Source of the DNA: a virus
Lineage: Duplodnaviria; Caudoviricetes
Strand: one strand, 5' to 3'
IMG/VR virus record: IMGVR_UViG_3300031539_000035
Span: 1-56,561 of that record
Length of the DNA: 56,561 nucleotides
In this document: in pieces, positions 1 to 56,561 of the stretch
Position numbering within the stretch: position 1 is the stretch's first letter
Layout: the number at the start of each line of letters is the position of its first letter
The notes under the pieces: model-generated
The model's input: only the letters and a program-made list of their open reading frames with translations
Databases searched by the model: none
Told to the model about the DNA's origin: nothing
Program-made: the position numbers and the translations under genes

Positions 1-2
1 TG

Positions 3-425
3 GTGCGCATGGCGCGCGCGGAGGAAGTGCGCGAGACCTGGACCGAGCGGGAACGCGCACTATACGATCTGGTGAGCGCCTATCGGTTGTACGTGGTGCG
101 TAAAGAGGATCGCTACTGGCAAGGACAGGCGGTAGGGGTGTATCCTACCTGTGACGAGGCGATGGGCGCGGCGGAGGAGATCGCCAGTCACGCGGCGGAG
201 CCGATATTGGCCGCTCGCCGCACGGCATGGCGGTCGAGCAACGTGAGCAGCCCGCAGATTCTGTATATGCGGAGGCTGGGGATCGACGTGCCGGACGGCT
301 GCACCAAAGGACAGGCAGCGCAGTTGATCAGCCAGGCGTTGTGCAGGCGGGCGGTTGAGGGTGTGCGACACGAACAGGAGCAAGCGACATGGCAGACGAT
401 CCGCGAGCGGTTGGACTGCATCTGA
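3..425 (+). CDS. C-terminal part of a probable SF2 helicase (truncated by the window start)
   Basis: ORF open at the window edge; SxxQxxYMRRLGIDVPDGCTKGQAAQLI resembles the C-terminal tail of phage DEAD/IRC3-like helicases; lies next to the primase. Confidence 0.5.
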   Translation: MRMARAEEVRETWTERERALYDLVSAYRLYVVRKEDRYWQGQAVGVYPTCDEAMGAAEEIASHAAEPILAARRTAWRSSNVSSPQILYMRRLGIDVPDGCTKGQAAQLISQALCRRAVEGVRHEQEQATWQTIRERLDCI

Positions 426-631
426 TTTATCCTGGGATCATTCCCTGCCGGGTAGATATCTGGCTGGCCAAGGCGGGCGTCCATAAAGCATCGGATGTTC
501 TGGCGCATATCCGTGCTGGTACGCTACAGACATTGCACGGGATCGGCCCGTATCGCGAGTCACGGATCGTGTTGTACCACACCGATTCGCGGGACTGGGA
601 TTATGTGAGGCGAACATATGGACACTCATAG
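389..631 (+). CDS. small helix-hairpin-helix protein (start uncertain)
   Basis: LQTLHGIGPYR HhH-like motif; fills the gap between helicase and primase. Confidence 0.4.
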   Translation: MADDPRAVGLHLIYPGIIPCRVDIWLAKAGVHKASDVLAHIRAGTLQTLHGIGPYRESRIVLYHTDSRDWDYVRRTYGHS

Positions 632-1640
632 TCTGACGGATGAGCAGATCTACTGGCAACTAGTGGATGCGCTCGGTGCTCAGGTGGCCAGCGATGGTGA
701 GGCGCACTGCACCTGTCCCGCCTGTAGTAAGGAAGCCAAACGCGGCCAGACGCACTTCTCGTTCTCGCTGCGCGGCGGGAAATGCATGGTATGTGGGCAG
801 GGATGGGGTTTGCGCGGCCTGGCACGACAAGTGCTCGGCGGTATGCCCGACAAGTACATGCCTAAGCCGCAGAGAACAGTGCCGCCAAAGCGTGCGCGCA
901 TATTCGACGTGGATGGCTGGGAGCGCTTACTAGGGGAGTATGACCGGGCCGGTCGTTACGACTGGGAAGCCTACGCGCCCACGTTGTCGGATGCGGTACG
1001 GCAGGAGCGCGGTTGGACGGTCGGTGCCATGTTGACTGGCACGAGCAAGTGCCGCCATCGGCGTCTCATTCTGCCGCTGCGAGTGGGCGGGACACTGGTG
1101 GGCATCCGCAGCCGAGCGATAGACTGCGACTGCGGCAAGTGGTTGAGCGCATTGGGCACGCGCTCGGTCCTCTACAACGGGGCACGCCTCCTGACTCCAG
1201 GGGCTCCACAGCCGGACGACGTGGGCGATGCGTCTGGCAAGTGGCGAGCGCAGGGCACGTGGCTATGGATCGTCGAGAATCCGGTGGACGCGATCCTGAT
1301 CGAGAATCAGGTGAGCAAGGCAAGCGCGGTAGCCACCCTCGGCGTGAGCATGTGGCGGGATGGGTGGACTACGCTGGTGCGAGATTGCGGTGCGCTCGGC
1401 GTGATCGTGGCCTACGACAACGACGCGCCCGGGAACGTGACGCCAGGATGCGCCGGAATGATCGCGCGGTCGTGGGGCGAGGATCATGGGAGCGAGCCGC
1501 CGGCCAACGGCAATAGGCTGGTGAACCGGTTGCTTGAGGCGGGCGTCAAAGCAAGGTTGTTCGGCTGGCCAGAGGGGACGCCGCTGAAGGCCGATCTGGG
1601 AGATACCCTGAGGAAGAAAGCCTTGGAGGTATCGGAATGA
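618..1640 (+). CDS. DNA primase (Zn finger + TOPRIM)
   Basis: N-terminal CPAC...CMVC zinc finger; TOPRIM motifs WIVENPVDAI and IVAYDND; C-terminal KADLGD. Confidence 0.8.
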   Translation: MDTHSLTDEQIYWQLVDALGAQVASDGEAHCTCPACSKEAKRGQTHFSFSLRGGKCMVCGQGWGLRGLARQVLGGMPDKYMPKPQRTVPPKRARIFDVDGWERLLGEYDRAGRYDWEAYAPTLSDAVRQERGWTVGAMLTGTSKCRHRRLILPLRVGGTLVGIRSRAIDCDCGKWLSALGTRSVLYNGARLLTPGAPQPDDVGDASGKWRAQGTWLWIVENPVDAILIENQVSKASAVATLGVSMWRDGWTTLVRDCGALGVIVAYDNDAPGNVTPGCAGMIARSWGEDHGSEPPANGNRLVNRLLEAGVKARLFGWPEGTPLKADLGDTLRKKALEVSE

Positions 1641-2993
1641 CATGCTGGTTACAATGTGAGGTATGTAACAGGAAGAGTGGCCCAGGCAGTTGGCCCACGT
1701 TCCAAAGTGCTGGCTGGCGAGCTACCGGTGAGCACTGCTACTGCCCAGCGCACCGATGGAGAGGGATGCTGACGAAGACACAACGGCGACTAGCGCACAG
1801 ACGGGGTGCGCAGGTGGAGGCTGGGACGTGAAAGAAGAGAAGATCATCATAGCGTCGTGGAGGCCATCGTCCCGCGAGTACGTGGATGTGGAGGTGTCGG
1901 CATCGGTGAAGGGCGGGCTGGCGATTCACGAGGCTACCACTGGGGTAGCGGGTTTGCACACGCTGACTGTAGTTGCCTGTGGGCTGGCCATGACCAGTGG
2001 CAAGAAGCGCACTTTGCAGGCCATGCGGCGGGCGCTTCTGGAGACTGCCATTCCATGGAATGAGTTAATAAGTAAAGAGGCCGCGAAACCATACATGAAC
2101 GAGATGATCCGTGTCATGAACTCGACACGATGACCACAGAGGTGTCAATCATGGATGGCGAGATCCTACGGCGGAGCGTCTGCGAGGTGTTGGGGCCTGG
2201 CGCCGAGGTGACGGTGGTAGTCGGGCGACAGGGGCAGGTGGACGTGCGACTGGACGCGGCACAGTGGCAGCGGATACGAGACGCGCTGACCGAATGCGAA
2301 CGGCGATGGCCACCACGGTATAGCATCGATGATGTCGTGCAGCGGACTATGATAAGGGTGAAGAGAAAATGAGCTTTAGGATATTGTTCGACATTAGTGC
2401 TGATACTATGTTTTCCAGCAAGACCGTGGCTATTGCTGGCCACAATAACGATTGGGCGGCCTACCGAGGTCCAAGTGATTGGTCTGATGAGGCGGTTGTG
2501 GCTGATGGCGATAAGCTGTCCAAGAGAGAAGCCGAGCCGCTGTTTTGGGTAATGATCTGTAGTGGCAGAACCTATCGGTGATAGATGTAGCGGACTAAGC
2601 GTTGACAAGGGAGGCAAGGTGAGCGACCTGGAGAACGTGCAAAAGGGCGATACCGTGATCTACTGGCCAGCCAGCGAGTTCGAGCCACCGGAGTTCGTGC
2701 CAGTGGAGCACGCGACCAAAACCGTGATCGTGGCCAAGGGGCAGCGCTGGCAGCGCAAAACGGGGCGCAGTGTCGCACATAATGCGCGCGTCTGGTGGCC
2801 GGACTTTCTGCGAATCGAGGATGTAACGGAGGAGTCACGCCACAAGGCCGAGATAGCCATTGCGGCATACGTCGAGAGGCAGCGGCGGCGCGATGCGGAG
2901 AGAACTATCCGATATGCGCGGCTGGAACTCGTGCCGGTGGATGTGCTGGAATCTGTGGCGATATTGTTGCGTGAGGCCGGAGGAGAGGCATGA
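1637..2993 (+). CDS. cluster of small hypothetical genes (1637-1831, 1828-2133, 2130-2372, 2369-2581, 2619-2993)
   Basis: Tightly packed ORFs, most with ATGA/GTGA start-stop overlaps and GGAGG-like SD sequences. Confidence 0.6.
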
Positions 2994-3316
2994 CGACCAT
3001 GCTGGAGGTTTTGCTGGCCGTGGCCCTGGCGATGCACGGCCTGAGCGCGGAGTACGACTATGCCGCCTGCATCGTTCAGCGCGAATCTAACTGGCAGGTC
3101 GATGCCCTGGGTGCCGCAGGCGAGATTGGGTTGAGTCAGATCAAGTCGAGCACCGCTGCTTGGTGGGCGGGCCAGCTGGGGTGGGGCGAGGAGTGGGACG
3201 CGGGCACGCGGCTCTACGATCCGGCGGTAAACCTCTATCTGCTCGCGTATGGCCTGGCGAACGGCTATGGTGCGCATTGGTCCGTTGCGCGACTTTGCCA
3301 GGAGTATCTACCATGA
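2990..3316 (+). CDS. lytic transglycosylase (SLT domain) with hydrophobic N-terminus
   Basis: IVQRESNW (catalytic Glu), GEIGLSQI, LYDPAVN motifs. Confidence 0.75.
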   Translation: MTTMLEVLLAVALAMHGLSAEYDYAACIVQRESNWQVDALGAAGEIGLSQIKSSTAAWWAGQLGWGEEWDAGTRLYDPAVNLYLLAYGLANGYGAHWSVARLCQEYLP

Positions 3317-3816
3317 GAGATAAGAGGGTGCGGAGCGGGGTATATCAAATCCGTAACATAGTAACGGGCGGGCGGTATGTTGGCAGCACGATTCATCTGA
3401 AGAAACGATGGGCTATTCATCGCTGGATGCTTATTTATGGACGGCATGATAACAAGCCATTGCAACGTGCACATGATGAATACGGATTGGATGCACTGCT
3501 ATTCGAGATTTTGGAAGAGACAGCGGACTTGATTATGCGTGAGCAGTTTTATCTTGACACATTGCGGCCAGAATACAACCGCCATCCGAATGCGGGGTCT
3601 GCCTTGGGATACAAGGTTTCAGAGGAGGGGCGACGGAATATCAGTGCTGCGCAGATAGGGCACTCAGTTGGAAACAAAACTCGTTTCGCAGTGGCAGAAG
3701 CAAACAGGCGTCGTCATCAGTCCGATGAAACGCGGAGGCGCATTAGTGAAGGGCTCAAACGTGCCTACAGCGAAGGACGACGGTCGGGTTTTGCTAAGCC
3801 GATATCGCATCTATGA
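3313..3816 (+). CDS. GIY-YIG homing endonuclease with NUMOD3-like repeats
   Basis: SGVYQIRNIVTGGRYVGS, REQFYLD..PEYN, SEEGRRNIS / SDETRRRIS; lower GC; ATG at 3313 overlaps the upstream stop. Confidence 0.9.
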   Translation: MRDKRVRSGVYQIRNIVTGGRYVGSTIHLKKRWAIHRWMLIYGRHDNKPLQRAHDEYGLDALLFEILEETADLIMREQFYLDTLRPEYNRHPNAGSALGYKVSEEGRRNISAAQIGHSVGNKTRFAVAEANRRRHQSDETRRRISEGLKRAYSEGRRSGFAKPISHL

Positions 3817-4202
3817 TGCAGGAGGAACAGATGACCGAGTACAAGCCCGACGTAGATGAGGCGCTAGAGAGATTCCTGCAGCAGCGGAAGGCGATGCTGG
3901 AATCGGCGACACAATCAATGCGGTCCTTTATGGAGATACTGCTGCCTGCATTCGAGGCCTTTGACAAAGCACTGCATGCAATGCACGCGAGGTATTGGGA
4001 GGAATACCTGGCAGCTGGGGCGCCGTATGATCGCACGGAAGAGGGGTTCGACCGCTGGCTGGACGAGCTGACTGGCAGGGCCGAGATTGAAGCGGCGATT
4101 GAAGAAGCCCAGGAGCGCGAGGAACATCGGTGCTGGTTGAAACAGCTTGCACAGCGATTCCGCAAGACGGAGGACGCGGATGGTACGGCGCAAACAGATT
4201 GA
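3813..4202 (+). CDS. hypothetical protein
   Basis: ATGA-coupled ORF, helical acidic sequence. Confidence 0.6.
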   Translation: MMQEEQMTEYKPDVDEALERFLQQRKAMLESATQSMRSFMEILLPAFEAFDKALHAMHARYWEEYLAAGAPYDRTEEGFDRWLDELTGRAEIEAAIEEAQEREEHRCWLKQLAQRFRKTEDADGTAQTD

Positions 4203-5100
4203 ACAATTGGTGAAGGAGGCGGCCGTGAGCGATTGGCGTGGCGGCCTTGCCGAGTGGGTTGAGGGTGATACGGCGTATCTGTCGGTGCCGTTCACATGGG
4301 AGCTCCAAAACGCCCATCAGCGCGCCGTCTGGCTGCGCGAGAGTGGCTATCGCGTCCGTGCTGGCGGGCCAGCTGTCTCGCTCATGCCCGAAATGATGGC
4401 CGACGTGGCCGAACTCGGTGGCGAGGTGGATGCCCTACCGCACCACAATCCGCGGGCGACGTTTACCAGTCGGGGATGTATTCGGCGATGCCCATTCTGC
4501 GCCGTGCCTAAGATTGAGGGCGACCTGCGCGAACTGGCCGATTGGGAACCGCGCCCGATCGTTTGTGACAACAACCTGCTGGCGTGCTCACAGAAGCACT
4601 TTGATACCGTGATTGACCGGCTCAAGCCGCTCGAGGCCATCGACTTCAACCAGGGCCTCGACGCGCGGCTGTTGACCAAACATCACGCCGAGCGGTTGGC
4701 GGAACTGGACTGCACGGTACGGTTGGCCTGGGACCACATCGACACGGGCAATGCGTTCATGGCGGGGTATGAGAAGTTGCGGCGTGCTCACATCCCGAAA
4801 AAACAGATACGAGTCTATGTGCTGATCGGCTACAAAGATACGCCGGATGATGCATGGTTCCGATTGCGCACGGTATGGAACCTCGGCGTCAAGCCGAACC
4901 CGATGCGGTATAACCCGCTAGACGTGATGGTACGCGATGCCTATGTCGGACCTGATTGGACTGACGATCTGTTGCGCCAGTACATGCGCTATTGGGCGAA
5001 CCTGATCTACACGGCAGGGGTGCCGTTTGGCGAGTGGTTGGGCCTTCTCGCTGGGTACCAAGCGATGAGGAGGATGGATGGTACGGCGCGCGATATCTGA
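4180..5100 (+). CDS. radical SAM protein
   Basis: TSRGCIRRCPFC (CxxxCxxC), DNN, DFNQGLDARL, VYVLIGY; GGAGG before ATG 4180. Confidence 0.88.
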   Translation: MVRRKQIEQLVKEAAVSDWRGGLAEWVEGDTAYLSVPFTWELQNAHQRAVWLRESGYRVRAGGPAVSLMPEMMADVAELGGEVDALPHHNPRATFTSRGCIRRCPFCAVPKIEGDLRELADWEPRPIVCDNNLLACSQKHFDTVIDRLKPLEAIDFNQGLDARLLTKHHAERLAELDCTVRLAWDHIDTGNAFMAGYEKLRRAHIPKKQIRVYVLIGYKDTPDDAWFRLRTVWNLGVKPNPMRYNPLDVMVRDAYVGPDWTDDLLRQYMRYWANLIYTAGVPFGEWLGLLAGYQAMRRMDGTARDI

Positions 5101-5590
5101 GGAAGCTGCCCGCGAGGCGCACGCCTGGTACATGGCCGAGTCTTTTCGCACGCTGGCTCAGGCGGCGACTCAGTACGGCTTGAACCGGGAGTCTCTGCGG
5201 CTGAAGGCGCACACGCTCGACCTGCCGATGAAGGCGCGCGGCCCGGAAAAGAACGGGCCAGATCGACCAAAGTGCACCAGTTATAATGGCATACTGGAGG
5301 CCTACCGCGCGGGTACGTCGGTGGAGAAGTTGAGCATTCGCCTGGGGTTGCGAGCGGACGCCATTGTTGAGATTCTGCGGGCAGGTGGCGAGGCCTGCGC
5401 CAGGTGCAAAGTCCTACTCCGGGAGCACACTCCGTACGGGATTGCCGTATTGGCGAACGGCAGGCGGGTTTGCCAGGAGTGCGTGGAGGAAGCGCACTAT
5501 CAGGTAGTGAGATGGGATCGCCCGCCGGTGGAGATCGTACGCGACTATTGCGAGATATCCGATGTGTATGCGTGGCAGGGGGAGAGGTAA
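5078..5590 (+). CDS. HTH / Zn-finger putative DNA-binding protein
   Basis: Two HTH-like segments plus CARC...CQEC. Confidence 0.5.
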   Translation: MVRRAISEEAAREAHAWYMAESFRTLAQAATQYGLNRESLRLKAHTLDLPMKARGPEKNGPDRPKCTSYNGILEAYRAGTSVEKLSIRLGLRADAIVEILRAGGEACARCKVLLREHTPYGIAVLANGRRVCQECVEEAHYQVVRWDRPPVEIVRDYCEISDVYAWQGER

Positions 5591-5594
5591 ACAA

Positions 5595-5620
5595 CTGTCG
5601 CCTTTAGGCGACAGCTTTTC
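5595..5620 (+). terminator. probable intrinsic terminator
   Basis: CTGTCGCC-TTTA-GGCGACAG hairpin followed by CTTTT. Confidence 0.5.
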
Positions 5621-5715
5621 CCTAGTCGGTGTTACCGACTGAGAAGTACGGCCGGCTTACAGCGGCCCAGCGGGCAATGTTTCCCGCCGCGATTGCCAGA
5701 AAAGGGAGGGGAGAG

Positions 5716-7866
5716 ATGAGGCGACTAGATGGGCAGGATATGCGGAATGCTTATGAGGTGGCGAGGCGTTTCAATGAGTTGGCGGAGGAGGTGGATGCCA
5801 AGTTGGACCACCTGTTCGAGCGGATGGACTCGATCGAGGGGGTTATGGAGCACGGTCATCACGAGGCGCCCGTTCTTACGATTGTCGGCTCGCTGGCGCC
5901 AGAGCGGGAGGCGGCCGACATCGACGACGAGGGCGACCCTGGCGAGTGCCCCGAGTGCGGCGCGCCGTACCAGATCGTGCGGCCGGGCAAGGTCCAGGAT
6001 ACGTGCCGGTGCGAGGAGGTGAGGCAACTCACGGATGAAGTGGTCGAGCTGCGGCGGCGCCTGGCTGAGAAGCCAGTGGGCGTACTGGCCGAGATCGAGC
6101 GGCGGCTGGCGTCCAGGGCCGAGGTGCTGACGGCGGTGGATGAGTTGAGAAAGCAGGTGGCCGAGGTACAGCAAGAATGCGCGGCGGTGATGGCCCACAG
6201 TGGGCAGCTAATGGCGGAGAACGAGCGGCTGCGTACCGATAACGCCCGGCTTGCCTGTGGCTATGCAGAGCGGCTAGGAGACCATCAGGAGAACGAGCGC
6301 CTGCGGGCCGACAATGCGGTGGTGCGAGGTTCCAACGATCGGCTGTGGGGTACACCAGTAGGGGAAGGGTGAAAGATGCTATCGGAAAGGACCAAGAAAG
6401 TCATTGAAAGTGCCCGTAGGCAGCTCGACAGGGACCCGCACTTAGCCAACTACATGCTCCGGGACCTGCCCGAAGTCAAGGAGTTGGGCCTGAGTGAGTT
6501 GGCATGGGCGATGCATCGAGACGGTAGTCTATCGAAGAACGATGTACTGGGTTTGATCGAGGCGCTGGAGGCCGCGCAGGTGGAGGAAGGCTGACATGCA
6601 AAGAAAGATTGTAGAGCGCCTGACCGACACCTGCCCGACATGCGACGGCAACGGCAATACGATGGACGCCAGGGGCCATCGCTTTATGCCGTGCTGGCGT
6701 TGCCATCAACGCGGCTGGGTCACTTGTGAGGAGCGCGACGTGACCGCCGAGCACGACGCGGCCATGGCCGAGCTGGCTTGGTTGCGAGTAGAGAATGACG
6801 CGCTGCGAGCGGATGACGTCATGATACGCGGCGCACTGGATACGATCAGGCGGTGGTACGAGGCGGTGGAGGAGGGACGATGAGCCAGACTAGCACGACG
6901 GCACCGACTCTCGACCTGGGGCAGGTGATAGCGCCCTCGTACTACGAGCTGGTGCTGCTGATGCGCCGCTTCACTGCGTGCACCTCCACGGAGGTGGTCG
7001 GCCTGGACGGCTGGCGCGACGTGCGCGTGCCGGAGGAGTTGTGGCGCCAGGTGCAGGAGGTGATGGGATGATTCTGGCGATGACGATATTTATTGCTACG
7101 TTGCTTCTCGCCTTTGTTGCGGTAGGGCGGTTTCTAGACGAGTGCTTAGAATATCATCCGCCAGACCGCCCGAAGGACTACTGGGCATGTCTGGATCAGT
7201 TTCTTGGTATGGCAGAGCAGCTTTGTCCAGACATTCTCTGGACTGGCCACGTGGTCCCAGATAAGGCTCTGATTGAGGTTGGCGCTATGACCCATGGTCC
7301 TCATGGGACTGTGGCAATGCGTAAACTTTGGACGTATGAGCACACGTGGCATCGTCCGGAGGATATTGCGATGGTGATGGCGGAGGATCTGCGCAGGAAG
7401 TTGGGGGAGAGATATGCCATGGTGGGGATTCGCGCTGATTCTGGTGGGCCTGATTCTGCTGCTGGTAGTCTATTGTGTGCTGCGCATCGCCAGTGATGCG
7501 GACGACAGAATGGAGGGGGGACTGTGATCTCACCAGGCTGGGCATTGTTACTCGGGATAGTCGGCGGCGGCATTGGGGCATTGATCGGCATGGTCTTTGT
7601 GGCGTTCCTGATGGGGCGGTGGATGAAACGCCAGGAGGCGCAGCAGGCGGCGGACCGCATTCTGCGGGGGATCCGCGACAATGGGAGTTCGTGAGCACCT
7701 GGAGGCGGCCAGGGCGTTTCGCACGGCGGGATACGCGCTATTGGCACTGGCCAGCGACGCGGAGCGGTGCATGAACGGGGAGTGGGCAGAGCAGAAGGAC
7801 GGTATTCTGGCGAGGCTAGGCGAGGTCGTCGCGCGGGTGATGAACGGGAGGATACATGCCCAATAA
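5716..7866 (+). CDS. cluster of hypothetical genes (5716-6372 coiled coil + Zn ribbon, 6376-6594, 6596-6883, 6880-7071, 7068-7496, small membrane proteins 7414-7527 and 7524-7694, ~7691-7866)
   Basis: Coupled starts/stops and SD motifs; 7414 (MPWWGFALILVGLILLLVVY..) and 7524 (MISPGWALLLGIVGGGIG..) are <60 aa single-TM ORFs absent from the supplied track. Confidence 0.55.
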
Positions 7867-8197
7867 GACGTGGAAAAACGTGGAGCGGAAGATCGCGGAG
7901 CGCATCGGTGGAACGCGCACCAGCAAGGGCGGCCAGGGGGAAGCGACGCCGGACGTGGAGAACGATTGGCTGTCAGTCGAGGTCAAGACGCGGCGTACGT
8001 TTCCCGGCTGGATGATAGATGCAATGGCGCAGGCGGAGACGAATGCTACGCCGGGCAAACTGCCCACCGTGCGATGTCACGGTATTGGCTGGCGGCATCG
8101 TCGGGACATTATCATGCTGCGGGCGGGTGACTTCGAGGACTACTTTGGGGGCTATGGGACCGACACGGTGGCGAACGAGGGAACGGAGGACCAGTGA
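7856..8197 (+). CDS. PD-(D/E)XK nuclease, Holliday junction resolvase-like
   Basis: WKNVERKIA...PDVENDWLSVEVK. Confidence 0.7.
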   Translation: MPNKTWKNVERKIAERIGGTRTSKGGQGEATPDVENDWLSVEVKTRRTFPGWMIDAMAQAETNATPGKLPTVRCHGIGWRHRRDIIMLRAGDFEDYFGGYGTDTVANEGTEDQ

Positions 8198-8931
8198 GTG
8201 AGCTGCTGTCCTTCGGCGCGGGCGTGAACAGCGTGGCCCTCGCGATCCTGCTGGTCAACGAAGGCTGGCGCGGGCCAATCGTGTTTGCCGACACGGGCTG
8301 CGAGTGGCCGGAGACGTACTGCTACCTGAGCTATTTCGAGGGCGGCTGGCTGGCGCCGCGGGGGCTGAGTGTGACGACGCTGGGCGGGGAGTGGCGGCCG
8401 GGAAAACGGGCCAGGGAGCTGAGCCTCATAGAGTACGCCGAATGGTATGCCTACGTGCCTCTGGCCGGCATCCGTTGGTGCACCCGGACATATAAGGCCG
8501 ATCCGATGGCCCGATATGCGCAGGCTAACGGCATTGAGACGCAGTTCCTTGGTATCGCGGCGGACGAGTCCCACCGGCAACCGCTCAGGAGCCGGCCCTT
8601 GGTGGACAGGAATATCACGCGTCAGGGATGCATCGACATTATCGTCGCTGAGGGGCTGGACGTGCCGCAGAAGAGCGGCTGCTACATCTGCCCATTCCAG
8701 CGCGACAACCAGTGGCGGGAGTTGTGGCGCTTGCATCCCGATCTATTCGATCGGGCGGCCAGGCTGGAAGAGGCGGCGACGGCCAGGCGCGGGATATTCA
8801 CGACGCTGGACCCGGCGGGCAAGATCACGCTGCGTGACCGCCAGTATCGGTACGAGCATCAGGGCAGCCTGCTGGACGACTCCGACTGGGACGCGCTGCT
8901 GGCCTACCGGCCGTGTGTGTGCGGCCTGTGA
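8194..8931 (+). CDS. PAPS reductase-like (PP-loop) protein
   Basis: SFGAGVNS PP-loop, VFADTGCEWPETY, RWCT..YK, KSGCYICPF. Confidence 0.8.
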   Translation: MSELLSFGAGVNSVALAILLVNEGWRGPIVFADTGCEWPETYCYLSYFEGGWLAPRGLSVTTLGGEWRPGKRARELSLIEYAEWYAYVPLAGIRWCTRTYKADPMARYAQANGIETQFLGIAADESHRQPLRSRPLVDRNITRQGCIDIIVAEGLDVPQKSGCYICPFQRDNQWRELWRLHPDLFDRAARLEEAATARRGIFTTLDPAGKITLRDRQYRYEHQGSLLDDSDWDALLAYRPCVCGL

Positions 8932-8935
8932 CACC

Positions 8936-8964
8936 TTGACAATGCCATAAGCATATGTTATACT
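8936..8964 (+). promoter_or_regulatory. sigma70-type promoter
   Basis: TTGACA-17-TATACT with TGn extended -10. Confidence 0.75.
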
Positions 8965-8995
8965 AGGGCTCAAGCGGTAGCGACAAGGAGGCGAC

Positions 8996-9277
8996 ATGAG
9001 GATCAAGACGGTTTCAGTAACTTACGGGCGGAAGCTGAATCTCGGGGAATACAATTCTGCCACAGTCGAATGCTCCATGTGGGCCGATCTGGACGTGGAG
9101 GATGACCTGGACGTGGCCATGCACGGACTCTGGGACATGGCCAAGGAGAACGTGAAGGCACAGTGTCTGCCATTGGCCAACAAGGGCAAAGCCGAGGTCC
9201 GCGAGTTCTATCTTGGCGTGCCGGTGGCGAATCCGCGTGAAAAGGAGGTAGTACCGGTACAAGATGAGGCTCTATGA
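8996..9277 (+). CDS. hypothetical protein
   Basis: Strong AAGGAGG SD; first gene after the promoter. Confidence 0.7.
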   Translation: MRIKTVSVTYGRKLNLGEYNSATVECSMWADLDVEDDLDVAMHGLWDMAKENVKAQCLPLANKGKAEVREFYLGVPVANPREKEVVPVQDEAL

Positions 9278-9318
9278 GCGGCGTGTATCACTGACGCTAG
9301 CATAACAGGAGGCATAGC

Positions 9319-10392
9319 ATGAGCCCGATTCTCGGACTGACTCAAGACACGGATCGCATCGCGCAGTTCCCCAGCCTTGGCCGCCTTCGCAAAGGGGCGC
9401 CCATGGACCCGAACAAAAAAGGGCCGGGGCGCGAGCTGCGCTACTTCCGATTCACGAGCGACCTGCCCGACGTACAGACCGCCTTCGAGACAGCCCACGG
9501 CAAGGAACCGTCTATCCTCACTATCTACCTGCCCTATCCTGGCCTCGACGAGAACTTTGCCACCTGGCGTGAGGAGTGGAAAGCCGGGGGGCTCCAGCAC
9601 CGCTGCAACGGCGCTGACTGCACCGTCTGGCTGGAGAATGGCGCCTACGTGCTGGCTGACGCTACGCACAAGAAGGCCTGCCCCTATGCCGACAAGGCGC
9701 AGCGGGAGTGTAAAGTGATCGGGCGCCTCACGGTGATCGTCCCGGAGCTATGGGCTGCCGGCTACGTCGGTTACGTGACGCTTGGGACTGGGAGCATCCA
9801 TGATGTTACCAGTATCTACGACAGCCTCAACGCCATTGCCGAGTCGCAGATGCATGGCGGACGTTCGGTGGACCTGCGCGGGATCCCGATGGTACTGCGG
9901 AGGGTTGAACGGGAGATCTCGACGCCGGGGACTGACGGCAAGCGGGCACGACGAAAGCACTGGCTGGTGACGCTCGAGCCAGCGGCCAAGTGGGTGCGGG
10001 GATTGCAGCAGATCACGAAGTTGAGCCTACCTATGCTCAAGTCGGGCGTCGAGCAGGACGTGTCAACCGACCAAGGGCCCGCGGAGTTTGAGGACACCGA
10101 AGTAGTGGACGCCGAAGTGGTGGACGAGGCCACCGGCGAGATCGTTGAGGAGCAGATCGAGGAACAGGTCGAGGCGCCTCATTGGGCCAAGGATGAGGCC
10201 AAGCAGAAGGCGCTTCTGGACAAGGGTAAGAAACTTAAGCTGTCCAAGGCCGAGCTTCTGCGCCGGCTCGGCGTGGCGGAAGGCCAGACCATCAGCGACC
10301 TGCCCATCACTTTCGAGCAGGCCATGGCCCTACTGGACACGGAACCGCTGGCGGTCGGCCCGGATCTGGCTCAGGAGTCGATGCCGTTCTAA
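9319..10392 (+). CDS. recombination directionality factor-like / single-strand annealing protein
   Basis: GRLRKG..YFRFTSD..HRCNG..CP..C..IGRL.V.VP..G.V.L.TGS pattern; acidic C-terminus ending MPF (SSB-like tail). Confidence 0.65.
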   Translation: MSPILGLTQDTDRIAQFPSLGRLRKGAPMDPNKKGPGRELRYFRFTSDLPDVQTAFETAHGKEPSILTIYLPYPGLDENFATWREEWKAGGLQHRCNGADCTVWLENGAYVLADATHKKACPYADKAQRECKVIGRLTVIVPELWAAGYVGYVTLGTGSIHDVTSIYDSLNAIAESQMHGGRSVDLRGIPMVLRRVEREISTPGTDGKRARRKHWLVTLEPAAKWVRGLQQITKLSLPMLKSGVEQDVSTDQGPAEFEDTEVVDAEVVDEATGEIVEEQIEEQVEAPHWAKDEAKQKALLDKGKKLKLSKAELLRRLGVAEGQTISDLPITFEQAMALLDTEPLAVGPDLAQESMPF

Positions 10393-10424
10393 GCTGGGGG
10401 ATGTCTAGCCTGGCGGGGGGAAAG

Positions 10425-10655
10425 ATGAGCAAGAAAGAGGGCGGTGGCGAGGAATCTGTGGGGAGTACTATCTTGCAGATAGTAGTCTTGACATGTGTGA
10501 TAGTGTTTCTCGCCATGATGGTGCGAGAGAGCGGTGCCCAGGCGCGGACACAGTGGATCCGCGAGAGCATGGCTGAGCAGGGGTACACACTGATACTAGA
10601 AGACTCTGGTGCCGGAGAGACATGGCGGATGATCTGCGAGGAGATCGGTCGGTGA
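10425..10655 (+). CDS. small membrane protein
   Basis: Single hydrophobic segment. Confidence 0.5.
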   Translation: MSKKEGGGEESVGSTILQIVVLTCVIVFLAMMVRESGAQARTQWIRESMAEQGYTLILEDSGAGETWRMICEEIGR

Positions 10656-10733
10656 TGGGATATTGTGGCATTGGGGCATATCATCCGAAAACGTCGGCGC
10701 ATTGCGGCAGCCGACCACCCTCTGGAGGGCGAC

Positions 10734-11093
10734 ATGGAAAGCAACACGGTATTACGGGTCGCGGGCACGTCAAACCCGCGCAAGTTGGCTGGCGCGATCG
10801 CTCATGGATTGCGCCAGTACAAAGAGATCGAGATGGTGGCGTGCGGGGCGCTGGCGGTAAATCAGGCAGTGAAAGGTATCTGTGTGGCCCGGCAATATCT
10901 GGAGCCGGACGGCTATGACTTGGTGAGCCAGCCAGCCTTCACTATTTTGGATCCCGAAGCGGCTGAGCATCGCACGGCGATCCGCTTTTGGCTCACGCTC
11001 TCAGATCGCTGGGGCCCAGTCCAGCCCTTACGGCGGGTAGAGCGGACGCCGCTTCTAGGGGACTGCACTCCATTGGGGGCGGCTGATGCTTAG
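10734..11093 (+). CDS. spoVS: SpoVS family protein
   Basis: VLRVAGTSNPRKLAGAIA..EMVACGALAVNQAVKGICVARQYLEPDGYDLVSQPAF..TAIRF closely matches the SpoVS consensus; GGAGG SD. Confidence 0.9.
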   Translation: MESNTVLRVAGTSNPRKLAGAIAHGLRQYKEIEMVACGALAVNQAVKGICVARQYLEPDGYDLVSQPAFTILDPEAAEHRTAIRFWLTLSDRWGPVQPLRRVERTPLLGDCTPLGAADA

Positions 11094-11949
11094 CACCTAC
11101 TGCGATAACCCGATGGGCCACGATCCGCGCCCAGAACTGATAGAGGATCACGAGCGGTGGGAGGTGCTCCTGCTGGTGGCTGAGCGCGCCTGCGTCGACG
11201 ACCGCACGCTAGTACACGTTCTGCATACGATGCGTTGCCTAGGGGCTGGACTGGTGGAGGAAGGAGCTGGCCTGCGCATTGTGCCGGGCGAGATCCTGGC
11301 GGCCGAGTACGGGGCGCTGAAAGCCAAGTGGCTGATACCGCACTTGCGAGAACTCAGTGACGTACTCATTCTGGCGAAGCAGCGGCTGGAGGGCATTGGG
11401 CGGGGCTGCCCGATCTGTGCTGGACAGATGAAGCAGCGGCCCAATGCGATGCGCGTCTGCGATCGGTGCGGTATTGCGGACTTGCGGCGTGGTACGTGAG
11501 TAGCGGGATGCCGGGCGCTCCAAGCGCATATGGTCATCTTTGGAGCCTCCGGAAGGCAGGAGCCCCGGCATCCCAGGGAGGAATAGCGTGGCGTTCTGGG
11601 AGGTATTTCTAGCCTGTGTCTTAGGTGGGGTGATTGGCGGCGTGTTCGCGCTCATGCTTTGGGGCTGGGTATGCGACGCGCGGGAGGAATAGCGATGCGC
11701 GTGATGATCCATGGTTACGTGTACGATACAGTGAAGGCGGAGAAAATCGCCGAACTGGGTTGGGCCACTCTTATGAGGGGTGAACAACTGTACTTTTTGG
11801 CGCGGCTTGCTGGGGATGTTGTTACCCTCAACAGGGAGGAAGCCTTTAACTATTATCAGGAAGCTGTGAGAGGCGTAGACTATCTACCTAAACGATTTGC
11901 CGTGTACATGGATGAAAAAGCCGCGTTCGGGGAAGTCGAGGAGGCGTGA
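11086..11949 (+). CDS. hypothetical genes (11086-11499 with C-terminal Zn ribbon, 11588-11692 small membrane protein, 11695-11949)
   Basis: SD motifs; CPIC..CDRC; hydrophobic 34-aa ORF. Confidence 0.55.
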
Positions 11950-11973
11950 GCGGCAAGACAATTCCTCGGGCTA

Positions 11974-12002
11974 TTGACAATGATAGCATGATGTGGTACA
12001 AT
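11974..12002 (+). promoter_or_regulatory. sigma70 promoter of the Y RNA / Ro60 unit
   Basis: TTGACA-17-TACAAT with TGn; predicted start site ~12009-12010 coincides with the 5' end of the tRNA-like RNA. Confidence 0.8.
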
Positions 12003-12009
12003 GCTCATT

Positions 12010-12133
12010 GTGGACGTAGCTCAACGGCAGAGTGCCTAAACGCCCTCGCCAAATCCTTACCCGATTACGGGTCGGCTGGATGAGGGTTACCACTTGAAAT
12101 GGGGTGATGCAGGTTCAACTCCTGCCGTCCACA
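12010..12133 (+). ncRNA. tRNA-like Y RNA (YrlA-like, in tRNA order)
   Basis: Acceptor GTGGACG/CGTCCAC, D arm GCTC-AACGGCA-GAGT, T arm GCAGG-TTCAACT-CCTGC; ~53 nt structured insert in the anticodon arm with CTTACCCG/CGGGTCG Y-stem-like helix; adjacent to Ro60. Confidence 0.7.
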
Positions 12134-12139
12134 ATGAGC

Positions 12140-12234
12140 GTCGGGGTCGATCTTATCCGATGCGTCGTGTGATAGTCGGGCCGGCTGACTACGGTTATCA
12201 GGATAAATACCCGTGGTCAATACATTTGCCCGAC
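12140..12234 (+). ncRNA. second Y RNA-like ncRNA
   Basis: Ends pair (GTCGGGGTCGA / TTTGCCCGAC) with a GGTCGA bulged-C motif; internal TTATCC/GGATAA and TAGTCGG/CTGACTA helices; followed by a T-tract. Confidence 0.6.
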
Positions 12235-12255
12235 TTTTTCTTTTGGGGAGGAACG

Positions 12256-13842
12256 ATGAACTACGGGCGACACTATTCGACGTTGGAGACGCCGCAGTCG
12301 GAGCCGCTGGCGGGCCAGGTCCAGAACTCGGCCGGGGGCCACGCCTATCCGGTGGACGATTGGGTGCGGCTGGACAGGTTCCTGATCCTCGGCTCGGAGG
12401 GAGGCTCGTACTATGCCACCGAGCACAAGTTGACTCGCGACAACGCCAAGGCGGTCGAGCGGTGTATTGCTGCGGATGCCGCTCGCGTCGTGCGGCGGGT
12501 GGTCGAGATCAGCGATTCCGGCAGGGCCGCGAAGAACGATCCGGCCCTGTTCGCCTTGGCGCTATGCACCACGTCTGCGGCCAAGGCGGACGCTTTCGCC
12601 GCGCTGCCCAAGGTGGCGCGCATTGGCACCCATCTCTACCATTTTGCTGAGTACGTCGAGGGCTTTCGCGGCTGGGGACGCGGCCTGCGCACGGCGGTTG
12701 CCAGGTGGTACGACGAGAAGTCGGTTGAGAATCTGTCCTACCAGGTGATCAAGTACCGTCAGCGGGACGGCTGGACGCACCGGGATATGCTGCGGCTGTC
12801 GCACCCGAAGAGCGCGCGCAATAACGCTGTCTACCACTGGATCACCAAGGGGGAGTCCGCCGGGTTACCGCTGATCGATGCGTACGTGAAGGCGGCGGCG
12901 GCGGAGACTGAGAAGGAAGTCGTCTCGCTTATCGAGGGGTACGGATTGCCCTGGGAGGCCATCGATACCAAGTGGTTGGGATCCGCCGCTGTCTGGGGTG
13001 CGCTCTTGCCACACCTTCCGGCGATGGCCATGGTTCGCAACCTGGGGCGGATGACGGCCAACGGCCTGTTGGGCCCCTTTGCCGACGCGAACAAGCGCGT
13101 TCTGTCCGTGCTGACCGGGGAACTACCGCGCGTGCACCCGTTCGCCGTTCTGTTGGCGCTGAAGACCTACGCGCAGGGGCATGGGATGAAGGGATCCCTC
13201 AACTGGCAGCCCGTTTCGGCCATTGTGGACGCTCTCGACGCGGCTTTCTATAATGCGTTTGGTAACGTGACGCCGACCAACAAGCGGATCGTGCTCGCCA
13301 TTGACGTGTCCGGATCGATGGATAGCCCGATGATGGGGTCTCCTCTGACGTGCCGGGAGACGGCGGCGGCGATGGCGCTCATCACGGCGCGGACCGAGCC
13401 GCAGCACGAGATCATGGCGTTCGCGGAACGGTTCGTGCGGCTGGAGATCTCACCGCGAGAGAGGCTGGACGACGTGGTGAACAAGACAGCCGCGTTGCGG
13501 ATGGGGGGCACCGACTGCGCTCTGCCGATGATGTGGGCGCTTGGATACGATGAGAAGATGGATAGTTACAGGGATAGCGGCTACGAGAAGAAGCGGCAGT
13601 CGATCTACAAGGCGGATGCGTTCGTGGTCTACACCGACTCTGAGACCTGGTGCGGGGCCATCCACCCGACGCAGGCGTTGGCAAAGTATCGCAAGGAATC
13701 GGGAATCAACGCCAAGTTGGCGGTTGTGGCCATCGTGCCCAACGAGTTCAGCATTGCGGATCCGAACGATGGTGGGATGATGGACGTGTGCGGTTTCGAC
13801 ACTGCGGCGCCCGGGATCATCGGCGACTTTGTGGGGAGTTGA
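12256..13842 (+). CDS. rsr: Ro60 / Rsr TROVE-vWA RNA-binding protein
   Basis: QVQNSAGG, RLDRFLILGSEGGSYYA, KYRQRDGWTHRDMLRLSHP, RNLGRMT, MIDAS DVSGSM, GGTDCALPM, YTDSETW, DVCGFD; GGAGG SD before ATG 12256. Confidence 0.96.
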   Translation: MNYGRHYSTLETPQSEPLAGQVQNSAGGHAYPVDDWVRLDRFLILGSEGGSYYATEHKLTRDNAKAVERCIAADAARVVRRVVEISDSGRAAKNDPALFALALCTTSAAKADAFAALPKVARIGTHLYHFAEYVEGFRGWGRGLRTAVARWYDEKSVENLSYQVIKYRQRDGWTHRDMLRLSHPKSARNNAVYHWITKGESAGLPLIDAYVKAAAAETEKEVVSLIEGYGLPWEAIDTKWLGSAAVWGALLPHLPAMAMVRNLGRMTANGLLGPFADANKRVLSVLTGELPRVHPFAVLLALKTYAQGHGMKGSLNWQPVSAIVDALDAAFYNAFGNVTPTNKRIVLAIDVSGSMDSPMMGSPLTCRETAAAMALITARTEPQHEIMAFAERFVRLEISPRERLDDVVNKTAALRMGGTDCALPMMWALGYDEKMDSYRDSGYEKKRQSIYKADAFVVYTDSETWCGAIHPTQALAKYRKESGINAKLAVVAIVPNEFSIADPNDGGMMDVCGFDTAAPGIIGDFVGS

Positions 13843-13867
13843 CATGGAGGTTTGGATATGATATGAT
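13839..13867 (+). promoter_or_regulatory. sigma70 promoter, probably for a leaderless mRNA
   Basis: TTGACA-17-TATGAT; ATG at 13874 sits at the predicted +1. Confidence 0.65.
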
Positions 13868-13873
13868 ATTCTC

Positions 13874-14326
13874 ATGGACGTAGAGACGGCGGCCAGGGTG
13901 CAAGAGAGCCAGGTAGAGCATGGCGGTGCTTTGCCTGGCTCGCGCCTTCTCACGCGCCGGCAGGTGGCGCAACGTCTGGGGTATAGCGTGAGTTACATGG
14001 CGGTCCTGGCCTGTCATGGCAGGGGGCCCCAGGCTCACGGGCGCATCGGGCGCTCGCTGCTGTATCGGGTGGATGAGGTGGACGCCTGGAGGGCCGCGCA
14101 TCCGCGCAGGTCCGGGGGCAGGCCCAGCAGGCCGCGGGAGTTCGGGCCCGACCAACTGACTCTGAAAGAGGCGGCGGCGCTATTGGGACTGACGCCTGCC
14201 AAGATGGCTAAGCGGATGGCGGACGGGATAGTGGTGCCTGGTGGTAAAATAGCCGGGTCCTGGTGGTTTGACAAGGCGGAGATGGAGGCGCTGCGCGGCG
14301 CTTTGCCGGAGTTGCGCGGGGAGTAG
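13874..14326 (+). CDS. tandem HTH_17 (excisionase/MerR-like) DNA-binding protein
   Basis: LLTRRQVAQRLGYS..YRVDEVDAW and LTLKEAAALLGLT..WWFDKAEM. Confidence 0.75.
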   Translation: MDVETAARVQESQVEHGGALPGSRLLTRRQVAQRLGYSVSYMAVLACHGRGPQAHGRIGRSLLYRVDEVDAWRAAHPRRSGGRPSRPREFGPDQLTLKEAAALLGLTPAKMAKRMADGIVVPGGKIAGSWWFDKAEMEALRGALPELRGE

Positions 14327-14330
14327 AGGG

Positions 14331-14352
14331 GGGCCGGAGACGGCCCTTTTTT
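14331..14352 (+). terminator. intrinsic terminator
   Basis: GGGCCG-GAGA-CGGCCC-TTTTTT. Confidence 0.8.
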
Positions 14353-14355
14353 GAT

Positions 14356-14604
14356 ATGGACGATTTCGGTGCTATCTGCGAGGCATACGGTAATCGCTGT
14401 CTGCGGTGCGGGTCCGAAGTGGACTTGACGCGGGATCACGTGCTGCCGCGCAGCCGTGGCGGGAGCGATGCGGTGGCCAACATCCAGCCGCTCTGTCGGC
14501 GGTGCAACAGCGTGAAGGGCGTGGGTGAGACGGACTACCGACCCGGGGCGGAAGTGAACCAGGCGCACTTTATCCTGGAGTTCTATCTGGGCGGGCGAAG
14601 ATGA
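14356..14604 (+). CDS. HNH endonuclease (packaging-associated)
   Basis: CLRC..DHVLPRSRGG..NIQPLCRRCN; upstream of the terminase. Confidence 0.85.
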   Translation: MDDFGAICEAYGNRCLRCGSEVDLTRDHVLPRSRGGSDAVANIQPLCRRCNSVKGVGETDYRPGAEVNQAHFILEFYLGGRR

Positions 14605-14706
14605 GGACCGTCTCCTTGCAGTGCCTAGCTGGCATGGGAGTAGATCCGCGGCGGACTGAGGGCACTGTGCGCTGGCTGGGAACCCCCATGCAAGCTCAGG
14701 ACCCCC

Positions 14707-15348
14707 ATGCAAGAAAATAATAAACGCTGTGGTGCCAGGACGCGGGGCCAGACCCCGTGCCGTAACTGGGCCATGCCCAACGGGCGCTGTCGGATGCATG
14801 GGGGCATGACGCCAGGAGGCATGGCGTTACCGCAATTCAAGCATGGTCGCTACAGCAAGTACCTGCCGGCGCGCCTTGTGGACCGCTATCAGGCGGGGCG
14901 GTCGGACCCCGAGCTGTTGGCCATGCGCGACGAGATCGCAGCGCTTGACGCCCGCCTGAGCGAACTGCTGGAGCGTGTGGATAGCGGCGAAAGCGGGCTG
15001 TTATGGATAGCTCTGCGAGATGCTTGGACAGAGCTACAGGAGGCACGCCGGGCTGGGGACAACTTGAAGCTGGCCGCGGCCCTAACCATGGTTGGGGATC
15101 TCATCGAGCAGGGCTTTGACGACCGCGCAGCATGGGCGGACGTGCTGGCCCTATTTCAGGATCGCCGGCGACTGGTGGAATCCGAGCGTCGGCGTCTGGT
15201 GGATCTGCAGCAGATGATCACAGCCGAGCAGGCCATGACCTTCCTGGCGGCCATCACCGATGCGGTGAAGAAGCATGTCGATGACCGAGACACTCTGGCG
15301 GCCATCAGCGCCGACCTTATTCGACTCACTGTTGCGCCAAGCCGCTAA
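14707..15348 (+). CDS. terminase small subunit (HGGxSTG-type N-terminus)
   Basis: CGARTRGQTPC..NGRCRMHGG, KHGRYSKYL; directly upstream of TerL. Confidence 0.75.
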   Translation: MQENNKRCGARTRGQTPCRNWAMPNGRCRMHGGMTPGGMALPQFKHGRYSKYLPARLVDRYQAGRSDPELLAMRDEIAALDARLSELLERVDSGESGLLWIALRDAWTELQEARRAGDNLKLAAALTMVGDLIEQGFDDRAAWADVLALFQDRRRLVESERRRLVDLQQMITAEQAMTFLAAITDAVKKHVDDRDTLAAISADLIRLTVAPSR

Positions 15349-16843
15349 CGGTCTTCTCGGTAACGGACATTTCAGCCAGACCTACCGCGACGATCCCGTG
15401 GCATGGGTCCGCGACTGCATCGACTGGAAGCAAGGCGAGGGGCCGGCCGCCTACCAGAACGAGATATTGGCCGCTCTACAGGAACACAAGCGCGTCGCCG
15501 TGCGGGCTCCTCACGGCAGTGGGAAAACCGCGATCGCCTCCTGGGCGCTCCTGTGGCTGGCCACTACCAGAGATGGCGACGACTGGAAGGTGCTAACAAC
15601 GGCCTCCGCTTGGCGGCAGCTTGTCTACTTCCTCTGGCCGGAAGTACACAAGTGGATACGGCAACTGCGCTGGGACAAGCTGGGCCGGGCGCCCTTCCGA
15701 GAGGGGCACGAACTTCTCGGATCGGCACTACGTCTCAGCACTGGCGAGGCGTTCGCCGTAGCAAGCGACAAGAGCGAGAACATCGAGGGCGCCCACGCGA
15801 CGCACCTGGCCTATATCTACGATGAGGCCAAGGCCATCCCCGACGCGATATGGGACGGCACCGAGGGCGCGTTCAGCAGTGCCAGCAAGGGCGGAGACGC
15901 CGAGGCCCTGGCGCTGGCCATCAGCACGCCGGCCGGCAAGCGGGGCCGATTCTACCAGATATGCTCGCACCAACCAGGTTACGAGGATTGGTGGACGCGG
16001 CACATCACCGTCGAGGAGACGATCTCCGCTGGCCGCGTGAGCGCCGAATGGGTGGAGCAGCGCAAGCTTCAGTGGGGAGCCGATAGCGGCGTCTACCGCA
16101 ACCGCGTTCTGGCCGAGTTCGCCGAAGAGGGCAACGTCGGCGTCATCCCAATGGAATGGCTGGAGGCGGCGAACGCGCGCTGGCAAGAGTGGCGCGAGGC
16201 GGGTTTCCCCGGTACGCTGACCGCTCTGGGCGCGGACTTTGGCGAGTATGCCGTTGGTGGGGATGCCACAACCATCGCCTTGTGCTACAATCACATCAAG
16301 ATCAAAGAGGTGCTGGTGCTGAGCGAGGCGCCGTCTAACGCGGTGCTGGCTCAGGCGGTGGAGGTCCTCACGCGGCTGTTGCAGGATCATCCTAGCGCGG
16401 TGGCTCTACCGGATACCATCGGCCTGGGGGCTGGCGTGCATCAGATGCTCGTGGCGAGGCGATTGCGCAGCAGGCCGTTCGTGGCCTCACGAGGGGTTGA
16501 CTTGCTGGACGAAGCGGGGCTCTATGGGTTCGCCAACGCCCGCAGCGCGGCTTGGTGGACGGTGCGCGAGATGCTGGACCCGAAGAACGGGCTGGACGTC
16601 TGCATCCCGGACGACGACCGGCTGACGGGCGAGTTGCTGGCACCTGGATACAGCGTGACCGGGCGGGCGGTCTACCAGGTGGAGCCGAAGTTGAGCATCC
16701 GGCGCAGGCTCGGGCGCTCGACGGACTTGGCGGACTCGGTGGTGCAGGCGCTGGCGGGGCCGGCGATCTGCGATCACCTGGACTCGCTGGACTCTGGCGA
16801 GGGGATGCTGATGCGAGCGCCGGACTACTGGGCGCGGTACTGA
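15275..16843 (+). CDS. terminase large subunit
   Basis: Walker A APHGSGKT, Walker B YIYDEA, motif III ISTP, nuclease GAD..D and RSTDLADS. Confidence 0.93.
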   Translation: MSMTETLWRPSAPTLFDSLLRQAANGLLGNGHFSQTYRDDPVAWVRDCIDWKQGEGPAAYQNEILAALQEHKRVAVRAPHGSGKTAIASWALLWLATTRDGDDWKVLTTASAWRQLVYFLWPEVHKWIRQLRWDKLGRAPFREGHELLGSALRLSTGEAFAVASDKSENIEGAHATHLAYIYDEAKAIPDAIWDGTEGAFSSASKGGDAEALALAISTPAGKRGRFYQICSHQPGYEDWWTRHITVEETISAGRVSAEWVEQRKLQWGADSGVYRNRVLAEFAEEGNVGVIPMEWLEAANARWQEWREAGFPGTLTALGADFGEYAVGGDATTIALCYNHIKIKEVLVLSEAPSNAVLAQAVEVLTRLLQDHPSAVALPDTIGLGAGVHQMLVARRLRSRPFVASRGVDLLDEAGLYGFANARSAAWWTVREMLDPKNGLDVCIPDDDRLTGELLAPGYSVTGRAVYQVEPKLSIRRRLGRSTDLADSVVQALAGPAICDHLDSLDSGEGMLMRAPDYWARY

Positions 16844-16855
16844 GGAGATAGTATA

Positions 16856-17444
16856 ATGACAACCGAGGTTGGATACTTGGCACTATCAGAGGATCGGTTG
16901 CTCAGAAGGCTTGATGATGCTGGTGGCCGGCCAAAGTGGAAGATTATCCGCCGGCCAGACGAGTTGACTGACGAGGAGGCTGCCGGGTTCCGGGGGAAAG
17001 CCATCCTCGCCTACTTTTATAAGCAGGGCTATATTGATGGCAAAGAGCGTTCACAAGCAATCGGCATTGGGTTGGCCTGTGCAGGTCTGCTTCCCGCATT
17101 GATAGCCCTCACTATGATCCTATTATAATGGCGTGACTCAGGATTGAGCACCGGACTACTGGGCGCGATACTGAGAATGTGGTATGATGTGGACATAAGC
17201 AGGGAGGGACAGAATGAGCAATGAGAACGCGAGCGTAGGGGATGGCCTGAGTGAGCCTGAGAAAGTGAGCATGGCCGTGGCTTTGCCAATCTTTTGGAGG
17301 CGAGCGGAGCGTACTGTAGTGCAGGCAACAGAAGGAATGTACAAACTGGGACATGCCTATGAGGTCGCGTCGGCTGCCGTATTGGTGGCGTTCGGCGAGA
17401 TGGCGGAGCAAGCACGTCGGGAACATGCTCAGTTTGATGGGTAG
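16856..17444 (+). CDS. two small hypothetical genes (16856-17128 with C-terminal TM; 17214-17444)
   Basis: SD motifs and ORFs. Confidence 0.55.
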
Positions 17445-17740
17445 GTAGGCCAATGTAGATAGGGGCCTGCCGCACCGAAGTCGGTGGTTATGCCGCCGAT
17501 ACTGGTTACAGGTGTGCGCATCTGTACCCGTAGGTGCGGTGGGCCAGCGCGACGCCGTAAGATACCTGGTGACCCTAGTCCCGGTGACCGGGACCCAGCC
17601 GTCGCTGCAATGCGAGAGCGAGACAGAGTGAAATCGGGGCCCAGGTTGGCGTGCGTTGGTAAGTAGGAGGACGGCGTGCACGGGAGAGCCTACCGGCGGC
17701 ACACCGAGCGCGTAGTCAAGGCGAGAGCGTGCCGCCTATG
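17445..17740 (+). ncRNA. large structured non-coding region
   Basis: Nested helices (e.g. 17469-76/17533-40, 17544-56/17648-59, 17564-69/17641-46, 17578-84/17588-94, 17695-702/17729-36) and GNRA loops; no convincing ORF. Confidence 0.55.
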
Positions 17741-17770
17741 TCGCACACATCAAGAAGGGAGTAAACGCCG

Positions 17771-17953
17771 ATGGGCTTGTTTGGTCAATGGCGCGTCCGG
17801 GAGTTGGAATATCGGGTGGCTTGTCTGAAGTACGACCTAGAGGAGCTAAGGAAGCAGCTGGAGACGAAGGGGCTGTTGGTACCCGAAAGGAAGCCGCCGG
17901 AGATCAGGCCCAATCCGCATCTCATGGGACCAGATCACTATCGTGGGCGCTGA
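17771..17953 (+). CDS. small hypothetical protein
   Basis: AAGGGAG SD; coiled-coil. Confidence 0.5.
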   Translation: MGLFGQWRVRELEYRVACLKYDLEELRKQLETKGLLVPERKPPEIRPNPHLMGPDHYRGR

Positions 17954-18032
17954 CAGGTCCGTGATCACCAGCACGCCCGGCCCTGTGCATTGGGTCGGGG
18001 GGCCTCCGCAGCTGTTGCCGGAGGTCATATAC

Positions 18033-18371
18033 ATGCCGTCAAGGTATCTGCCCGCTTGCCTCATCCCGCCAGGACGAACCATCGCCAACGAACTGGAGGC
18101 CCGCGGCTGGAGCCAGTGTCACCTCGCCGAGGCCATGGGCTGCGCGGAGGAGACCGTGAGCGGGATCGTTGACAGGCAGGAGGCGATCACCCCCGAGACG
18201 GCGGGGCAGCTGGCCAGCGCCTTCGGTACCTCGGCGGAGTTCTGGACCAACCTGGAGGCCAACTACCGCCGGGGTCTAGGTTGGCGTGCGCTGGTAGGCG
18301 TGACTGGCAATGCGCATGAAGGGCGCCAGGTGCACGAGCAAAAGGAAAAAAGCATTAGTAGTATCTACTAA
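18033..18371 (+). CDS. higA: HigA-family antitoxin-like Xre HTH protein
   Basis: PPGRTIANELEARGWSQ..LAEAMG..ITPETA.QLASAFGTSAEFWTNLEANY; GGAGGT SD before ATG 18033. Confidence 0.82.
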   Translation: MPSRYLPACLIPPGRTIANELEARGWSQCHLAEAMGCAEETVSGIVDRQEAITPETAGQLASAFGTSAEFWTNLEANYRRGLGWRALVGVTGNAHEGRQVHEQKEKSISSIY

Positions 18372-18553
18372 TGTAATTTTCCTTTTGCTCATCAGTAGGG
18401 GCCTTACTGGCAGAAGTTTCGGCACTGATTGGCTACCGGCGGGGTCTCTCGGGGCTGGTATACTGATCTATGGAGAATGGCTCTTGTTCTATAACTTTGG
18501 GCGCCGATGTGAAAAGATTGTGAACTCACAAACCGGGGGGCTTGGAGGCAGGT

Positions 18554-21226
18554 ATGGCGAGCATCGTCGAGCGGCTGGAGGGAGGCCTTTCGCGCGCAGC
18601 GGGCAGGCTGCTCCCCAGCGTGCGAGCGCAGGCCGCAGAGGCTCAGGCGTTCAGGGTGGCCTTCCGCGACAAACCGTGGGAGTTTGACGCCTACAACGGC
18701 CTCCTGAGCGAACTGGATGCCGAGACTCTGGCCTTCCTAGTGGACCAGCTCCAGTACGAGGAGGTTCTGCACCTAGGAGGCGCTGGCAAGCCGTCGTCAG
18801 AGTCCGACCGGATGCGCCAGGTGGAGCGTTCCCGCTGGCAATATCGGTGGGACCCGCTCACGCGCTGGGTGGTACGACTCTGGACGTATTTTGGCTACGG
18901 GCTGAACGTGGACATCGTGCCAGACGACGAAGCGGCGGTGCCGGTCTGGGAGGAATACTGGACGGCCAAACGAAACCGGCCAGTGTTCGGGCAGCGGCGG
19001 TTGCGTTACAACTCGGACGTCCTGCTGAGGGACGGCGAGTTGTTTTTCGTGAACTTTGTGTCCGAGGTAACCGGAGAGGTGACGACGCGGCGGTTGCTCA
19101 CGGACGAGGTGACCGAGATCGTGCGGCACCCGGACGACCGGGACACGGTGCTATTCTACAAGCGGGCGATCACCAATGGGCCCATGGCGGGCCAGGCGCT
19201 CTACTATCCCGACTGGACGGCTGAGCCTGACGAGCTGGACGCTTGGTGGGAGAAGGCTATCGGCACCGCGACCGGCGCTATTCGGATGGACGTCGCCATG
19301 CCGGAGACGGGCAGAGCCTACACGACCTGTAACGTGGTGGCCGTGCAGATCAACCTTGGCACCGAGGGGCGCGGCTGGCCGCAGATGACCAGCGGCCTGA
19401 CATGGAGCAGCGCCTACGGGAAGATCCTCCAGGACCGAGCGGCGGTGGTGCGCAAGCGCGCCATGTACGATAGTAAGGTGAAGGTGAAGGGGGGCCAGCG
19501 AGCCTTGGCCTACGTACAGGGGCGCGTGCAGTCGAGCAACGTCACCCAGGGCGGCATGGAGCGCAACCCACCAGCGTCCGCCGGTTCCGACTGGCTAGAG
19601 AACGAGGCGGTGGATAGGTCGCCGATCAACATGGGGAACTCTGGCGCGCAGGAGGCCGAGCTGGACAGCACGGCCATCTTCGGCATGGCCACACTGGCCG
19701 GCGGCCTGTTCCCTCACTACGCCGGCAAGGGCGAGGCGTTCCGGCTGGCAACTGCGTGCTACAGTGATGATACTGAGGTCCTGACCGAGAACGGATGGAA
19801 GCGCTATGAGGACTATCGGCCTGGAGAGCGGATAGCAGCTTATGACCATGAACATCGCCGTATCGTGTACACGGTTCCACGGGCCATGCACCTGTACGAG
19901 TACGAGGGACCGATGGTGCACCTACGAGGACGCACCGTGGATGCGCTGGTGACTCCCAATCACCGGATGCTTGTGCTGAACGAGAATAACGAGCCCCGCT
20001 GGGAAATCGTGGAGGCGGGCCAGTTGCCCAGCCGGTTTGCCTTGCCAAGCAAGGCTCTACTGGGCAATGCGGATGGGGTCTCGCATTTTCTGTTGCCTGC
20101 TGCGGGTTATAAGCCGGCACGATTCCTGCCAATGAATCGGTGGCTCCAGTTCCTTGGATGGTGGATTGCTGAGGGCTCAGCCTATGAGAGCAAGACGGGC
20201 ATAGTGCAGACATCTCTCGTGCAGATGGCGAGCAATGTGGATGAATGTCAGGAGATAGAGCGTGTTCTGGCCGACTTGCCATTTAACTTTTGCTGCGATG
20301 TGAATGCCCATGGTATGAAGCGTTGGCGCACCTCAGAGCGAGCACTCTTTGACTGGCTGGTACAATATTGCGGGCGACTCCAACCAGAACGCAGGATACC
20401 CGAGTTCGTGTTTGGCATGGATACTTGCCAGAGCAAACTATTGGTGGACGCTCTTTGGCAAGGAGACGGCTTCAGTGATGATCGGGAGCACTATCGGGGA
20501 GCACTGACCTCCACAAGCCTGGGGTTGCTAGATGATGTGCAGCGGCTTTTGATCCTATATGGTGAATGGGGGCAGATCACCGTACAGCGAGAGGCGGGAA
20601 CCCATCCCCAATGTCCGAACAGTCTTGCTTGTTATTATCTCTATCGAGCAGACAGAGATAAACTCTCTCTAGCACGCACGAAGAATGTGACGGAGGAGCA
20701 GTATAGCGGAATGGTCTGGTGCTTCGATGCCTCACCATACGGCATGTTCATAACGAGGCGAAATGGCTATCCACTTATCGCAGGCAACAGCGCAATGGAA
20801 ACGCCGATTCGGCGTGGCTTCTCCGACTACCAGTTGACGTGGGCTGACGTGTTCCGGGATGTCTGCCAGATCGTGCTAGAGGCGGCGCAGAAGTACGGCG
20901 GGGCGTCCTTTGAGACCATTGCTTGCGACGTGAACCAGGATGCTCTCGTGAACATGGACCCGCTGGCGGTGCAGCAGGCGGCCACGGCCATCGCGGCGAT
21001 TGCGACGACCGGGGCCGTGCCGATGGACGAAGTGGAGCGGGCCGGGAATCGCGTGCTGGTGCTGGCCTTGCAGAGCCTTGGCGTGGGGGACGCGGACGAT
21101 GTGGTGAACCCGCCTGAGGAAGAGGGCGAGGGGCTGCCGCCGGTGGTTGAGCGGAACCTGATTGGCGAGGCGGCGGACCGGATCATCGCTGGTTTGGAGT
21201 TGGAGGGCAACCATGCGGAAGCGTGA
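18554..21226 (+). CDS. portal protein with LAGLIDADG intein
   Basis: Position after TerL; LLRDGELFF, GRGWP, GEAFRLATA..AMETP portal-like motifs; about 550 aa after intein removal. Confidence 0.85.
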   Translation: MASIVERLEGGLSRAAGRLLPSVRAQAAEAQAFRVAFRDKPWEFDAYNGLLSELDAETLAFLVDQLQYEEVLHLGGAGKPSSESDRMRQVERSRWQYRWDPLTRWVVRLWTYFGYGLNVDIVPDDEAAVPVWEEYWTAKRNRPVFGQRRLRYNSDVLLRDGELFFVNFVSEVTGEVTTRRLLTDEVTEIVRHPDDRDTVLFYKRAITNGPMAGQALYYPDWTAEPDELDAWWEKAIGTATGAIRMDVAMPETGRAYTTCNVVAVQINLGTEGRGWPQMTSGLTWSSAYGKILQDRAAVVRKRAMYDSKVKVKGGQRALAYVQGRVQSSNVTQGGMERNPPASAGSDWLENEAVDRSPINMGNSGAQEAELDSTAIFGMATLAGGLFPHYAGKGEAFRLATACYSDDTEVLTENGWKRYEDYRPGERIAAYDHEHRRIVYTVPRAMHLYEYEGPMVHLRGRTVDALVTPNHRMLVLNENNEPRWEIVEAGQLPSRFALPSKALLGNADGVSHFLLPAAGYKPARFLPMNRWLQFLGWWIAEGSAYESKTGIVQTSLVQMASNVDECQEIERVLADLPFNFCCDVNAHGMKRWRTSERALFDWLVQYCGRLQPERRIPEFVFGMDTCQSKLLVDALWQGDGFSDDREHYRGALTSTSLGLLDDVQRLLILYGEWGQITVQREAGTHPQCPNSLACYYLYRADRDKLSLARTKNVTEEQYSGMVWCFDASPYGMFITRRNGYPLIAGNSAMETPIRRGFSDYQLTWADVFRDVCQIVLEAAQKYGGASFETIACDVNQDALVNMDPLAVQQAATAIAAIATTGAVPMDEVERAGNRVLVLALQSLGVGDADDVVNPPEEEGEGLPPVVERNLIGEAADRIIAGLELEGNHAEA
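19757..20788 (+). mobile_element. intein (344 aa) with LAGLIDADG homing endonuclease
   Basis: Starts CYSDDTEVLTENGW; block B VTPNHRM; LAGLIDADG-like FLGWWIAEGS and LVDALWQGDG; ends VWC..RRNG..AGN followed by Ser. Confidence 0.93.
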
Positions 21227-22029
21227 TATGATGGCGCGCATCGAGGCACTTGAGCGCCGAGTGGCACAGTTAGAGGCGCAGATAGAGGCACAGCGGACAG
21301 GGCCCTATGTGGAGCCGTGGCCAGTGATTCCGACAACTGCACCAGATTATCCGCCGCCACAGACCACACGGTTCACGTGTTCTACAGTGAATACGGGCTA
21401 CGATCCGCTAACTACCACTGTTGCGCCGTATGATAAAGACTACACGTATGAGGGTATGTTCTTGGAGGATCGGGATGCCTACGCGGGCTGAGGAGGGGGG
21501 CACATGGCAAGGCTAAAGACGCTAATGGTAAGCCAGTGGTTGTGGGAGCGGCTTAACACAGAGGGCTCCGAGATTCACGTGCGCTGTGTCAAAGGGCTGC
21601 CAGCAAGGGCCGAGATGGTGAACAGTTTCTATGATGGGGATCGTGGTTGCGTATGCTTTACGTACCGGCACGAGAGCTGGCCCGACTTACAGGAAGCTGA
21701 GATAATCCAGCGCTTCACACCCGAGTTCGAGGAAGCCAAGTGACAGGAGGCTGAGCATGCCCGTCTCCCGTAAGGAGATCGAGGCTCAGATAGCGGCGCT
21801 GATCGACCTTGGCGATTCGCCCGCCGACGCGGAGGCGGCCGTGCGAGACGCCTTGACTGGTACTGGCGAGCTGACCGGTGAGGTGGACTCCAACCTACTA
21901 GAGGCGCTGAGCGAGATCATGCCGGACGATATCGCCGAGGCGCGGTTGGACTGGTACGCCAACCCGGACGTGGGGGCCGAGTTCAAGCGCCTGCTGGACG
22001 CGGCAGAGGAGTCTCGTGGCAAAGCGTAA
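21213..22029 (+). CDS. three small hypothetical genes (21213-21491, 21504-21743, 21757-22029)
   Basis: GGAGG SDs; tightly spaced. Confidence 0.6.
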
Positions 22030-23653
22030 GACGAGCATCTTGCGCGGCTACGTCTGGGCTCCCGATAGCCAGCGCTACCGGGATAGCGCCGGGCGCTACG
22101 TGGCCCGCACCCGGATCACGGCCCTCCTGGAGCGTTCGATCAACGGGCGAGAGCGACGCATCCTCGACGGCGCGCAGGCGCTCTACGATGGCAAGATCAC
22201 GCCCAAAGTTTACGCAGCGCGAACGGCTGAGTTGGTAAAGCGCCAGCACCTCCAGAACAGCGCGCTGGCTGCCGGCGGTTGGGACAGACTCACGCCAGCG
22301 GACTATGGGCGTATCGGCGGCAACCTGCGGTCCGAGTACAAGCACTTGGCCAACCTGGCGAACGGCATTGCCGATGGCACGGTGTCCACAGCACAGGCAC
22401 AGAATCGGCTGCACATGTACATGGGGAACGCGCGCAAGGAGTTTTACCAGGTCGAGCGGGCGCACTTGCCTAAACCGAAGGCGGGCATGTCGCGGCTGGA
22501 GCGAAGGCAGCTCAATCCGGCGGACTCCTGTGACGACTGCATCGGCTATGCCGCGCAAGGATGGCAGGCTGAGGGTGTATTGCCTGTGCCGGGAGAGGGG
22601 AGCCAGTGTTTCCCTGGAAGTTTATTGGTCATGGCCGAAGGCATTGTCAAAGGCTTTAAACGAGAATATATTGGTGATCTAGTCGAGATCACCACATCCA
22701 GTGGCCACAAGCTGTCCGCTACCCCGAATCACCCGATAGCGACCCCGTCTGGTTGGGTTGCTATCAGTGCTCTGCATGAAGGCAACCAAATCATCTGTGA
22801 CTTGCGAGCAAAATTGGTGACTGGGACTTATCCAAATATAGTAAACATCCCAACCCCAATTAGTGAGGTCTTTGATGCGCTTGCGTTCGCGGGCCATGTG
22901 CAAAGGATTCCCTCTTCGCCTGTGGACTTCCACGGCGATGGTCGGCATCAAGAGATCCACGTTGTATGGGCCGATGACTGCTTGCCGAACAGGATGAAGG
23001 CTCTTTGCTATGAGAGCCTCCCGGACTTGCGCTTCCCCCATGCCTATAACGGCGAAATGTGCACCACGTGTCTGATGTCCTCTGGCGATTTCAGTGTGCA
23101 TATGGGCATCCAAAAGCTCGCGGGGGCGGCGGGGGGCAAACCCTTCTTTCTCAAGGATTCTCTTGACTGTATGAGGGGAAGTGCCGTATCTCCGGCATAC
23201 GCCACGCAGGGATTGCCCGGAAGCATAGGCGTTGGCGATCTCGGCACAGGGAAGCATGGCGATTCTGGCTTTAGAACGGGCTTTGTTGATCAGAACATTT
23301 TGTCCGAACCCACGGACACGGATCCCTGCATTGAGCAATCGCCTACGGATAGTGACTCGGCAGACGCCATACCTTTTGGAGAGAGAAAGCTCGGACTCGC
23401 CATCGATATACCGCTTGACGATCTCATCAATTGGCAGAGCGATCCTGACTTTGGCGTTACTTCGATAGTCAGCGCTCACAGAATTCCTTTCGCGGGATGT
23501 GTCTACAATTTGACCACGGAACGCCACTATTATACAACGGCTGGTATCATTGTCAAAAATTGCAATGGAAATTGTCGCTGCGCTCTTGACCGAAAGGAAA
23601 CGCCGATAGCGGACGCGGGCAACATGATCGGCACGGGAGGGGCGACGGCGTGA
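22016..23653 (+). CDS. MuF/SPP1 gp7-like head morphogenesis protein with intein
   Basis: Extein CDDC..PVPGEGSQ|CNGNCRC reconstitutes the MuF Cys motif; lies between portal and protease. Confidence 0.82.
   Translation: MAKRKTSILRGYVWAPDSQRYRDSAGRYVARTRITALLERSINGRERRILDGAQALYDGKITPKVYAARTAELVKRQHLQNSALAAGGWDRLTPADYGRIGGNLRSEYKHLANLANGIADGTVSTAQAQNRLHMYMGNARKEFYQVERAHLPKPKAGMSRLERRQLNPADSCDDCIGYAAQGWQAEGVLPVPGEGSQCFPGSLLVMAEGIVKGFKREYIGDLVEITTSSGHKLSATPNHPIATPSGWVAISALHEGNQIICDLRAKLVTGTYPNIVNIPTPISEVFDALAFAGHVQRIPSSPVDFHGDGRHQEIHVVWADDCLPNRMKALCYESLPDLRFPHAYNGEMCTTCLMSSGDFSVHMGIQKLAGAAGGKPFFLKDSLDCMRGSAVSPAYATQGLPGSIGVGDLGTGKHGDSGFRTGFVDQNILSEPTDTDPCIEQSPTDSDSADAIPFGERKLGLAIDIPLDDLINWQSDPDFGVTSIVSAHRIPFAGCVYNLTTERHYYTTAGIIVKNCNGNCRCALDRKETPIADAGNMIGTGGATA
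22679..23479 (-). CDS. HTH + DUF559/Vsr-like PD-(D/E)XK endonuclease encoded antisense within the intein
   Basis: Two HTH repeats (YIDGESELSLSKRYGVCRVTIRRRL; YASGQSLRGVCRRYGTSPHTVKRIL), then E...IGPYNVDLL..IAVEVH..H..RERKRIKDLTNWGWDVYYIW; GTG 23479 preceded by AAAGGAA. Confidence 0.85.
   Translation of the reverse strand: MSADYRSNAKVRIALPIDEIVKRYIDGESELSLSKRYGVCRVTIRRRLLNAGIRVRGFGQNVLINKARSKARIAMLPCAEIANAYASGQSLRGVCRRYGTSPHTVKRILEKEGFAPRRPRELLDAHMHTEIARGHQTRGAHFAVIGMGEAQVREALIAKSLHPVRQAVIGPYNVDLLMPTIAVEVHRRRGNPLHMARERKRIKDLTNWGWDVYYIWISPSHQFCSQVTDDLVAFMQSTDSNPTRRGRYRVIRGSGQLVATGCGDLD
23529..23556 (-). promoter_or_regulatory. antisense sigma70 promoter inside the intein C-terminal motif
   Basis: Minus strand TTGACA (23556-23551), 16 nt, TATAAT (23534-23529); about 50 nt upstream of the antisense GTG. 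Confidence 0.8.
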
Positions 23654-23874
23654 GCGATAGCGTCCAGCAGTGGGACAACCTCCTGGCCCGCCTGCGCAGC
23701 GTGGCCGGCTGTCGGAACGACGGCCATATCGTCGTGCAGATCACCGTGGCATTCTGTGGCGGCGTGCCGCGTATCTGGACCGAGCCCCGCGTGGTGCGCT
23801 TGGAGCCGCGCAGCATGGGTAGCACCGTCGATCTGCTGGAGGCACTTGCCGGGAATGGACGGCTGGATAGTTGA
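23650..23874 (+). CDS. hypothetical protein
   Basis: GTGA-coupled to the MuF stop. Confidence 0.55.
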   Translation: MSDSVQQWDNLLARLRSVAGCRNDGHIVVQITVAFCGGVPRIWTEPRVVRLEPRSMGSTVDLLEALAGNGRLDS

Positions 23875-23899
23875 CAATTTGTGACATATATCGTATGAT
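23871..23899 (+). promoter_or_regulatory. sigma70 promoter
   Basis: TTGACA-17-TATGAT. Confidence 0.7.
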
Positions 23900-23924
23900 G
23901 CTCTTGTAACCTAGCGCCACCATA

Positions 23925-23969
23925 ACGGGGCGCGGCCTGCACACCAGCGGGCCGTGGCCCCGTTTTTTT
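23925..23969 (+). terminator. intrinsic terminator
   Basis: ACGGGGCGCGGCCTGC / GCGGGCCGTGGCCCCGT hairpin plus a T7 tract. Confidence 0.8.
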
Positions 23970-23980
23970 GTGCCTGAGAG

Positions 23981-24478
23981 GTGATTATGTCTATCGGATA
24001 TGGGCCGAGCGCATACGGTGAGCCGACGATTGTGGCGCGTGTGCTGGCGATCCTTCCGGCGGCGGGGGCTTGGGATGCTAACCCTGTAGAGTTCAGCGTG
24101 GCCGGTTACGACGCCATGATGCTCTATTTGACCTATGAGCCCGCGGCGGACGGCGGGGCGGTAGACTGGCAGGTGCAGTACAGCCCATATTCAGCAGATG
24201 TGGTTGGTGTACTCAGCTGGTTTGAGGAAACGGCGGAGACGGTCGCGGCGGTTGTAGCTGGGACTACTACGCTTGCGACCGTGCAGGGTGCATATTCGAG
24301 TTATGCGGAGGAAGCGGTTGCGGTTGCGGGCATCACTTATGGGCCGATCCTCCTGCACAAGCTCGGCGCGGAGCGGGTGCGTATCCGGGCACGCGAGAGC
24401 GGACTGGATGACCCAGGCGAAGGGGACGATCCGGGCGAGTGCGGTATCCTGGTCAAGCTGAGCCAGGGGGAATACTAG
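23981..24478 (+). CDS. hypothetical (possibly virion) protein
   Basis: GAGAGG SD; beta-rich acidic ORF in the head module. Confidence 0.6.
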   Translation: MIMSIGYGPSAYGEPTIVARVLAILPAAGAWDANPVEFSVAGYDAMMLYLTYEPAADGGAVDWQVQYSPYSADVVGVLSWFEETAETVAAVVAGTTTLATVQGAYSSYAEEAVAVAGITYGPILLHKLGAERVRIRARESGLDDPGEGDDPGECGILVKLSQGEY

Positions 24479-24647
24479 AATGAGGCAGGGTGCGGCGACG
24501 CGTGGCGCGACGCACTTTATATCCTCTGTGCGGAACGGGCGGCAAGTCGGCATTGCGACGCGGGAGACAACGTATCCCACAAGACATGATAACCAGCGTG
24601 GGCCGACGCGCATGAGCCCGCCGATGCCAACGTAGAGGGAGGCGGCT

Positions 24648-26180
24648 ATGCCTTGGACGGCTAAAGATGTCGAGCGACATAAGAAGGGTCTGAGCGATAA
24701 GGACAAGGCACAGTGGGTCGCCACTGCGAACAGCGTCCTCAAGACTTGTCTGGCCGATGGTGGCGAGCTGGACGAATGTGATGGGCGAGCTATCCGCATC
24801 GCCAACGCGGCGGTAGCCGAGGCCGACAAGCCGACGGCGGAGAACGTGGCTGAGGACGATATGGAGCGACCCGAGGTGCTTCCCGAGTGGGTGCCCTATG
24901 GCATATACACGTTCGTGGACCTGCACGCGCGCCGCGAGGTGGAGGCTAAGGCCCAGAACGTGCGTACCGTCACCGAGCAATTCAAGCAGATGGTAGGCAA
25001 CATTCTCGATAATTATTCGTTTGAGCCCGAGGGGATGAAAGCGGCCACCCCTCAGGAGCGCATCGCCAAGATCCGCGCCCTTCTCTCCGAGATGGAAGCC
25101 GAGCTGAACGTGGCCTTCGAGGAGCCGACCACAGAGGCCGAGCCGATTGGCGAACCGGAGGTCCTGGCCGAGGCCACGGTTGGGCGAGTGATCCGCCTGG
25201 CCGAGGGGGACAACCGGCAAGGACCCCTGACGCTCATCGCCGAGCTTATCCGTCCTGGTTGGGGCAACACGAAGGACGGCCACTACTATCCGGACGAAAC
25301 CCTGCGCGGGGACTCCATTCGCATCTGGGAAGGTACCAAGATGCACGAAGTCGACCACCGCGAGGACCAGCGCTCGAACGAGAACTGGGTGAGCACGGTG
25401 GGGCCGCATGTGGGCTACAGCGATAGCGGCGGAGCTATATTCGAGGTTGCCGTCCACGATCCGGCGTTCGCCGAGAGGGCGCGCAATCTGAAAGAGCTGG
25501 GCCTGCTGGACAAGCTCGAATGCAGCATCCTCGGTGACGGACTGGTGCGCAAGGGCTTCGAGAAAGATGGGCGCAAGGGGAAACTGGTAGAGCGATTTAC
25601 CATCGCCCGAAATGTAGACTGGGTGAGTCATGCCGGGGCCGGCGGCAGAGCCGTGGGCCTGGCGGAGAGCGGTACGCCGGATGCCCGGCAGGAGGTGAAC
25701 ATTGTGAAGGTGGATAGGGCGAAACTGTTGGAGGCACTGTCCAAGGCGCTGTTAGAGGCGAAGGACGCGCAACTGGACGAGCTGGTGCAGGAGGCCATCG
25801 CCGAGGCGGAGGTCCCCGAGACGGTTGAGTCCGTCGTGACCGAGCCGGTCGTCACGGAGCCGGTTGTCGAGCCAACCGTTGAGGCGGAGCCAGTGATCGT
25901 CACCGTGAGCGCGGAGCGGGTGCGGGAACTCTGCGCGGTGGCCAAGCTGCCCGAGGCGCTGACCGGCCTCCTGGCCGAGATCGCGTTTCCCGACGAGACG
26001 GCCGTCATCGCGCGGATCGCCGAGCAGAAGACGTGGCTCCAACAGGCTACGCGCGCGGGGAGGCCCTGGGCACTATCGGAGGGCGATCAGCCCGTGGGAC
26101 CTCAAGGTCCTCTGACCAGCGAGGAGTTCGCGGAGCGTTCCAAGGCGGTTATCACCAAGTACACGGGTCGGCAGGTATAA
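24648..26180 (+). CDS. capsid maturation protease/scaffold with ChaB-like N-terminus
   Basis: MPWT..QWVATANS..AIRIANA (ChaB-like); LIRPGWGN..YYP, DH, CSI, NVDWVSHAGAGG (protease); acidic scaffold tail. Confidence 0.75.
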   Translation: MPWTAKDVERHKKGLSDKDKAQWVATANSVLKTCLADGGELDECDGRAIRIANAAVAEADKPTAENVAEDDMERPEVLPEWVPYGIYTFVDLHARREVEAKAQNVRTVTEQFKQMVGNILDNYSFEPEGMKAATPQERIAKIRALLSEMEAELNVAFEEPTTEAEPIGEPEVLAEATVGRVIRLAEGDNRQGPLTLIAELIRPGWGNTKDGHYYPDETLRGDSIRIWEGTKMHEVDHREDQRSNENWVSTVGPHVGYSDSGGAIFEVAVHDPAFAERARNLKELGLLDKLECSILGDGLVRKGFEKDGRKGKLVERFTIARNVDWVSHAGAGGRAVGLAESGTPDARQEVNIVKVDRAKLLEALSKALLEAKDAQLDELVQEAIAEAEVPETVESVVTEPVVTEPVVEPTVEAEPVIVTVSAERVRELCAVAKLPEALTGLLAEIAFPDETAVIARIAEQKTWLQQATRAGRPWALSEGDQPVGPQGPLTSEEFAERSKAVITKYTGRQV

Positions 26181-26211
26181 ACACCGCTAGATAGCGGGTA
26201 GGAGGTTCTCG

Positions 26212-26772
26212 ATGGACGAATTTGTGCATGGGCCTGATTGGCAGGGTTCAAGCGGGCCGTATGTGAATCGGATGCTGTCTACGGCGGACATCTGGCCCGA
26301 GGGGCTGGCGTCTGAAGTGGGCGGTGGCAACAAGGACATCCTGGCTGGCGGCCTGCATCCGATCGTGGCCATCGGTGGGCAAACAGCGGCGGACGGTCGC
26401 CAGGTTGGCCAGTTGTGCGGGGTCGTGGTGAGTTTCGAGAACGCCAACCTCGTGCAGGTCAACATCGCCAAGGGAATGGTGGTCAAGGCCAAGGTAGCCA
26501 ATATCTTGACGCATCCGGATACCTACGAGGCGGCTCCGGTGATCGGGCAACCGGTCTACGTGGATGATAGCGCGGCCTTGAGTGCCGGCGTGACGCTGAG
26601 CCTTGCTGCGGCAAACAGTGCGGCACTCGTAAATCCGCTGGCCGGCTGGCTCTGGTACGATCAAGACGAGTATCTGGACAGTGGTGTCGGCGGGGCGAAC
26701 GCGGCGGCTCTATGGCCAAAGGCATGGTCGGTGGCGTTCGCCGAGTACGACGTCTATGTGCTGATGAAGTAG
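26212..26772 (+). CDS. head decoration/cement protein (paralog 1)
   Basis: Between protease and MCP; GQPVYVDD; highly similar to the next gene. Confidence 0.6.
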   Translation: MDEFVHGPDWQGSSGPYVNRMLSTADIWPEGLASEVGGGNKDILAGGLHPIVAIGGQTAADGRQVGQLCGVVVSFENANLVQVNIAKGMVVKAKVANILTHPDTYEAAPVIGQPVYVDDSAALSAGVTLSLAAANSAALVNPLAGWLWYDQDEYLDSGVGGANAAALWPKAWSVAFAEYDVYVLMK

Positions 26773-26784
26773 GGGAGGAATACC

Positions 26785-27363
26785 ATGCCCGATGATTTCC
26801 TGAGCGGAACGGACTGGGAAAGCTCAAGTGGCCCCTACATCGAGAGGCAAGTCGCGCTGGCCGATCTCTGGCCGGAGGGGCTGAATAGCGAGTCGGACGG
26901 TGCCGGCGACAAGGATATCCTGGCCGATGGGCTGCATCCTGTGTTGGCGATTGGCGGGCAGACCGCCGCGGACGGGCGGCAGGTGGGCCAACTGACCGGC
27001 GTGGTGGTGCACTATCGGACTACTGGCCTGGTGCAGATGAATATCGCGCGCGGGATGATCGTCAAAGCCTACGTGGCAAACGTATTGACCTACGACCAGA
27101 GGGCAGCGGCCACGTTCGAGATTGCGCCGATCATCGGTCAGCCGGTGTACGTGGATGACAGCGACCCACTGGCTTCTGGCGTGACGTTGAGCCTGAGTGC
27201 GCTCAACAACGATGGTCTCGTAAACCCGTTGGCGGGCTGGCTCTGGTACGATCAGGACGAGTATCTGGACGCGGGTGTTGGTGGGCCGAATGTGGCGGCC
27301 ATCTGGCCACTGACTTGGGCGAACGAGTTGGTCGAAGCTGAAGTGTGCGTTTTGCTGAAATAG
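26785..27363 (+). CDS. head decoration/cement protein (paralog 2)
   Basis: Shares AIGGQTAADGRQVGQL and NPLAGWLWYDQDEYLD with 26212-26772. Confidence 0.6.
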   Translation: MPDDFLSGTDWESSSGPYIERQVALADLWPEGLNSESDGAGDKDILADGLHPVLAIGGQTAADGRQVGQLTGVVVHYRTTGLVQMNIARGMIVKAYVANVLTYDQRAAATFEIAPIIGQPVYVDDSDPLASGVTLSLSALNNDGLVNPLAGWLWYDQDEYLDAGVGGPNVAAIWPLTWANELVEAEVCVLLK

Positions 27364-27402
27364 GTCGCGCGGCGGGCGCGGCCAGGCAGAGGAGGACAAA
27401 CA

Positions 27403-28542
27403 ATGCGACGAATCGTTGGGATGCTGAGCGAGCTGCGCGCACTCCAGCTGCAGAGGCAGGGGCTGGAGAGCCGGATCGCTGAGTCAAGGGAAATGTTCAC
27501 GTACCTGGATCGTGGGTTGAACGGACTCGACCCGCAGATCATGCCCGAGCGACTGGGCGAGGTCATGGTCTCGGCGGACTTTACCTACGCCATCCAGGAG
27601 TTCGTCCAGCGCGAGATGTGGGGTCCGTACAACGCCAAGCGGTTCGCGTTCGAACCGCTGGTGAAGCCCGACACTCTGCCCAACTTCATGCAGGTCACGC
27701 GCTACCAGCAGCGAGGTAGCCTGGATGATCTGGAGTACGTGGGCGAGAAGGGGGAGGCGCGAGCGGGTTCCGTGGATGATGTTGTGAAACGTCAGTACAG
27801 GGTCTACAAGTGGGAGAAGCAGTTCGAGTTCGCGATGGAGACCCTGGTCAATGATGATATCGGTCTCTTGACCGATCAGGCGCGCAACATGGGCCAGGCG
27901 GCGCGGCGGACACTTGAGAAGTATGTGAGCCGGATGTATACCAACGCGACGACCATCGCCAGGTTGGTGCTGCTCGGGGCGCTGTACTCGACCACTGGGC
28001 GACTGACCTCCGCGCGCATTTCGACGGCGCGGATGGCCTTCAACCAGCGGGTCGATGCTGACGGAGAACCGATCTCGGCCACCATGACCTACCTGGTGTA
28101 CCATCCGGGGCTGGTCGATCAGGTGCGCACGATCCGGCAGTCTCAGTTGGTGCCCGAGCTGGCGACCAACGCGGTCAACGTCGTGGCGGGCGATTTCACC
28201 CCCATCGAGGACCCGTACATCGCTGGCGCGGCTCCGAACTTGCCATGGTACGCGTTCACCGACTGGCAGACTAGCGGGATCGTCCCGTTCGTGCTGGCCA
28301 GGCGGCAGGGCGTGCCCGCTCCCATGATCCTTCGCAAGAAGAGCGACATGGAGAGCGTGGCGACCATGCTGGGTGCAGGCGCGGACGTGGCCCCGATCAT
28401 GGGCGACTTTGCCACCGGCAACGTCGTGATCAAAGTCCACGACGAGTGGGGCACGTACATCGACACGACCGTGGGCGTCACGAACGAGGGCAACATGTTT
28501 GACGCGAACGGATGCTTCTACTCCAGCGGCACGGCGCCGTAA
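27403..28542 (+). CDS. major capsid protein (Mu gpT-like HK97 fold)
   Basis: 379 aa; SADF, LEYVGEKGE, ETLVNDDIG..MGQAARRT; position; strong SD. Confidence 0.85.
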   Translation: MRRIVGMLSELRALQLQRQGLESRIAESREMFTYLDRGLNGLDPQIMPERLGEVMVSADFTYAIQEFVQREMWGPYNAKRFAFEPLVKPDTLPNFMQVTRYQQRGSLDDLEYVGEKGEARAGSVDDVVKRQYRVYKWEKQFEFAMETLVNDDIGLLTDQARNMGQAARRTLEKYVSRMYTNATTIARLVLLGALYSTTGRLTSARISTARMAFNQRVDADGEPISATMTYLVYHPGLVDQVRTIRQSQLVPELATNAVNVVAGDFTPIEDPYIAGAAPNLPWYAFTDWQTSGIVPFVLARRQGVPAPMILRKKSDMESVATMLGAGADVAPIMGDFATGNVVIKVHDEWGTYIDTTVGVTNEGNMFDANGCFYSSGTAP

Positions 28543-28571
28543 CGTGAGAAAGCCGGACATGGCCGGATGAC

Positions 28572-28600
28572 CTGGGCTCCTGCAATGTGCAGGAGCCCAG
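28572..28600 (+). terminator. 13-bp hairpin after the MCP (stabiliser/attenuator)
   Basis: CTGGGCTCCTGCA-ATG-TGCAGGAGCCCAG; no T-tract. Confidence 0.5.
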
Positions 28601-28630
28601 CGGGGGACACAAGAAACGAGGGAGCGAGAG

Positions 28631-28897
28631 ATGGCAAGAGAAAAGAAGCCGCCGTACCGAATCATCGAGCACGGTGGTCCGGAGCACGCTGCCCTGCTGG
28701 GGCTGGTGGCGGTTGGGGACAGTTACGAACTGGCCGATCCCACGCCGTACATTCAGACGGACCCGACTGGGCGGCTGGAGTCGATCGTCACCAGGCAGCG
28801 GGTGGCGGAGTTGCAGGGCGGGTTCCCGAAGCTGCAGAGTACGGACCCGCTGAAGCCGAACTACGCGCCGCCGATCTGGCGACCCACGGACGAATAG
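28631..28897 (+). CDS. hypothetical protein
   Basis: GAGGGAG SD and ORF after the MCP. Confidence 0.6.
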   Translation: MAREKKPPYRIIEHGGPEHAALLGLVAVGDSYELADPTPYIQTDPTGRLESIVTRQRVAELQGGFPKLQSTDPLKPNYAPPIWRPTDE

Positions 28898-28943
28898 GCG
28901 GTATGATCAAAGACGGCGTGTGTGAACGCGCTGGGAGGGGACA

Positions 28944-29927
28944 ATGTACGGAATCGGACTTCCGCTCTTGAGGGCGGCGCCCTGGTTTCCTGGACAGATG
29001 GGCGTGCCCGGCTCGGACGTGCCGCGCGGTCTGCGCACGGCCCCCACGGGCATCGTGCTATACGTGGACGATGAGCACCCGAACGCCACGGCAACGGCAG
29101 ACGGCACGGACCCCGAGAACCCACTGAGCACGATAGCGGCCGCGGTGGCCAGCCCGTTTCTGACCGAGGGCAGCGTGATCGTGGTGGCTAATCAGGCGAC
29201 GATCGCCGAGAGCGTGCTGGTGCCTATCACCGCTCCGGCGCACGTAGCCATTGTGGGCGCTGGGGATACGCGGCATCAGCCGACCTGGACGAGCGCGCTG
29301 GCGACGACCCCGTGCTTGACTATCCGACAGATCGGCTGGACGGTGAGCGGATTTACGTTCACCGTGCCGGCGAGTTCTGCGGCAATCCTTCTGCAGGACA
29401 CCGTACTGGGCGGCCTGGCCTACAAGAACGTGATCGAGGACTGCATCTTCGACGGGTTCTGGTCTGGTAAATACGGTATCGAGTTGCAGGGGGCGCCGCA
29501 TCGCTTGACGGTCCGGAACTGCCAGTTCCTTGAGCTGCATCAGGCCGGGAACGATGCTTTCGCCATTATCGTGACGAGTACGCCGAACGCCAGCCCGTAC
29601 GAGTGTGAGATCCTGAACAACCTGTTCTGGGAGAACGACAATCACATCGGCGGCCTAGGCGCGGTGCGCGGGTTCAATGTGAGCGTGTTCGCTGGGAATG
29701 TTTTCGCCGTCGCGGGGCTGATTGCGGCGGCGCTCAAGTTGGACTTGCGTGGCGGCACCCTCGGGCGCAATATCGTCTACGGGAACGTGTTCCCTGGCGA
29801 CTACTCCAATATCGGTGGGTACTGGGACGGGGCAGCCGGGGCTGGCACGTGGATCGGCAACTTGGCTGAGGACACCGCCGAAGCGGAAGTTGGCGATAAC
29901 GGGTTCACCATTCTGCCACCGGCATAG
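28944..29927 (+). CDS. right-handed beta-helix (pectin lyase-like) virion protein, paralog 1
   Basis: YVD..DGTDPENPLSTIAAA and repeated N/C-F beta-helix rungs. Confidence 0.7.
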   Translation: MYGIGLPLLRAAPWFPGQMGVPGSDVPRGLRTAPTGIVLYVDDEHPNATATADGTDPENPLSTIAAAVASPFLTEGSVIVVANQATIAESVLVPITAPAHVAIVGAGDTRHQPTWTSALATTPCLTIRQIGWTVSGFTFTVPASSAAILLQDTVLGGLAYKNVIEDCIFDGFWSGKYGIELQGAPHRLTVRNCQFLELHQAGNDAFAIIVTSTPNASPYECEILNNLFWENDNHIGGLGAVRGFNVSVFAGNVFAVAGLIAAALKLDLRGGTLGRNIVYGNVFPGDYSNIGGYWDGAAGAGTWIGNLAEDTAEAEVGDNGFTILPPA

Positions 29928-29939
29928 AGGAGGTGATCT

Positions 29940-30920
29940 GTGAACATAGGATTGCCTCTTACGAGGGCAAAGCCCTGGTACCCCGGACAGATGGGGGTGC
30001 CAGGGACCGATACCGAACGTGGGCTCCGCACGCATACTACGGGAACCGTGTTCTATGTGGACCCCAACTATCCTGGTGTTAGCGACTTGCGGGATGGTAC
30101 CGATCCGGAGGATCCGCTGACGACGGTGGCGGCGGCGCTGACCAAGTGCCAGGCATACCGGGGTGACGTGATCCTGGTGATGGCTAACGGAAGTTGGCAG
30201 TATGCTGGCCCGAATGATTACGCTACGGTGATCGCCGAGAGCGTGATCGTGACGGTGCCCGGCGTGAGCATCATCGGCGTGTGCCCCTCCAGTCCGGTGG
30301 GCGTCTTGTGGACGCCGGCTGCGGACTTGGGTTGGTGCATCGAAATCCGGGCTTGCGACGTGACGGTGGATGGGTTCGCGTTCGTTGGCGAGCCACAGGA
30401 CACTGGCGCGAATGGCATTTTGGCGGAGTATAGCGCAGGACGGTATGGCGATAATGCTGTGATCCGCAACTGTTACTTTGACAGTGCCATAGTGACCGGC
30501 GTGCAGCTGGAGTTCAGTTGGCAGACCATAATCGAGGGCTGCAAGTTCGATGGTTGCGGCTATGGGGTGTACGTGGACCCCGAGGGTCTAGGGGCGGCCT
30601 ACTGCGACATCTACAACAACGAGTTTCGCAATTGTACGGTAGGGGCCATCTACGCGGCTGGAATCGATGATAGTCGAATCCATCATAACAGCGTGTACAA
30701 CTCTGCTGCACAGGCTGGGGCAGCGGCTACCGACGAGGGGATCATCACGACTGACGGCGTGGAGCCAGACGGTGTACGGAATATCGTCTACGAGAACTGG
30801 CTCAGTTGCGCCCTGCCCGTCGGAGTCGGGGACTATAACGATCTCTGCTCTGGTAGCCCGACGGACGCTTGGGTACAGAACTTTTGTATGAATGGCCCAA
30901 CGACCACTAACCCGACCTAG
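29940..30920 (+). CDS. right-handed beta-helix virion protein, paralog 2
   Basis: Same N-terminus GLPL.RA.PW.PGQMGVPG; DGTDPEDPLTTV; beta-helix rungs. Confidence 0.7.
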   Translation: MNIGLPLTRAKPWYPGQMGVPGTDTERGLRTHTTGTVFYVDPNYPGVSDLRDGTDPEDPLTTVAAALTKCQAYRGDVILVMANGSWQYAGPNDYATVIAESVIVTVPGVSIIGVCPSSPVGVLWTPAADLGWCIEIRACDVTVDGFAFVGEPQDTGANGILAEYSAGRYGDNAVIRNCYFDSAIVTGVQLEFSWQTIIEGCKFDGCGYGVYVDPEGLGAAYCDIYNNEFRNCTVGAIYAAGIDDSRIHHNSVYNSAAQAGAAATDEGIITTDGVEPDGVRNIVYENWLSCALPVGVGDYNDLCSGSPTDAWVQNFCMNGPTTTNPT

Positions 30921-30929
30921 GAGGACTAG

Positions 30930-31124
30930 ATGCGTGATAGACTGACAGATCGATTCGTCGCGATGCTGGCGAACAAGTTGAGCTTGGCCGAGCCGCAGGC
31001 GCAGGCGTTGTATGAGGCCGGCTACGCGGATCCTCGTGACGTGCGGGCGCTCAAGGACGCCGAGTTGCTGGCGATACCGGGCATTGGGCAGGCGTCTGTG
31101 AACAAGATCCGGCGGAAGGCGTAA
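30930..31124 (+). CDS. HhH domain protein
   Basis: LYEAGY..ELLAIPGIGQASVNKIR. Confidence 0.75.
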   Translation: MRDRLTDRFVAMLANKLSLAEPQAQALYEAGYADPRDVRALKDAELLAIPGIGQASVNKIRRKA

Positions 31125-31126
31125 CG

Positions 31127-31783
31127 ATGGGTTTGAGCCAACTCGACGCGATCAGCCCCTTCGACTTTGTGGTCTACTGGGGCATCGACATGATCATCGC
31201 CGGCATCGACGATAGCGGCGGCGGTCCCAGTGTGTTCGTGACCGACGCGGATGGGTTGTTCGTGGAGCGGAACATTCTTCCCGGGGCGATAATCCGCAAC
31301 CTGACCACGGGCGTCGAAGGGCGCGTGACGACGGTCACCAGCCAGTCGGTCTTGCAGACTAGCACGGCCACCTGGACCACCGGCGACGAGTACAACCTTG
31401 CGCCGATGGATTGGGCCGAGTATCGGGTAGTCGAGCTGAGCCTGAAGAAAGCCATCGGCACGGTGGCCATGGCCTTGACCGCGGCAGGGGCAGGCAGTGA
31501 GACATACAGTTCCTACGGCTTGGACTACCTGAAGAACCTGGTGATGCTGATCGCGGTTGTGGTCCATAACGCGCCCTGCAAGGGCGCCCGATTGGACCCG
31601 GCGCAGCGCGAGAGCTACATGCAGTGGATTCAGACGGAGTTGAGCAACCTGCGGAGCGGCAAGACAGAAGTGGTGTCGGGATACACCGGGGCAGAGTTCC
31701 CGGCGATTGGATGGGCGGAGCAAGCGGTGACAGAGTGGGGCGCGGCGCAGATCGCCTTCAACCGGATTCGGAGGACACCCTAG
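31127..31783 (+). CDS. head-tail adaptor-like protein
   Basis: Position and size; C-terminal helical region with W..L.NLRSGK. Confidence 0.55.
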   Translation: MGLSQLDAISPFDFVVYWGIDMIIAGIDDSGGGPSVFVTDADGLFVERNILPGAIIRNLTTGVEGRVTTVTSQSVLQTSTATWTTGDEYNLAPMDWAEYRVVELSLKKAIGTVAMALTAAGAGSETYSSYGLDYLKNLVMLIAVVVHNAPCKGARLDPAQRESYMQWIQTELSNLRSGKTEVVSGYTGAEFPAIGWAEQAVTEWGAAQIAFNRIRRTP

Positions 31784-32020
31784 ATGGCTTGAGGCTGCTG
31801 GGTGCGGCGCGGGCGCGCCGCTCAGGAGGCTCCGGTGATTCGGTTGGGCGAAAAGGGCCTAGTCCTGCTCGAGTACGTGGGCGGCCTACGGAGCATCCGA
31901 GTGAGAGGGCCGGCGACCTGCCAACGGTATCTGTTTGGGGATGCGCGTCGGGTAGGGTACGTGGATGCGCGAGACGCGGGGCCGATAGTGCTGGGCGGTT
32001 ACTTTCGAAAGGCCGGGTAG
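31784..32020 (+). CDS. small protein, candidate selenoprotein (M-A-Sec-G-C...); alternative GTG start at 31802
   Basis: GGAGG-9nt-ATG GCT TGA GGC TGC, in frame with the 72-aa ORF; hairpin at 31798-31825. Confidence 0.55.
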
Positions 32021-32021
32021 C

Positions 32022-32549
32022 ATGGCGATCCTGTTCAAGGTCATCAAACCTAAGAGGCTGGACGACGCGGCCATGCGGAAGCAACTGCGCAACGGCCTGG
32101 AGCGCATGGGGCCGCGCCTCCTGAGAGACTTCCAGGCGACTACGGCGACGTGGGAGCACAAAGTAGTATTCGAGCGGCATACGCGGGTGCGGATGCGCGA
32201 GGACGCCGTATGGCTGGAGGTGACGACTCACGATCCTATCTACGGGTACGTGGACAGGGGCACCAAGCCGCACCTGATCTTCGCGGGCATCTATACCGGC
32301 AAGAGCAACAAGAGGGCGCTGGCATTCCATCCTGGTTCCAGTCCGAAGACGACGCCGAACGTCCTGAGCAGCGGGCCGGGGAGCGTGGGTGGGCCACTGA
32401 TTATGCGGCCTTACGTCCACCATCCGGGCACTAAGCCGCGCAATTTTACCAAGATGATCGAGACCAAGTGGCGGCCAAAGTTTTTGGCAGAGATGCACAA
32501 GAGCATGAAGGCGGCGGCCAAGGCCAGCGGGCATGGAGTAAGCCGATGA
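32022..32549 (+). CDS. neck/tail-completion protein (HK97 gp10-like)
   Basis: YGYVDRGTKPH..VHHPGTKPRNF motif. Confidence 0.7.
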   Translation: MAILFKVIKPKRLDDAAMRKQLRNGLERMGPRLLRDFQATTATWEHKVVFERHTRVRMREDAVWLEVTTHDPIYGYVDRGTKPHLIFAGIYTGKSNKRALAFHPGSSPKTTPNVLSSGPGSVGGPLIMRPYVHHPGTKPRNFTKMIETKWRPKFLAEMHKSMKAAAKASGHGVSR

Positions 32550-32881
32550 GGGTGACGATATTGGAGGACAGGGGCCCATCGCTCCTGGTGGAGTGGACGC
32601 AGGATGAGCGGATTCACCGGGCGATCCTGCCCAAGGACGTCGTCCAGGACGGCGAGATCGACGACGAAGAGGCCGCGAAGGGGATCGCCTACGGCCTGGA
32701 CTATGAGCGGCTGATCGCCATCACGGTGACGCCCGAGCAGATAGCGGCGGCATTGAGGGCACGAGGATACTGGACGGTAGAGGACTTGGAGCGGAACTGG
32801 GCGAAGGTGCAGAGGGTATTCGCACTGGCGGTATATCAGGACGCGGCGGCTATGCTGAGCGCGGCTAGGAGGTCTAGATGA
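32546..32881 (+). CDS. hypothetical tail-module protein
   Basis: ATGA-coupled ORF. Confidence 0.6.
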   Translation: MRVTILEDRGPSLLVEWTQDERIHRAILPKDVVQDGEIDDEEAAKGIAYGLDYERLIAITVTPEQIAAALRARGYWTVEDLERNWAKVQRVFALAVYQDAAAMLSAARRSR

Positions 32882-34413
32882 CTAGTCAAGGTGATGTGTT
32901 GGGCGGACTGAAGGGACTGGTTTGGGTGCAGCCGGGCGGGCCGAATACCGAGATGTACCCGCTGGCGTGTCACGAAATGGGCGACGTGACCCAGCCCCAC
33001 GAGACGGTGACACAGCGGTACTGCCCGGACCCGCGGCGGCCAGGCAAGTACCGGCCGGTTTACAAGGCGGCGGAAGCGCCAGGCCGTGCGGGCGGCAGCC
33101 TGACGACCTACCTGGAGCGGACGGCCGACTGGCTGGAAAAGATCGCGGATGTCGGTTGCGAGACGCCGATCTACCTGAACCTGTGGGTGGACGGGCGTGG
33201 CACCGCGTTCTCGACCTACACGCGCGGCGAGTTGTCGCTGGCCAGGATCGGGCAGGAGTCCCGGACCGGCATGATGACCAGGGAGAGCGACCCGGCAGCG
33301 GAGCAGACGTTCACCTACACGGCGGACGAGATCTGGAAATACTTCAAGCTCATTCGCAGCGAGCAACTTCTGGCGCTTGTGGCTCCTGAGCCCGGAGATG
33401 CGCTGGACATCGCCTTCGTGAACCGGCAGTCATGCCGGGCCGCTGGCGGTATTCAGGCGGAGGAATGCACCGAGGGGATTATCGGTTGTGAGGTCGAGGC
33501 GGCGGCGGATGCCGGTGTCTACTACACCCTGGACGGCGGGGCGACTTGGACCTTGTGCGCGGCGGTGCCCTTTGCCAACCCGTCCAACTCTGGAGCGGTG
33601 GCTGGGTTCCCGATCGATACTGGGGTGAACCGTTACCTGGTTGGGCGTACGAGCACGGTGGCCGCTACTTTGCCACAGATCGCCTACTCGGACGATCACG
33701 GTGCCAACTGGACCGTAGTGGACCTGCCGGGAACGGTGATAGAGTATTTGCAGGGTGGCGCGGCGCTTTGGGCGCTGGACAGCACGCACATCTGGTGCGT
33801 GACCGATGGCGGCGATATCTTCTTCTCCGATGATGGCGGTGAGAGCTACACGCAGCAGGCGAGCGCGAACGTCGCGGCGCTCTGGTGCATTCACTTCCGG
33901 GACGAGCGATATGGCCTGCTGGGTGGCGCGACCAATGTGATGTATTCCTCGGTAGACGGTGGGGAACACTGGTCGGCCGTTACGGGCCCTGCCGCTCAGG
34001 CTGCCGTAACGATCCTGTCCTGTTGCGTCATTGACGATATGGACTGGTGGATCGGCTATGCGGACGGTACGCTCTGGTTCACCCAGGACGGCGGCGCGAC
34101 CTGGACTCAGCGAGTCTTTACCGTGCCGGGCGCGGCCAGTGTCAACGTCGTGAACGACATCCAGTTTGAGAATGCCTACTTTGGCGCGGTTGCGGTGAAC
34201 TGGACGGACGGAAGCGGTGACGAGTGGGGCGCGATCCTACGAACGGTGAACGGTGGGCGCAACTGGGAGGTCTACCTGCCCAATGCCTCGTTCGATGAGG
34301 CGGCGGCGCCTGGCTACAACGCCCTCTGGCTCTGCGACCGGAACAAGGTCTACGCGGTTGGTGACATTATCGATGCGGTGGCGAGTGTCCACGTGTTCAG
34401 CGGAAACTTCTAG
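32878..34413 (+). CDS. probable major tail protein fused to a BNR/Asp-box beta-propeller
   Basis: N-terminal ~160 aa tube-like domain; repeated S/T-x-D-G-G-x-T-W Asp boxes; upstream of chaperone and TMP. Confidence 0.65.
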   Translation: MTSQGDVLGGLKGLVWVQPGGPNTEMYPLACHEMGDVTQPHETVTQRYCPDPRRPGKYRPVYKAAEAPGRAGGSLTTYLERTADWLEKIADVGCETPIYLNLWVDGRGTAFSTYTRGELSLARIGQESRTGMMTRESDPAAEQTFTYTADEIWKYFKLIRSEQLLALVAPEPGDALDIAFVNRQSCRAAGGIQAEECTEGIIGCEVEAAADAGVYYTLDGGATWTLCAAVPFANPSNSGAVAGFPIDTGVNRYLVGRTSTVAATLPQIAYSDDHGANWTVVDLPGTVIEYLQGGAALWALDSTHIWCVTDGGDIFFSDDGGESYTQQASANVAALWCIHFRDERYGLLGGATNVMYSSVDGGEHWSAVTGPAAQAAVTILSCCVIDDMDWWIGYADGTLWFTQDGGATWTQRVFTVPGAASVNVVNDIQFENAYFGAVAVNWTDGSGDEWGAILRTVNGGRNWEVYLPNASFDEAAAPGYNALWLCDRNKVYAVGDIIDAVASVHVFSGNF

Positions 34414-34528
34414 GCGGCGGATTGATAGCAGCGGGGGCAATTAACTTTGGGCGTAGGGCCAGTTGTGGCGTGTGGGTGCCCCCCGGCGCTATGACTGGCC
34501 TTATGCTAAATACAGGGGGGCTAGAGCA

Positions 34529-35173
34529 ATGAAGACCGGGACGTTTACGACCAAGAATGGAACGGAAATCGCCATTCAGGGCGTGAGCCCGCTGGTGATG
34601 CGCGAGGTCACCGTACAGGTAGAAGAGCGCCTGCGCATGGAAGGCCTGCCCATTGACCCGCCGCGGTATAGTGTGGAGGCCATTGGTGGGGACATCATCT
34701 GGCACGAGCACAATCCGACCACGCTGGTTGTGGAGGACAACCCCCAGGAGACGGCGGAGAACCGCCGCCTTTGGCGCGAGCATGAGGCGGCGCTGCGACG
34801 GCTAGAGCATGAGAATGCGAATGCTCTAGCGGCGGCCATGCTCATCGGCGGACTCGTGGATTTTCCCACCATGCCCAAGGGGGAAGACTATTGGCGGCGG
34901 CGCACTATGATGGGCATAGAGGATCCCAAGACACCGGCGGGACGCTATCAGGCATGGATCATGGCTGAGTACATGCCGGATGCAGAGGATTTCGAGGCGC
35001 TCTTAATGGCGATCCGGGGACTCAGTTTCGAGGGCGTCGATTGGGCACGGGTGGCCACGGTGAGGTCCTTGTTTCCGGGTACGGTACAAGGGGAAGCCCC
35101 TGGACCAGGTGTCGATAGCGAGCGGGTCGTGGACGACGGACAGGTGGATCCTGGAGGTGCAAGCAGCGCGTAG
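34529..35173 (+). CDS. tail assembly chaperone
   Basis: Directly upstream of TMP; overlapped by a second frame running to 35336. Confidence 0.65.
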   Translation: MKTGTFTTKNGTEIAIQGVSPLVMREVTVQVEERLRMEGLPIDPPRYSVEAIGGDIIWHEHNPTTLVVEDNPQETAENRRLWREHEAALRRLEHENANALAAAMLIGGLVDFPTMPKGEDYWRRRTMMGIEDPKTPAGRYQAWIMAEYMPDAEDFEALLMAIRGLSFEGVDWARVATVRSLFPGTVQGEAPGPGVDSERVVDDGQVDPGGASSA

Positions 35174-35336
35174 TTGGGGTCTGCACTCGATGAGTGAGTT
35201 TTGGGCGCTCGACGCGGAGGATAAGGCCATCATCGTCGCACTGCACGAGACCGAGATGATGATGCAGGCGATAGAGATACAGGCGCAGAACAAGGCCAAG
35301 AAGGCTGACGTGAACTTTGGCCAAGTGGAGGGCTGA
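35073..35336 (+). CDS. frameshifted C-terminal extension of the tail assembly chaperone (gpGT-like)
   Basis: +1 frame open 35064-35336 (FRVRYKGKP..SWGL..EFWALD); TTT-CCG slippery site at 35072. Confidence 0.55.
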   Translation, partial: FRVRYKGKPLDQVSIASGSWTTDRWILEVQAARSWGLHSMSEFWALDAEDKAIIVALHETEMMMQAIEIQAQNKAKKADVNFGQVEG

Positions 35337-38317
35337 TGGATAGGCCAACTGGCGGGGTAGAGCGGATTGGGATGGAGGCCTATCTCGGGCTGGCCGACTT
35401 CAACAAGAACCTCTCATCCTACAATAAGAGCATTGAGGCGGCTGTATCCAAAACCGAGAAGGCGGCGCAGGCGAGCGGAAAGGCCAGCGCCGCTATAACA
35501 GGTAGGGGGGGGCTCGGCGGTGCGCTGGGCTCCCTCATTCCTGTGCTCGGCGGCGTCGGCGCTTCGCTGATATCGATAGCGGGTCCGCTACTGGCCGCCG
35601 GTACCGGGCTCTTCGCGCTGGGCAAAACCGTCGTCGAAGTGAAGGAGATGATCGCCGAGGCGCTGCCGATGGAGGGTGTGCAGAAGGCATTTTACGCTAT
35701 GGCGGCGTCGGCTGGCAGCAGTGGCCAAGAGATGCTGGCGGCGTTCCGAGTGGCCAGTGGCGGCATGATTGATGAACTGGCCCTGATGCAGCGATTCAAT
35801 AAGGCGGCGCAGCTGGTAAGCCTTGACTTTGCCGTGAACCTGCCAGAAGCGATCGGGTATCTAGGGAAAGTGAGCGCGGCGACCGGCGAGAGCATGGACT
35901 ATCTCTACAACTCTCTGATCACCGGCGTGGGCAGGCTGAGCAAGCCGATTCTCGACAACCTCATGGTGATGGTCGACTTGGAACTTGCGTACCAGGATTG
36001 GGCCGCCGCCAACGGGAAGGTCGCGGACAGCCTGACTCAGACCGAGAAGCAGGCGGCGGTCATGGCCCAGGTGATGGCCCAGCTGCGGGTAAACACGGCG
36101 GCCTTGGCCAGCCCGACCGAACTGGCCTCCGGCGCGGTGGCCGCGCTGGGCGCCGAATTCGCCAACTTGCGGCGGGACATCGGCTCCGTATTCCTGCCGG
36201 CGGTGCAGGCGGGGGCCACGGCGCTTCGGCAGATAGTCCTGCGAATCCGCGAGGCCATCGACGTTGGCGGCGAGTGGCGCGCGGGACTCGTGGAGCTGGG
36301 TGCCTGGCTCAAGGCCATTGTGGTAACAATCGGAAACTTTGGTATCAGCGTGACGGAGGGCCTTATCGGGCCACTCGGCAAGGGCTTCTCTGGGCTCATG
36401 GTTTTTCTGGGCAAGGTGGCCATGGCGGCGGCGCAGTGGGGCGCGAATATCGTTTCCGCCCTGGCGATGGGCATGGTCTCCGCCATGCGCATCGTCCTCG
36501 TTCCGGTGTTTACCTCGCTTGCCAAGCTAATGGCCTACTGGCTGGCCCCCGGTTCACCTCCGCGATTTGCCCCCGATATCTACGACTGGGGCACGGCGGC
36601 GATGGGCGAGTTCATCCGCGGCATGACCGACGCGGACTTTGGCGCGCTGAATAAGATTCAGAAGCCTCTCCAAGAAGTGCTCGACCTGTTCGCCGCTCAG
36701 GGCAGGATGGAGAAGGGCGAGGTCGGCCCGACCTACGTGTCTATCAGTAAGCGGATCATCGCCGATCTGCAGGGGACCGGCAAGGTCACTGAGGAGACGC
36801 TGGCGGCGCTTCGAGAGACGACCGGTGAATATGCGGAGGATGTGGTAGCGCTGGTGCGGGCCGAGCTGGAGTTGGCGCAAGCGACCGAGGCGGTTGAGCG
36901 CGCCGAGAAGGCTTTGGACGACGCGCGCAAGCGGCGGACGCAGACTCAGGAAGAGTTGGGCGATGCGGTCCGCGAGTACAACCGGTTACTGAGGATGGGG
37001 GCCCCAACCGAGAAGTTGGCCGGTCAACTGGCGGCGATACGGGCGGCCGAGAAGCAGGTGACGCTCGCCAAGCAGCAGGAAGCGGTTGCCGAGGCGAACG
37101 TCGAGACGGAGAGGGATGGACTGGACGCGCTAGAGGAGAGCGTGCAGGTGCGGCGCGCGGCCCTGGACGAGATGCTGGAAATGGCGCGGGCGCTCATTCC
37201 GCCCATCGAAAGCGTGGCTAAGATATTAAAGGAGGCTGCGGAAGCCAAGATAGAGATACCTGAACCCGTGTTGCCGAAGGTGGACTTTGGCGTCATGTTC
37301 GCGGGACTTAGCGGCGAAATCAATGAGCGCTCCCGCACTATCGAGTTTGAGCTGTGGAAGACCGTTCAGCGGATCACCGGATTCGGCGGGCCGCTCGATC
37401 ATCTCAAGGCGCAGATAGAACTCATGCGCCTGACCTGGCAATACCAGATGATGAAGGCAGGCGCCAGCACGGACGCCTTGGGCAAAAAGCTCGATGACTT
37501 GCGAGAGAAGTGGGATACCCTAGCCAAGGCGCTTACACTTGGGGTGCTCCCAAATCTGGCCGATGTTGGGAAGGTGATCGCGTTCCTCGCGGATATCCAG
37601 ATCGAGCAGTTGAACAAGAAGCTGATTGCAGCGGCTCAGATGGCCGATGTCGCGCGGTGGGCCTACGACCGACTGGCAGCCGCGTTTAATGCGGAAAAGG
37701 GGCCGATTAAGATGGTAGAGGCCCTGATCGGCAGGGTGGACGGCCTGAAGGCATCGCTGGAGGGGATTGTCAGTCCCGCGTTCCGGGAAGTCGTGCGGCG
37801 CGGTATCGAGATGCTGTTCGATCCCTTGGGCGCCATAATGACCTGGGCAAGCGACCTGATTGGGATGTTGTTGAAGGTGCTTGAAGTATACAACGAGTTC
37901 ACCGGCCTGAATATCCAAGTGCCCGCACTGGAGGGCTTGAGGGAGTGGTTGGGTAGGACAAAAAAGCCTCCCGTGTCCGAAGAGGAGAAGGAAGAAACGG
38001 CTCCTCGCACTGGCGGGAGTCGCATTGCGACAGGCACGAAAGACTTTATTGGCGGCCTAGCTCTCGTGGGCGAGCGCGGGCCGGAGCTGGTAGTATTGCC
38101 CAAGGGGAGTACCGTGTTCACCGCCTCGGAGACGGCGCGGATGCTGCGCCAGGACTATGCGCATCCGGACCGCTCATTGGCAGACTACGCCAGTATGCAG
38201 GCCCAGCCAAGCAAAATGGTAAACCTGACCTTCGGGGACGTGCGGATAGCGAACGACATGGACTGGATCACGTTCAAGGCCGGCGTGCATAAGGCCGTCC
38301 TGGAGGGCATAGCATGA
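35336..38317 (+). CDS. tape measure protein
   Basis: 993 aa Ala/Gly-rich helical; GVGRLSKPILDNL; C-terminal ATG..GGLALVGERGPELV. Confidence 0.92.
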   Translation: MDRPTGGVERIGMEAYLGLADFNKNLSSYNKSIEAAVSKTEKAAQASGKASAAITGRGGLGGALGSLIPVLGGVGASLISIAGPLLAAGTGLFALGKTVVEVKEMIAEALPMEGVQKAFYAMAASAGSSGQEMLAAFRVASGGMIDELALMQRFNKAAQLVSLDFAVNLPEAIGYLGKVSAATGESMDYLYNSLITGVGRLSKPILDNLMVMVDLELAYQDWAAANGKVADSLTQTEKQAAVMAQVMAQLRVNTAALASPTELASGAVAALGAEFANLRRDIGSVFLPAVQAGATALRQIVLRIREAIDVGGEWRAGLVELGAWLKAIVVTIGNFGISVTEGLIGPLGKGFSGLMVFLGKVAMAAAQWGANIVSALAMGMVSAMRIVLVPVFTSLAKLMAYWLAPGSPPRFAPDIYDWGTAAMGEFIRGMTDADFGALNKIQKPLQEVLDLFAAQGRMEKGEVGPTYVSISKRIIADLQGTGKVTEETLAALRETTGEYAEDVVALVRAELELAQATEAVERAEKALDDARKRRTQTQEELGDAVREYNRLLRMGAPTEKLAGQLAAIRAAEKQVTLAKQQEAVAEANVETERDGLDALEESVQVRRAALDEMLEMARALIPPIESVAKILKEAAEAKIEIPEPVLPKVDFGVMFAGLSGEINERSRTIEFELWKTVQRITGFGGPLDHLKAQIELMRLTWQYQMMKAGASTDALGKKLDDLREKWDTLAKALTLGVLPNLADVGKVIAFLADIQIEQLNKKLIAAAQMADVARWAYDRLAAAFNAEKGPIKMVEALIGRVDGLKASLEGIVSPAFREVVRRGIEMLFDPLGAIMTWASDLIGMLLKVLEVYNEFTGLNIQVPALEGLREWLGRTKKPPVSEEEKEETAPRTGGSRIATGTKDFIGGLALVGERGPELVVLPKGSTVFTASETARMLRQDYAHPDRSLADYASMQAQPSKMVNLTFGDVRIANDMDWITFKAGVHKAVLEGIA

Positions 38318-40374
38318 GCCGAGCCATCCTGAGAATCACAGACGGCACGAACAGCGTCGATCTGCTGAGCGGCGAGGTCGGTTTCGTCGTCTCGCGCTGG
38401 CGACCGGTACAGGCCGCGTTCAAGGGCGATGGCGTGTGGAAAGACAACCCCATGGCGGACGGTCGCCGGCTGGCCATGGTGCGGCACGACAACATCATTG
38501 ACACCTGGGACGTGCACCTTACCGACCGGAACATGGATGGCGTGATCGAGCAGGCGCAGAACCTCGACCGCCTGCTGATGCGCGCGGTAGCCTACTGGAC
38601 AACCGCCTGGCAGCCGTTGCCGGTCTACATCGTGGCGCGCGGGGCGGAGGAGACCAACACCAGGTACGCGCTCATTCACTCGTACCGGTGGACGGAGCTG
38701 GGGGACCCGACCAATCAGCCGTTCGCCACGGCGTTCGGGATGCGGGCGATGAGCGACCTGACCATCGCCGTGGAGCACGGGCCGTGGCTGGAGAGCGCGC
38801 CTGGCACCGGCGTGGCCGTGGAGGTGGGGAACGAGTACGAGATAGGGGCGCAGGCGTATCAGCGGGCGCCGACTACGGCGGACGAGGTGTACGTCGCCAA
38901 TTTCAACGCTATTGATAACCTGACGCATATCTGGGTCTACGATGCCCTGGACGGCACCTACACGAACCAGCTGGGTGTCGCGCCGCCATACAACCTGCTG
39001 CCGGATCCCGCCGAGGATGGGGACATGCTCTACTTGGGTATTGCTGGTGCAACCAGCAATCCCTTTTGCAGTGTGATCTTTGACCTGAGCCAAGAGTGGG
39101 CCATGACTGGCACCACGAGCGCTCAGTGGCAATACTATGACAATGCGGCGGCGGCATGGGTCGCTTTCGACGCGGCTAACCGATTGGACCACAAGGACCA
39201 CACGGTCACACTCACGGAGTTGGGCGTGAACGGCGTGCATTGGGAGGCGAACATCGTTCTCGCCTACATGCAGGAAGTCGCGGTAAATCTGGTGACTGGC
39301 TTCTGGATCCGGTTGGTGGTCACGACAGACGAACCACAGGTGCAAGTGCCTTATCAGCAGCATAGGGACGTGTATTCTGCGCGCAAGGCCTACGTGGAGA
39401 TCACGGACGACCAGGCTACTGGTGACATGGCGGCGCTCGCCCAGGTATACGCGCGTGAGTTGGTATATGAGACGGCTGGGGCGATCACCGGGACGTATGT
39501 GAACCGTATGCTCATCGGATTGCGGAGCACGATTCGCGGCGAGGACTTTAGCGCGTATCTGAATTGCGCGCAGACCAATAACCCGACCGGTTGCACGGTA
39601 GGGGCTGAGGACGATAGCGCCTTCGTTGCAATGCTGGACAGCCCGGTGCATGAGGCGGTGCGTTGGCAGGGTGCTATCGACCTGGACTATGAGACGCGGG
39701 TATCGTTCGCGCTCGATGCGGCTTTGGCCGCGCAGTACCTTGGCGTGTTCCGTGCGTTCGTTCGCATCATTCCGCTCAATGCCGCCGGAGTGAGTTTCCG
39801 ATTGCTGGTGCAGTCTGGCTCTGGCGCGGTAACGAGCACGATAGGGGTTTATGGTGCCTCCTATGCCGGGGCGAATTGGGGCGTGATCGACTTCGGCAAG
39901 GTCAAGATCCCGACGACGGACGTGCTTGGTGGCACGGCCGGGTTGGACGCCCTGACCATCTCTATCCAAACGTATGAGGTCGCGGGCGCGGCGGATATCT
40001 ATTTCTACGACTTGATCTTGTTGCCGTCTGACGAGTGGGCGGGCGACTTTTCCAACCAAAGTCCTCCGGCTGGCGTGAACACCGGCACGCTGAAGGACAA
40101 TATGTGGCTGTTGACGGATAGCGTTGGGAGTCCGCGCAACGATCTACGGGCGCTGCTGCTGAATACTGTGGACTCCAGCGTGCGGGGCGTGTGGCAGAAC
40201 GTGTCGCCCAGCCCGTGCGTGCTGGAGGTTGGATTGGACCAACGGCTATGGTTCTTCAGTATGCAGGTCAGCGTGGCGAACGGCGCGGTGGTCGATCTAG
40301 GTCGTTGGGAAATCCCGTTGCGGGTGCAGGTGCGGCGGCAGGCGCGGTATATGGGCATGAGAGGTGGTAGGTAG
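38314..40374 (+). CDS. distal tail / baseplate protein
   Basis: Immediately after TMP; 686 aa beta-rich. Confidence 0.65.
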   Translation: MSRAILRITDGTNSVDLLSGEVGFVVSRWRPVQAAFKGDGVWKDNPMADGRRLAMVRHDNIIDTWDVHLTDRNMDGVIEQAQNLDRLLMRAVAYWTTAWQPLPVYIVARGAEETNTRYALIHSYRWTELGDPTNQPFATAFGMRAMSDLTIAVEHGPWLESAPGTGVAVEVGNEYEIGAQAYQRAPTTADEVYVANFNAIDNLTHIWVYDALDGTYTNQLGVAPPYNLLPDPAEDGDMLYLGIAGATSNPFCSVIFDLSQEWAMTGTTSAQWQYYDNAAAAWVAFDAANRLDHKDHTVTLTELGVNGVHWEANIVLAYMQEVAVNLVTGFWIRLVVTTDEPQVQVPYQQHRDVYSARKAYVEITDDQATGDMAALAQVYARELVYETAGAITGTYVNRMLIGLRSTIRGEDFSAYLNCAQTNNPTGCTVGAEDDSAFVAMLDSPVHEAVRWQGAIDLDYETRVSFALDAALAAQYLGVFRAFVRIIPLNAAGVSFRLLVQSGSGAVTSTIGVYGASYAGANWGVIDFGKVKIPTTDVLGGTAGLDALTISIQTYEVAGAADIYFYDLILLPSDEWAGDFSNQSPPAGVNTGTLKDNMWLLTDSVGSPRNDLRALLLNTVDSSVRGVWQNVSPSPCVLEVGLDQRLWFFSMQVSVANGAVVDLGRWEIPLRVQVRRQARYMGMRGGR

Positions 40375-40375
40375 G

Positions 40376-41581
40376 ATGGCCTGGCCACTGCGAACATGGG
40401 CGGCGACAACGGCATTGGGCGTGTACTACACAATGGACTCGCTCGACCCTGCGGCGGCGCAACCGACCTGGGTGGCGGTGAATGATGGTCTGAGCAATAC
40501 GGACATCCGTTCTTTTTGCCTGGACCGGCATGAGACCGTGCCCGATAGCCGCATGTTCTGCATTGACAACACGACGAAGACGGTCTGGCGACGGACTGGC
40601 GGGAACTGGTCTAGCGTGTTGACGAGTGCCGACGCGAGGGCCATTGCCGGATTCACTCACGGCGAAACGCTGACTTCGGTGATCGTTGATGACGTGACCG
40701 GTTACGTGTACGCCCTGCTCAATAATGCTGCCGCGAGCGGTTCTGCGGACAAGGGGGTTATGCGGTCGGTCGATAACGGGACTACCTGGACGGCGGTAAC
40801 ACAGGGCGCTTACGAGAACTCCTACTACTACAGCAACATCGATGCCTACAACGGTTTGGTGGTCTACTCGAAGCAATATGGCGCTGTTTCTGCGCGCGAA
40901 TGGTACTCCACAGATCATGGGGCGACGTGGAGCGTTGTCAACATGCTCGGCATGACGAGCGCTCCAAAGTGCACTCGGATTCACCATGCGGCCGGGGATA
41001 CCTGGTACGGATCGTGGTTCGCCGTTGGCGCGGCATACGATCTGTTGCGCGGAAACACGGGCGGCGTGATTTCTCAAATGATGGCCACACAGGTGAACGG
41101 TCCTCAGGTTACTGCGGGAGGCATATGGCCTGACCCGGTTGACGCCAATCACCTATTGATAGCAGCGCGTCAAATCACCGTACACATTATCGAGTCCGTG
41201 GACGCCGGTGTTTCCGCCAGTAGCGATACAATCGTATCTGTCCAGTACATGTACGAAATCGCGGACGGCTGCGAGTACGACTACTGGGTACAAGGATGCG
41301 TCAGCCCTTATGCGATCGGGGCTCGGGCGATAGTATACGCGTCTCCAGATGCCGTAACTCTAACGAACAAGTCCGGCTCGAACTGGAATACGCCGCCCTA
41401 TACCGATGCGATTCCGGTAACGTGCGGCGGGGTTACGCAGCGCGGGCTCTGGGTGGTGCCAGAGGGTCCGCCCGTGCCTCCTGTTCCTACGGTACCGCCC
41501 GTTCCGCCTTTCCGCCCGCACTCGGGCCAGCACGGCATCAGTATGAGCGTCTTCAAGCCGCGGATCACCATAGCGCCATGA
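40376..41581 (+). CDS. tail protein with Asp-box beta-propeller
   Basis: RSVDNGTTW, STDHGATW; Pro-rich linker. Confidence 0.65.
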   Translation: MAWPLRTWAATTALGVYYTMDSLDPAAAQPTWVAVNDGLSNTDIRSFCLDRHETVPDSRMFCIDNTTKTVWRRTGGNWSSVLTSADARAIAGFTHGETLTSVIVDDVTGYVYALLNNAAASGSADKGVMRSVDNGTTWTAVTQGAYENSYYYSNIDAYNGLVVYSKQYGAVSAREWYSTDHGATWSVVNMLGMTSAPKCTRIHHAAGDTWYGSWFAVGAAYDLLRGNTGGVISQMMATQVNGPQVTAGGIWPDPVDANHLLIAARQITVHIIESVDAGVSASSDTIVSVQYMYEIADGCEYDYWVQGCVSPYAIGARAIVYASPDAVTLTNKSGSNWNTPPYTDAIPVTCGGVTQRGLWVVPEGPPVPPVPTVPPVPPFRPHSGQHGISMSVFKPRITIAP

Positions 41582-41590
41582 GGATATAGT

Positions 41591-42742
41591 ATGGCAGTGA
41601 TATGGGATCCGCGCGGAACGATGCTCGGCAGTCTCACGGCGGAGATCACCTCGTGTACGTTCTCTACGCGGGCCATCGGCGGATATTGGGAGGCGACGCT
41701 CACATTGGACCTGGGCCGGGAAGGTTTCGAGGAGTGGATTGCCGACGGTTTGGGCAGGCATATCGAAATCTACGGCGACGCGATGCAGAAGGTGTGGGAG
41801 GGCTGGGTCAACCGCATTGACGGCAGCGCTGGGGCGCTCAGCGTGACGCGCGGTCCCCTCCTGGACGTGGCCAATCGGGTGGCCGTCGTCTATCGCGCCA
41901 AGGATACGAGTACCACGCCGCCGACATTGGGTGGCCAAGAGATCACGACGATTGTAGAGAATGCCGCCAGCCAACTGGCTTTCGGGATTTTCGAGCAGAT
42001 CATCTCGGGCGGTGAACTGGATAATACCGCGCCAGCACCATTGGAGGCCGATCAGGTGCGGGATACCTACCTGGCCGAGAACGCCTGGCCGCGGACTGGT
42101 AAGGCGTGGAATGCTGGCAACCTTGGCGGGGGCGGGCCAAGCGTAACGCTCTATTGCCTCGGCTACGTGCACCTCCTGGCCGCCTACACCTACGAGGACG
42201 TGGCTGGTAGCGGCACTGTGGCAACGGAGACGAAGTTGGCCAGCGTGTTGGATGCGGACCCGAACGGCCTCTTTGCCAGCACGAACGCGGACTTGGACGC
42301 CTGTGGTGTTCCCATCGCTGAATACGAAGGCGAGGGACGCACCGGCTGGGATGTGCTGCAGGATATCATTGAGATGGGCGGGCCGACAAACGGGCGCTGG
42401 CTGCTGATGGTCGGCAACGACCGGCGGGTAACGTATGAGGCAGCTCCAGAGACTGTAGAGTACCTACAATCTGTGTACGATGCAGATATGCAGGTCACGA
42501 CGGTAACGGGCGACGTGGTGGAGCCGTGGGACGTGAAGCCAGGAAAATGGCTGCTTTTCAGCGATTTTCTGACCGGCCTACCGCCGCCCGACTATGCCAG
42601 CCTGGAGCAGGACATGCGCACGATGTTCATAGAAGAGATAGTCTACAACATGCCGCGCAGTGTGAGCCTTCGGGGCAACCCGTACGATACGGTGAAGGCG
42701 CGGCTGGCACAGTTGACGATGACGGGAAGGATCGCTCCCTGA
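41591..42742 (+). CDS. tail/baseplate hub protein
   Basis: GGYWEA, KVWEGWVNRI, EPWDVKPG; position. Confidence 0.6.
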   Translation: MAVIWDPRGTMLGSLTAEITSCTFSTRAIGGYWEATLTLDLGREGFEEWIADGLGRHIEIYGDAMQKVWEGWVNRIDGSAGALSVTRGPLLDVANRVAVVYRAKDTSTTPPTLGGQEITTIVENAASQLAFGIFEQIISGGELDNTAPAPLEADQVRDTYLAENAWPRTGKAWNAGNLGGGGPSVTLYCLGYVHLLAAYTYEDVAGSGTVATETKLASVLDADPNGLFASTNADLDACGVPIAEYEGEGRTGWDVLQDIIEMGGPTNGRWLLMVGNDRRVTYEAAPETVEYLQSVYDADMQVTTVTGDVVEPWDVKPGKWLLFSDFLTGLPPPDYASLEQDMRTMFIEEIVYNMPRSVSLRGNPYDTVKARLAQLTMTGRIAP

Positions 42743-44070
42743 TGCCGATAAACAAGCAAGTCTACGACCTGGTGGGACTCCTGTCGCCGTACTTTGCGCG
42801 CACTGGCGGGGCGGGTACGGGCGGAGGGGCGGGCCTGGACTGGGCTCCCGCGACGACAACGGCTGGCGTGGACAAGGACGGCGCGGAGGACAACGGCGGC
42901 GCCGGTTGGACGCGCATGGCGGGGCACACCTATCTCTGGGCGCCGCTCAAGATCACCGAGATACTCTGGGATATTTCCGTGGCTGGCACCTATGCGATGT
43001 ACATCTCTTCCGGGCCGAGCGCCGTGGTACAGAGGACCGTGGTGGCGGCTCAGGTCGTGGCGGCGCCGGGCACGGAAGTGAGCTTCGTGCCGGATGCCGG
43101 GGTCCTCTGCCTGGACGCCGGGGAGTACTGGCTAACGGTAGAGATAAGTGCAGGGACCTGCGCCTGGGACGTGTTCCACGGCGATGCTGAGAATGTGCTC
43201 TACTATGCCTTTGACAGCTACATGGATGCCGTGGTCAAGCCTGACTGGGTGGCCCCGTTCAAGATGGTGGCACATATCGGGACCTGGCTTGGGACCGTGG
43301 CTCCGGGGACTACGCTGGCGCACGGCGATCTGACAGGGGTGCTGCCGGATCAGCATCATGCGAGAGGGCATACGCTAGATTCCGAGACGGATCATACGGA
43401 CGTCGAGAACGCAGCCAAGGCCGATGGGCGGCTACTTGTCTGGCGAGATATTCCTGCAAAGCACGGGTACGAGGACTTGATTCCAGGGCCACAGGGCGAC
43501 CAGGGGGATCCCGGTCCGCAAGGGGATCAAGGCGCTGTCGGGGCGCAAGGTGATCAGGGCGATCAGGGAGCGGCTGGAGCCCAAGGCAACCAAGGCAACC
43601 AGGGCGATCAAGGAGATCAGGGCGACCAAGGCGGAACCGGAGGATATACTGAGGGCGCGCGAGTCTATAACAATGCAGACATCAGCATTGCCAAAGACAC
43701 AGAGACAAAACTAACTTTCAACTCCGAGAACTATGACACTGATACGATACACGACACTGGCGCAAATACTAGCCGCCTAACGTGTAAAACCGCGGGCAAG
43801 TACCTAATTACCGCATACGTAGAATATGCGGCCAGCAGTACCGGGGTACGCTACATGTGGCTACTGCTAGACAACACAACGATTATTGCCTTTGACCGCG
43901 AGCCTCAGCCCTTTACTTATTATTATGCGGGACTCCGCATAACGACTATTTACGACCTAGCGGTAAATCAGTACGTAGAGCTCGGTACCTATCAGAACAG
44001 TGGTGGTGCCCTGGCAGTCAAGTACGCCAGCGCCTTCACCCCATGGTTTATGATGCAGCGTATCGGGTAG
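42742..44070 (+). CDS. tail fibre / receptor-binding protein with collagen-like repeat and C1q-like C-terminus
   Basis: (G-x-Q)n collagen stretch at ~43486-43640; HGDLTG..DQH fibre motif; FNSENYDTD..RLTCKTAGKYLI. Confidence 0.8.
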   Translation: MPINKQVYDLVGLLSPYFARTGGAGTGGGAGLDWAPATTTAGVDKDGAEDNGGAGWTRMAGHTYLWAPLKITEILWDISVAGTYAMYISSGPSAVVQRTVVAAQVVAAPGTEVSFVPDAGVLCLDAGEYWLTVEISAGTCAWDVFHGDAENVLYYAFDSYMDAVVKPDWVAPFKMVAHIGTWLGTVAPGTTLAHGDLTGVLPDQHHARGHTLDSETDHTDVENAAKADGRLLVWRDIPAKHGYEDLIPGPQGDQGDPGPQGDQGAVGAQGDQGDQGAAGAQGNQGNQGDQGDQGDQGGTGGYTEGARVYNNADISIAKDTETKLTFNSENYDTDTIHDTGANTSRLTCKTAGKYLITAYVEYAASSTGVRYMWLLLDNTTIIAFDREPQPFTYYYAGLRITTIYDLAVNQYVELGTYQNSGGALAVKYASAFTPWFMMQRIG

Positions 44071-44081
44071 GAGGAATTGCG

Positions 44082-44495
44082 GTGCAACTGACCTACGCAG
44101 GCACGTACAAACTGGGCTTGCTAATGGACGAACTTCTTGCCGCCTATCCCGAGTGGCTGGTCGGGGATGCACCAACGCGCCATTGCCTATTGCGCCTAGA
44201 GGGCAACGAGCTCGGTGTCCGACTCTCCGTCCCAGACGATAGTGACGCCGGCGCGATTGCGGCGGTTGTGGCAGCACACGACCCGACTGTACTCACTGCT
44301 GGCGAGGTGCTTGACGCCGAGTCGGCCGACGCCAAGGCGCGCATCCTTGGAGCCATCGACGCGGCACTGACCGACTATGCGGCGGCACTGGAGCGATGGG
44401 ATGTGCTCACGGCGGTGCAGCAGAAGGCGGTACTGAGGCGGCTGGTAGAGACGCAGGCGCAACTCCTGCGCTATCACCGAAGGGAGTGGCTGTGA
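44082..44495 (+). CDS. hypothetical protein (fibre-associated)
   Basis: AGGAGG SD; VVAAHDP motif. Confidence 0.6.
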   Translation: MQLTYAGTYKLGLLMDELLAAYPEWLVGDAPTRHCLLRLEGNELGVRLSVPDDSDAGAIAAVVAAHDPTVLTAGEVLDAESADAKARILGAIDAALTDYAAALERWDVLTAVQQKAVLRRLVETQAQLLRYHRREWL

Positions 44496-45763
44496 CCGTT
44501 TCCGTTATCACGCCGACTCACAGGGGCATGCCCATCTTGCAGGATGCCTACGATAGTCTGCTGGCACAGACCTACGGCGAGTGGGAGTGGGTGCTGGCTC
44601 CCAACAATGGGGCGCAGATATCCGAGATGATCGCCAACGATCCTCGCGTGCGTCTCTACCCATACGAGAACCCGGCGGGCGAGTCGTTTTCGATTGGGGC
44701 GCTGAAGCACTTCTGCTGCGATCACGCGACTGGCGATGTCTACCTGGAGCTGGACGACGACGACGTTCTGGGTCCCGACTGTTTGCAAGAAGTGGCAGAT
44801 GCGTTCGCCGACCCCATGGTGCAGATGGCCTACGGCAACTGCTGCGAGTACAAGTGGCCGAGTCTAGAGCCGATTGTCTTTAGCCCGTACTGGGGCTGGC
44901 ACCATCGGGACTGCGTTTTTATGGGCCAGCCGATGAAAGAAGCACGGGCCTGGCCACCGGGGCCGTGGGGTCTGCGCCAGATCTGGTGGAGCCCAAATCA
45001 TCCTCGCGCCTGGCGGGCCACAGCCTACCATGCGATTGGTGGGCACGACAGGGTGCTGGCGCTGGTGGACGATCACGACCTGAACATCCGCATGTACCTG
45101 GCCTACGGGCAGCAGGGGATGCGGCACATGGACAAGCCGATCTACGGCTATCGCGTGCTGGCGGACTCTACCTGCAAGGAGTACAGCAAGCAGATTCAGG
45201 CGTCCAACCGCGAGTGCTATCACAAGTACGTGGAAAAGCTGTTCATGCGCTGGGCGCGGGATAATGGACTGCGGATGCTGAATCTCGGTGGGGCGCTTGG
45301 GCCGCGGAACGGGTACGAGACGGTGGACATCCGACCAGGCGCGAACGTCGTCTGCAACCTGGAACAGGACTGGCCGTTTGCGGACTCTTCCGTCGGCGTC
45401 GTCTACGCCTCACACGTGTTCGAGCACCTGCGCGATTCGATTCACACGATGAACGAGTTATTCCGCGTGCTGGCACCTGGAGGCATGGCGTTCATCGACG
45501 TGCCGAGTACCGACGGGCGAGGGGCCTTCCAGGACCCGACGCACGTGTCCTGGTGGAACCAGAATTCCTTCCTATACTACACGAGGACGGCCCAGGCGCG
45601 CTACATTCAGCCGCAGTTTCGAGGGCGCTTCCAGCAATCATACCTGCACACAGGCTTCCCCAACGAATGGCTCCGCACCAACGATATCCCTGTGGTGAAC
45701 GCGCATCTTATCGCGCTCAAGCCGGGTTACGAGGAATGGCGGGCCGGCGAGGCGTTGATCTAG
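44492..45763 (+). CDS. GT2 glycosyltransferase fused to a class I SAM methyltransferase
   Basis: VSVITPTH, SLLAQTY..WEWV, LELDDDD, DDHDL; then LNLGG, SHVFEHL, ELFRVLAPGG, QDPTH. Confidence 0.88.
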   Translation: MTVSVITPTHRGMPILQDAYDSLLAQTYGEWEWVLAPNNGAQISEMIANDPRVRLYPYENPAGESFSIGALKHFCCDHATGDVYLELDDDDVLGPDCLQEVADAFADPMVQMAYGNCCEYKWPSLEPIVFSPYWGWHHRDCVFMGQPMKEARAWPPGPWGLRQIWWSPNHPRAWRATAYHAIGGHDRVLALVDDHDLNIRMYLAYGQQGMRHMDKPIYGYRVLADSTCKEYSKQIQASNRECYHKYVEKLFMRWARDNGLRMLNLGGALGPRNGYETVDIRPGANVVCNLEQDWPFADSSVGVVYASHVFEHLRDSIHTMNELFRVLAPGGMAFIDVPSTDGRGAFQDPTHVSWWNQNSFLYYTRTAQARYIQPQFRGRFQQSYLHTGFPNEWLRTNDIPVVNAHLIALKPGYEEWRAGEALI

Positions 45764-45771
45764 GAGGGTAG

Positions 45772-46197
45772 ATGCTACAGCATCCGTGTCCAGGGGCGAG
45801 GCGCACCAACCCGTTCGGCTCGCGGACGGTGGACTATAGCGCGTTCGGGTTGACCGCTCACAATGGCGAAGATTTTGCTGGCTGCGATGCTGCGCGCGCC
45901 ATGGCCACTGGCGTCGTCGAGCGCGTTGGCAACGATCCGGCCGGCTACGGGATATACGTCACTCTGCGCCACGATTGGCAGGGCGGACAGCACTACCGCA
46001 CGCGCTACGCGCACCTGGCGCGGGCTTACGTGCGCGAGGGCGATATCCTGCAACAGGGCGACGCGCTCGGACAGGTGGGGGCCACTGGCAACACGACAGG
46101 TCCGCACCTGCACGCCGAGTTCGAGCCGGGGTTGGTGACTGCGGACGGGTTGAAGGGACGGCGGGCGTTCTGGCACATGCTGGAGGGGGGCGCATGA
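45772..46197 (+). CDS. M23 family peptidase (endolysin)
   Basis: HNGED (HxxxD), GYG.YV, YAHL, GATGNTTGPHLH. Confidence 0.9.
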   Translation: MLQHPCPGARRTNPFGSRTVDYSAFGLTAHNGEDFAGCDAARAMATGVVERVGNDPAGYGIYVTLRHDWQGGQHYRTRYAHLARAYVREGDILQQGDALGQVGATGNTTGPHLHAEFEPGLVTADGLKGRRAFWHMLEGGA

Positions 46198-46679
46198 AGA
46201 AAATACTCCTTACACAGGGGAAAGTGAGCCTAGTCGATGATGATGACTATGAGCGCCTCGCCCGATACCCATGGTGTTATAAGGGCTCTGGCTATGCCGT
46301 GCGCCGAGGGCCGGTCACAGATGGGAAACAGAGCCTTCTGTACATGCACAAGGAGATTCTGAACATTGGCCCCGAGAAAGAGGTAGACCATATCAATCAC
46401 GATCGTCTGGACAACCGCAGGGCTAATCTACGAGTCTGTGACCACAAACAGAACGCGCGAAACATGAAGCGGCGCGAGAGAAAGACTTCGCAATTCATTG
46501 GCGTGTATTGGGAGCGCGCCAGACGCAAGTGGCATGCCCAGGTCAAGTTGAATTATCGGGCACGGTTCATTGGGCGGTTCGACTCTGAGGAAGAGGCGGC
46601 AAGGGCATACGACCAAGCAGCGGTCATGCTACATGGTGAGTTCGCCTCCACGAACGAAAGAGAGGGCCTCTATGGGTAA
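46194..46679 (+). CDS. HNH-AP2 homing endonuclease
   Basis: LVDDDDYE, VDHINHDRLDNRRANLR, SQFIGV..FDSEEEAARAYD..GEFA. Confidence 0.92.
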   Translation: MKKILLTQGKVSLVDDDDYERLARYPWCYKGSGYAVRRGPVTDGKQSLLYMHKEILNIGPEKEVDHINHDRLDNRRANLRVCDHKQNARNMKRRERKTSQFIGVYWERARRKWHAQVKLNYRARFIGRFDSEEEAARAYDQAAVMLHGEFASTNEREGLYG

Positions 46680-47910
46680 CATGTTGGGATACCACATCGG
46701 AAACGAGGGGCCTATCACGGATATCGACTGGCAGATCATGGAGGCGGTTAAGCCCGGTTACGTGACGTTGTTGCCCAACTATGGGATGCATGGGCAGCCG
46801 ATAGGCCGGAGGGATATCAACTGTATCCTGACTATCAATCCAGGCTGCCATTTTGTGCTGCGGCCTTACCTGCCCGGTACTGCCGTGAGCACGAGCGTTG
46901 CCGAGTTTGGCAATGCGATTGATCGCCTGCTGGACGAATGGAGCGATTGGGTGCCGGCCGGGCAGAAGCACTTGCAGCTGTTCAACGAGCCCAACATGCC
47001 GATCAGCGCGGAACAGTGGGAGGGCTTTGGCGACCAGCTGGCGGACATGATGCGCTACAACGAGGTCTGGCTAGGCTTGGTGCGGCGACTGCGGGCGAAC
47101 CACCCCGACTGGCTCTACGGCTGGGGGCCGCTCACAATCGGGAACCGGGACGTCTGGTTCCCGGGCGACGCGGTGGGGCATTATTATCTGCACGGGCCGG
47201 CTGGGTGTCAGGCGAGCCTCACGGCGGCGCAGCTTGGCGAGGCGATGCGGACCGGACCCTGCTACGCCAGTCTGATGGAGGCGGACGAATTCTACGCGCA
47301 CGTGTACATCCATCGGATACCGGAGAACACGCACGATGGGCGCGTGAACTTTGGGGACGCGGCGATCGGGTTGAGGCACGAGCGGATGCAGTTGTTCCTC
47401 CCGAGGCCGATGCCGACGGTGATCACCGAGGCGGGCTATCCGAACACGGGGAACTGGCCGACGTGGGCAGGACCTGCGCTCCTGGATTGGCTGGACATTC
47501 TGCACACGCGAAACAACGTGGCGGGGGTATGCCTATGGATACTGGGTGAGCATTGGGGAGGCATGTGGTACTCGGGGGGAGCGCCACGTGCTGAGGTCGG
47601 ACAGTTGGCTCAGTGGCAGTGCGCGCATTCGGGGGTGCCCATGACAGACGCGGAACTCGAGCGGATACTGGGTGACGAGTTGCAGTTGTATATCGTTCCG
47701 CTGAACCCGGATGCGGCGTTGGAAAAGGCGGCGGCTCGCCGGGGGCTGCTGCCAGCGAGTGACGAAAAGCGGAAGGCCGTAGGAGGTACGGTGTGGGTGG
47801 CACAGGCGTTCCGCAAAGCGGCGGATGCCAAGACGACCCAGCACCTAGTCCGCACACGAGAAGGGGAGTGGGCTGAGGGGGATATGCGATGGTGGATACG
47901 GGAGAACTAG
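46672..47910 (+). CDS. glycoside hydrolase clan A-like protein in the lysis module
   Basis: LFNEPN (acid/base), HVY, VITEAG (nucleophile). Confidence 0.65.
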   Translation: MGNMLGYHIGNEGPITDIDWQIMEAVKPGYVTLLPNYGMHGQPIGRRDINCILTINPGCHFVLRPYLPGTAVSTSVAEFGNAIDRLLDEWSDWVPAGQKHLQLFNEPNMPISAEQWEGFGDQLADMMRYNEVWLGLVRRLRANHPDWLYGWGPLTIGNRDVWFPGDAVGHYYLHGPAGCQASLTAAQLGEAMRTGPCYASLMEADEFYAHVYIHRIPENTHDGRVNFGDAAIGLRHERMQLFLPRPMPTVITEAGYPNTGNWPTWAGPALLDWLDILHTRNNVAGVCLWILGEHWGGMWYSGGAPRAEVGQLAQWQCAHSGVPMTDAELERILGDELQLYIVPLNPDAALEKAAARRGLLPASDEKRKAVGGTVWVAQAFRKAADAKTTQHLVRTREGEWAEGDMRWWIREN

Positions 47911-47933
47911 CGGGGGGAGAAAAAGGCGTTGAG

Positions 47934-48287
47934 ATGCCAGTCGAAATGGAAGACGTGGAGCGGCTGTTAGAGGATACCAGGCGCCAGTTCACTAGGGTGG
48001 AGAGGGGGCTGGATCGGCAGGACGCCCAGCAGCGCGCCATGGACGTTGCGGTCGCCAAGCTCCAGCAGATCATGGCGGATCGGGGTGCCTCGTGTCCATG
48101 GCGCGTGGACATTGCGGACGTGGCCAAGTCGGCGAAGGTCCACGCTAGTGAGATACGGCAGTTGACTGGGGCGGTGAGCGACCTGAAAGTCAAGGTCGCG
48201 ACGATCGCTGCCGGGGGCGGGGTGGCCGGTGGGCTAGTGGCCGTGGTAGTGCGGCTGGTTGTGGATGCGATCGGTCGAGGAGGGTAG
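47934..48287 (+). CDS. coiled-coil + C-terminal TM lysis-module protein
   Basis: Heptad region followed by a hydrophobic tail. Confidence 0.55.
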   Translation: MPVEMEDVERLLEDTRRQFTRVERGLDRQDAQQRAMDVAVAKLQQIMADRGASCPWRVDIADVAKSAKVHASEIRQLTGAVSDLKVKVATIAAGGGVAGGLVAVVVRLVVDAIGRGG

Positions 48288-48288
48288 A

Positions 48289-48624
48289 ATGACGCTCCGA
48301 GAAGGGCTGCTATGGCTTATGGGGATTGGGGCTGGGGTTCTGGCGTTCTACGCTATCGATAGGCTGGAGAATCAGAATCGGTGGCCGATCATCGCCGCTT
48401 GGCTGGCGATGCTGCGCCCTGACGATAAGCGGGCGCTAGCGTTTGCGGTGACGGCCGGGGTTGCTGTTATCGCGTATCTGGGCACGCTCCTGATGCTGTA
48501 CGAGATCACGCCTACCAGTTGGCGGATGTGGGTTGAGGAGCTGTTCAAGGTTTGCGCGGCGGCCATCGTGGCTGGCCAGGTCGCACATGGGCGGGTGGTG
48601 CTTCGACGCCGAGTGCCCGATTGA
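48289..48624 (+). CDS. holin-like membrane protein
   Basis: 2-3 TM segments, basic C-terminus, end of the lysis cassette. Confidence 0.65.
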   Translation: MTLREGLLWLMGIGAGVLAFYAIDRLENQNRWPIIAAWLAMLRPDDKRALAFAVTAGVAVIAYLGTLLMLYEITPTSWRMWVEELFKVCAAAIVAGQVAHGRVVLRRRVPD

Positions 48625-48642
48625 TTGGTGATCTCGTAAAAT

Positions 48643-48672
48643 GGGCGCGCTCGTAGGGGTGCGCCTTTTTTT
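48643..48672 (+). terminator. intrinsic terminator ending the late operon
   Basis: GGGCGCGCTC-GTAG-GGGTGCGCCT plus a T-tract. Confidence 0.8.
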
Positions 48673-48743
48673 GTGTCCTGGGAACCGGCCATGCGTAGAA
48701 ACAATTATTAACCTAATATTAACCTTATGACATTGGAAAGCCC

Positions 48744-48772
48744 TTGACAACCTGATTTACTTGTGCTATAAT
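48744..48772 (+). promoter_or_regulatory. consensus sigma70 early promoter
   Basis: TTGACA-17-TATAAT, TGn extension, AT-rich upstream region. Confidence 0.9.
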
Positions 48773-48956
48773 GATTGCAGGATAAGGAAACGGAACCTTA
48801 ACAAACGAGCGCCGAGCGAGAGCGGGAGCCCAAAGGGCCGCCACACTAGACTCCGGGGCCGAGAGGCACCACCTCCAAAGTCACTACAGGGACCAGGGGG
48901 GCGGGAGAAAGGGCCGAATAGCCCAGAGGGGCCGCGAACGCAAGGCAATCCAAAGA

Positions 48957-49022
48957 GCCGAAACCCCAGGCGGGAAGCCGGTTGGGGTCTGGCTAGGACG
49001 GCAACCTAGCTACTGATGAGGC
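48957..49022 (+). ncRNA. type II hammerhead ribozyme 1
   Basis: GCC-GAAA-stemIII-GTC^-TGGCTAGG/CCTAGCTA-CTGATGA-GGC; predicted cut after 48989. Confidence 0.9.
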
Positions 49023-49043
49023 AAGCCAAGAGGGAGAGACGAA

Positions 49044-49337
49044 GTGGGCGCCAAGAAGCAGATCAGCGAGGCTGTTCGTGCCATTCGTGGTTTGGCACGG
49101 AAGTACGGCATGGCTGCCTTGAACGAGGCCACGATTTACAGACTGTGGGAAGAGCTTGCGGGATATCAGCCCGAGTCGGAGTTCGCACGGTTCTACTTCC
49201 AATGTACTGGCCGAGAGTCTAGGCAAGTGGCCCGCGAGGTTATGTGCACCTATCGGCGCGATGATTGGACCGTTACTGTTACGGCGCGGCTCATGGATGG
49301 TTCCGAGTATTGCTTCAAGGCCAATGAGAACGCATAG
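49044..49337 (+). CDS. small early protein
   Basis: GGAGAG SD right after hammerhead 1; stop abuts hammerhead 2. Confidence 0.7.
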   Translation: MGAKKQISEAVRAIRGLARKYGMAALNEATIYRLWEELAGYQPESEFARFYFQCTGRESRQVAREVMCTYRRDDWTVTVTARLMDGSEYCFKANENA

Positions 49338-49400
49338 CCGAATCCCCGGAAGCCCTTTTCCGGGGACTGGCTAGGACGGCAACCTAGCCACTGACGAGGC
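49337..49400 (+). ncRNA. type II hammerhead ribozyme 2 (U15.1-A16.1 core variant)
   Basis: GCC-GAAT-CCCCGGAA/TTCCGGGG-AC^-TGGCTAGG/CCTAGCCA-CTGACGA-GGC; cut after 49367. Confidence 0.85.
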
Positions 49401-49420
49401 AAGCCAAGAGGGAGGCAGCA

Positions 49421-49726
49421 ATGAAGGCACCGAGGATCGACGAGACGAAGCTCCGGTACGCGCACCAGGAAGTGCGCGAGATGGCGGAGAGCCTCTACGG
49501 GAGCAGTCGCAATTGGAAGCGGGCCCTGACCACAGCGGAGCGAATCATCTGCGAGCCTGGCCATGTCTACGTCGGCACGGGGGAGCAGCTGGAGCGCATA
49601 GATGGAATGATCGCCACCTACATCGCCGAAGGCGATCAGTGGAACCTTCTGGACCCAATGATTGCCTACGGCTACAGCGCCGTCAGCAAGCGCGGATGGG
49701 AAGCCTGGGGCATCGCGCAGGGATAA
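49421..49726 (+). CDS. small early protein
   Basis: GGAGG SD; between hammerheads 2 and 3. Confidence 0.7.
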   Translation: MKAPRIDETKLRYAHQEVREMAESLYGSSRNWKRALTTAERIICEPGHVYVGTGEQLERIDGMIATYIAEGDQWNLLDPMIAYGYSAVSKRGWEAWGIAQG

Positions 49727-49728
49727 GA

Positions 49729-49792
49729 GCCGAATCCCCGGAGAGAAACCTCCGGGGACCGAGCGGGGTTGACCACCCGCCGCTGATGAGGC
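49729..49792 (+). ncRNA. type II hammerhead ribozyme 3 (U15.1-A16.1 variant)
   Basis: GCC-GAAT-CCCCGGAG/CTCCGGGG-AC^-stemI-CTGATGA-GGC; cut after 49759. Confidence 0.85.
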
Positions 49793-49814
49793 AGGTTACG
49801 AAAAGGAGAATCCA

Positions 49815-50387
49815 ATGAGTCATAATCACCTCCCTGAGATCAAGTTCGATACTAGCCTCTACACTAACCGATATGGCAAGCGGCCGCACGGTTACGGCCT
49901 CTGGGCATTCTCCTGGAAGAACACCAGTGGCGGCTATAATGTCACCGAGTGGACTGGTTGGTATTCTGACGCGAAGGCCAAGGCCCGCGAGGTCGCTCGC
50001 ATGAGCAAGCAGGCCTTCCCCTGGATTCGCACAGTCAACGTTCTGCCCTAGAGATCACGCCCAGCCAGTCGGGCAATAGACCGGCAGGAGGCTACGATGG
50101 CTACATACACGATCACGACAAGATACACTGTCACGGCGAGCAGAGCGTATAACCTAAACCCGCATTTGCGAGATGCCCTTGCCGCGATTGCCAACAATCG
50201 CATAAGTATGACTTTCTCTCGTGAGGGGCAGGGGCGAGGCCGTGAGCTTCTCTGGGAAGTCCAGAATGTCCGATATGAGGATACGGCGCTGGTTGAGGCG
50301 CGGGTGCCAACTCTCACGGCACTGGAGGCCGGGTTTCTGGCCGGGTTTTTCGAGGCCCGCGGGGTTCCAGTAAGGATCACGAAATGA
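49815..50387 (+). CDS. two small early proteins (49815-50051, 50097-50387)
   Basis: AAGGAG and AGGAGG SDs. Confidence 0.7.
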
Positions 50388-50448
50388 GCCGAAACCGCCA
50401 GGGAACTGGCGGTCCGAGCGGGGTTGACTACCCGCCGCCGAATGAGGC
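50388..50448 (+). ncRNA. hammerhead ribozyme 4, atypical core (CCGAATGA)
   Basis: GCC-GAAA-CCGCCAG/CTGGCGG-TC^-stemI-CCGAATGA-GGC. Confidence 0.65.
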
Positions 50449-50499
50449 AGGTCGAATACGCAAATGCGGGCAGAGTCGAGACACAGACGGAGGATCACA

Positions 50500-51456
50500 A
50501 TGGACACCAATGAGCGACCAGTTGCCGACCCCGAATACGCCGGGTACTGGCTCGGAGCCGGATACCGGTGGGATACCGAGGAGCGCGCGGCAATCGCTAT
50601 TCGAGACGTATACGCTGTTGACGTTGCAATGGCGCCGGTCCGGGCGCTCCCTGAGACATTGAGCCGCGATGAGTACGAGACTGCGGCAACAGAACTGGGA
50701 ATCGCCCAGCTGGCCGACACGGAGATCGTTCTGAGCCGACACAGTGTCCGCAACTGCCCCCGGCCCCCCGAGTCCCGACTGACCCGTTTTGTCCAAATGG
50801 CACTCGCGGAGCGCCGCCTCGACGGGATTGAGGCCGAGCGCGCTGCACAGCCGAAGCGGACAATCCACTACATCCACTGCGACTGCGGCCACGACGTCCC
50901 CGAGGGAGAGCGGATGAGCGCCTCACTCGGGAGCTCCTGTTTCGACTGCTACGACCGAATGAGCAACTAGCCCTCCGAGTCTCAGGAGCCGAGCGCCAGT
51001 TCGGCTCCTGGCCTGGGCGGACTAGAAGAATCAAGGAGGAAGATCATGGGCACCTATCGTTTCGATCTGCAGCACACTGGCCGGCCGTTCGGTCCGTGCG
51101 AGGTCATCCCGGATTGGGCCTGGAAGGGGCTCTCACGGTACACGACCCTGAGTGCCGCGAGAAAGGCAGAGGATCGTGTACGGGGAGACATGCACGAGGC
51201 AGCCGGACCGGCCGCCTGGACCGACCACTTCCGAGTCATTCCGCTGCGGGATACTAGGTTGACCCAGACATACGTGTGTCTGGGAACGATTCGGCATGAT
51301 CCGTCGCCAGACTGCGCGGTATCCATTGATGTGACGATAACCTGGCCTGCTGGGAAATCGGAGCCCTTTCCAGCGACGCCTGGCGGCTGGGCCAGTCCCT
51401 ACCAGTGCGCGGCGTGTGCGGCGATAGACGAGGTGGCGCGACACGAGATGGCCTAG
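50500..51456 (+). CDS. two early proteins (50500-50970 with C-terminal Zn ribbon; 51046-51456)
   Basis: GGAGG SDs; CDCGH..CFDC. Confidence 0.65.
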
Positions 51457-51512
51457 TCCCCTCACCACAGGCCGCCGAGACGGCTCGGCGGCCTCCATGA
51501 GCGGATTGTCTA

Positions 51513-51541
51513 TTGACAACATGATACCTTTGCGCTATAAT
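51513..51541 (+). promoter_or_regulatory. consensus sigma70 promoter
   Basis: TTGACA-17-TATAAT; TTGTC-tatt-GACAA inverted repeat overlaps the -35. Confidence 0.88.
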
Positions 51542-51573
51542 GACTGTGGGATTGGGAGATACAGGAGGCCACA

Positions 51574-52445
51574 ATGAGCGCTTACGCCAAGGTCGAGACT
51601 CGCAAGGATACGTTGGAGCGGACCGAGATGACTATCCGCACCCGCCATGGGGTGACCGACAGCCAGCTCACGCGCTGGCTGGTGAATGAGGGGATGCGGC
51701 GCTACGAGGCCGAGGACATCGTGGCCGAGGCCAGGGGAAACCTGGTCGGATGGCATGCGGGGAGGGCCCGATGATAGCCTGCCGCTGCACGCGCTGTCAG
51801 GACACGGGCTACGTGTTGAGCGGGTCGGGCGAGGGCGACGACCCGTGCGAGGAGGTTGCCTGCCCGGTGTGCGGCCCGAAAGCCACCGAGGAACCCGAGT
51901 GGAGGGAGGATGACGATGGATGCTGCTGAGATGCGTGCTCGATCCCTCGACCTGGAGACCGAGCGCCTCGCGCGGATCTCGCGGGCGATGAATAGGATGT
52001 GCTGCTACCAATGTGGCAGCATGGACGGGATGCAGGGTTACGACGAGGCCGCCACGCGCACGATGCCGGCGGAGCAGCAAACGGGGTACTACCGGCACAT
52101 CGGCGAGAGCGTGCCGGGGACGATCTACCGGCCGTGCACCGTGTGCCGGCGGACGGACGAGATCGGGATAAGCACCAGATACGAGGAGTGGACGCCATGA
52201 CACCGGATCTGGGCGGGGGATGGTCTGCCGAAGAGATACGCCGATTGCAGATAGAGAATAAGCGACTGCGCGCGGTGATCGAAACGGCGAACGCGAACTA
52301 CGCGCGGCTCCAGGTGATTCGTGACAATCAGCACGCTCTTATTATATGCACCTCACGACTCCTAGCATTGGGTGATCTGGACGTCGCTGAGTTGGCAGGG
52401 ATCAAAAGGGCGCTTGACAACGCATACAGGGGAGGGGAACAGTGA
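51574..52445 (+). CDS. small genes (51574-51774, 51771-51913 Zn ribbon, 51910-52200, 52197-52445)
   Basis: Chain of ATGA-coupled ORFs. Confidence 0.6.
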
Positions 52446-52618
52446 TCGCATCATACCCGAAGGTACTCACCGTCGGCACGCGAGGGACCGAGTGCCTGCT
52501 GGAGGGCGAGGTCCTGGTCCAGGAGAAGATCGACGGCTCTATGTTCCGGTGGGCCGTGGCCGCCGTCGAGGCGACCATGTGCGCGGCGTGCGCGCGCCGG
52601 ATGATCGGCGTGCGTTAG
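52442..52618 (+). pseudogene. N-terminal fragment of an ATP-dependent (Rnl2-like) RNA ligase
   Basis: 58-aa ORF SYPKV..LLEGEVLVQEKIDGSMF contains motif I KxDG, then diverges and stops. Confidence 0.6.
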
Positions 52619-52838
52619 GATGTACCGCTGCCCTGGCATGTGACGTGCCGAAGAACCAGTATGACTCCGAGGCTTGACGGCAGGGCGGCGGTAATGCGGG
52701 CCACCGGCAGACGTAGGTGGCGTGGAGGAGCGCGTCTCCCAAAACAACGCGTGCGGGCTACCGGCGTACATAGGTAGCGGGTGGGGCGCGACACGCCAAA
52801 ACAACGCGCAAAATACTGTCTATCAAAGAGAAAAGGAG

Positions 52839-55800
52839 ATGGAAGTGAGGGCCCCAAAGGATCTGTTAGAAGCAGTCGCCCGCCGCAAGTTTTTCGAGAG
52901 CACTACCATCTGTGGGGCGTACACGGTGGTCACTCTGATCCAGGGGGAGATCGTTGGCGTTGGATTTTCCAGGTGCTCTCCCAAGGATAAGTGGGACATC
53001 GCCTTGGGACATCGGATCGCCCGAGGCAGAGCGCTTTTGGACTTCGCCCAGAAGGTCCATGCGCGACGCCAGAAGTCCATTGGTTCGGCGGCGGAAGTGA
53101 GGGACGGATCACAGGAGAAGGAGATCTAGATGGCTGATCAGACTGTCTTTTCCAGGCTAACGTCCGTGTTGCGTGGCAGGTTTCTGGACCAGATGCCTCC
53201 GCTGCCTCGCGGGGAGCGATTGAGCGGTTGGCGCCATATCAGGACCACCGCCAGGGGCTCTGGCAGGCGCTGGCGCAGTGGTGAGAGGCATTACGGTCTA
53301 AACGGACCGCAGGCCGTGGCCCGCCGGCGCCGACAGATCGCCAAAGGGATGATTATCAAAGGGAGTAAACATGTTCGTAAATCTGACACCACATGAGATT
53401 CACCTGCCGATTGGCATTGTATCGCCGTCGGGCGTCGTAGCACGATGTGATGAGGTAAGTGAGCAGTGTGGTGAGGTCGAGGGGGTGCCGATCATCTCCC
53501 GTCGTTATGGGGAGGTTCGCGGTTTGCCGTCGAATAAAATGGGCGTCTGGCTGATTGTGAGCCATATGTGCCGCGTAGCCTGTCCAGAGCGGCGGGACCT
53601 GCTGAGCCCTGGCGATCTGACGCGGGATGAGAAGGGCCAGATCACTGGATGTACAAACCTAGTGGTCAACATGGACCGTGAGCGGATGAGATAGGATCTC
53701 GCTGTCCTGCGGCGGTTGGGATTATGGCGGTGCCGCGCGGTGGGAACGCGCACACGAGCAGGTGTGGCCTGCCAGCCAGGGGAGATAAACCATTACCGTG
53801 CAAATCGGGAACGGCTGACCAAACAAAACGCACCGGGTCCGAATCCCGGCCCGCCAACTGGTCGAGATTGGCAGAGTATGGGAGGGATTGACGTGATCAC
53901 GAAAGAGCAACTGGTGACAATGCTGGAGAGCCATGAGGAGGAGCTCAAGGCGAGCGTCCTCAAGGAGATTGAGCACAGCATCCTGCGGGACATTGAGTTG
54001 ACGTTGCGACAGGAGATCGGAGCGGTCGTGAAGAAGTTCATGACCGAAGAGATCGCTGGTGAGGTCCGTGCCGTTCTGGTCGAGAACAAGCCAGTGCTCC
54101 TCGCCGCCGTAGTCGAGGCGGCCAACGCGATCGGCGAGCTCACGTCCCAGGCCCTTGTGGAGCAGGTCAAAGAGAGCCTGAAGTCAGGCTCGTACCATCG
54201 GCAGGGCATCCTCAAGGCACTCCTCGGCTTGTGATAGTTTGGCGGCGCGGAGGACGACCAGGTGCTCGCCGCACCCGCCGCCACTGGCCTGAAGCGAATA
54301 CTGCTGTGGAAAGTAATTGGTGGCGTCCTGACGAACGGCGCCACAGCACAGGCCACACCCAAAGCGCACCCGAAGGGGTGCAACCGGGCCGGGACTAGTG
54401 ACGCTGGCGCCCGGCCCGGAGAGAACAGGGAGGGTAAACGTGTTGCACAAGATCACGAGCGAGTACGACGCGAACGAATCCTGGCTACATAACGCGATAG
54501 CGCGGGAAGGTCTGCGCTGGTTTCGGGCCGGCACGAAGTCGCCGCCGGCCCGCTTTGAGATGGGGCGAGCACAGGCCGCGCTGTGGCGTGCATGTAGCGA
54601 CCTGGACGCTTTTCTCAGAAAGGAGGAGGGACGATGAATGCTCCGTGGCTAATGGCTGTCGAGGAAGACTCGTACCGAGAGAGCGTGCGGCTACGGGAGG
54701 AGGTGGAGCGACTGGGAGTACGGGTGCGGCAGTTAGAGCACGCTCTGCGCGAGGCTGCGCGCAACGATGTTGTTTGGCGGGTTGGTGGGCCACCAAACAT
54801 CGCTGGCACCTACTATTGCCGGCGGTGTCTTGTTCCTGCCGGAAACCTGCACCGTTCGGGGTGTCTGTACGAGGTTTTGGGGGAGGAGGTTGGCGATGGC
54901 TGACGAGTATCGATGCGAGACCTGCGCGCATTGGCGGGCACCGGTTAGGGGCAGCCGGCGCATGTGCCGCGTATATTGTCGTATGACCAGCTCCGTCCCC
55001 GAGTGTGAACACTACACCCCTGCGGGTGCGCTGGCGCCCGGCCCGGATAGCAGGAGGAGGTTGACGATGAACAAGGGTGGCATCTATGTCCGGCGGTATA
55101 TGCGAGAGGTTATCGAGGACCATCGTGACCCCCTCACTGGCGAGGTGAGCCTAAGCACTCTGGCCGAGGACGCCTGCCAACACGTTGACGGCTACGAGAA
55201 TGACGACATCCCCGAGCGGTACTTTGAGTTGGCATTCGAGGTTGACGAGAGTGATCGTCGCCAGCGAAGCGGACAGATTGGCTCGGCGCTCGGGCATCTG
55301 ATGCTGGGCCCGGATGATTGCCTAAGAGGCTAGTGACACCCCTTCGGGTGCACCATGGGTGCGCTGGCGCCCGGCCCGGATAGCAGGAGGAGGGAGAATG
55401 AGTACACGGAATGTCTGGGCGGTGGTGTATGGTAACTACGGTCCTCCAGAAGTACATAGTTTGTGGGAAACTGAGGAACTAGCGCAGAAACGAGCTGACA
55501 TGTTGGGCAGTCCGTGGCGGCCAGAGCAGTGGGTCGTGGGGGGAGAGGATGAGGGGAAGCATGGACGCGAAAACTGTTGAGGCGCCGACGGTCGGCGAGG
55601 GCTGCGAGTGGCACGTTGGCCCGGATAAGCAGGAGGAGGGAACGTGGACGCAGAGGGGTTAGAGGAGATTCGCGGGCGGTGTGAGGCGGCGACGCCGGGC
55701 CCGTGGCTTGCGAACTGGTGCATTGCCCACACGGGCACAACGATCATCAAGGAAATCGCGTACTTCAACCTCATCGGGGGCGGGCGCAATCTCGCCGAGC

Positions 55801-56346
55801 AGCATCCAGACCTTCAGGCGGACTGGGCATTCCTGCGCAATGTCCGGGACGACGTGCCACGGCTACTGTCCGAGGTCGAGCGCTTGCAGGCCGAGGTGGA
55901 GCGGTTGACGGCGGCGTTGCACCAGGAGCGGTGCGGGTACGCGATTCTGGGGGACCTCGTAGATGCCGGCGTTGAGGCCGCAAAGGAGGCCGGCGATGAG
56001 TGACGAACATGCGTGCCGGATAGAACGGATACGGGACAGAGCCGGCCGCTTAGGCAATTCTGTCGCCTATAACTGGCCTATTCGCCACGTTGAGATCAGG
56101 GATTGCCTCGTTGAGCTGTACTACCTCCTCGCGGAGGTGGAGCGGCTGGAGCAGCGCAACCGCCTCGAAGCTACCGTGGTGGCTGCGGCGCTGGCAGAGC
56201 GGCGGGCCGAGTTGGACTACATGCGCATGAACGGGATTACATACCGAGTGTTCAGGAAGGCAGGGAGCCCAGAGATGGAGCGCGCCTATGACCTCGCCGT
56301 CGATGCGCTGCTCGCGTTCAACGGCGAGGAGGCCGGCGATGAGTGA
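52839..56346 (+). CDS. cluster of small hypothetical genes (52839-53129, 53130-53396, 53371-53694, 53893-54234, 54440-54637, 54634-54903, ~54896/55067-55333, 55398-55580, 55644-56003, 55996-56346)
   Basis: SD motifs, coupled starts; recurrent EVERL coiled coils and CETC..W motifs. Confidence 0.55.
54402..55640 (+). repeat. dispersed intergenic repeat ending in the SD sequence
   Basis: 37-bp exact repeat GGGTGCGCTGGCGCCCGGCCCGGATAGCAGGAGGAGG at 55024-55060 and 55357-55393; partial copies at ~54402 and ~55618. Confidence 0.85.
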
Positions 56347-56561
56347 CGATCGCCGCTGCGAGACGTGTGCGGGGTGGCAGCCGCCGGTTAGGAGTTATGG
56401 GCGCTGGTGTGTCGTCTTGCGTCACCACACCGGACCGATCGACACGTGTGACCACTACCGTGAGGCGGACGTACAGTTCACCTGTGAGACGTGCGCACAT
56501 TGGGGTACGACGTTAGGTCTAACGCCGAGGCGTGTATGCGACCTACCGATGCCCACGCCTG

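Follow-up and report, generated by a model that had tools for sequence, protein, structure and literature searches.

Homing endonuclease genes (HEGs) exist on the antisense strand of nuclear rDNA group I introns, and in canonical mobile inteins such as PI-SceI and PI-PfuI the HINT splicing domain is interrupted by an in-frame mobility domain, LAGLIDADG or HNH among inteins of this kind. Dassa et al. described in 2009, under the name fractured genes, phage-associated split inteins with an endonuclease gene between their N and C parts; half of these loci carry a Vsr-related nuclease, and some have brought their own gene-control elements (PMC2677866). The main text of that paper contains none of the terms 'antisense', 'reverse', 'complementary strand' or 'same strand', applies 'opposite' to charges and never uses 'orientation' of the nuclease gene. 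Inteins have also been noted in the minor head or MuF gene of Jersey-like Salmonella phages (PMC8425127) and of a cryoconite phage (PMC7468147), as a '900-bp intein' in E. coli phage vKMB36 (PMC11162368), and in the F protein of a Mu-like prophage of M. capsulatus, where no endonuclease could be recognized in the intein (PMC517821). The available text of these four papers mentions no antisense gene, and our literature search, run on terms other than the names of the family's cultured hosts, returned no description of an intein with an antisense HEG.

Here, we follow up a first-pass annotation of a 56,561-nt window, the whole stretch of phage DNA that was analysed, and find what is very probably a mobile intein that has its homing endonuclease as a gene of its own, nested antisense and in codon register, and not as a domain of the intein polypeptide. 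The host gene (22016..23653, plus strand) lies directly 3' of the portal gene and encodes a 545-residue precursor of a MuF-like head morphogenesis or minor capsid protein. Its designation as MuF-like holds by position, by the NCRC motif and by its relatives in phage records, which are annotated as MuF-like or head morphogenesis proteins, but not by any Pfam match; the N-extein has no Pfam family and matches phrog_24776, of unknown function. The neighbouring portal ORF (18542-21223) has Hint_2 and LAGLIDADG_3 matches, both below cut-offs, and appears to carry an intein with an in-frame endonuclease.

The intein occupies 318 codons of the plus strand (22607..23560), beginning with CFPGS and ending with IIVKN, as delimited by the ORF, the AF2 model and the intein-less allele. 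The nucleophiles of a class 1 intein are present (Cys1, 22607-22609; Cys+1, 23561-23563), as is the T-x-x-H motif of block B (T39-P-N-H42-P, 22721-22735), and in 59 aligned inteins Cys1, T39, N41, H42, P43 and Asn318 are invariant. The splicing blocks, first read as intact, are so at Cys1, block B, Asn318 and Cys+1, but the penultimate residue is Lys317 and not His, and Cys takes the place of the block F His that 61 of 76 relatives have. The penultimate residue varies across the family (n = 73: H 40, S 17, A 5, R 4, Q 3, K 2 and G 2, in a regex tally where some of the A and G calls come from wrongly parsed ends), and inteins without a penultimate His can still splice. With its Lys-Asn end, and with Cys where block F usually has His, the window intein can only be presumed competent to splice.

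In the AF2 model of the plus-strand product the HINT fold is confined to the two ends (pLDDT 86-98), an N-terminal splicing lobe that includes block B (residues 1-70, 22607..22816; pLDDT 86-98) and a C-terminal lobe with blocks F and G (residues 275-318, 23429..23560; pLDDT 94-97). VIA-align matches the intein model to the Mtu RecA mini-intein (2in8; Z 12.4, rmsd 1.8 Å, 106 aligned) and also to the hedgehog autoprocessing domain. Over residues 136-268 (23012..23410) the model has pLDDT below 50 and no secondary structure, and this open stretch seems to bear no amino-acid-level constraint. Intein_splicing is the sole Pfam family found on the plus-strand product, at its ends alone and below cut-off (27.5 against 35.8 bits), which agrees with the earlier claim that the intein has no in-frame endonuclease. 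Sequence and model together indicate that the plus strand encodes a HINT splicing domain in two halves, and that of the ~130-200 residues linking them no more is maintained than a stop-free frame.

On the minus strand, a frame in register with the plus codons is open over 22679..23527 (282 aa), and within it the HEG runs from GTG 23479 to a TAG stop at 22681-22679 (22679..23479; 266 aa plus stop); the homologous start in the closest relative, L001, is ATG. The product had been claimed to join two HTH repeats to a Vsr-like nuclease, and its AF2 model is confident (mean pLDDT 89.3) and contains both. The first HTH module (residues 17-50, 23330..23431; helices 17-25, 30-37 and 41-50) is recognized by Pfam as CENP-B_N (26.8 bits, cut-off 21.2), and the second (residues 78-111, 23147..23248; helices 78-86, 91-98 and 102-111) as HTH_23 (29.1 bits, cut-off 24.6) and HTH_7 (27.2 bits, cut-off 23.8). 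The family profile retrieves PDB entries 2lvs_A, at the first module (E 1e-6), and 3hrl_A (E 3.2e-6). No Pfam nuclease family exceeds its cut-off for the HEG, the best being MTES_1575 (18.1 against 38.2 bits, E 0.003). By VIA-align, the predicted nuclease domain (residues 144-262, 22694..23050) matches Vsr (1cw0_A; Z 11.7, rmsd 2.6 Å, 110 aligned) and I-Bth0305I (3r3p_A; Z 11.5, rmsd 2.7 Å, 91 of 97 residues aligned, 19% identity), along with 1vsr (Z 10.7) and 3hrl (Z 10.2), and the next-ranked matches are two mitoribosomal chains (Z 9.4 and 9.3), then 6.7. N173, D175 and E184 do not vary among 78 sequences; they line up with the VD...VE.DG region of 3hrl and are candidate catalytic residues. 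These data, read with the substitution patterns given below, indicate a conserved two-HTH, Vsr-like nuclease under purifying selection. The gene had also been called the only credible one on the minus strand of the window; in a light test, 10 other minus ORFs gave no PHROG matches.

The HEG is preceded by promoter-like elements that coincide with splicing motifs of the opposite strand. A -35 box TTGACA (23551..23556, minus), antisense to the block G Ile-Val-Lys codons, and a -10 box TATAAT (23529..23534, minus), antisense to Tyr-Tyr-Thr codons between blocks F and G, lie 16 nt apart and match the consensus at 12 of 12 positions, and a Shine-Dalgarno (SD)-like AAAGGAA (23484..23490, minus) stands 4 nt before the GTG, as had been read at first pass. 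At the same place L001 has TTGTAA-17-TATAAT, with AAAGGAG ahead of its ATG, and E. coli phage vB-Eco-KMB36 has TTGACT-16-TATAAT. Two separate scans yielded 162 family loci, 94 in set 1 and 68 unique ones in set 2, the latter an independent scan with loci at GC 0.40-0.68. Among 34 independent set-2 loci, TATAAT occurs without mismatch in 20 and TTGACA in 13, each at a fixed position, in the arrangement TTGACA-17-TATAAT antisense to block G, which is where the window's boxes lie. Allowing matches of at least five in six, TATAAT is found in 26 of the 34 (expected 2.6-6.1), TTGACA in 19 (expected ~3) and the two together in 17 (expected 0.3-0.6); in 2000 synonymous-codon resamplings, run under two different codon backgrounds, the observed values were never reached, although these and the Poisson figures overstate independence because the loci are related.

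The arrangement nonetheless differs between the sets. In set 1 a -10-like hexamer is enriched at a different position (24/50), one that shows no enrichment in set 2 (8/64), and there is no conserved -35; the boxes recur in set 2, L001 and KMB36, but the layout is not uniform. A possible start codon (ATG, GTG or TTG) falls antisense to the block F His-position codon in 63 of 74 loci, though in only 35 of 66 in set 2, and SD-like motifs precede 40 of 50 genes against 10.7-12.9 expected; most relatives have both SD and start codon antisense to block F (HVYNLQ), whereas the window has lost that start, with Cys there, and uses the GTG further downstream. The proposal that the Lys codon of the intein's end creates the -35 box is correct for the window but describes one way only, as other members make TTGACA from Leu-Ser-Ser codons and the penultimate residue varies. 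Across the family, synonymous codon choice within blocks F and G appears to give rise to the -35 and -10 boxes and to the SD, and in most relatives to the start codon as well.

We regard it as unlikely that these hexamers do not act as a promoter and stem instead from AT-rich codon use or another constraint on the DNA, with the antisense gene silent or transcribed from elsewhere. Such an account would fit the shifted -10-like position and missing -35 of set 1, the chance that a sigma-70 consensus does not apply in the hosts, and the only mild excess of promoter-like sites in the 3 kb considered (3, against 1.3 +/- 1.1 in shuffles). It fits poorly with fixed-position elements so far above resampling, with correct spacings of 16-17 nt followed by SD and start codon, with near-consensus promoters likewise placed in phages of E. 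coli and Salmonella, for which the consensus holds, and with different amino acids (V-K or L-S-S) yielding the same TTGACA. If the boxes do form a promoter, we infer that the nuclease could be expressed early by host RNA polymerase and that antisense RNA might affect the head gene, both of which the first-pass annotation had put forward. At the other end of the gene, a hairpin of 9 pairs followed by a T-rich tail surrounds the stop codon (22672..22694, minus) and is a possible terminator; only L001 shares it, keeping it with two compensatory pairs, and 78 loci give no signal across the family (mean z -0.10). No RNA run containing the window was found among the sequencing runs searched.

Mobility is suggested by the alleles themselves. 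An intein-less allele was found alongside the intein in all four soil metagenome runs examined; in the intein-less contigs 22609 is followed by 23565, with a single G added, and these contigs lack 954 nt and read ...S-Q-C-D-G-N-C-R-C, with the caution that the shorter side of these joints spans just 28-30 letters and that such joints can mislead in metagenomes. The contigs indicate that both alleles coexist in nature. It is quite improbable, in our assessment, that the antisense nuclease, though real and expressed, no longer serves homing, as a domesticated DNA-binding regulator, a phage-exclusion nuclease or an inactive passenger in a fixed, immobile intein. The antisense nuclease family is very large, with 2-5 HTH repeats frequent, which such a role would accommodate, as it would the subthreshold Pfam nuclease match; and in the available text of one study the intein is present in all sequenced Jersey-like Salmonella phages, which could mean fixation (PMC8425127). 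Against this stand the invariance of the candidate catalytic residues, fold matches that include a proven homing endonuclease among the best, presence/absence polymorphism at one precise site, the occurrence of the intein family at several insertion sites and in several exteins, and a GC content of the intein (0.50-0.57) unlike that of its flanks (0.62-0.66).

The earlier observation that both strands are stop-free was borne out, over 22016..23653 on the plus strand and 22679..23527 on the minus strand. By itself this is unremarkable, because the phage is GC-rich and has long in-register shadow ORFs elsewhere in the window (392, 393 and 624 aa); the significance comes from the family and not from the single locus. 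Both frames are open in 161 of 162 related loci, the sense frame across the nuclease gene in 94/94 of set 1 and 67/68 unique loci of set 2, although every locus was found via the nuclease, so that inteins of the same lineage whose nuclease had been lost or broken would have gone unseen. The family's host ORFs carry intein blocks, and the one exception, L168, has a single in-frame sense stop just after block B. TTA, CTA and TCA are the only HEG codons that would stop the sense frame; the set-1 antisense genes, with 1570 Leu and 1286 Ser codons, contain none, where 270.7 would be expected, and set 2 has 1 in 2406 (expected ~386, computed from codon fractions). The remaining two antisense frames hold 7.7 and 12.0 stops per gene, and the in-register frame is presumably used because it is the only one in which synonymous Leu/Ser choice alone avoids sense stops. 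The dual-open layout is still found at GC 0.40-0.44, at which shadows of that length would not be expected by chance, and it appears to recur in hundreds of phages.

Substitutions in 25 pairs of loci at 70-89% nucleotide identity distinguish the strands, on the basis of which changed codons are synonymous in which frame. The synonymous share in sense and HEG frames, respectively, is 0.60 and 0.21 over intein residues 1-25, 0.42 and 0.36 over residues 26-70, 0.19 and 0.49 over residues 71-135, 0.10 and 0.45 over residues 136-268, and 0.67 and 0.09 over residues 292-318. Between the window and L001, 89 codons changed within residues 136-268, of which 5 are synonymous in the sense frame and 48 in the HEG frame. 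The ends of the intein, with the sense frame the more conserved in the N-terminal lobe, evidently evolve as sense-coded sequence and the middle as antisense-coded sequence. We consider it very improbable that the minus ORF is a shadow of a conserved GC-rich gene, that the true product is an unrecognised in-frame intein domain and that the antisense family is a wrong-strand artefact. Long in-register shadows are common in this phage, the sense translation aligns full length to phage records (24-28% identity), and middle sense motifs such as DFHGDG are highly conserved; but changed codons in the middle are 45-49% synonymous in antisense against 10-19% in sense, only the antisense product combines Pfam, PDB and fold matches with a confident model, and the layout extends to GC contents beyond those of chance shadows. 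It is likewise scarcely credible that the sense frame is not read through and that two separately translated halves form a split intein by trans-splicing, as the published layout in which a Vsr-like endonuclease gene stands free between the halves of an intein (PMC2677866, in the text available) and the L168 stop at the place where natural split inteins break might suggest, since the near-complete avoidance of sense stops makes sense only if read-through matters, and the C-terminal half in L168 has no visible start codon or SD.

Under the preferred reading of a nested, in-register antisense HEG, the two proteins would also share codons. Intein residues 26-70 correspond to HEG residues 266-222 (22682..22816, both strands), with block B TPNHP antisense to the HEG motif RVIRG; this stretch has the lowest position-2 divergence (0.061), third positions frozen in both frames and confident AF2 models on both strands, so that ~45 codons around block B appear to be constrained on both strands. 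Further in (22925..22939), the sense motif D-F-H-G-D is antisense to the [V/I]-A-V-E-V motif of the HEG catalytic core, with nearly frozen codons (GCC 71/72, GTG 65/67 and GAA 71/73) and high sense conservation (F 0.97, H 0.92, G 0.97 and D 0.96). Some nuclease substitutions, Arg/Trp for example, are synonymous Pro codons in the sense frame. On balance, we favour reading this as natural and widespread bidirectional coding, in which ~45, possibly ~100, codons encode part of a folded HINT lobe and, in register, part of a folded Vsr-like nuclease, with promoter, ribosome-binding site and start codon as synonymous choices in splice motifs, an arrangement that hundreds to thousands of phage lineages at GC 40-68% would have retained. 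Were this so, the element would be the present-day equivalent of those sense/antisense gene pairs that the Rodin-Ohno idea posits for early protein evolution, and a large natural data set in which two proteins and their expression signals share bases on opposite strands, doubly frozen codons included.

We propose that host RNA polymerase would transcribe the nuclease gene apart from the late head operon, starting at a promoter that belongs to this gene, and that the nuclease would bind through its HTH modules and cut intein-less head-gene alleles of co-infecting phages, repair of the cut allele then copying the whole cassette. Translation of the head protein precursor would run on across the meaningless linker, and excision of the intein by splicing would restore function. 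Such a cycle would separate the timing of the nuclease from that of the host protein, imply that the HINT domain tolerates a long, meaningless insert, and account for large phage inteins seemingly without an endonuclease, such as that of the Methylococcus Mu-like prophage (PMC517821, in the text available). It would also point to an annotation blind spot, with the antisense gene hidden beneath the head-gene annotation; in the records examined the antisense strand is called once, automatically and as a 'hypothetical protein', in Salmonella phage PK2. As members of the family occur in culturable phages of E. coli, Salmonella, Gordonia and Pseudomonas, each proposed step is accessible to bench work.

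Set beside known systems, the element resembles canonical mobile inteins in that a HINT domain is interrupted by a mobility function at the same topological place, in its insertion ahead of a Cys within a conserved motif that belongs to an essential gene, and in its polymorphic presence. In contrast to their in-frame endonucleases, the nuclease here is Vsr-like and lies on the other strand with its own promoter-like boxes, SD, start and stop, and the in-frame middle is predicted to be unstructured read-through. The previously noted MuF inteins share the host gene and intein size with the window's, and phage records match both strands of the window element. As in fractured genes, the endonuclease is a gene of its own between the N and C parts of an intein, with its own start, SD, stop and promoter-like boxes; unlike in those loci, where two host ORFs and a split intein are found, the host ORF is continuous, in the window as across nearly the whole family, and the nuclease gene is antisense, fully overlapped with the host ORF and overlapping both intein parts. 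I-Bth0305I likewise combines a Vsr-like nuclease fold with a phage homing element, but resides in a group I intron, whereas the DNA-binding part here consists of tandem HTH modules. With the antisense HEGs of group I introns, finally, the element shares a mobility gene that opposes its carrier and needs its own expression signals. An intron is untranslated and requires no dual coding, whereas an intein must remain an ORF, which leads to stop-codon avoidance and doubly constrained codons; if the bidirectional reading is right, this architecture would add to in-frame domains and split inteins a third means by which an intein carries its mobility enzyme.

Directly downstream of the portal gene, the + strand ORF at 22016..23653 (545 aa) carries an insert of 318 codons (22607-23560) that begins CFPGS, ends IIVKN and is followed by Cys. 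Opposite this intein, a minus-strand ORF (22679..23527) runs exactly in register with the + strand codons; the gene that it contains (22679..23479, 266 aa) encodes two helix-turn-helix (HTH) modules and a Vsr-like nuclease domain. The element is single-copy in the window, which represents the entire 56.5-kb virus record, and its G+C content (0.50-0.57) differs from that of the flanks (0.62-0.66). Seven runs, from soil or groundwater and all of DNA, are recorded as containing the window. The assignment of the host protein as MuF-like, made in the first-pass annotation, holds for its position, its C-terminal NCRC motif and the annotation of its relatives, and finds no counterpart in the N-extein, which has no Pfam match and a PHROG match only to a family of unknown function. 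An Rfam search of 21800-24300 returned no match at E values up to 1.

An open antisense strand is little proof of a gene by itself, because shadow ORFs that run in register and are as long as 624 aa lie opposite ordinary genes of the same window: on the minus strand at 38185-40059 (624 aa), 27484-28665 (393 aa) and 24453-25631 (392 aa), with a GC1 of about 0.75-0.81 that is typical for the antisense of high-GC3 genes. Four lines of evidence, namely homology, fold, selection and conservation, establish that the ORF opposite the intein is a real nuclease gene. Its product exceeds the curated Pfam cut-offs of three HTH families and weakly matches a restriction-endonuclease-like family, and a profile built from it and its first six relatives reaches the solved structures 2lvs_A, a double-HTH protein (E 1e-6), and 3hrl_A, which is endonuclease-like (E 3.2e-6). 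The AlphaFold2 model (78-sequence input, mean pLDDT 89.3) consists of a pair of three-helix modules together with one long helix and an alpha/beta domain. VIA-align superposes this last domain on Vsr (1cw0_A; Z 11.7, rmsd 2.6 A over 110 residues), the homing endonuclease I-Bth0305I (3r3p_A; Z 11.5, 91 residues) and 3hrl (Z 10.2), followed by two mitoribosomal chains (Z 9.4 and 9.3) and then a drop to 6.7. These fold matches come from the domain-level comparison; Foldseek with the entire model gave nothing at E <= 0.001. Nuclease residues N173, D175 and E184 are invariant among the 78 sequences.

On the sense strand, Pfam recognises the intein splicing domain alone, in a match that skips from the first to the last residues. 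The AlphaFold2 model (59 sequences) is confident at residues 1-70 and 275-318, and here it resembles HINT domains (106 residues superpose on the Mtu RecA mini-intein with Z 12.4 and rmsd 1.8 A). It is partly confident at about 81-130, where residues 81-125, which contain the motif DFHGDG, have pLDDT values of 60-93. Residues 136-268 fall below 50 and have no secondary structure. The two proposals from which the analysis started, an HTH and Vsr-like nuclease encoded antisense to the intein and an intein middle with no recognisable in-frame endonuclease, are both confirmed. The central interpretation built on them is supported as well, and extends to a family.

Selection follows the same partition. 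We took, for each frame, the synonymous share of changed codons across 25 pairs of relatives with 70-89% nucleotide identity. At intein residues 1-25 this share is 0.60 in the sense frame and 0.21 in the antisense frame, and at residues 292-318 it is 0.67 and 0.09. The order is reversed at residues 71-135 (sense 0.19, antisense 0.49) and 136-268 (0.10 and 0.45), and the two shares lie close together at residues 26-70 (0.42 and 0.36). The window and its closest relative (L001), which align without gaps at 69% identity, repeat this pattern: of the 89 codons that differ between them in residues 136-268, 48 leave the antisense protein unchanged and 5 leave the intein unchanged. The question of which frame is under purifying selection in homologues accordingly has a regional answer: the sense frame at the ends, the antisense frame in the middle and both at residues 26-70.

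In that doubly selected region the codons are constrained from both strands. Residue i of the intein and residue j of the nuclease occupy the same codon where i + j = 292, so the codons of intein residues 26-70, modelled as strands of the HINT lobe (pLDDT 86-98), also specify, on the other strand, nuclease residues 222-266, which form a helix and terminal hairpin (pLDDT 88-98). The second codon positions of this region are the least divergent of the element (0.061), and in the codon tables both frames have frozen third positions. Block B of the intein, T-P-N-H-P, is written ACC CCG AAT CAC CCG in 56-69 of 73 sequences and reads R-V-I-R-G in the nuclease, where Arg alternates with Trp because the invariant sense Pro switches between CCG and CCA. 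A second frozen patch encodes [V/I]-A-V-E-V in the nuclease (GCC in 71/72, GTG in 65/67, GAA in 71/73) and D-F-H-G-D in the intein.

The layout persists across a large family. A first set of 94 loci comprised the best 80 of 473 relatives in a scan of viral contigs and 14 from a scan of species genomes. In all 94, the in-register frame opposite the nuclease contains no stop over the full length of the nuclease match and is part of a host ORF of 1-4.4 kb, and intein blocks flank the nuclease gene (C[FV]PG..., ...TPNHP..., GHVYNLQT..GWY.ANGII.HN|C). The HPN|CxC motif of MuF-like proteins is the insertion site in at least 54 of 73, and others use the site seen in the window or other exteins. Because one of the search patterns for this set was itself block B read antisense, we repeated the open-frame test on metagenome contigs, with the nuclease-core pattern alone and ranking against a low-GC member; among the 68 unique loci in the best 80 of 476 (G+C 0.40-0.68), the sense frame is open in 67. 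The sole exception in 162 loci (L168, a metagenome contig, 1-1500) has a single in-frame sense stop directly behind block B, at the point where split inteins are naturally broken; it may represent an intermediate on the way to a fractured gene, or else a pseudogene or an error of sequencing.

That the sense frame is kept open by selection is evident from codon usage, since its stops correspond to TTA, CTA and TCA codons of the nuclease gene. The first set, with 1570 Leu codons and 1286 Ser codons, contains none of them, against 270.7 expected from extein usage, and the other two antisense frames hold 7.7 and 12.0 stops per gene. The metagenome set has one in 2406 Leu and Ser codons, against about 386 expected if extein usage applied (17.3% of Leu codons, 14.7% of Ser codons).

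An initial impression that the antisense protein was nearly absent from protein databases (6 matches) was overturned: at E <= 1e-30 the family counts 1787 cluster representatives, and many of these have 2-5 HTH repeats. Of the deposited phage genomes, 109 contain the element, in each case beneath a head-morphogenesis or MuF gene; they include Salmonella Jersey-like, E. coli Kagunavirus, Gordonia, Pseudomonas and Aggregatibacter phages. Among the records examined, one annotates the antisense ORF, as a hypothetical protein. Short inteins without the nuclease gene were absent among the matches listed (60 of 124) in a tblastn search with the sense intein. Two loci lie in bacterial chromosomes, presumably in prophages: a Rhizobium sp. 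isolate scaffold (L092), whose match to the window's protein is confined to the nuclease domain, and a 1.15-Mb contig of a Filomicrobium MAG (L085).

The family also varies in size. Three antisense proteins (P0007, P0008 and P0059; 394-439 aa) have 4-5 tandem HTH repeats ahead of the nuclease; the array seems to enlarge through duplication of repeats, and the sense linker presumably grows longer with it. Scans of viral contigs with P0059 and P0007 singly found no relatives. Other members (loci L027, L029, L033, L059 and L083; proteins P0002, P0004 and P0049) have a C-terminal nuclease extension with CHCGCG...GHN. In the loci with this extension the nuclease ORF is 46-68 codons longer, opposite an intein insertion of about 45 residues after block A; growth of the antisense gene is taken up by the sense protein as a loop insertion.

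Predicted expression signals of the nuclease gene are encoded within blocks F and G. In 63 of 74 loci of the first set the start codon is the antisense of the block F His-position codon, 20 codons before the terminal Asn (ATG 40, GTG 19, TTG 4), and the antisense of the adjacent Y-N-L-Q codons is GGAGGTTGTAGAC, a Shine-Dalgarno (SD) sequence with an 8-nt spacer. Codon choice is skewed accordingly: the block F Leu is CTC in 56/71 (30% in exteins) and the His is CAT in 41/61 (34% in exteins), and SD-like motifs occur in 40 of 50 loci against 10.7-12.9 under synonymous-codon resampling. A start at this position is found in just 35 of 66 loci of the metagenome set. The window and L001 have lost it, with Cys and Tyr for His, and both start 8 codons downstream, each behind an SD of its own: AAAGGAA precedes GTG 23479 in the window, as first annotated, and AAAGGAG precedes ATG in L001.

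The first-pass annotation had also placed a promoter within the codons of blocks F and G, which the metagenome set corroborates. Its 34 unique loci with a block F start share the consensus TTGACA-17 nt-TATAAT-...-GGAGG-...-ATG, with a perfect TATAAT in 20 and a perfect TTGACA in 13. Both boxes match at 5/6 or better in 17 of 34, against 0.3-0.6 expected, a count reached in 0 of 2000 resamplings with either codon background. Because the loci are mutually related, such counts are not independent events. The -35 box is the antisense of the Leu-Ser-Ser codons immediately ahead of the terminal Asn, and the -10 box that of Ser-Leu-Tyr (TCA TTA TAC). In the window, TTGACA-16-TATAAT lies within 2 nt of this position and arises from Ile-Val-Lys and Tyr-Tyr-Thr codons; L001 has TTGTAA-17-TATAAT there, and in E. 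coli phage vB-Eco-KMB36 the same Y-Y-T ... V-K-N residues as in the window give TTGACT-16-TATAAT. Conservation is partial: the first set (50 loci) has no conserved -35 and its -10-like hexamer lies elsewhere, enriched solely at the Ile-Ile codons (24/50 against 2.9-4.1 expected). Salmonella phage PK2 carries TGCTATAAT at these block G codons (G-I-I-A-H). As a family promoter, the Ile-Ile element was rejected: it did not replicate in the metagenome set (8/64), where TTGACA-17-TATAAT lies further downstream.

A terminator at the nuclease stop is not a family feature (mean z -0.10 over 78 loci, -0.16 in a control region). The window and L001 alone share a 9-bp hairpin across this stop (22672-22694, minus strand), with two base pairs compensatory between them; owing to the palindrome, both strands read G-D-L there. 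On the + strand, the stretch that separates the ORF at 23981 from the small ORF behind the head gene holds a promoter-like site (23871-23899, TTGACA-17-TATGAT, 11/12) and a terminator-like hairpin (23946-23964).

Intein-less alleles coexist with the element. In each of four soil metagenome runs (4/4), one contig joins 22609 to 23565 with one G added, dropping exactly 954 nt and reading ...S-Q-C-D-G-N-C-R-C; the weak point of this joint is its shorter side of just 28-30 letters. Depths are 5.7-13.6 for these contigs and 6.7-16.5 for intein-bearing ones, and one run holds an additional, more divergent intein-less form. Together with the several insertion sites and the foreign G+C content, these alleles fit an element that is still moving. 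That the nuclease gene is transcribed and translated, that the intein splices and that the nuclease cuts are inferences, as are early timing and any effect of an antisense RNA.

Phage minor head or MuF genes have already been reported to carry inteins (PMC517821, PMC8425127, PMC11162368 and PMC7468147), and the first of these papers explicitly describes one as having no recognisable endonuclease. A full-text literature search, which covered few subscription journals and did not name Gordonia, Pseudomonas or other cultured hosts of the family, found no description of an endonuclease gene that lies antisense to a continuous intein and overlaps it. Nor does such a gene appear in the available parts of PMC8966425, PMC2677866, PMC517821, PMC4760082, PMC1635734, PMC8425127, PMC7468147 and PMC11162368. 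The layout is therefore apparently, though not certainly, undescribed. Vsr-like homing endonucleases have been predicted as free-standing genes between split-intein halves, in 'fractured genes' (PMC2677866), and one has reportedly been characterised (PMC3239194). The portal gene of the window (18542-21226, + strand, 894 aa) holds a second, conventional intein, starting at about ...ATA|CYSDDTEV, with weak Hint_2 and LAGLIDADG_3 matches, that is, an in-frame endonuclease; both intein architectures are therefore present in one phage.

What the first reader, a model, noticed from the sequence alone, without database searches (positions are those of the whole stretch)
31770..32020. Candidate phage selenoprotein in the head-tail module (M-A-UGA-G-C with SECIS-like hairpin)
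Seen: GGAGG (31770-74), then ATG 31784 directly after the upstream TAG, then GCT TGA GGC TGC, in frame with a 72-codon ORF. A hairpin follows: CTGG/TCAG, GT bulge, GCGGCGC/GCGCCGC, and a GGGC loop starting 18 nt after the UGA. Established: bacterial SECIS elements lie immediately 3' of the UGA with a G-containing apical loop, and Sec often occurs next to Cys in U-x-C/U-x-x-C motifs. Inference: a 78-aa Sec protein using the host SelB/tRNA-Sec, which would tie virion assembly to selenium supply. Caveats: GTG 31802 has its own GAGG SD, and GC-rich hairpins arise easily.
Basis: partly seen in the sequence, partly recalled or inferred. Interest (0 to 1): 0.8.

Follow-up and report, generated by a model that had tools for sequence, protein, structure and literature searches.

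The report
Likely phage selenoprotein, Sec at codon 3
A small gene in this phage's head-tail region has a TGA stop codon exactly where its relatives have a conserved cysteine, followed by the right kind of RNA hairpin, so it probably encodes a selenocysteine protein, a kind I found no report of in phages.

Summary
The ORF 31784-32020 (ATG GCT TGA GGC TGC ...) belongs to a large unnamed protein family (683 cluster representatives) whose hallmark is an N-terminal Cys motif: MGCCGG in long forms and M-[GA]-C-x-C in short phage forms. The window's M-A-U-G-C fits this with the TGA at the first Cys. Among 12 phage-type lineages with DNA in hand, 10 carry an in-frame stop at that position, and all 10 stops are TGA. 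Five of those have no ATG/GTG/TTG between the TGA and the invariant core, and two of them have no near-cognate start either. In three lineages the stretch after the TGA is conserved as protein with synonymous variation. TGA is an ordinary stop elsewhere in these phages. The window's hairpin meets all four published bacterial SECIS criteria. Six of 10 TGA sites do so strictly, against a 3-8% background. Caveats: the host is unknown; no Sec machinery was found in the phage records; both phage-type Cys forms also carry a hairpin (only L016's meets the strict criteria); the window also has good alternative GTG starts; the function is unknown. My searches found no report of a phage selenoprotein. 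Confidence in Sec is about 0.7.

The parts
31127..31783 (+). Upstream 218-aa gene of unknown function, ending TAG 31781-83. It is a conserved synteny partner.
   Evidence: An HMM of it finds homologs directly upstream of the small gene in 9 phage-type loci: L015, L021, L022, L023, L042, L043, L044, L048, L049. No Pfam or PHROG hit.
31770..31774 (+). GGAGG Shine-Dalgarno-like site, 9 nt before ATG 31784
   Evidence: sequence
31784..32020 (+). Proposed selenoprotein gene: 78 codons plus TAG, reading M-A-U-G-C-W..., with the core beta-domain from about residue 21
   Evidence: AF2 model mean pLDDT 92.1.
31784..31786 (+). Proposed start codon ATG, abutting the upstream TAG
   Evidence: The same stop-start abutment or overlap is seen in L015, L043, L048, L049 and in the Cys form L042.
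31790..31792 (+). In-frame TGA at codon 3, the proposed Sec codon. It aligns with the conserved first Cys of the family's N-terminal motif.
   Evidence: Invariant in 6 of 6 clade members.
31796..31798 (+). TGC, Cys5, the second position of the U-x-C / C-x-C motif
   Evidence: compare MGCGCS, VACGCS, MACRCG, MGCPCA
31791..31832 (+). Full predicted hairpin. It includes part of the UGA and the AGGAGG in its lower stems.
31804..31821 (+). Upper stem-loop, the candidate SECIS core: 7 bp plus a GGGC loop (31811-14). The stem starts 11 nt after the UGA and the loop 18 nt after it.
   Evidence: -14.2 kcal/mol; meets all four bSECIS criteria quoted. Within the clade, changes fall in the loop or give a G-U pair.
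31802..31804 (+). Alternative start GTG, with GAGG 7 nt upstream. Gene callers used it for the 72-aa form.
31824..31837 (+). AGGAGG plus GTG 31835, a rival start giving a 61-aa protein
   Evidence: Callers used the equivalent start in P0007 and P0008.
32022..32549 (+). Downstream 175-aa gene (HPGTKPRNF motif), a conserved synteny partner

Best explanation
The gene 31784-32020 most likely encodes a 78-residue selenoprotein. Translation starts at ATG 31784, coupled to the stop of the upstream gene. The UGA at codon 3 would be decoded as selenocysteine by the host's SelB and Sec-tRNA, recruited by the stem-loop at 31804-31821. The product is a small beta-domain with a flexible basic N-terminal arm carrying a U-x-C motif. 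The family is large and unnamed. Its hallmark is an N-terminal Cys motif (CC, CxC or a single C), and in many tailed-phage members the first Cys is replaced by Sec. Shown here: the TGA-to-Cys alignment, the lack of other starts in several lineages, protein-level conservation downstream of the TGA, the SECIS-like hairpin, and nucleotide-level constraint on the linker. Inferred: that the inserted residue is Sec, that the host can do this, and what the thiol/selenol does. My guess for the last is a reactive nucleophile or metal/cross-link site on a virion or virion-modifying protein.
For: (1) The family hallmark is an N-terminal Cys. A profile search found 683 representatives at E<=1e-3. Of the 149 newly listed hits I classified, 60 begin with Cys within the first 6 residues, 51 carry the motif internally in fusions, and 38 lack it or are truncated (rough regex tally; sequences). 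(2) Among phage-type loci with DNA, 10 lineages have an in-frame stop at the Cys position and all 10 are TGA: the window clade (6 sequences), L012, L015, L021, L022, L023, L043 group, L044, L048, L049. Two lineages have Cys: L016 and L042. No other in-frame stop occurs between the start and the core in any of them. (3) There is no ATG/GTG/TTG between the TGA and the invariant core in L012, L015, L021, L043 and L048, and no near-cognate codon either in L043 and L048. L016 (Cys) has only the upstream ATG. (4) The stretch D/E-x-PPPPWPGE lies downstream of the TGA and keeps its amino acids with third-position variation in L015, L044 and L048, so it is translated. (5) The start codon abuts or overlaps the upstream stop in both TGA and Cys forms. 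(6) TGA is a normal stop in the window and in most TGA loci. No tRNA over the cut-off, tRNA-Sec or SelB domain was found in the phage records. (7) The bSECIS criteria quoted are met by the window. Six of 10 TGA sites pass a strict test against a 3-8% background (binomial 4e-6), and 1 of 6 Cys sites passes. The register-specific hairpin is enriched over dinucleotide shuffles (Fisher p 1.8e-6). (8) Within the window clade the 12 linker codons have 5 variable sites, none at codon position 3. That compares with 19 of 21 in the upstream gene and 26 of 45 in the core. The 15-nt ATG..TGC block is invariant. This shows RNA-level constraint. (9) Protein lengths are similar for Sec and Cys forms, 78-119 aa against 81-100 aa.
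Against: The host is unknown, so selABCD cannot be checked. No prophage copy was found in 185,579 species genomes. The phage-type Cys form L016 also has a strong hairpin in the same register, and L042 a weaker one, so the hairpin is not specific to TGA forms. The linker is Arg/Gly/Ala-rich, and its GC-rich codons favour palindromes. L043 has no alternative start at all yet has the weakest hairpin (-0.9 kcal/mol). L021's loop has no G, and L049's stem is only -6.1 kcal/mol. In the window's own clade two good alternative starts exist (GTG 31802; AGGAGG plus GTG 31835). There the linker evolves with only non-synonymous changes, which a non-coding leader would also show. Only one or two residues precede the U, so similarity 'through' the Sec is minimal on the N-terminal side. 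I know of no precedent for Sec at codon 3 (recalled, not searched). The global fold z-score is only -0.81.
Confidence: 0.7

Rival explanations
1. This is an ordinary small gene that starts at GTG 31835 (AGGAGG 5 nt upstream) or GTG 31802. On this reading ATG-GCT-TGA is a two-codon mini-ORF or a relic of a lost N-terminus. The hairpin would be a translational control element that masks the AGGAGG until ribosomes finishing the upstream gene open it.
For: Both GTGs have SD-like sites. Gene callers chose them in relatives. The AGGAGG is paired in the predicted lower stem. Linker substitutions in the clade are all non-synonymous, as in non-coding DNA. The Cys forms L016 and L042 also carry a hairpin.
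Against: It cannot explain L012, L015, L021, L043 and L048, which have no canonical start after the TGA although the invariant G-E-x-G...Y-x-G residues follow. It cannot explain the protein-level conservation of PPPPWPGE downstream of the TGA. It also does not explain why 10 of 10 stops sit exactly at the family's conserved Cys codon and nowhere else in a linker of about 20 codons, or why ATG-x-TGA-G-C is invariant in the clade.
Confidence: 0.15
2. The UGA is read through, but not as selenocysteine. Low-level near-cognate suppression (Trp or Cys tRNA) would give a small amount of full-length protein, setting a low dose of a minor virion component, as phage Qbeta does for its A1 protein.
For: UGA is the leakiest stop and Qbeta uses it (recalled knowledge, not checked here). 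A minor neck or virion protein would need few copies. L043 and L021 lack a canonical SECIS.
Against: The stop replaces a conserved Cys. Only Sec, or rare Cys misreading, would preserve the chemistry there, and Trp would not. SECIS-like hairpins are enriched in the right register. With the stop at codon 3, termination would yield only a dipeptide, so there are not two useful products as in Qbeta.
Confidence: 0.1
3. The host reads TGA as a sense codon (code 4 or 25), or the phage brings an opal suppressor tRNA.
For: M-G-*-G-G would read M-G-G-G-G under code 25. A tRNA-like RNA lies at 12010-12133.
Against: Many long high-GC3 frames in the window end in TGA, as do frames in 7 of the 9 other TGA lineages examined. 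ARAGORN finds no tRNA in the window. The tRNA-like RNA has a 66-nt insert in place of the anticodon arm, lies next to a Ro60 gene, and shows no UCA loop. No tRNA over the cut-off was found in 5 phage records.
Confidence: 0.03

Closest known systems
Bacterial selenoprotein genes with a coding-region SECIS (model case: E. coli fdhF, SelB-dependent)
   Same: An in-frame UGA at a site where homologs have Cys. A stem-loop follows immediately 3' of the UGA, with a small G-first apical loop. The spacing of 18 nt lies within the 16-37 nt range, and the energy is below -7.5 kcal/mol (criteria read in passages of PMC13188914; applied). From memory, the fdhF loop is GGUC in the same register and its minimal upper stem-loop lies 11 nt after the UGA, as it does here. 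I did not check this in print.
   Different: The gene lies in a phage genome with no Sec machinery of its own. The Sec is at codon 3, only 6 nt from the start codon. The loop is GGGC or GGC, without the U. The protein is not a known oxidoreductase.
Selenoprotein families found by N- or C-terminal truncation at a conserved Cys (Haft preprint 10.1101/2022.07.06.499078: HgcA N-terminal CU extension, SaoC and others)
   Same: The discovery logic is the same. Database proteins appear truncated or start late because callers stop at the TGA. The site is a CC/CU-type motif. The SECIS is described there as a perfect stem of about 7 bp with a G-containing loop such as GGU (passages and section 5 read). 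L012 here has a 7-bp stem with a GGU loop.
   Different: Those are cellular proteins of anaerobes in metabolic operons. This one is a phage-borne small beta-domain in a head-tail gene block. Here only 1-2 residues precede the U.
Selenoproteins of eukaryotic viruses (poxvirus glutathione peroxidase homologs)
   Same: A virus-encoded gene that depends on the host's Sec machinery.
   Different: Those use eukaryotic 3'-UTR or coding SECIS elements and are captured host enzymes. This is recalled; I saw only search listings for PMC6769590 and PMC1802603. The present case is bacterial-type and has no cellular enzyme homolog.
Unnamed MGCCGG-motif domain family (no Pfam model), free-standing or fused behind GT2 glycosyltransferase domains and before an HhH domain
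   Same: The window protein shares the invariant core (G-E-x-G, Y-x-G, G-x-x-T, Y-x-F-G, G-Y-V-D-x-R-D) and the N-terminal motif position.
   Different: The window form is short (78 aa), stands alone between two conserved structural-module genes, and has U in place of the first Cys.

Membership tests
Bacterial-type selenoprotein gene | The in-frame TGA aligns with a conserved Cys (or Sec) in homologs | tested here: met
   The TGA is at the position of the first Cys of M-[GA]-C-x-C / MGCCGG.
Bacterial-type selenoprotein gene | At least ten candidate examples with 100% TGA at the site (criteria 1 and 2 of 10.1101/2022.07.06.499078, section 5) | tested here: met
   Ten lineages, 10 of 10 with TGA. 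L023 (ATG TGA GTG) is ambiguous as to its start. Note that a Cys codon can only reach a stop in one step via TGA, so 100% TGA is weaker evidence than the constancy of position.
Bacterial-type selenoprotein gene | Sequence similarity runs through the U, and Sec and Cys forms have similar lengths (criterion 3) | tested here: inconclusive
   Downstream of the U, similarity is clear (G/C-G, basic linker, PPPPWPGE, core), and lengths agree. Upstream there is only M plus G/A (17 residues in L012), so 'through' rests on the start codon and its coupling to the upstream stop.
Bacterial-type selenoprotein gene | bSECIS: 3-9 nt loop, 4-16 bp upper stem, G in the first two loop positions, 16-37 nt from the UGA, MFE <= -7.5 kcal/mol (PMC13188914) | tested here: met
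   Window: 7 bp, loop GGGC, spacing 18 nt, -14.2 kcal/mol. Family: 6 of 10 pass strictly, and L012 passes if its lower stem is counted (-13.1 kcal/mol). L021, L043 and L049 fail.
Bacterial-type selenoprotein gene | The organism that translates it has selA, selB, selC (tRNA-Sec) and selD | not testable with these tools
   The window is a virus record with no host. There is no prophage copy in the species genomes. The phage records lack tRNA-Sec and the SelB wing domain.
Bacterial-type selenoprotein gene | Selenium is found in the protein | not testable with these tools
   Needs 75Se labelling or mass spectrometry.
MGCCGG-motif small beta-domain family (unnamed) | Invariant core residues and an N-terminal Cys-type motif 16-27 residues before the core | tested here: met
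   (invariant M1, C/U3, G22, G25, Y31, G33, G42, T45, Y49, F51, G52, GYVDARD).
Genome-wide stop-codon recoding (TGA as sense) | TGA occurs inside many genes and is not used as a stop | tested here: not met
Programmed UGA readthrough of the Qbeta A1 type | A functional short product ends at the leaky stop, and a minor extended product is also made | tested here: not met
   The short product would be a dipeptide.

The most novel reading that the evidence does not exclude
A widespread family of tailed-phage proteins uses the host's selenocysteine machinery, with Sec inserted at codon 3, six bases after the start codon. On this reading most phage-type members seen here (10 of 12 lineages) are selenoproteins. 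These phages could then make this protein only in Sec-decoding hosts supplied with selenium. The TGA form would therefore mark host range. It would also show that SelB and the SECIS can act on a ribosome that has only just left initiation.
Probability: 0.6. Interest if true: 0.85.

Novelty: new variant of a known kind. Interest (0 to 1): 0.8.

Why it matters
Selenocysteine insertion is well known in cells and in a few eukaryotic viruses, but I found no report of a phage selenoprotein. The phrases 'phage selenoprotein', 'phage-encoded selenoprotein' and 'bacteriophage selenoprotein' occur in none of the papers searched. A 2026 review of the prokaryotic selenoproteome and the BSepDB paper contain no occurrence of phage, virus or viral. 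If real, this gene would tie production of a phage protein to host Sec competence and to selenium. It would give a sequence marker for predicting hosts of uncultured phages. It would explain why gene callers truncate this family. It would also provide an extreme test case, Sec at codon 3, for how SelB and the SECIS work next to an initiating ribosome. It further defines a large uncharacterised domain family (683 representatives) whose conserved N-terminal thiol or selenol calls for a biochemical explanation.

Tried and rejected
Pfam and PHROGs on the small ORF and its two neighbours gave nothing. Pfam on family members found only GT2 and HHH_5 in the fused parts.

Fold searches of the AF2 model gave no significant match. 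PDB Foldseek: best E 0.14, small beta-domains of GINS subunits. BFVD: best E 0.026, uncharacterised phage proteins. pdb_via_wide could not be run because the machine was busy three times.

ESM Atlas with the natural homolog P0044 scored 0.85 at best, to hypothetical proteins, which is uninformative.

Complex prediction with three copies of P0044 (alignment A8) returned 'no answer'. I draw nothing from it.

Rfam at a permissive threshold over 31600-32100 gave only chance-level matches.

A GenBank phage tblastn with the core found no match. Species genomes held no homolog of the small protein. The anchor gene found one distant archaeal hit, L041, without the core.

Host inference from the terminase gave the closest cultured relatives as Actinoplanes phage phiAsp2 and Streptomyces phage TurkishDelight at 45% identity. 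The major head protein matched only at 25% to Methanoculleus and Rhodobacter viruses. This is too distant to name a host.

The Rosetta-stone idea was that the window's separate GT2-methyltransferase (44315-45763) and HhH protein (30930-31124) are partners of the small protein, because relatives fuse GT2, this domain and HhH. Only generic GT2 similarity was found (E 0.068), and the HhH parts gave no alignment. I keep it as a weak lead only.

A MAFFT alignment of the hairpins registered on a shared sequence string and not on the stems, so I made no formal pair count. The covariation I describe is by eye.

L003 and L018 were dropped as doubtful matches. L017 is a fused form without a Cys motif.

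Supplements of the papers were not seen. The family lists of BSepDB and of the review are in supplements or a website, so a phage-borne family could be listed there without my knowing.

Full report
OBSERVATION. GGAGG lies at 31770-74. TAG 31781-83 ends a 218-aa ORF. ATG 31784, GCT, TGA 31790-92, GGC, TGC, TGG and GTG 31802 follow, all in frame with the 72-codon ORF that ends at TAG 32018-20. Read through, the frame gives 78 residues starting M-A-U-G-C-W. The hairpin exists: a 7-bp upper stem at 31804-31821 with a GGGC loop starting 18 nt after the UGA, and lower stems that include part of the UGA. The global folding energy of the region is not unusual for its composition (z -0.81). A perfect stem-loop in this register is unusual: 0.5% of background positions in the window reach its energy, and it has p = 0.019 against dinucleotide shuffles.

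CONTEXT. The window is an IMG/VR virus record, CheckV 66% complete, with no host genome. The genes run on the + strand in this order:
- terminase (15269-)
- portal (18524-)
- head protein (21911-)
- major head / protease-like (27364-)
- two beta-helix proteins (28944-30920)
- a 64-aa HhH protein
- the 218-aa gene
- the small ORF
- a 175-aa gene
- a 137-aa ORF
- a BNR/sortilin-repeat protein
- tape measure (35309-)

So 'head-tail module' is right. TGA ends many long high-GC3 frames, so there is no global recoding. ARAGORN finds no tRNA.

HOMOLOGS AND THE TGA. Ten close metagenome proteins exist. Gene callers started them at the GTG 31802 or GTG 31835 equivalents. I fetched DNA in four ways:
- a viral scan (40 stretches matched, 3 loci, one spurious);
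- a metagenome scan (216 stretches, 15 loci);
- a synteny scan anchored on the downstream gene (19 loci; an HMM found the core in 4 of the 20 loci scanned, two of them new);
- a degenerate motif scan (11 stretches).

Reading the core's frame backwards gave the central result. The window and L004-L008 all read ATG GCT TGA GGC TGC. L015, L021, L022 and the L043 group read ATG GGN TGA GGN GGN. L049 reads ATG GGC TGA GGG AAA. L044 reads GTG TCT TGA GGC GGC. L048 reads GTG GCT TGA GGC GGA. L012 has TGA after a 17-codon leader and before N-G-G-G. L023 reads ATG TGA GTG, which is ambiguous. At the same position L016 reads ATG GGC TGC GGC GGC, and L042 reads ATG GGC TGC ATG GGC. That makes 10 lineages with a stop, all TGA, and 2 with Cys. 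No other in-frame stop occurs between the start and the core in any of them.

THE FAMILY. A profile of full-length forms against 1.84 billion representatives found 683 proteins at E<=1e-3 and 141 at E<=1e-10. Of the 149 newly listed hits, a rough tally gives 60 that begin with Cys within six residues (mostly MGCCGG...). A further 51 carry the motif internally, typically ...GERP-MGCCGG... behind GT2 glycosyltransferase domains. The remaining 38 lack it or look truncated. Short phage-type members start MGCGCS, VACGCS, MACRCG, MGCPCA, MCGCK, MACS or MACN. The window's M-A-U-G-C-W therefore fits M-[GA]-C-x-C with U at the first Cys. Pfam has no model for the core.

IS THE REGION AFTER THE TGA TRANSLATED? 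L012, L015, L021, L043 and L048 have no ATG, GTG or TTG between the TGA and the invariant G-E-x-G...Y-x-G. L043 and L048 also lack CTG, ATT, ATC and ATA there. In L015, L044 and L048 the stretch D/E-x-P-P-P-P-W-P-G-E lies after the TGA and keeps its amino acids while third codon positions differ. The start codon abuts or overlaps the upstream gene's stop in TGA forms and in the Cys form L042 alike (TAATG, TAGTG, TAG ATG, TAA ATG). L016 (Cys) has no start other than the upstream ATG. L008 has one extra base between TAG and ATG, so a fusion with the upstream gene is not conserved. Translation must therefore begin before the TGA and pass it.

SECIS. A 2026 review (PMC13188914, passages read) gives the bacterial model: a 3-9 nt apical loop, a 4-16 bp upper stem, a G in the first two loop positions, 16-37 nt from the UGA, and MFE <= -7.5 kcal/mol. 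I applied it strictly, requiring a gapless upper stem alone to reach the energy. Six of 10 TGA sites pass: the window, L015, L022, L023, L044 and L048. Their loops are GGGC, GGC, GGC, AGUU, CGUG and GGG. Background positions in the same loci pass at 3-8% (binomial 4e-6). One of 6 Cys sites passes (L016). L012 has a 7-bp stem with a GGU loop and reaches -13.1 kcal/mol once its lower stem is counted. L021 (loop without G), L043 (-0.9 kcal/mol) and L049 (-6.1 kcal/mol) fail. Against dinucleotide shuffles of each local segment, the register-specific hairpin gives p of 0.0095-0.09 in 9 of 10 sites, with Fisher p 1.8e-6.

Two cautions apply. The phage-type Cys forms L016 and L042 also score (p 0.0045 and 0.037), whereas the fused forms L009, L011 and L050 have none. 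The linker is Arg/Gly/Ala-rich, so GC-rich codons favour palindromes. Against a pure by-product stands the clade analysis. In the window's clade the 12 linker codons have 5 variable sites, none at codon position 3, although 19 of 21 variable sites in the upstream gene and 26 of 45 in the core are at position 3. The changes inside the upper hairpin fall in the loop or turn G-C into G-U. The RNA itself is under selection.

OTHER RECODING ROUTES. No tRNA-Sec, no SelB wing domain and no tRNA above the cut-off were found in the window or in related records, three of which are complete genomes. With Rfam's own filters, the window's region 12010-12133 does reach the tRNA threshold (44.6 bits). It has a 66-nt insert in place of the anticodon arm, shows no UCA loop, and sits directly upstream of a Ro60 (TROVE plus vWA) gene. 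I read it as a Y-RNA-like partner of Ro, not a decoding tRNA.

FUNCTION. AF2 gives a confident small domain of five strands and one helix, with an unstructured N-terminal arm (pLDDT 92.1). There is no significant structural neighbour. Synteny (218-aa gene, small gene, 175-aa gene) is conserved in all phage-type loci. In longer relatives the domain follows GT2 domains and precedes an HhH domain. The window has separate GT2-methyltransferase and HhH genes, but these are not specifically related to the fused parts. I therefore commit only to a reactive N-terminal thiol or selenol on a small beta-domain. What it reacts with is open: a neighbouring subunit, a metal, or a sugar donor.

VERDICT. By the published criteria for calling a new selenoprotein family (10.1101/2022.07.06.499078, section 5), the results are as follows. 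At least ten examples: met. 100% TGA: met. Similar lengths: met. Similarity downstream of the U: met. Similarity upstream is limited to M plus G/A. The window's own copy has good alternative starts, so its case rests partly on the family. I put Sec at about 0.7, a plain GTG start with a regulatory hairpin at 0.15, non-Sec read-through at 0.1, and recoding or a suppressor at 0.03.

Literature searches and passages of two 2026 papers show no phage selenoprotein. Their supplements and the BSepDB website were not seen.

Noticed in passing
window 12010-12133 (+) and 12040-13842 (+): A tRNA-like RNA (Rfam tRNA model, 44.6 bits) keeps its acceptor, D and T arms but has a 66-nt insert in place of the anticodon arm. 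It folds well (-51.4 kcal/mol, z -3.63). It lies directly upstream of a Ro60 ortholog (TROVE plus Ro60 vWA domains). This looks like a phage-borne Ro / Y-RNA-like pair. ARAGORN does not call it a tRNA.
   Followed up: partly
window 17546-17657 (+): DUF3800-III RNA motif above the Rfam gathering score (64 bits against 43.8), between the terminase and portal genes.
   Followed up: no
window 18524-21226 (+): The portal frame is 900 aa. It has weak Hint_2 and LAGLIDADG_3 hits and a PHROG 'thymidylate synthase' stretch in the middle (residues about 407-694), which suggests an intein inside the portal gene.
   Followed up: no
window 44315-45763 (+): A GT2 glycosyltransferase fused to a methyltransferase domain. 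Relatives of the small protein are fused to GT2 domains, but this GT2 shows only generic similarity to them (E 0.068).
   Followed up: partly
window 28944-29927 and 29940-30920 (+): Two tandem beta-helix (tailspike-like) genes share a very similar N-terminal stretch of about 45 residues and then diverge, like exchangeable receptor-binding cassettes.
   Followed up: no
L009 1397, L011 1426, L014 856 (loci, + strand): In the long glycosyltransferase fusions, an SD-like GGAG and an ATG or GTG sit directly before the x-C-C-G motif although the frame is open from upstream. The small domain may therefore also be made on its own from an internal start.
   Followed up: no
L042 (oriented 1026-) and protein P0105: The database protein P0105 starts at the second ATG (MGRQQN...). 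The DNA shows ATG GGC TGC ATG..., so even Cys forms of this family are mis-started by gene callers.
   Followed up: partly
window 32468-32881 vs 32022-32549 (+): The listed 137-aa ORF overlaps the 175-aa gene by 82 nt. An internal ATG near 32546 (M-R-V-T-I-L-E...) would give a 4-nt ATGA overlap and is the more likely start.
   Followed up: no

Follow-up and report, generated by a model that had tools for sequence, protein, structure and literature searches.

Four type II hammerhead motifs lie in the spacers of a small-gene operon of a soil tailed phage. We conclude, with a probability of roughly 0.7, that they are self-cleaving ribozymes, one with a canonical core and three with variant cores, that they interrupt a transcript made by the host RNA polymerase, and that they also act as homologies for genetic exchange. 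The motifs were found in a 56,561-nucleotide stretch of DNA (hereafter the window) from record IMGVR_UViG_3300031539_000035, in which terminase, portal, head and tape-measure genes are present and which is 66% complete. The identity of the motifs, their geometry, their pairing and its covariation are documented in the paragraphs that follow.

The four motifs (HH1 to HH4; Table 1) lie within 1.5 kb and separate one, one and two genes. The leader that precedes HH1 appears to be non-coding, as one-base insertions and deletions between co-occurring strains argue against coding. It is kept in two relatives, the metagenome contigs L136 and L141; its fold is not better than that of shuffled sequences (z −1.39), and an Rfam scan of the leader gave no match. 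The spacer between p78 and p96 contains a short hairpin and is without a hammerhead, so both genes would share one unit of 655 nt. A Pfam and PHROG scan of six to nine small proteins, five of which are encoded between or just after the hammerheads, gave no family match, and an Atlas search with p101 gave no usable match.

Table 1. Features of the hammerhead operon and its borders, with positions counted from the first letter of the window.
Feature	Position	Strand	Remarks
Terminator-like hairpin (intrinsic) with T-run	48643..48676	+	10-pair stem, 7 G-C, then TTTTTTGTGT; ends the upstream unit (lysis-region genes)
Sigma-70 consensus promoter	48744..48772	+	12/12; TTGACA, 17 nt spacer, TATAAT, TG before the -10
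Purine-rich non-coding leader	48779..48956	+	start point inferred from the -10 hexamer; HH1 would remove the leader
HH1	48957..49031	+	stem II to 49022, pseudoknot tail to ~49031; predicted cut after C 48989
Gene p97	49044..49337	+	97 aa, GTG start, no family match; 96% identity in L136
HH2	49337..49409	+	first G also ends the stop codon of p97; predicted cut after C 49367
Gene p101	49421..49726	+	101 aa, no family match; 85% identity in L141
HH3	49729..49800	+	stem I with bulged A; predicted cut after C 49759
Genes p78 and p96	49815-50051 and 50097-50387	+	spacer 50052-50096
HH4, hammerhead-derived	50388..50456	+	immediately 3′ of the stop codon of p96; predicted cut after C 50414
Gene p156	50500..50970	+	SD GGAGG 5′ of the ATG at 50500; Cys-rich C-terminal part related in L124 and L141
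Element B	50967..51025	+	long imperfect hairpin, between stop codon and next SD
Gene p136	51046..51456	+	conserved right-hand anchor of the variable region; 86% identity in L136; N-terminus in L141
Second sigma-70 consensus promoter	51513..51541	+	12/12; begins the next unit

Both strands of the whole 56.5-kb window were searched with a descriptor that requires, in this order, stem II (3 bp or more), the bases GAA, stem III closed by a loop, H17, stem I likewise closed, a box resembling CUGANGA and the stem II partner. The search returned exactly four matches, all on the + strand (48957-49022, 49337-49400, 49729-49792 and 50388-50448). When the window was shuffled 40 times with its dinucleotides preserved, the mean number of matches was 0.175 with a strict box and 0.5 with a loose one. 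These are the four type II hammerheads that a sequence-only reading had placed on the coding strand here. What that reading had said of their setting also held: the copies sit downstream of a consensus promoter and just 5′ of the SD sequence of the next gene (20 to 51 nt from the start codon), with HH2, HH3 and HH4 at or near an upstream stop codon. The early timing and the host-takeover or anti-defense functions that it proposed for the genes are conjectural. The check that it had proposed, with Infernal and the Rfam models, was favorable in one respect and not in the other. Among Rfam families, Hammerhead_II (RF02276) scores best for each of the four copies, and the model aligns over its full length, including the AGCCAA-type tail in HH1 and HH2, but the scores (33.4 bits for HH1, 29.5 for HH2, 31.4 for HH3 and 21.7 for HH4) all fall below the gathering score of 37 bits, which is the cut-off of the curators and not a biochemical criterion. 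An Rfam scan of the window at the gathering threshold lists no hammerhead. We attribute the low scores to the long loop of stem III, the pair U15.1-A16.1, a bulged stem I and a box of 8 nt. A covariance model of the phage group, run with filters off, revealed no fifth hammerhead in the window (the next best match scored 12 bits, E 0.7). Meanwhile, model R1 recovered the copies in four metagenome relatives with E values of 1e-16 to 1e-20, those copies having been used to build it, and an independent twelfth copy with an E value of 7e-8.

By the descriptor parse, the type II permutation, in which stems I and III are closed by loops and stem II is open, fits all four copies, each of which has G12, A13 and A14 as well as C at position 17 (H17, not G). 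Only HH1 has a canonical core (GAAA...GUC, CUGAUGA). The pair A15.1-U16.1, which closes stem III, is found in HH1 and HH4 and is replaced in HH2 and HH3 by U15.1-A16.1 (GAAU...AC in both). The box C3 U4 G5 A6 N7 G8 A9 is present in HH1, HH2 (as CUGACGA) and HH3 (as CUGAUGA) and absent from HH4, in which CCGAAUGA replaces CUGANGA, that is, C4 together with one extra A. Minimum-free-energy folds of HH1, HH2 and HH3 are three-way junctions, and the centroid fold of HH3 is without stem II; the minimum-free-energy fold of HH4 is not a hammerhead, although its Rfam alignment is. The core deviations of HH2 to HH4 had been overlooked in the sequence-only reading.

In every copy, loop I is able to pair with the 3′ tail to form a pseudoknot, and the co-varying partners are those picked out in the sequence-only reading: GGC/GCC in HH1 and HH2, UGACC/GGUUA in HH3 and UUGACU/GGUCGA in HH4. 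We examined covariation in 12 copies, from the window and the four metagenome relatives, that were aligned to model R1. Stem I was omitted from the pair count and is described by reading, two types of stem I being one column apart in the model-guided alignment; a MAFFT alignment failed to bring stem III of HH3 and HH4 into register. Over stems II and III and the pseudoknot, 92.6% of the cells are paired, as compared to 79.3% in shuffles (none of 500 reached the observed value), and at most 52.4% are paired when the partners are slid. Seven of the nine pairs of stem III have changes on both sides, and pair 51-78 of the pseudoknot is A-U in six copies and G-C in six, counts that correspond to few independent events because the 12 copies, a mix of paralogues and orthologues, represent few lineages. 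Some changes lack compensation: in the HH2 orthologues of L136 and L141, the third pair of stem I is a U-U or U-C mismatch. A search of viral contigs for the exact stem I strings of both types found none.

The variant cores recur among the relatives. U15.1-A16.1 is present in six of the 12 copies, across relatives that are ~13% diverged, and the 8-nt box is present in four (HH4 of the window, two copies in L131 and one in L136). The box of L136, UUGAACAA, has U-A in place of C-G at positions 3 and 8, a joint change to a compensating pair that has been described before (PMC3088659). That the variants are maintained across relatives argues against random decay. We also searched other phage contigs without constraining positions 3, 4 and 8. 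All 132 well-formed copies had C3-G8; position 4 was U in 125 of them, C in seven and a purine in none, and three had an extra A. Both deviations of HH4 thus recur independently, and their joint occurrence was seen in none of these 132 copies from outside the phage group. Outside the group, few hammerheads have U15.1-A16.1: 2 of 143 comparator matches, only one of them well formed.

How active such variants are has been addressed, in part, by Perreault et al. (2011; PMC3088659). According to the main text of that paper, natural variants with U15.1-A16.1 (one such) or A6a self-cleave weakly, the wild type is at least 10-fold more active than 15.1/16.1 mutants, and an insertion after A6 results in low activity. 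An unlikely alternative is that only HH1 is active, or none of the four, and that HH2 to HH4 are dead descendants that are kept as 3′-stabilizing or translation-insulating hairpins or have not yet eroded. The low activity of such variants in published assays is in keeping with this, as are the core deviations in three of the four copies, the scores of HH2 to HH4 (21.7 to 31.4 bits against a gathering score of 37) and the rarity of U15.1-A16.1 in other phages. A plain hairpin, however, needs none of the conservation of core, box and pseudoknot, and this conservation counts against dead copies: the other core positions are intact in every copy, the odd box persists despite divergence elsewhere in the copies that carry it (once with the compensating U3-A8), the pseudoknot partners still co-vary, and C4 and the extra A, but never a purine at position 4, are found in unrelated phage contigs, in hammerheads that are perfect in every other respect.

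HH2, HH3 and HH4 start at −1, +2 and 0 nt relative to the upstream stop codon, and the distance from the end of stem II to the next SD-bearing start codon is 21, 20, 22 and 51 nt for HH1 to HH4, respectively. Likewise, of 165 comparator hammerheads, 107 begin at −1 to +2 nt relative to the stop codon of an open reading frame of at least 40 aa, whereas 330 of 8250 random positions do so (65% versus 4%). For type II hammerheads, placement at a stop codon is a general rule, and one that could improve the annotation of small phage genes. Arrays of hammerheads are also common in viral contigs: three such contigs (G004, G003 and G005) have nine, four and four matches to Hammerhead_II, of which nine, three and two, respectively, are at or above the gathering score, and a further contig (L137) has 11 descriptor matches in 10 kb.

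The hammerheads are mosaic. In the four metagenome relatives the 5′ and 3′ halves of the motif assort independently. For example, the 5′ half of copy 1 of L136 is 100% identical to that of HH1, and its 3′ half is 84% identical to that of HH3 and 51% to that of HH1; the 5′ half of HH2 is 100% identical to those of copy 2 of L136 and copy 2 of L141, and its 3′ half is 95% identical to that of HH1. Meanwhile, the genes between the conserved flanks differ in each of the four relatives. The suggestion, made from the sequence, that the repeats might serve as boundaries for recombination is upheld by these comparisons. In addition, DNA contigs of four soil runs join the halves of different copies (48985>50411, 48988>49759 and 49366>50414, for example). 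We rejected an interpretation of these joints as deletions of whole genes, as hybrid hammerheads like those of L136 and L131 explain them equally. Other searches for relatives were less informative: a blastn search (distant mode) with positions 48700-51500 against known phage records found nothing; a protein search of viral contigs with p101 found no relatives; a search with p156 led to L124, which is related only in the C-terminal 44 residues and has no hammerheads; and the 412-aa protein encoded upstream led to L125 (47% identity), which has no hammerheads in a contig that ends 2.3 kb downstream.

Could the main selected role of the motifs be at the level of DNA, as portable junctions for the exchange of cassettes, with RNA cleavage being incidental? 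The mosaic halves, the differing gene content between the flanks in all four relatives, the hybrid joints in soil contigs and the repeats of element B (see below) in the same intergenic position are all compatible with such a role. But any repeat provides homology, and a role in DNA alone does not explain the conservation of the catalytic core, the G-U pairs that form in the + strand only, the covariation of the pseudoknot or the strict positioning of the motifs after a stop codon and before an SD sequence. We regard it as quite improbable as the main role, and note that junctions in DNA and cleavage of RNA are not mutually exclusive.

A further alternative is that cleavage is followed by ligation, either by RtcB or by the reverse reaction of the ribozyme, to yield circular or spliced gene-sized RNAs. 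It is established chemistry that the ends generated by a hammerhead, a 5′-OH and a 2′,3′-cyclic phosphate, are substrates of RtcB, and this would apply to the ends predicted here. Moreover, Ro60-type genes share an operon with rtcB in some bacteria, and a Ro60 homologue of this phage adjoins a tRNA-like RNA. Against this, the record, at 66% completeness, yielded no RtcB (PF01139), no sequence feature brings the two ends of a unit together, and the 2011 study reported that no circular or spliced products were detected (data not shown there; PMC3088659). We therefore hold ligation, and with it the circularization suggested in the sequence-only reading, to be very improbable. Finally, chance likeness of GC-rich intergenic hairpins to the hammerhead consensus, to which the scores below the Rfam threshold and the 0.5 loose matches per shuffled window might seem to point, is refuted by the descriptor counts, the shuffles, the matches to model R1 and the covariation, there being four matches on the same strand in 1.5 kb, each preceded by a stop codon and followed by an SD sequence, with orthologues in four relatives.

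That clustered hammerheads of prophages cut an operon is not a new idea; it was proposed in 2011 (PMC3088659). The main text of that paper describes clustered hammerheads that flank single genes in prophages, with arrangements in Agrobacterium tumefaciens, Azorhizobium caulinodans and Clostridium scindens, and reports cleavage at every site for three tandem arrangements in vitro and for one in E. coli. The array described here resembles those clusters in that coding-strand hammerheads of type II, with a pseudoknot between loop I and the 3′ tail, lie between small non-conserved genes of a phage operon, in that U15.1-A16.1 and A6a variants occur, and in that a long transcript is proposed to be cut into gene-length mRNAs. 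It differs from the clusters, as they are described there, in that three of four copies are core variants, half of the 12 copies in the group have U15.1-A16.1, the 8-nt box occurs with C4 or U3-A8, and a comparison of relatives shows a visible mosaic of ribozyme halves. The words "stop codon" and "recombination" do not appear in the main text of PMC3088659, whose supplements may already document C4 or placement at stop codons. A second precedent, discussed in the same paper, is the HHphage hammerhead of haloviruses HF1 and HF2, which lies just 5′ of the first gene of an early polycistronic transcript with a mapped 5′ end no more than 3 nt from the cleavage site. HH1 similarly sits 21 nt before the first gene of its operon, whereas the element of HF1 and HF2 is a single copy of another structural variant in an archaeal virus.

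The hammerheads are not the only punctuation in the operon. Element B, a conserved intergenic hairpin with a fold z score of −5.0, alternates with hammerheads and is a second kind of intergenic punctuation. A comparison with Rfam and known ribozyme families at E values of up to 10 gave only noise resembling microRNA precursors. We discounted, by inspection, 116 matches to a loose pattern for element B as chance in GC-rich DNA, their number being approximately that expected. A specific pattern had no match in viral contigs and three in genome contigs; two of these were in apparent coding sequence, and the match in L267 is a doubtful partial look-alike. In phage T7, RNase III cuts the early polycistronic transcript of the host RNA polymerase between genes, and each of the resulting gene-sized mRNAs has a hairpin at its end. 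As a long imperfect hairpin, element B is shaped like such a site, and it could be a site for the host RNase III or an undescribed self-cleaving motif, its gene neighborhood being the kind of clue by which earlier ribozyme classes came to light. The hammerheads would differ from the sites of T7 in that cutting would need no host enzyme and would leave a 5′-OH and a cyclic phosphate rather than a 5′-phosphate and a 3′-OH.

If, as we favor, the four motifs are ribozymes, then the hairpins of stem III and stem I would form as the RNA is transcribed, the 3-bp stem II would close the junction, and loop I would pair with the 3′ tail, after which each element would cut after C17. Cutting would remove a leader of ~210 nt and, at the sites predicted from the parse, would release units of 378, 392 and 655 nt and the downstream RNA. 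Each upstream product would end directly past a stop codon in the hairpin of stem III, with a 2′,3′-cyclic phosphate, and each downstream product would begin with a 5′-OH and the hairpin of stem I some 45 to 80 nt 5′ of its start codon. We infer cleavage, its rates and any effect on the stability of the RNA from the sequence of the elements. Because the three variants resemble published low-activity types, equal and efficient cutting at the four sites is not to be assumed; rather, the deviations in HH2 and HH3 (U15.1-A16.1) and in HH4 (C4 and the extra A) lead us to expect cutting that differs between sites and is for the most part slower than at HH1, and hence a transcript that is probably only partly processed at HH2 to HH4. 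At the level of DNA, the elements would be short shared homologies at which related phages swap halves of hammerheads and cassettes of genes, a mechanism suggested by the observed mosaic structure.

A broader interpretation, which we offer tentatively, is that the region from the first promoter to p136 is a hypervariable series of single-gene cassettes whose boundaries, RNA-processing modules of at least two kinds (hammerheads and element B), have two jobs. In RNA, a boundary module would insulate its cassette by providing a 3′ hairpin and a 5′ end of its own; in DNA, it would supply short homology for swaps, with the breakpoints falling where stem III meets stem I within the ribozyme. The variants U15.1-A16.1, C4 and the 8-nt box might then be rate-setting alleles that travel with the cassettes.

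Arrays of this type are already known, and the locus does not alter knowledge of that kind. The role of hammerheads in phages and bacteria is called an open question in reviews (PMC6155905 and PMC6765202). Together with its four relatives, the locus amounts to a compact natural experiment, in which one operon frame has a canonical hammerhead beside three variant cores, along with a compensated U3-A8 copy, element B and cassettes that differ between strains. The cleavage rates of the alleles and the ends of the RNAs would show whether phages tune the processing of single genes through variants of the core, and the same measurements bear on whether the halves of ribozymes are joints for the exchange of accessory genes.

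Running a plain type II hammerhead pattern over the whole window, on both strands, returned four matches and no others, all on the + strand of one operon of small genes (named here by protein length in amino acids). These elements, HH1 to HH4, have exactly the coordinates that a sequence-only reading had given for four hammerheads cutting an early operon into gene-sized RNAs; the cut positions it had proposed agree with our parse of the predicted elements, and the pairing of loop I with the 3' tail is present as it had described. In Rfam, Hammerhead_II (RF02276) was the best family for all four copies, each aligned over its full length, but every score, obtained with E-value thresholds, lay below that family's gathering cut-off of 37 bits, and a scan of the window at the gathering score listed no hammerhead. 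The minimum-free-energy fold was a three-way junction in HH1-3 and not in HH4. A covariance model from this phage group (R1), run with filters off, found no fifth copy in the window (next match, 12 bits, E 0.7). We consider it probable (roughly 0.72) that HH1-4 act as hammerhead ribozymes, cleaving the operon RNA during transcription and at unequal rates, and that they also serve as recombination joints.

Features of the operon, of the surrounding record and of comparator loci (window coordinates unless a locus is named; bits, score against RF02276)
Feature	Position	Strand	Predicted cut after	Bits	Start relative to upstream stop codon (nt)	End to next start codon (nt)	Remarks
Gp3-like domain protein	9319-10389	+					recombination-directionality-factor domain, 7.5e-24
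tRNA-like Rfam match	12010-12133	+					66-nt insert; at 5' edge of Ro60 homologue
Ro60 homologue	12094-13839	+					TROVE 4.5e-39; Ro60 vWA domain 1.9e-61
DUF3800-III RNA motif	17546-17657	+					64 bits; gathering score 43.8
Terminator-like hairpin	48643-48676						closes preceding unit
First promoter	48744-48772						perfect sigma-70
Leader	48779-48956	+					~180 nt, purine-rich, between promoter and HH1
HH1	48957-49022	+	48989	33.4		21	canonical core: GCC / GAA A ... U C / stem I / CUGAUGA / GGC
HH2	49337-49400	+	49367	29.5	-1	20	U15.1-A16.1 (GAAU ... AC); C at free position 7
HH3	49729-49792	+	49759	31.4	+2	22	U15.1-A16.1 (GAAU ... AC)
p78-p96 spacer	50052-50096	+					short GC hairpin
HH4	50388-50448	+	50414	21.7	0	51	A15.1-U16.1; box CCGAAUGA
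Element B	50967-51025	+					p156-p136 spacer; ~60-nt imperfect hairpin, z -5.0
Second promoter	51513-51541	+					perfect sigma-70, 12/12; 3' of p136
Element B copies, L136	4095-4144, 4620-4669						
Element B copies, L131	3643-3692, 3920-3969						
Element B copy, L129	598-647	-					
Element B copy, L141	146-195	-					
Spacer hairpin, L141	about 940-900	-					resembled by p78-p96 spacer hairpin
L131 hammerhead	3330-3407						R1 match, E 7e-8
Dense array L126	G004 1077-7043						nine Hammerhead_II above gathering score in 6 kb of virus record
Dense array L137	58-10165	-					eleven descriptor matches in 10 kb of metagenome contig

After the leader, the operon runs HH1, p97, HH2, p101, HH3, p78, a short hairpin spacer, p96, HH4, p156, element B (a second conserved intergenic hairpin) and p136, a layout with which "early" timing would be compatible. 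Pfam and PHROG had no matching family for the six proteins p97 to p136 or for three scanned upstream proteins. An anti-defence role for these small genes would be hypothetical. The leader is conserved in L136 and L141, two of four metagenome relatives of the phage (the others being L129 and L131), and is judged non-coding because strains differ in it by one-base indels; its folding falls short of significance (z -1.39). In L136, the second promoter region is conserved together with p66, the gene that follows. The hairpin of the p78-p96 spacer might represent a third class of separator between genes.

The 3-bp stem II is identical in HH1-4. In HH4, the Rfam alignment shows U4 changed to C4 and one A inserted, giving an 8-nt box. 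Boxes of this length occur in four copies: CCGAAUGA in HH4 and in copy 2 of L131, CUGAACGA in copy 3 of L131, and UUGAACAA in copy 1 of L136, where positions 3 and 8 have changed jointly from C-G to U-A. In copy 1 of L141, one additional U separates A9 from stem II; a similar extra base occurs in a viroid hammerhead. A scan of the comparator loci (L004-L148, six duplicates excluded) that did not constrain positions 3, 4 and 8 gave 132 well-formed copies. C3-G8 was invariant in them (132/132), position 4 was U in 125, C in seven and a purine in none, and three had the extra A. Thus, each deviation of HH4 recurs in hammerheads of unrelated phages that are perfect in other respects, and the combination of C4 with the extra A was, against these 132, seen in this phage group only. 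U15.1-A16.1 was rare among the comparators (2 of 143 matches, one well formed). C4 boxes (CCGAUGA or CCGACGA) sit in otherwise perfect copies of L007, L048 (two), L054, L072, L073, L074 (from a looser scan only, outside the 7/132) and L137, and every one of these loci has canonical hammerheads too.

R1 detected 12 hammerheads in the window and its four relatives, including one in L131 outside the model's training set. Of the alignment cells of these 12 copies that belong to stem II, stem III or the pseudoknot, 92.6% were paired; in shuffles the figure was 79.3%, with 0 of 500 attaining the observed one, and with slid partners it was 52.4% at most. Seven of nine stem III pairs showed changes on both sides, the 15.1-16.1 pair was A-U in six copies and U-A in six, and pseudoknot pair 51-78 was A-U in six and G-C in six, counts that represent few independent events, since the 12 copies come from few source lineages. 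Stem I was left out of the pair count because its two types lie one column apart in the alignment; by direct reading it pairs in both types, one with a bulged A, and its third pair is mismatched, uncompensated, in the HH2 orthologues of L136 and L141.

These observations bear on the possibility that HH2-4 are dead relics retained as hairpins. PMC3088659 reports less efficient self-cleavage for a natural U15.1-A16.1 variant and low activity upon insertion after A6; it also describes the compensating C3-G8 change that L136 copy 1 matches, and the C4 variant was not found in the parts consulted. Three lines of evidence suggest that the variant cores are under selection rather than decaying: U15.1-A16.1 is retained in six copies with differing stem III loops; the 8-nt box occurs in four copies, one of them with the compensating U3-A8 change; and the well-formed comparator copies include C4 and the extra A but no purine at position 4 and no loss of C3-G8. 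We regard the relic explanation as unlikely and predict that HH2-4 do cut, more slowly than HH1.

Protein searches yielded no hammerhead-bearing relatives, only distant ones, all without hammerheads; a DNA pattern of the 5' part and box recovered 20 loci in metagenome contigs, four of them true relatives. L136 is 87% identical over window positions 46008-49417 (p97 96%, p136 86%, p66 96%), the lysis genes, leader and three hammerheads are present in L131, L141 has the leader and p101 (85%), and L129 the last part of p101 plus an orthologue of HH3. The 5' and 3' halves of the ribozymes group discordantly. In L136 copy 1, the 5' half is 100% identical to that of HH1 and the 3' half 84% to that of HH3 (51% to HH1), loop I and tail having been exchanged jointly so that the pseudoknot was kept; in HH2, the 5' half is identical to copy 2 of both L136 and L141 and the 3' half 95% to HH1. 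Between a conserved left flank (lysis genes, promoter, leader, first hammerhead) and a conserved right flank (p136, second promoter, p66), gene order is different in every relative: p97, p101, p78, p96 and p156 in the window; p97 and three unrelated genes with element B between them in L136; five different genes in L131, with hammerheads and element B as their separators; p101 immediately 3' of the first hammerhead, then other genes, in L141; and another gene 3' of the HH3 orthologue in L129. Contigs from four soil runs fuse halves of different copies and lead from hammerheads into other genes, joints that we read as hybrid hammerheads of co-occurring strains rather than as deletions. Mosaic halves, differing cassettes and hybrid joints thus bear out the earlier suggestion that the repeats may be recombination boundaries, a word ("recombination") absent from the main text of PMC3088659. 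That a DNA-level role is the primary one would be compatible with ribozyme cutting, and we think it improbable.

Natural type II hammerheads, with their pseudoknot, were first described by Perreault et al. 2011 (PMC3088659). That paper already reports hammerhead clusters around single prophage genes, proposes that the phage cuts long transcripts into gene-length mRNAs, and describes tandem arrangements, three cleaved at all sites in vitro and one in E. coli. Detection of circular or spliced products failed there, and RtcB was not found in the window record (66% complete by CheckV estimate); that the operon units form circular RNAs is accordingly very doubtful. Forty dinucleotide-preserving shuffles of the window gave 0.175 matches with a strict box and 0.5 with a loose one. 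Chance resemblance to hammerheads is extremely improbable. According to two reviews (PMC6155905, PMC6765202), hammerheads in phage contexts flank small non-conserved ORFs, and their function is open. A degenerate pattern matched at least 120 stretches in viral contigs, and single virus records held 9, 4 and 4 Hammerhead_II matches (9, 3 and 2 above gathering score); two loci are dense arrays. Given this abundance and the precedent in PMC3088659, the arrangement in the window is already known in kind.

Element B alternates with hammerheads as the operon's separator. The window and its four relatives together have seven copies, each placed after a stop codon and ahead of an SD, and L141 has one additional variant copy. 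Its consensus fold (RNAalifold) has 23 pairs, five with compensating changes, and several of its G-U pairs would be unworkable on the opposite strand. It matched no Rfam family, and pattern searches of viral and genome contigs did not find it outside this phage group. RNase III substrates of the T7 early region have the same shape; an RNase III site is one candidate identity for element B, an undescribed processing or self-cleaving motif another.

The virus record, which the window covers in full, is linear (56,561 bases), encodes terminase, portal, head, head-protease and tape-measure proteins, and has nearly all its long ORFs on the + strand; several soil metagenome runs contain its sequence in their DNA contigs. 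The closest terminases are those of Actinoplanes and Streptomyces phages (45% identity), a weak hint about the host. The Ro60 homologue and the tRNA-like RNA together suggest a phage Ro60 and its Y-RNA-like partner, the Gp3-like domain protein hints that the phage may be temperate, and a DUF3800-III RNA motif is also present.

Finally, we note that comparator hammerheads (loci L004-L148) abut the upstream stop codon: 107 of 165 start between -1 and +2 nt from the stop of an ORF that is 40 aa or longer, compared with 330 of 8250 random positions (4%), most commonly with the G of UAG as the first base of stem II. Thus, after cleavage the upstream mRNA would carry only the stem III hairpin past its stop codon. 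If HH1-4 cut during transcription, each product would be bounded at its 3' end by a stem III hairpin carrying a cyclic phosphate and at its 5' end by a stem I hairpin carrying a 5'-OH, ends that would be expected to retard end-dependent decay. The leader would come off at HH1 as its own RNA, about 210 nt long. In addition, the same four elements would act as joints at which cassettes recombine.
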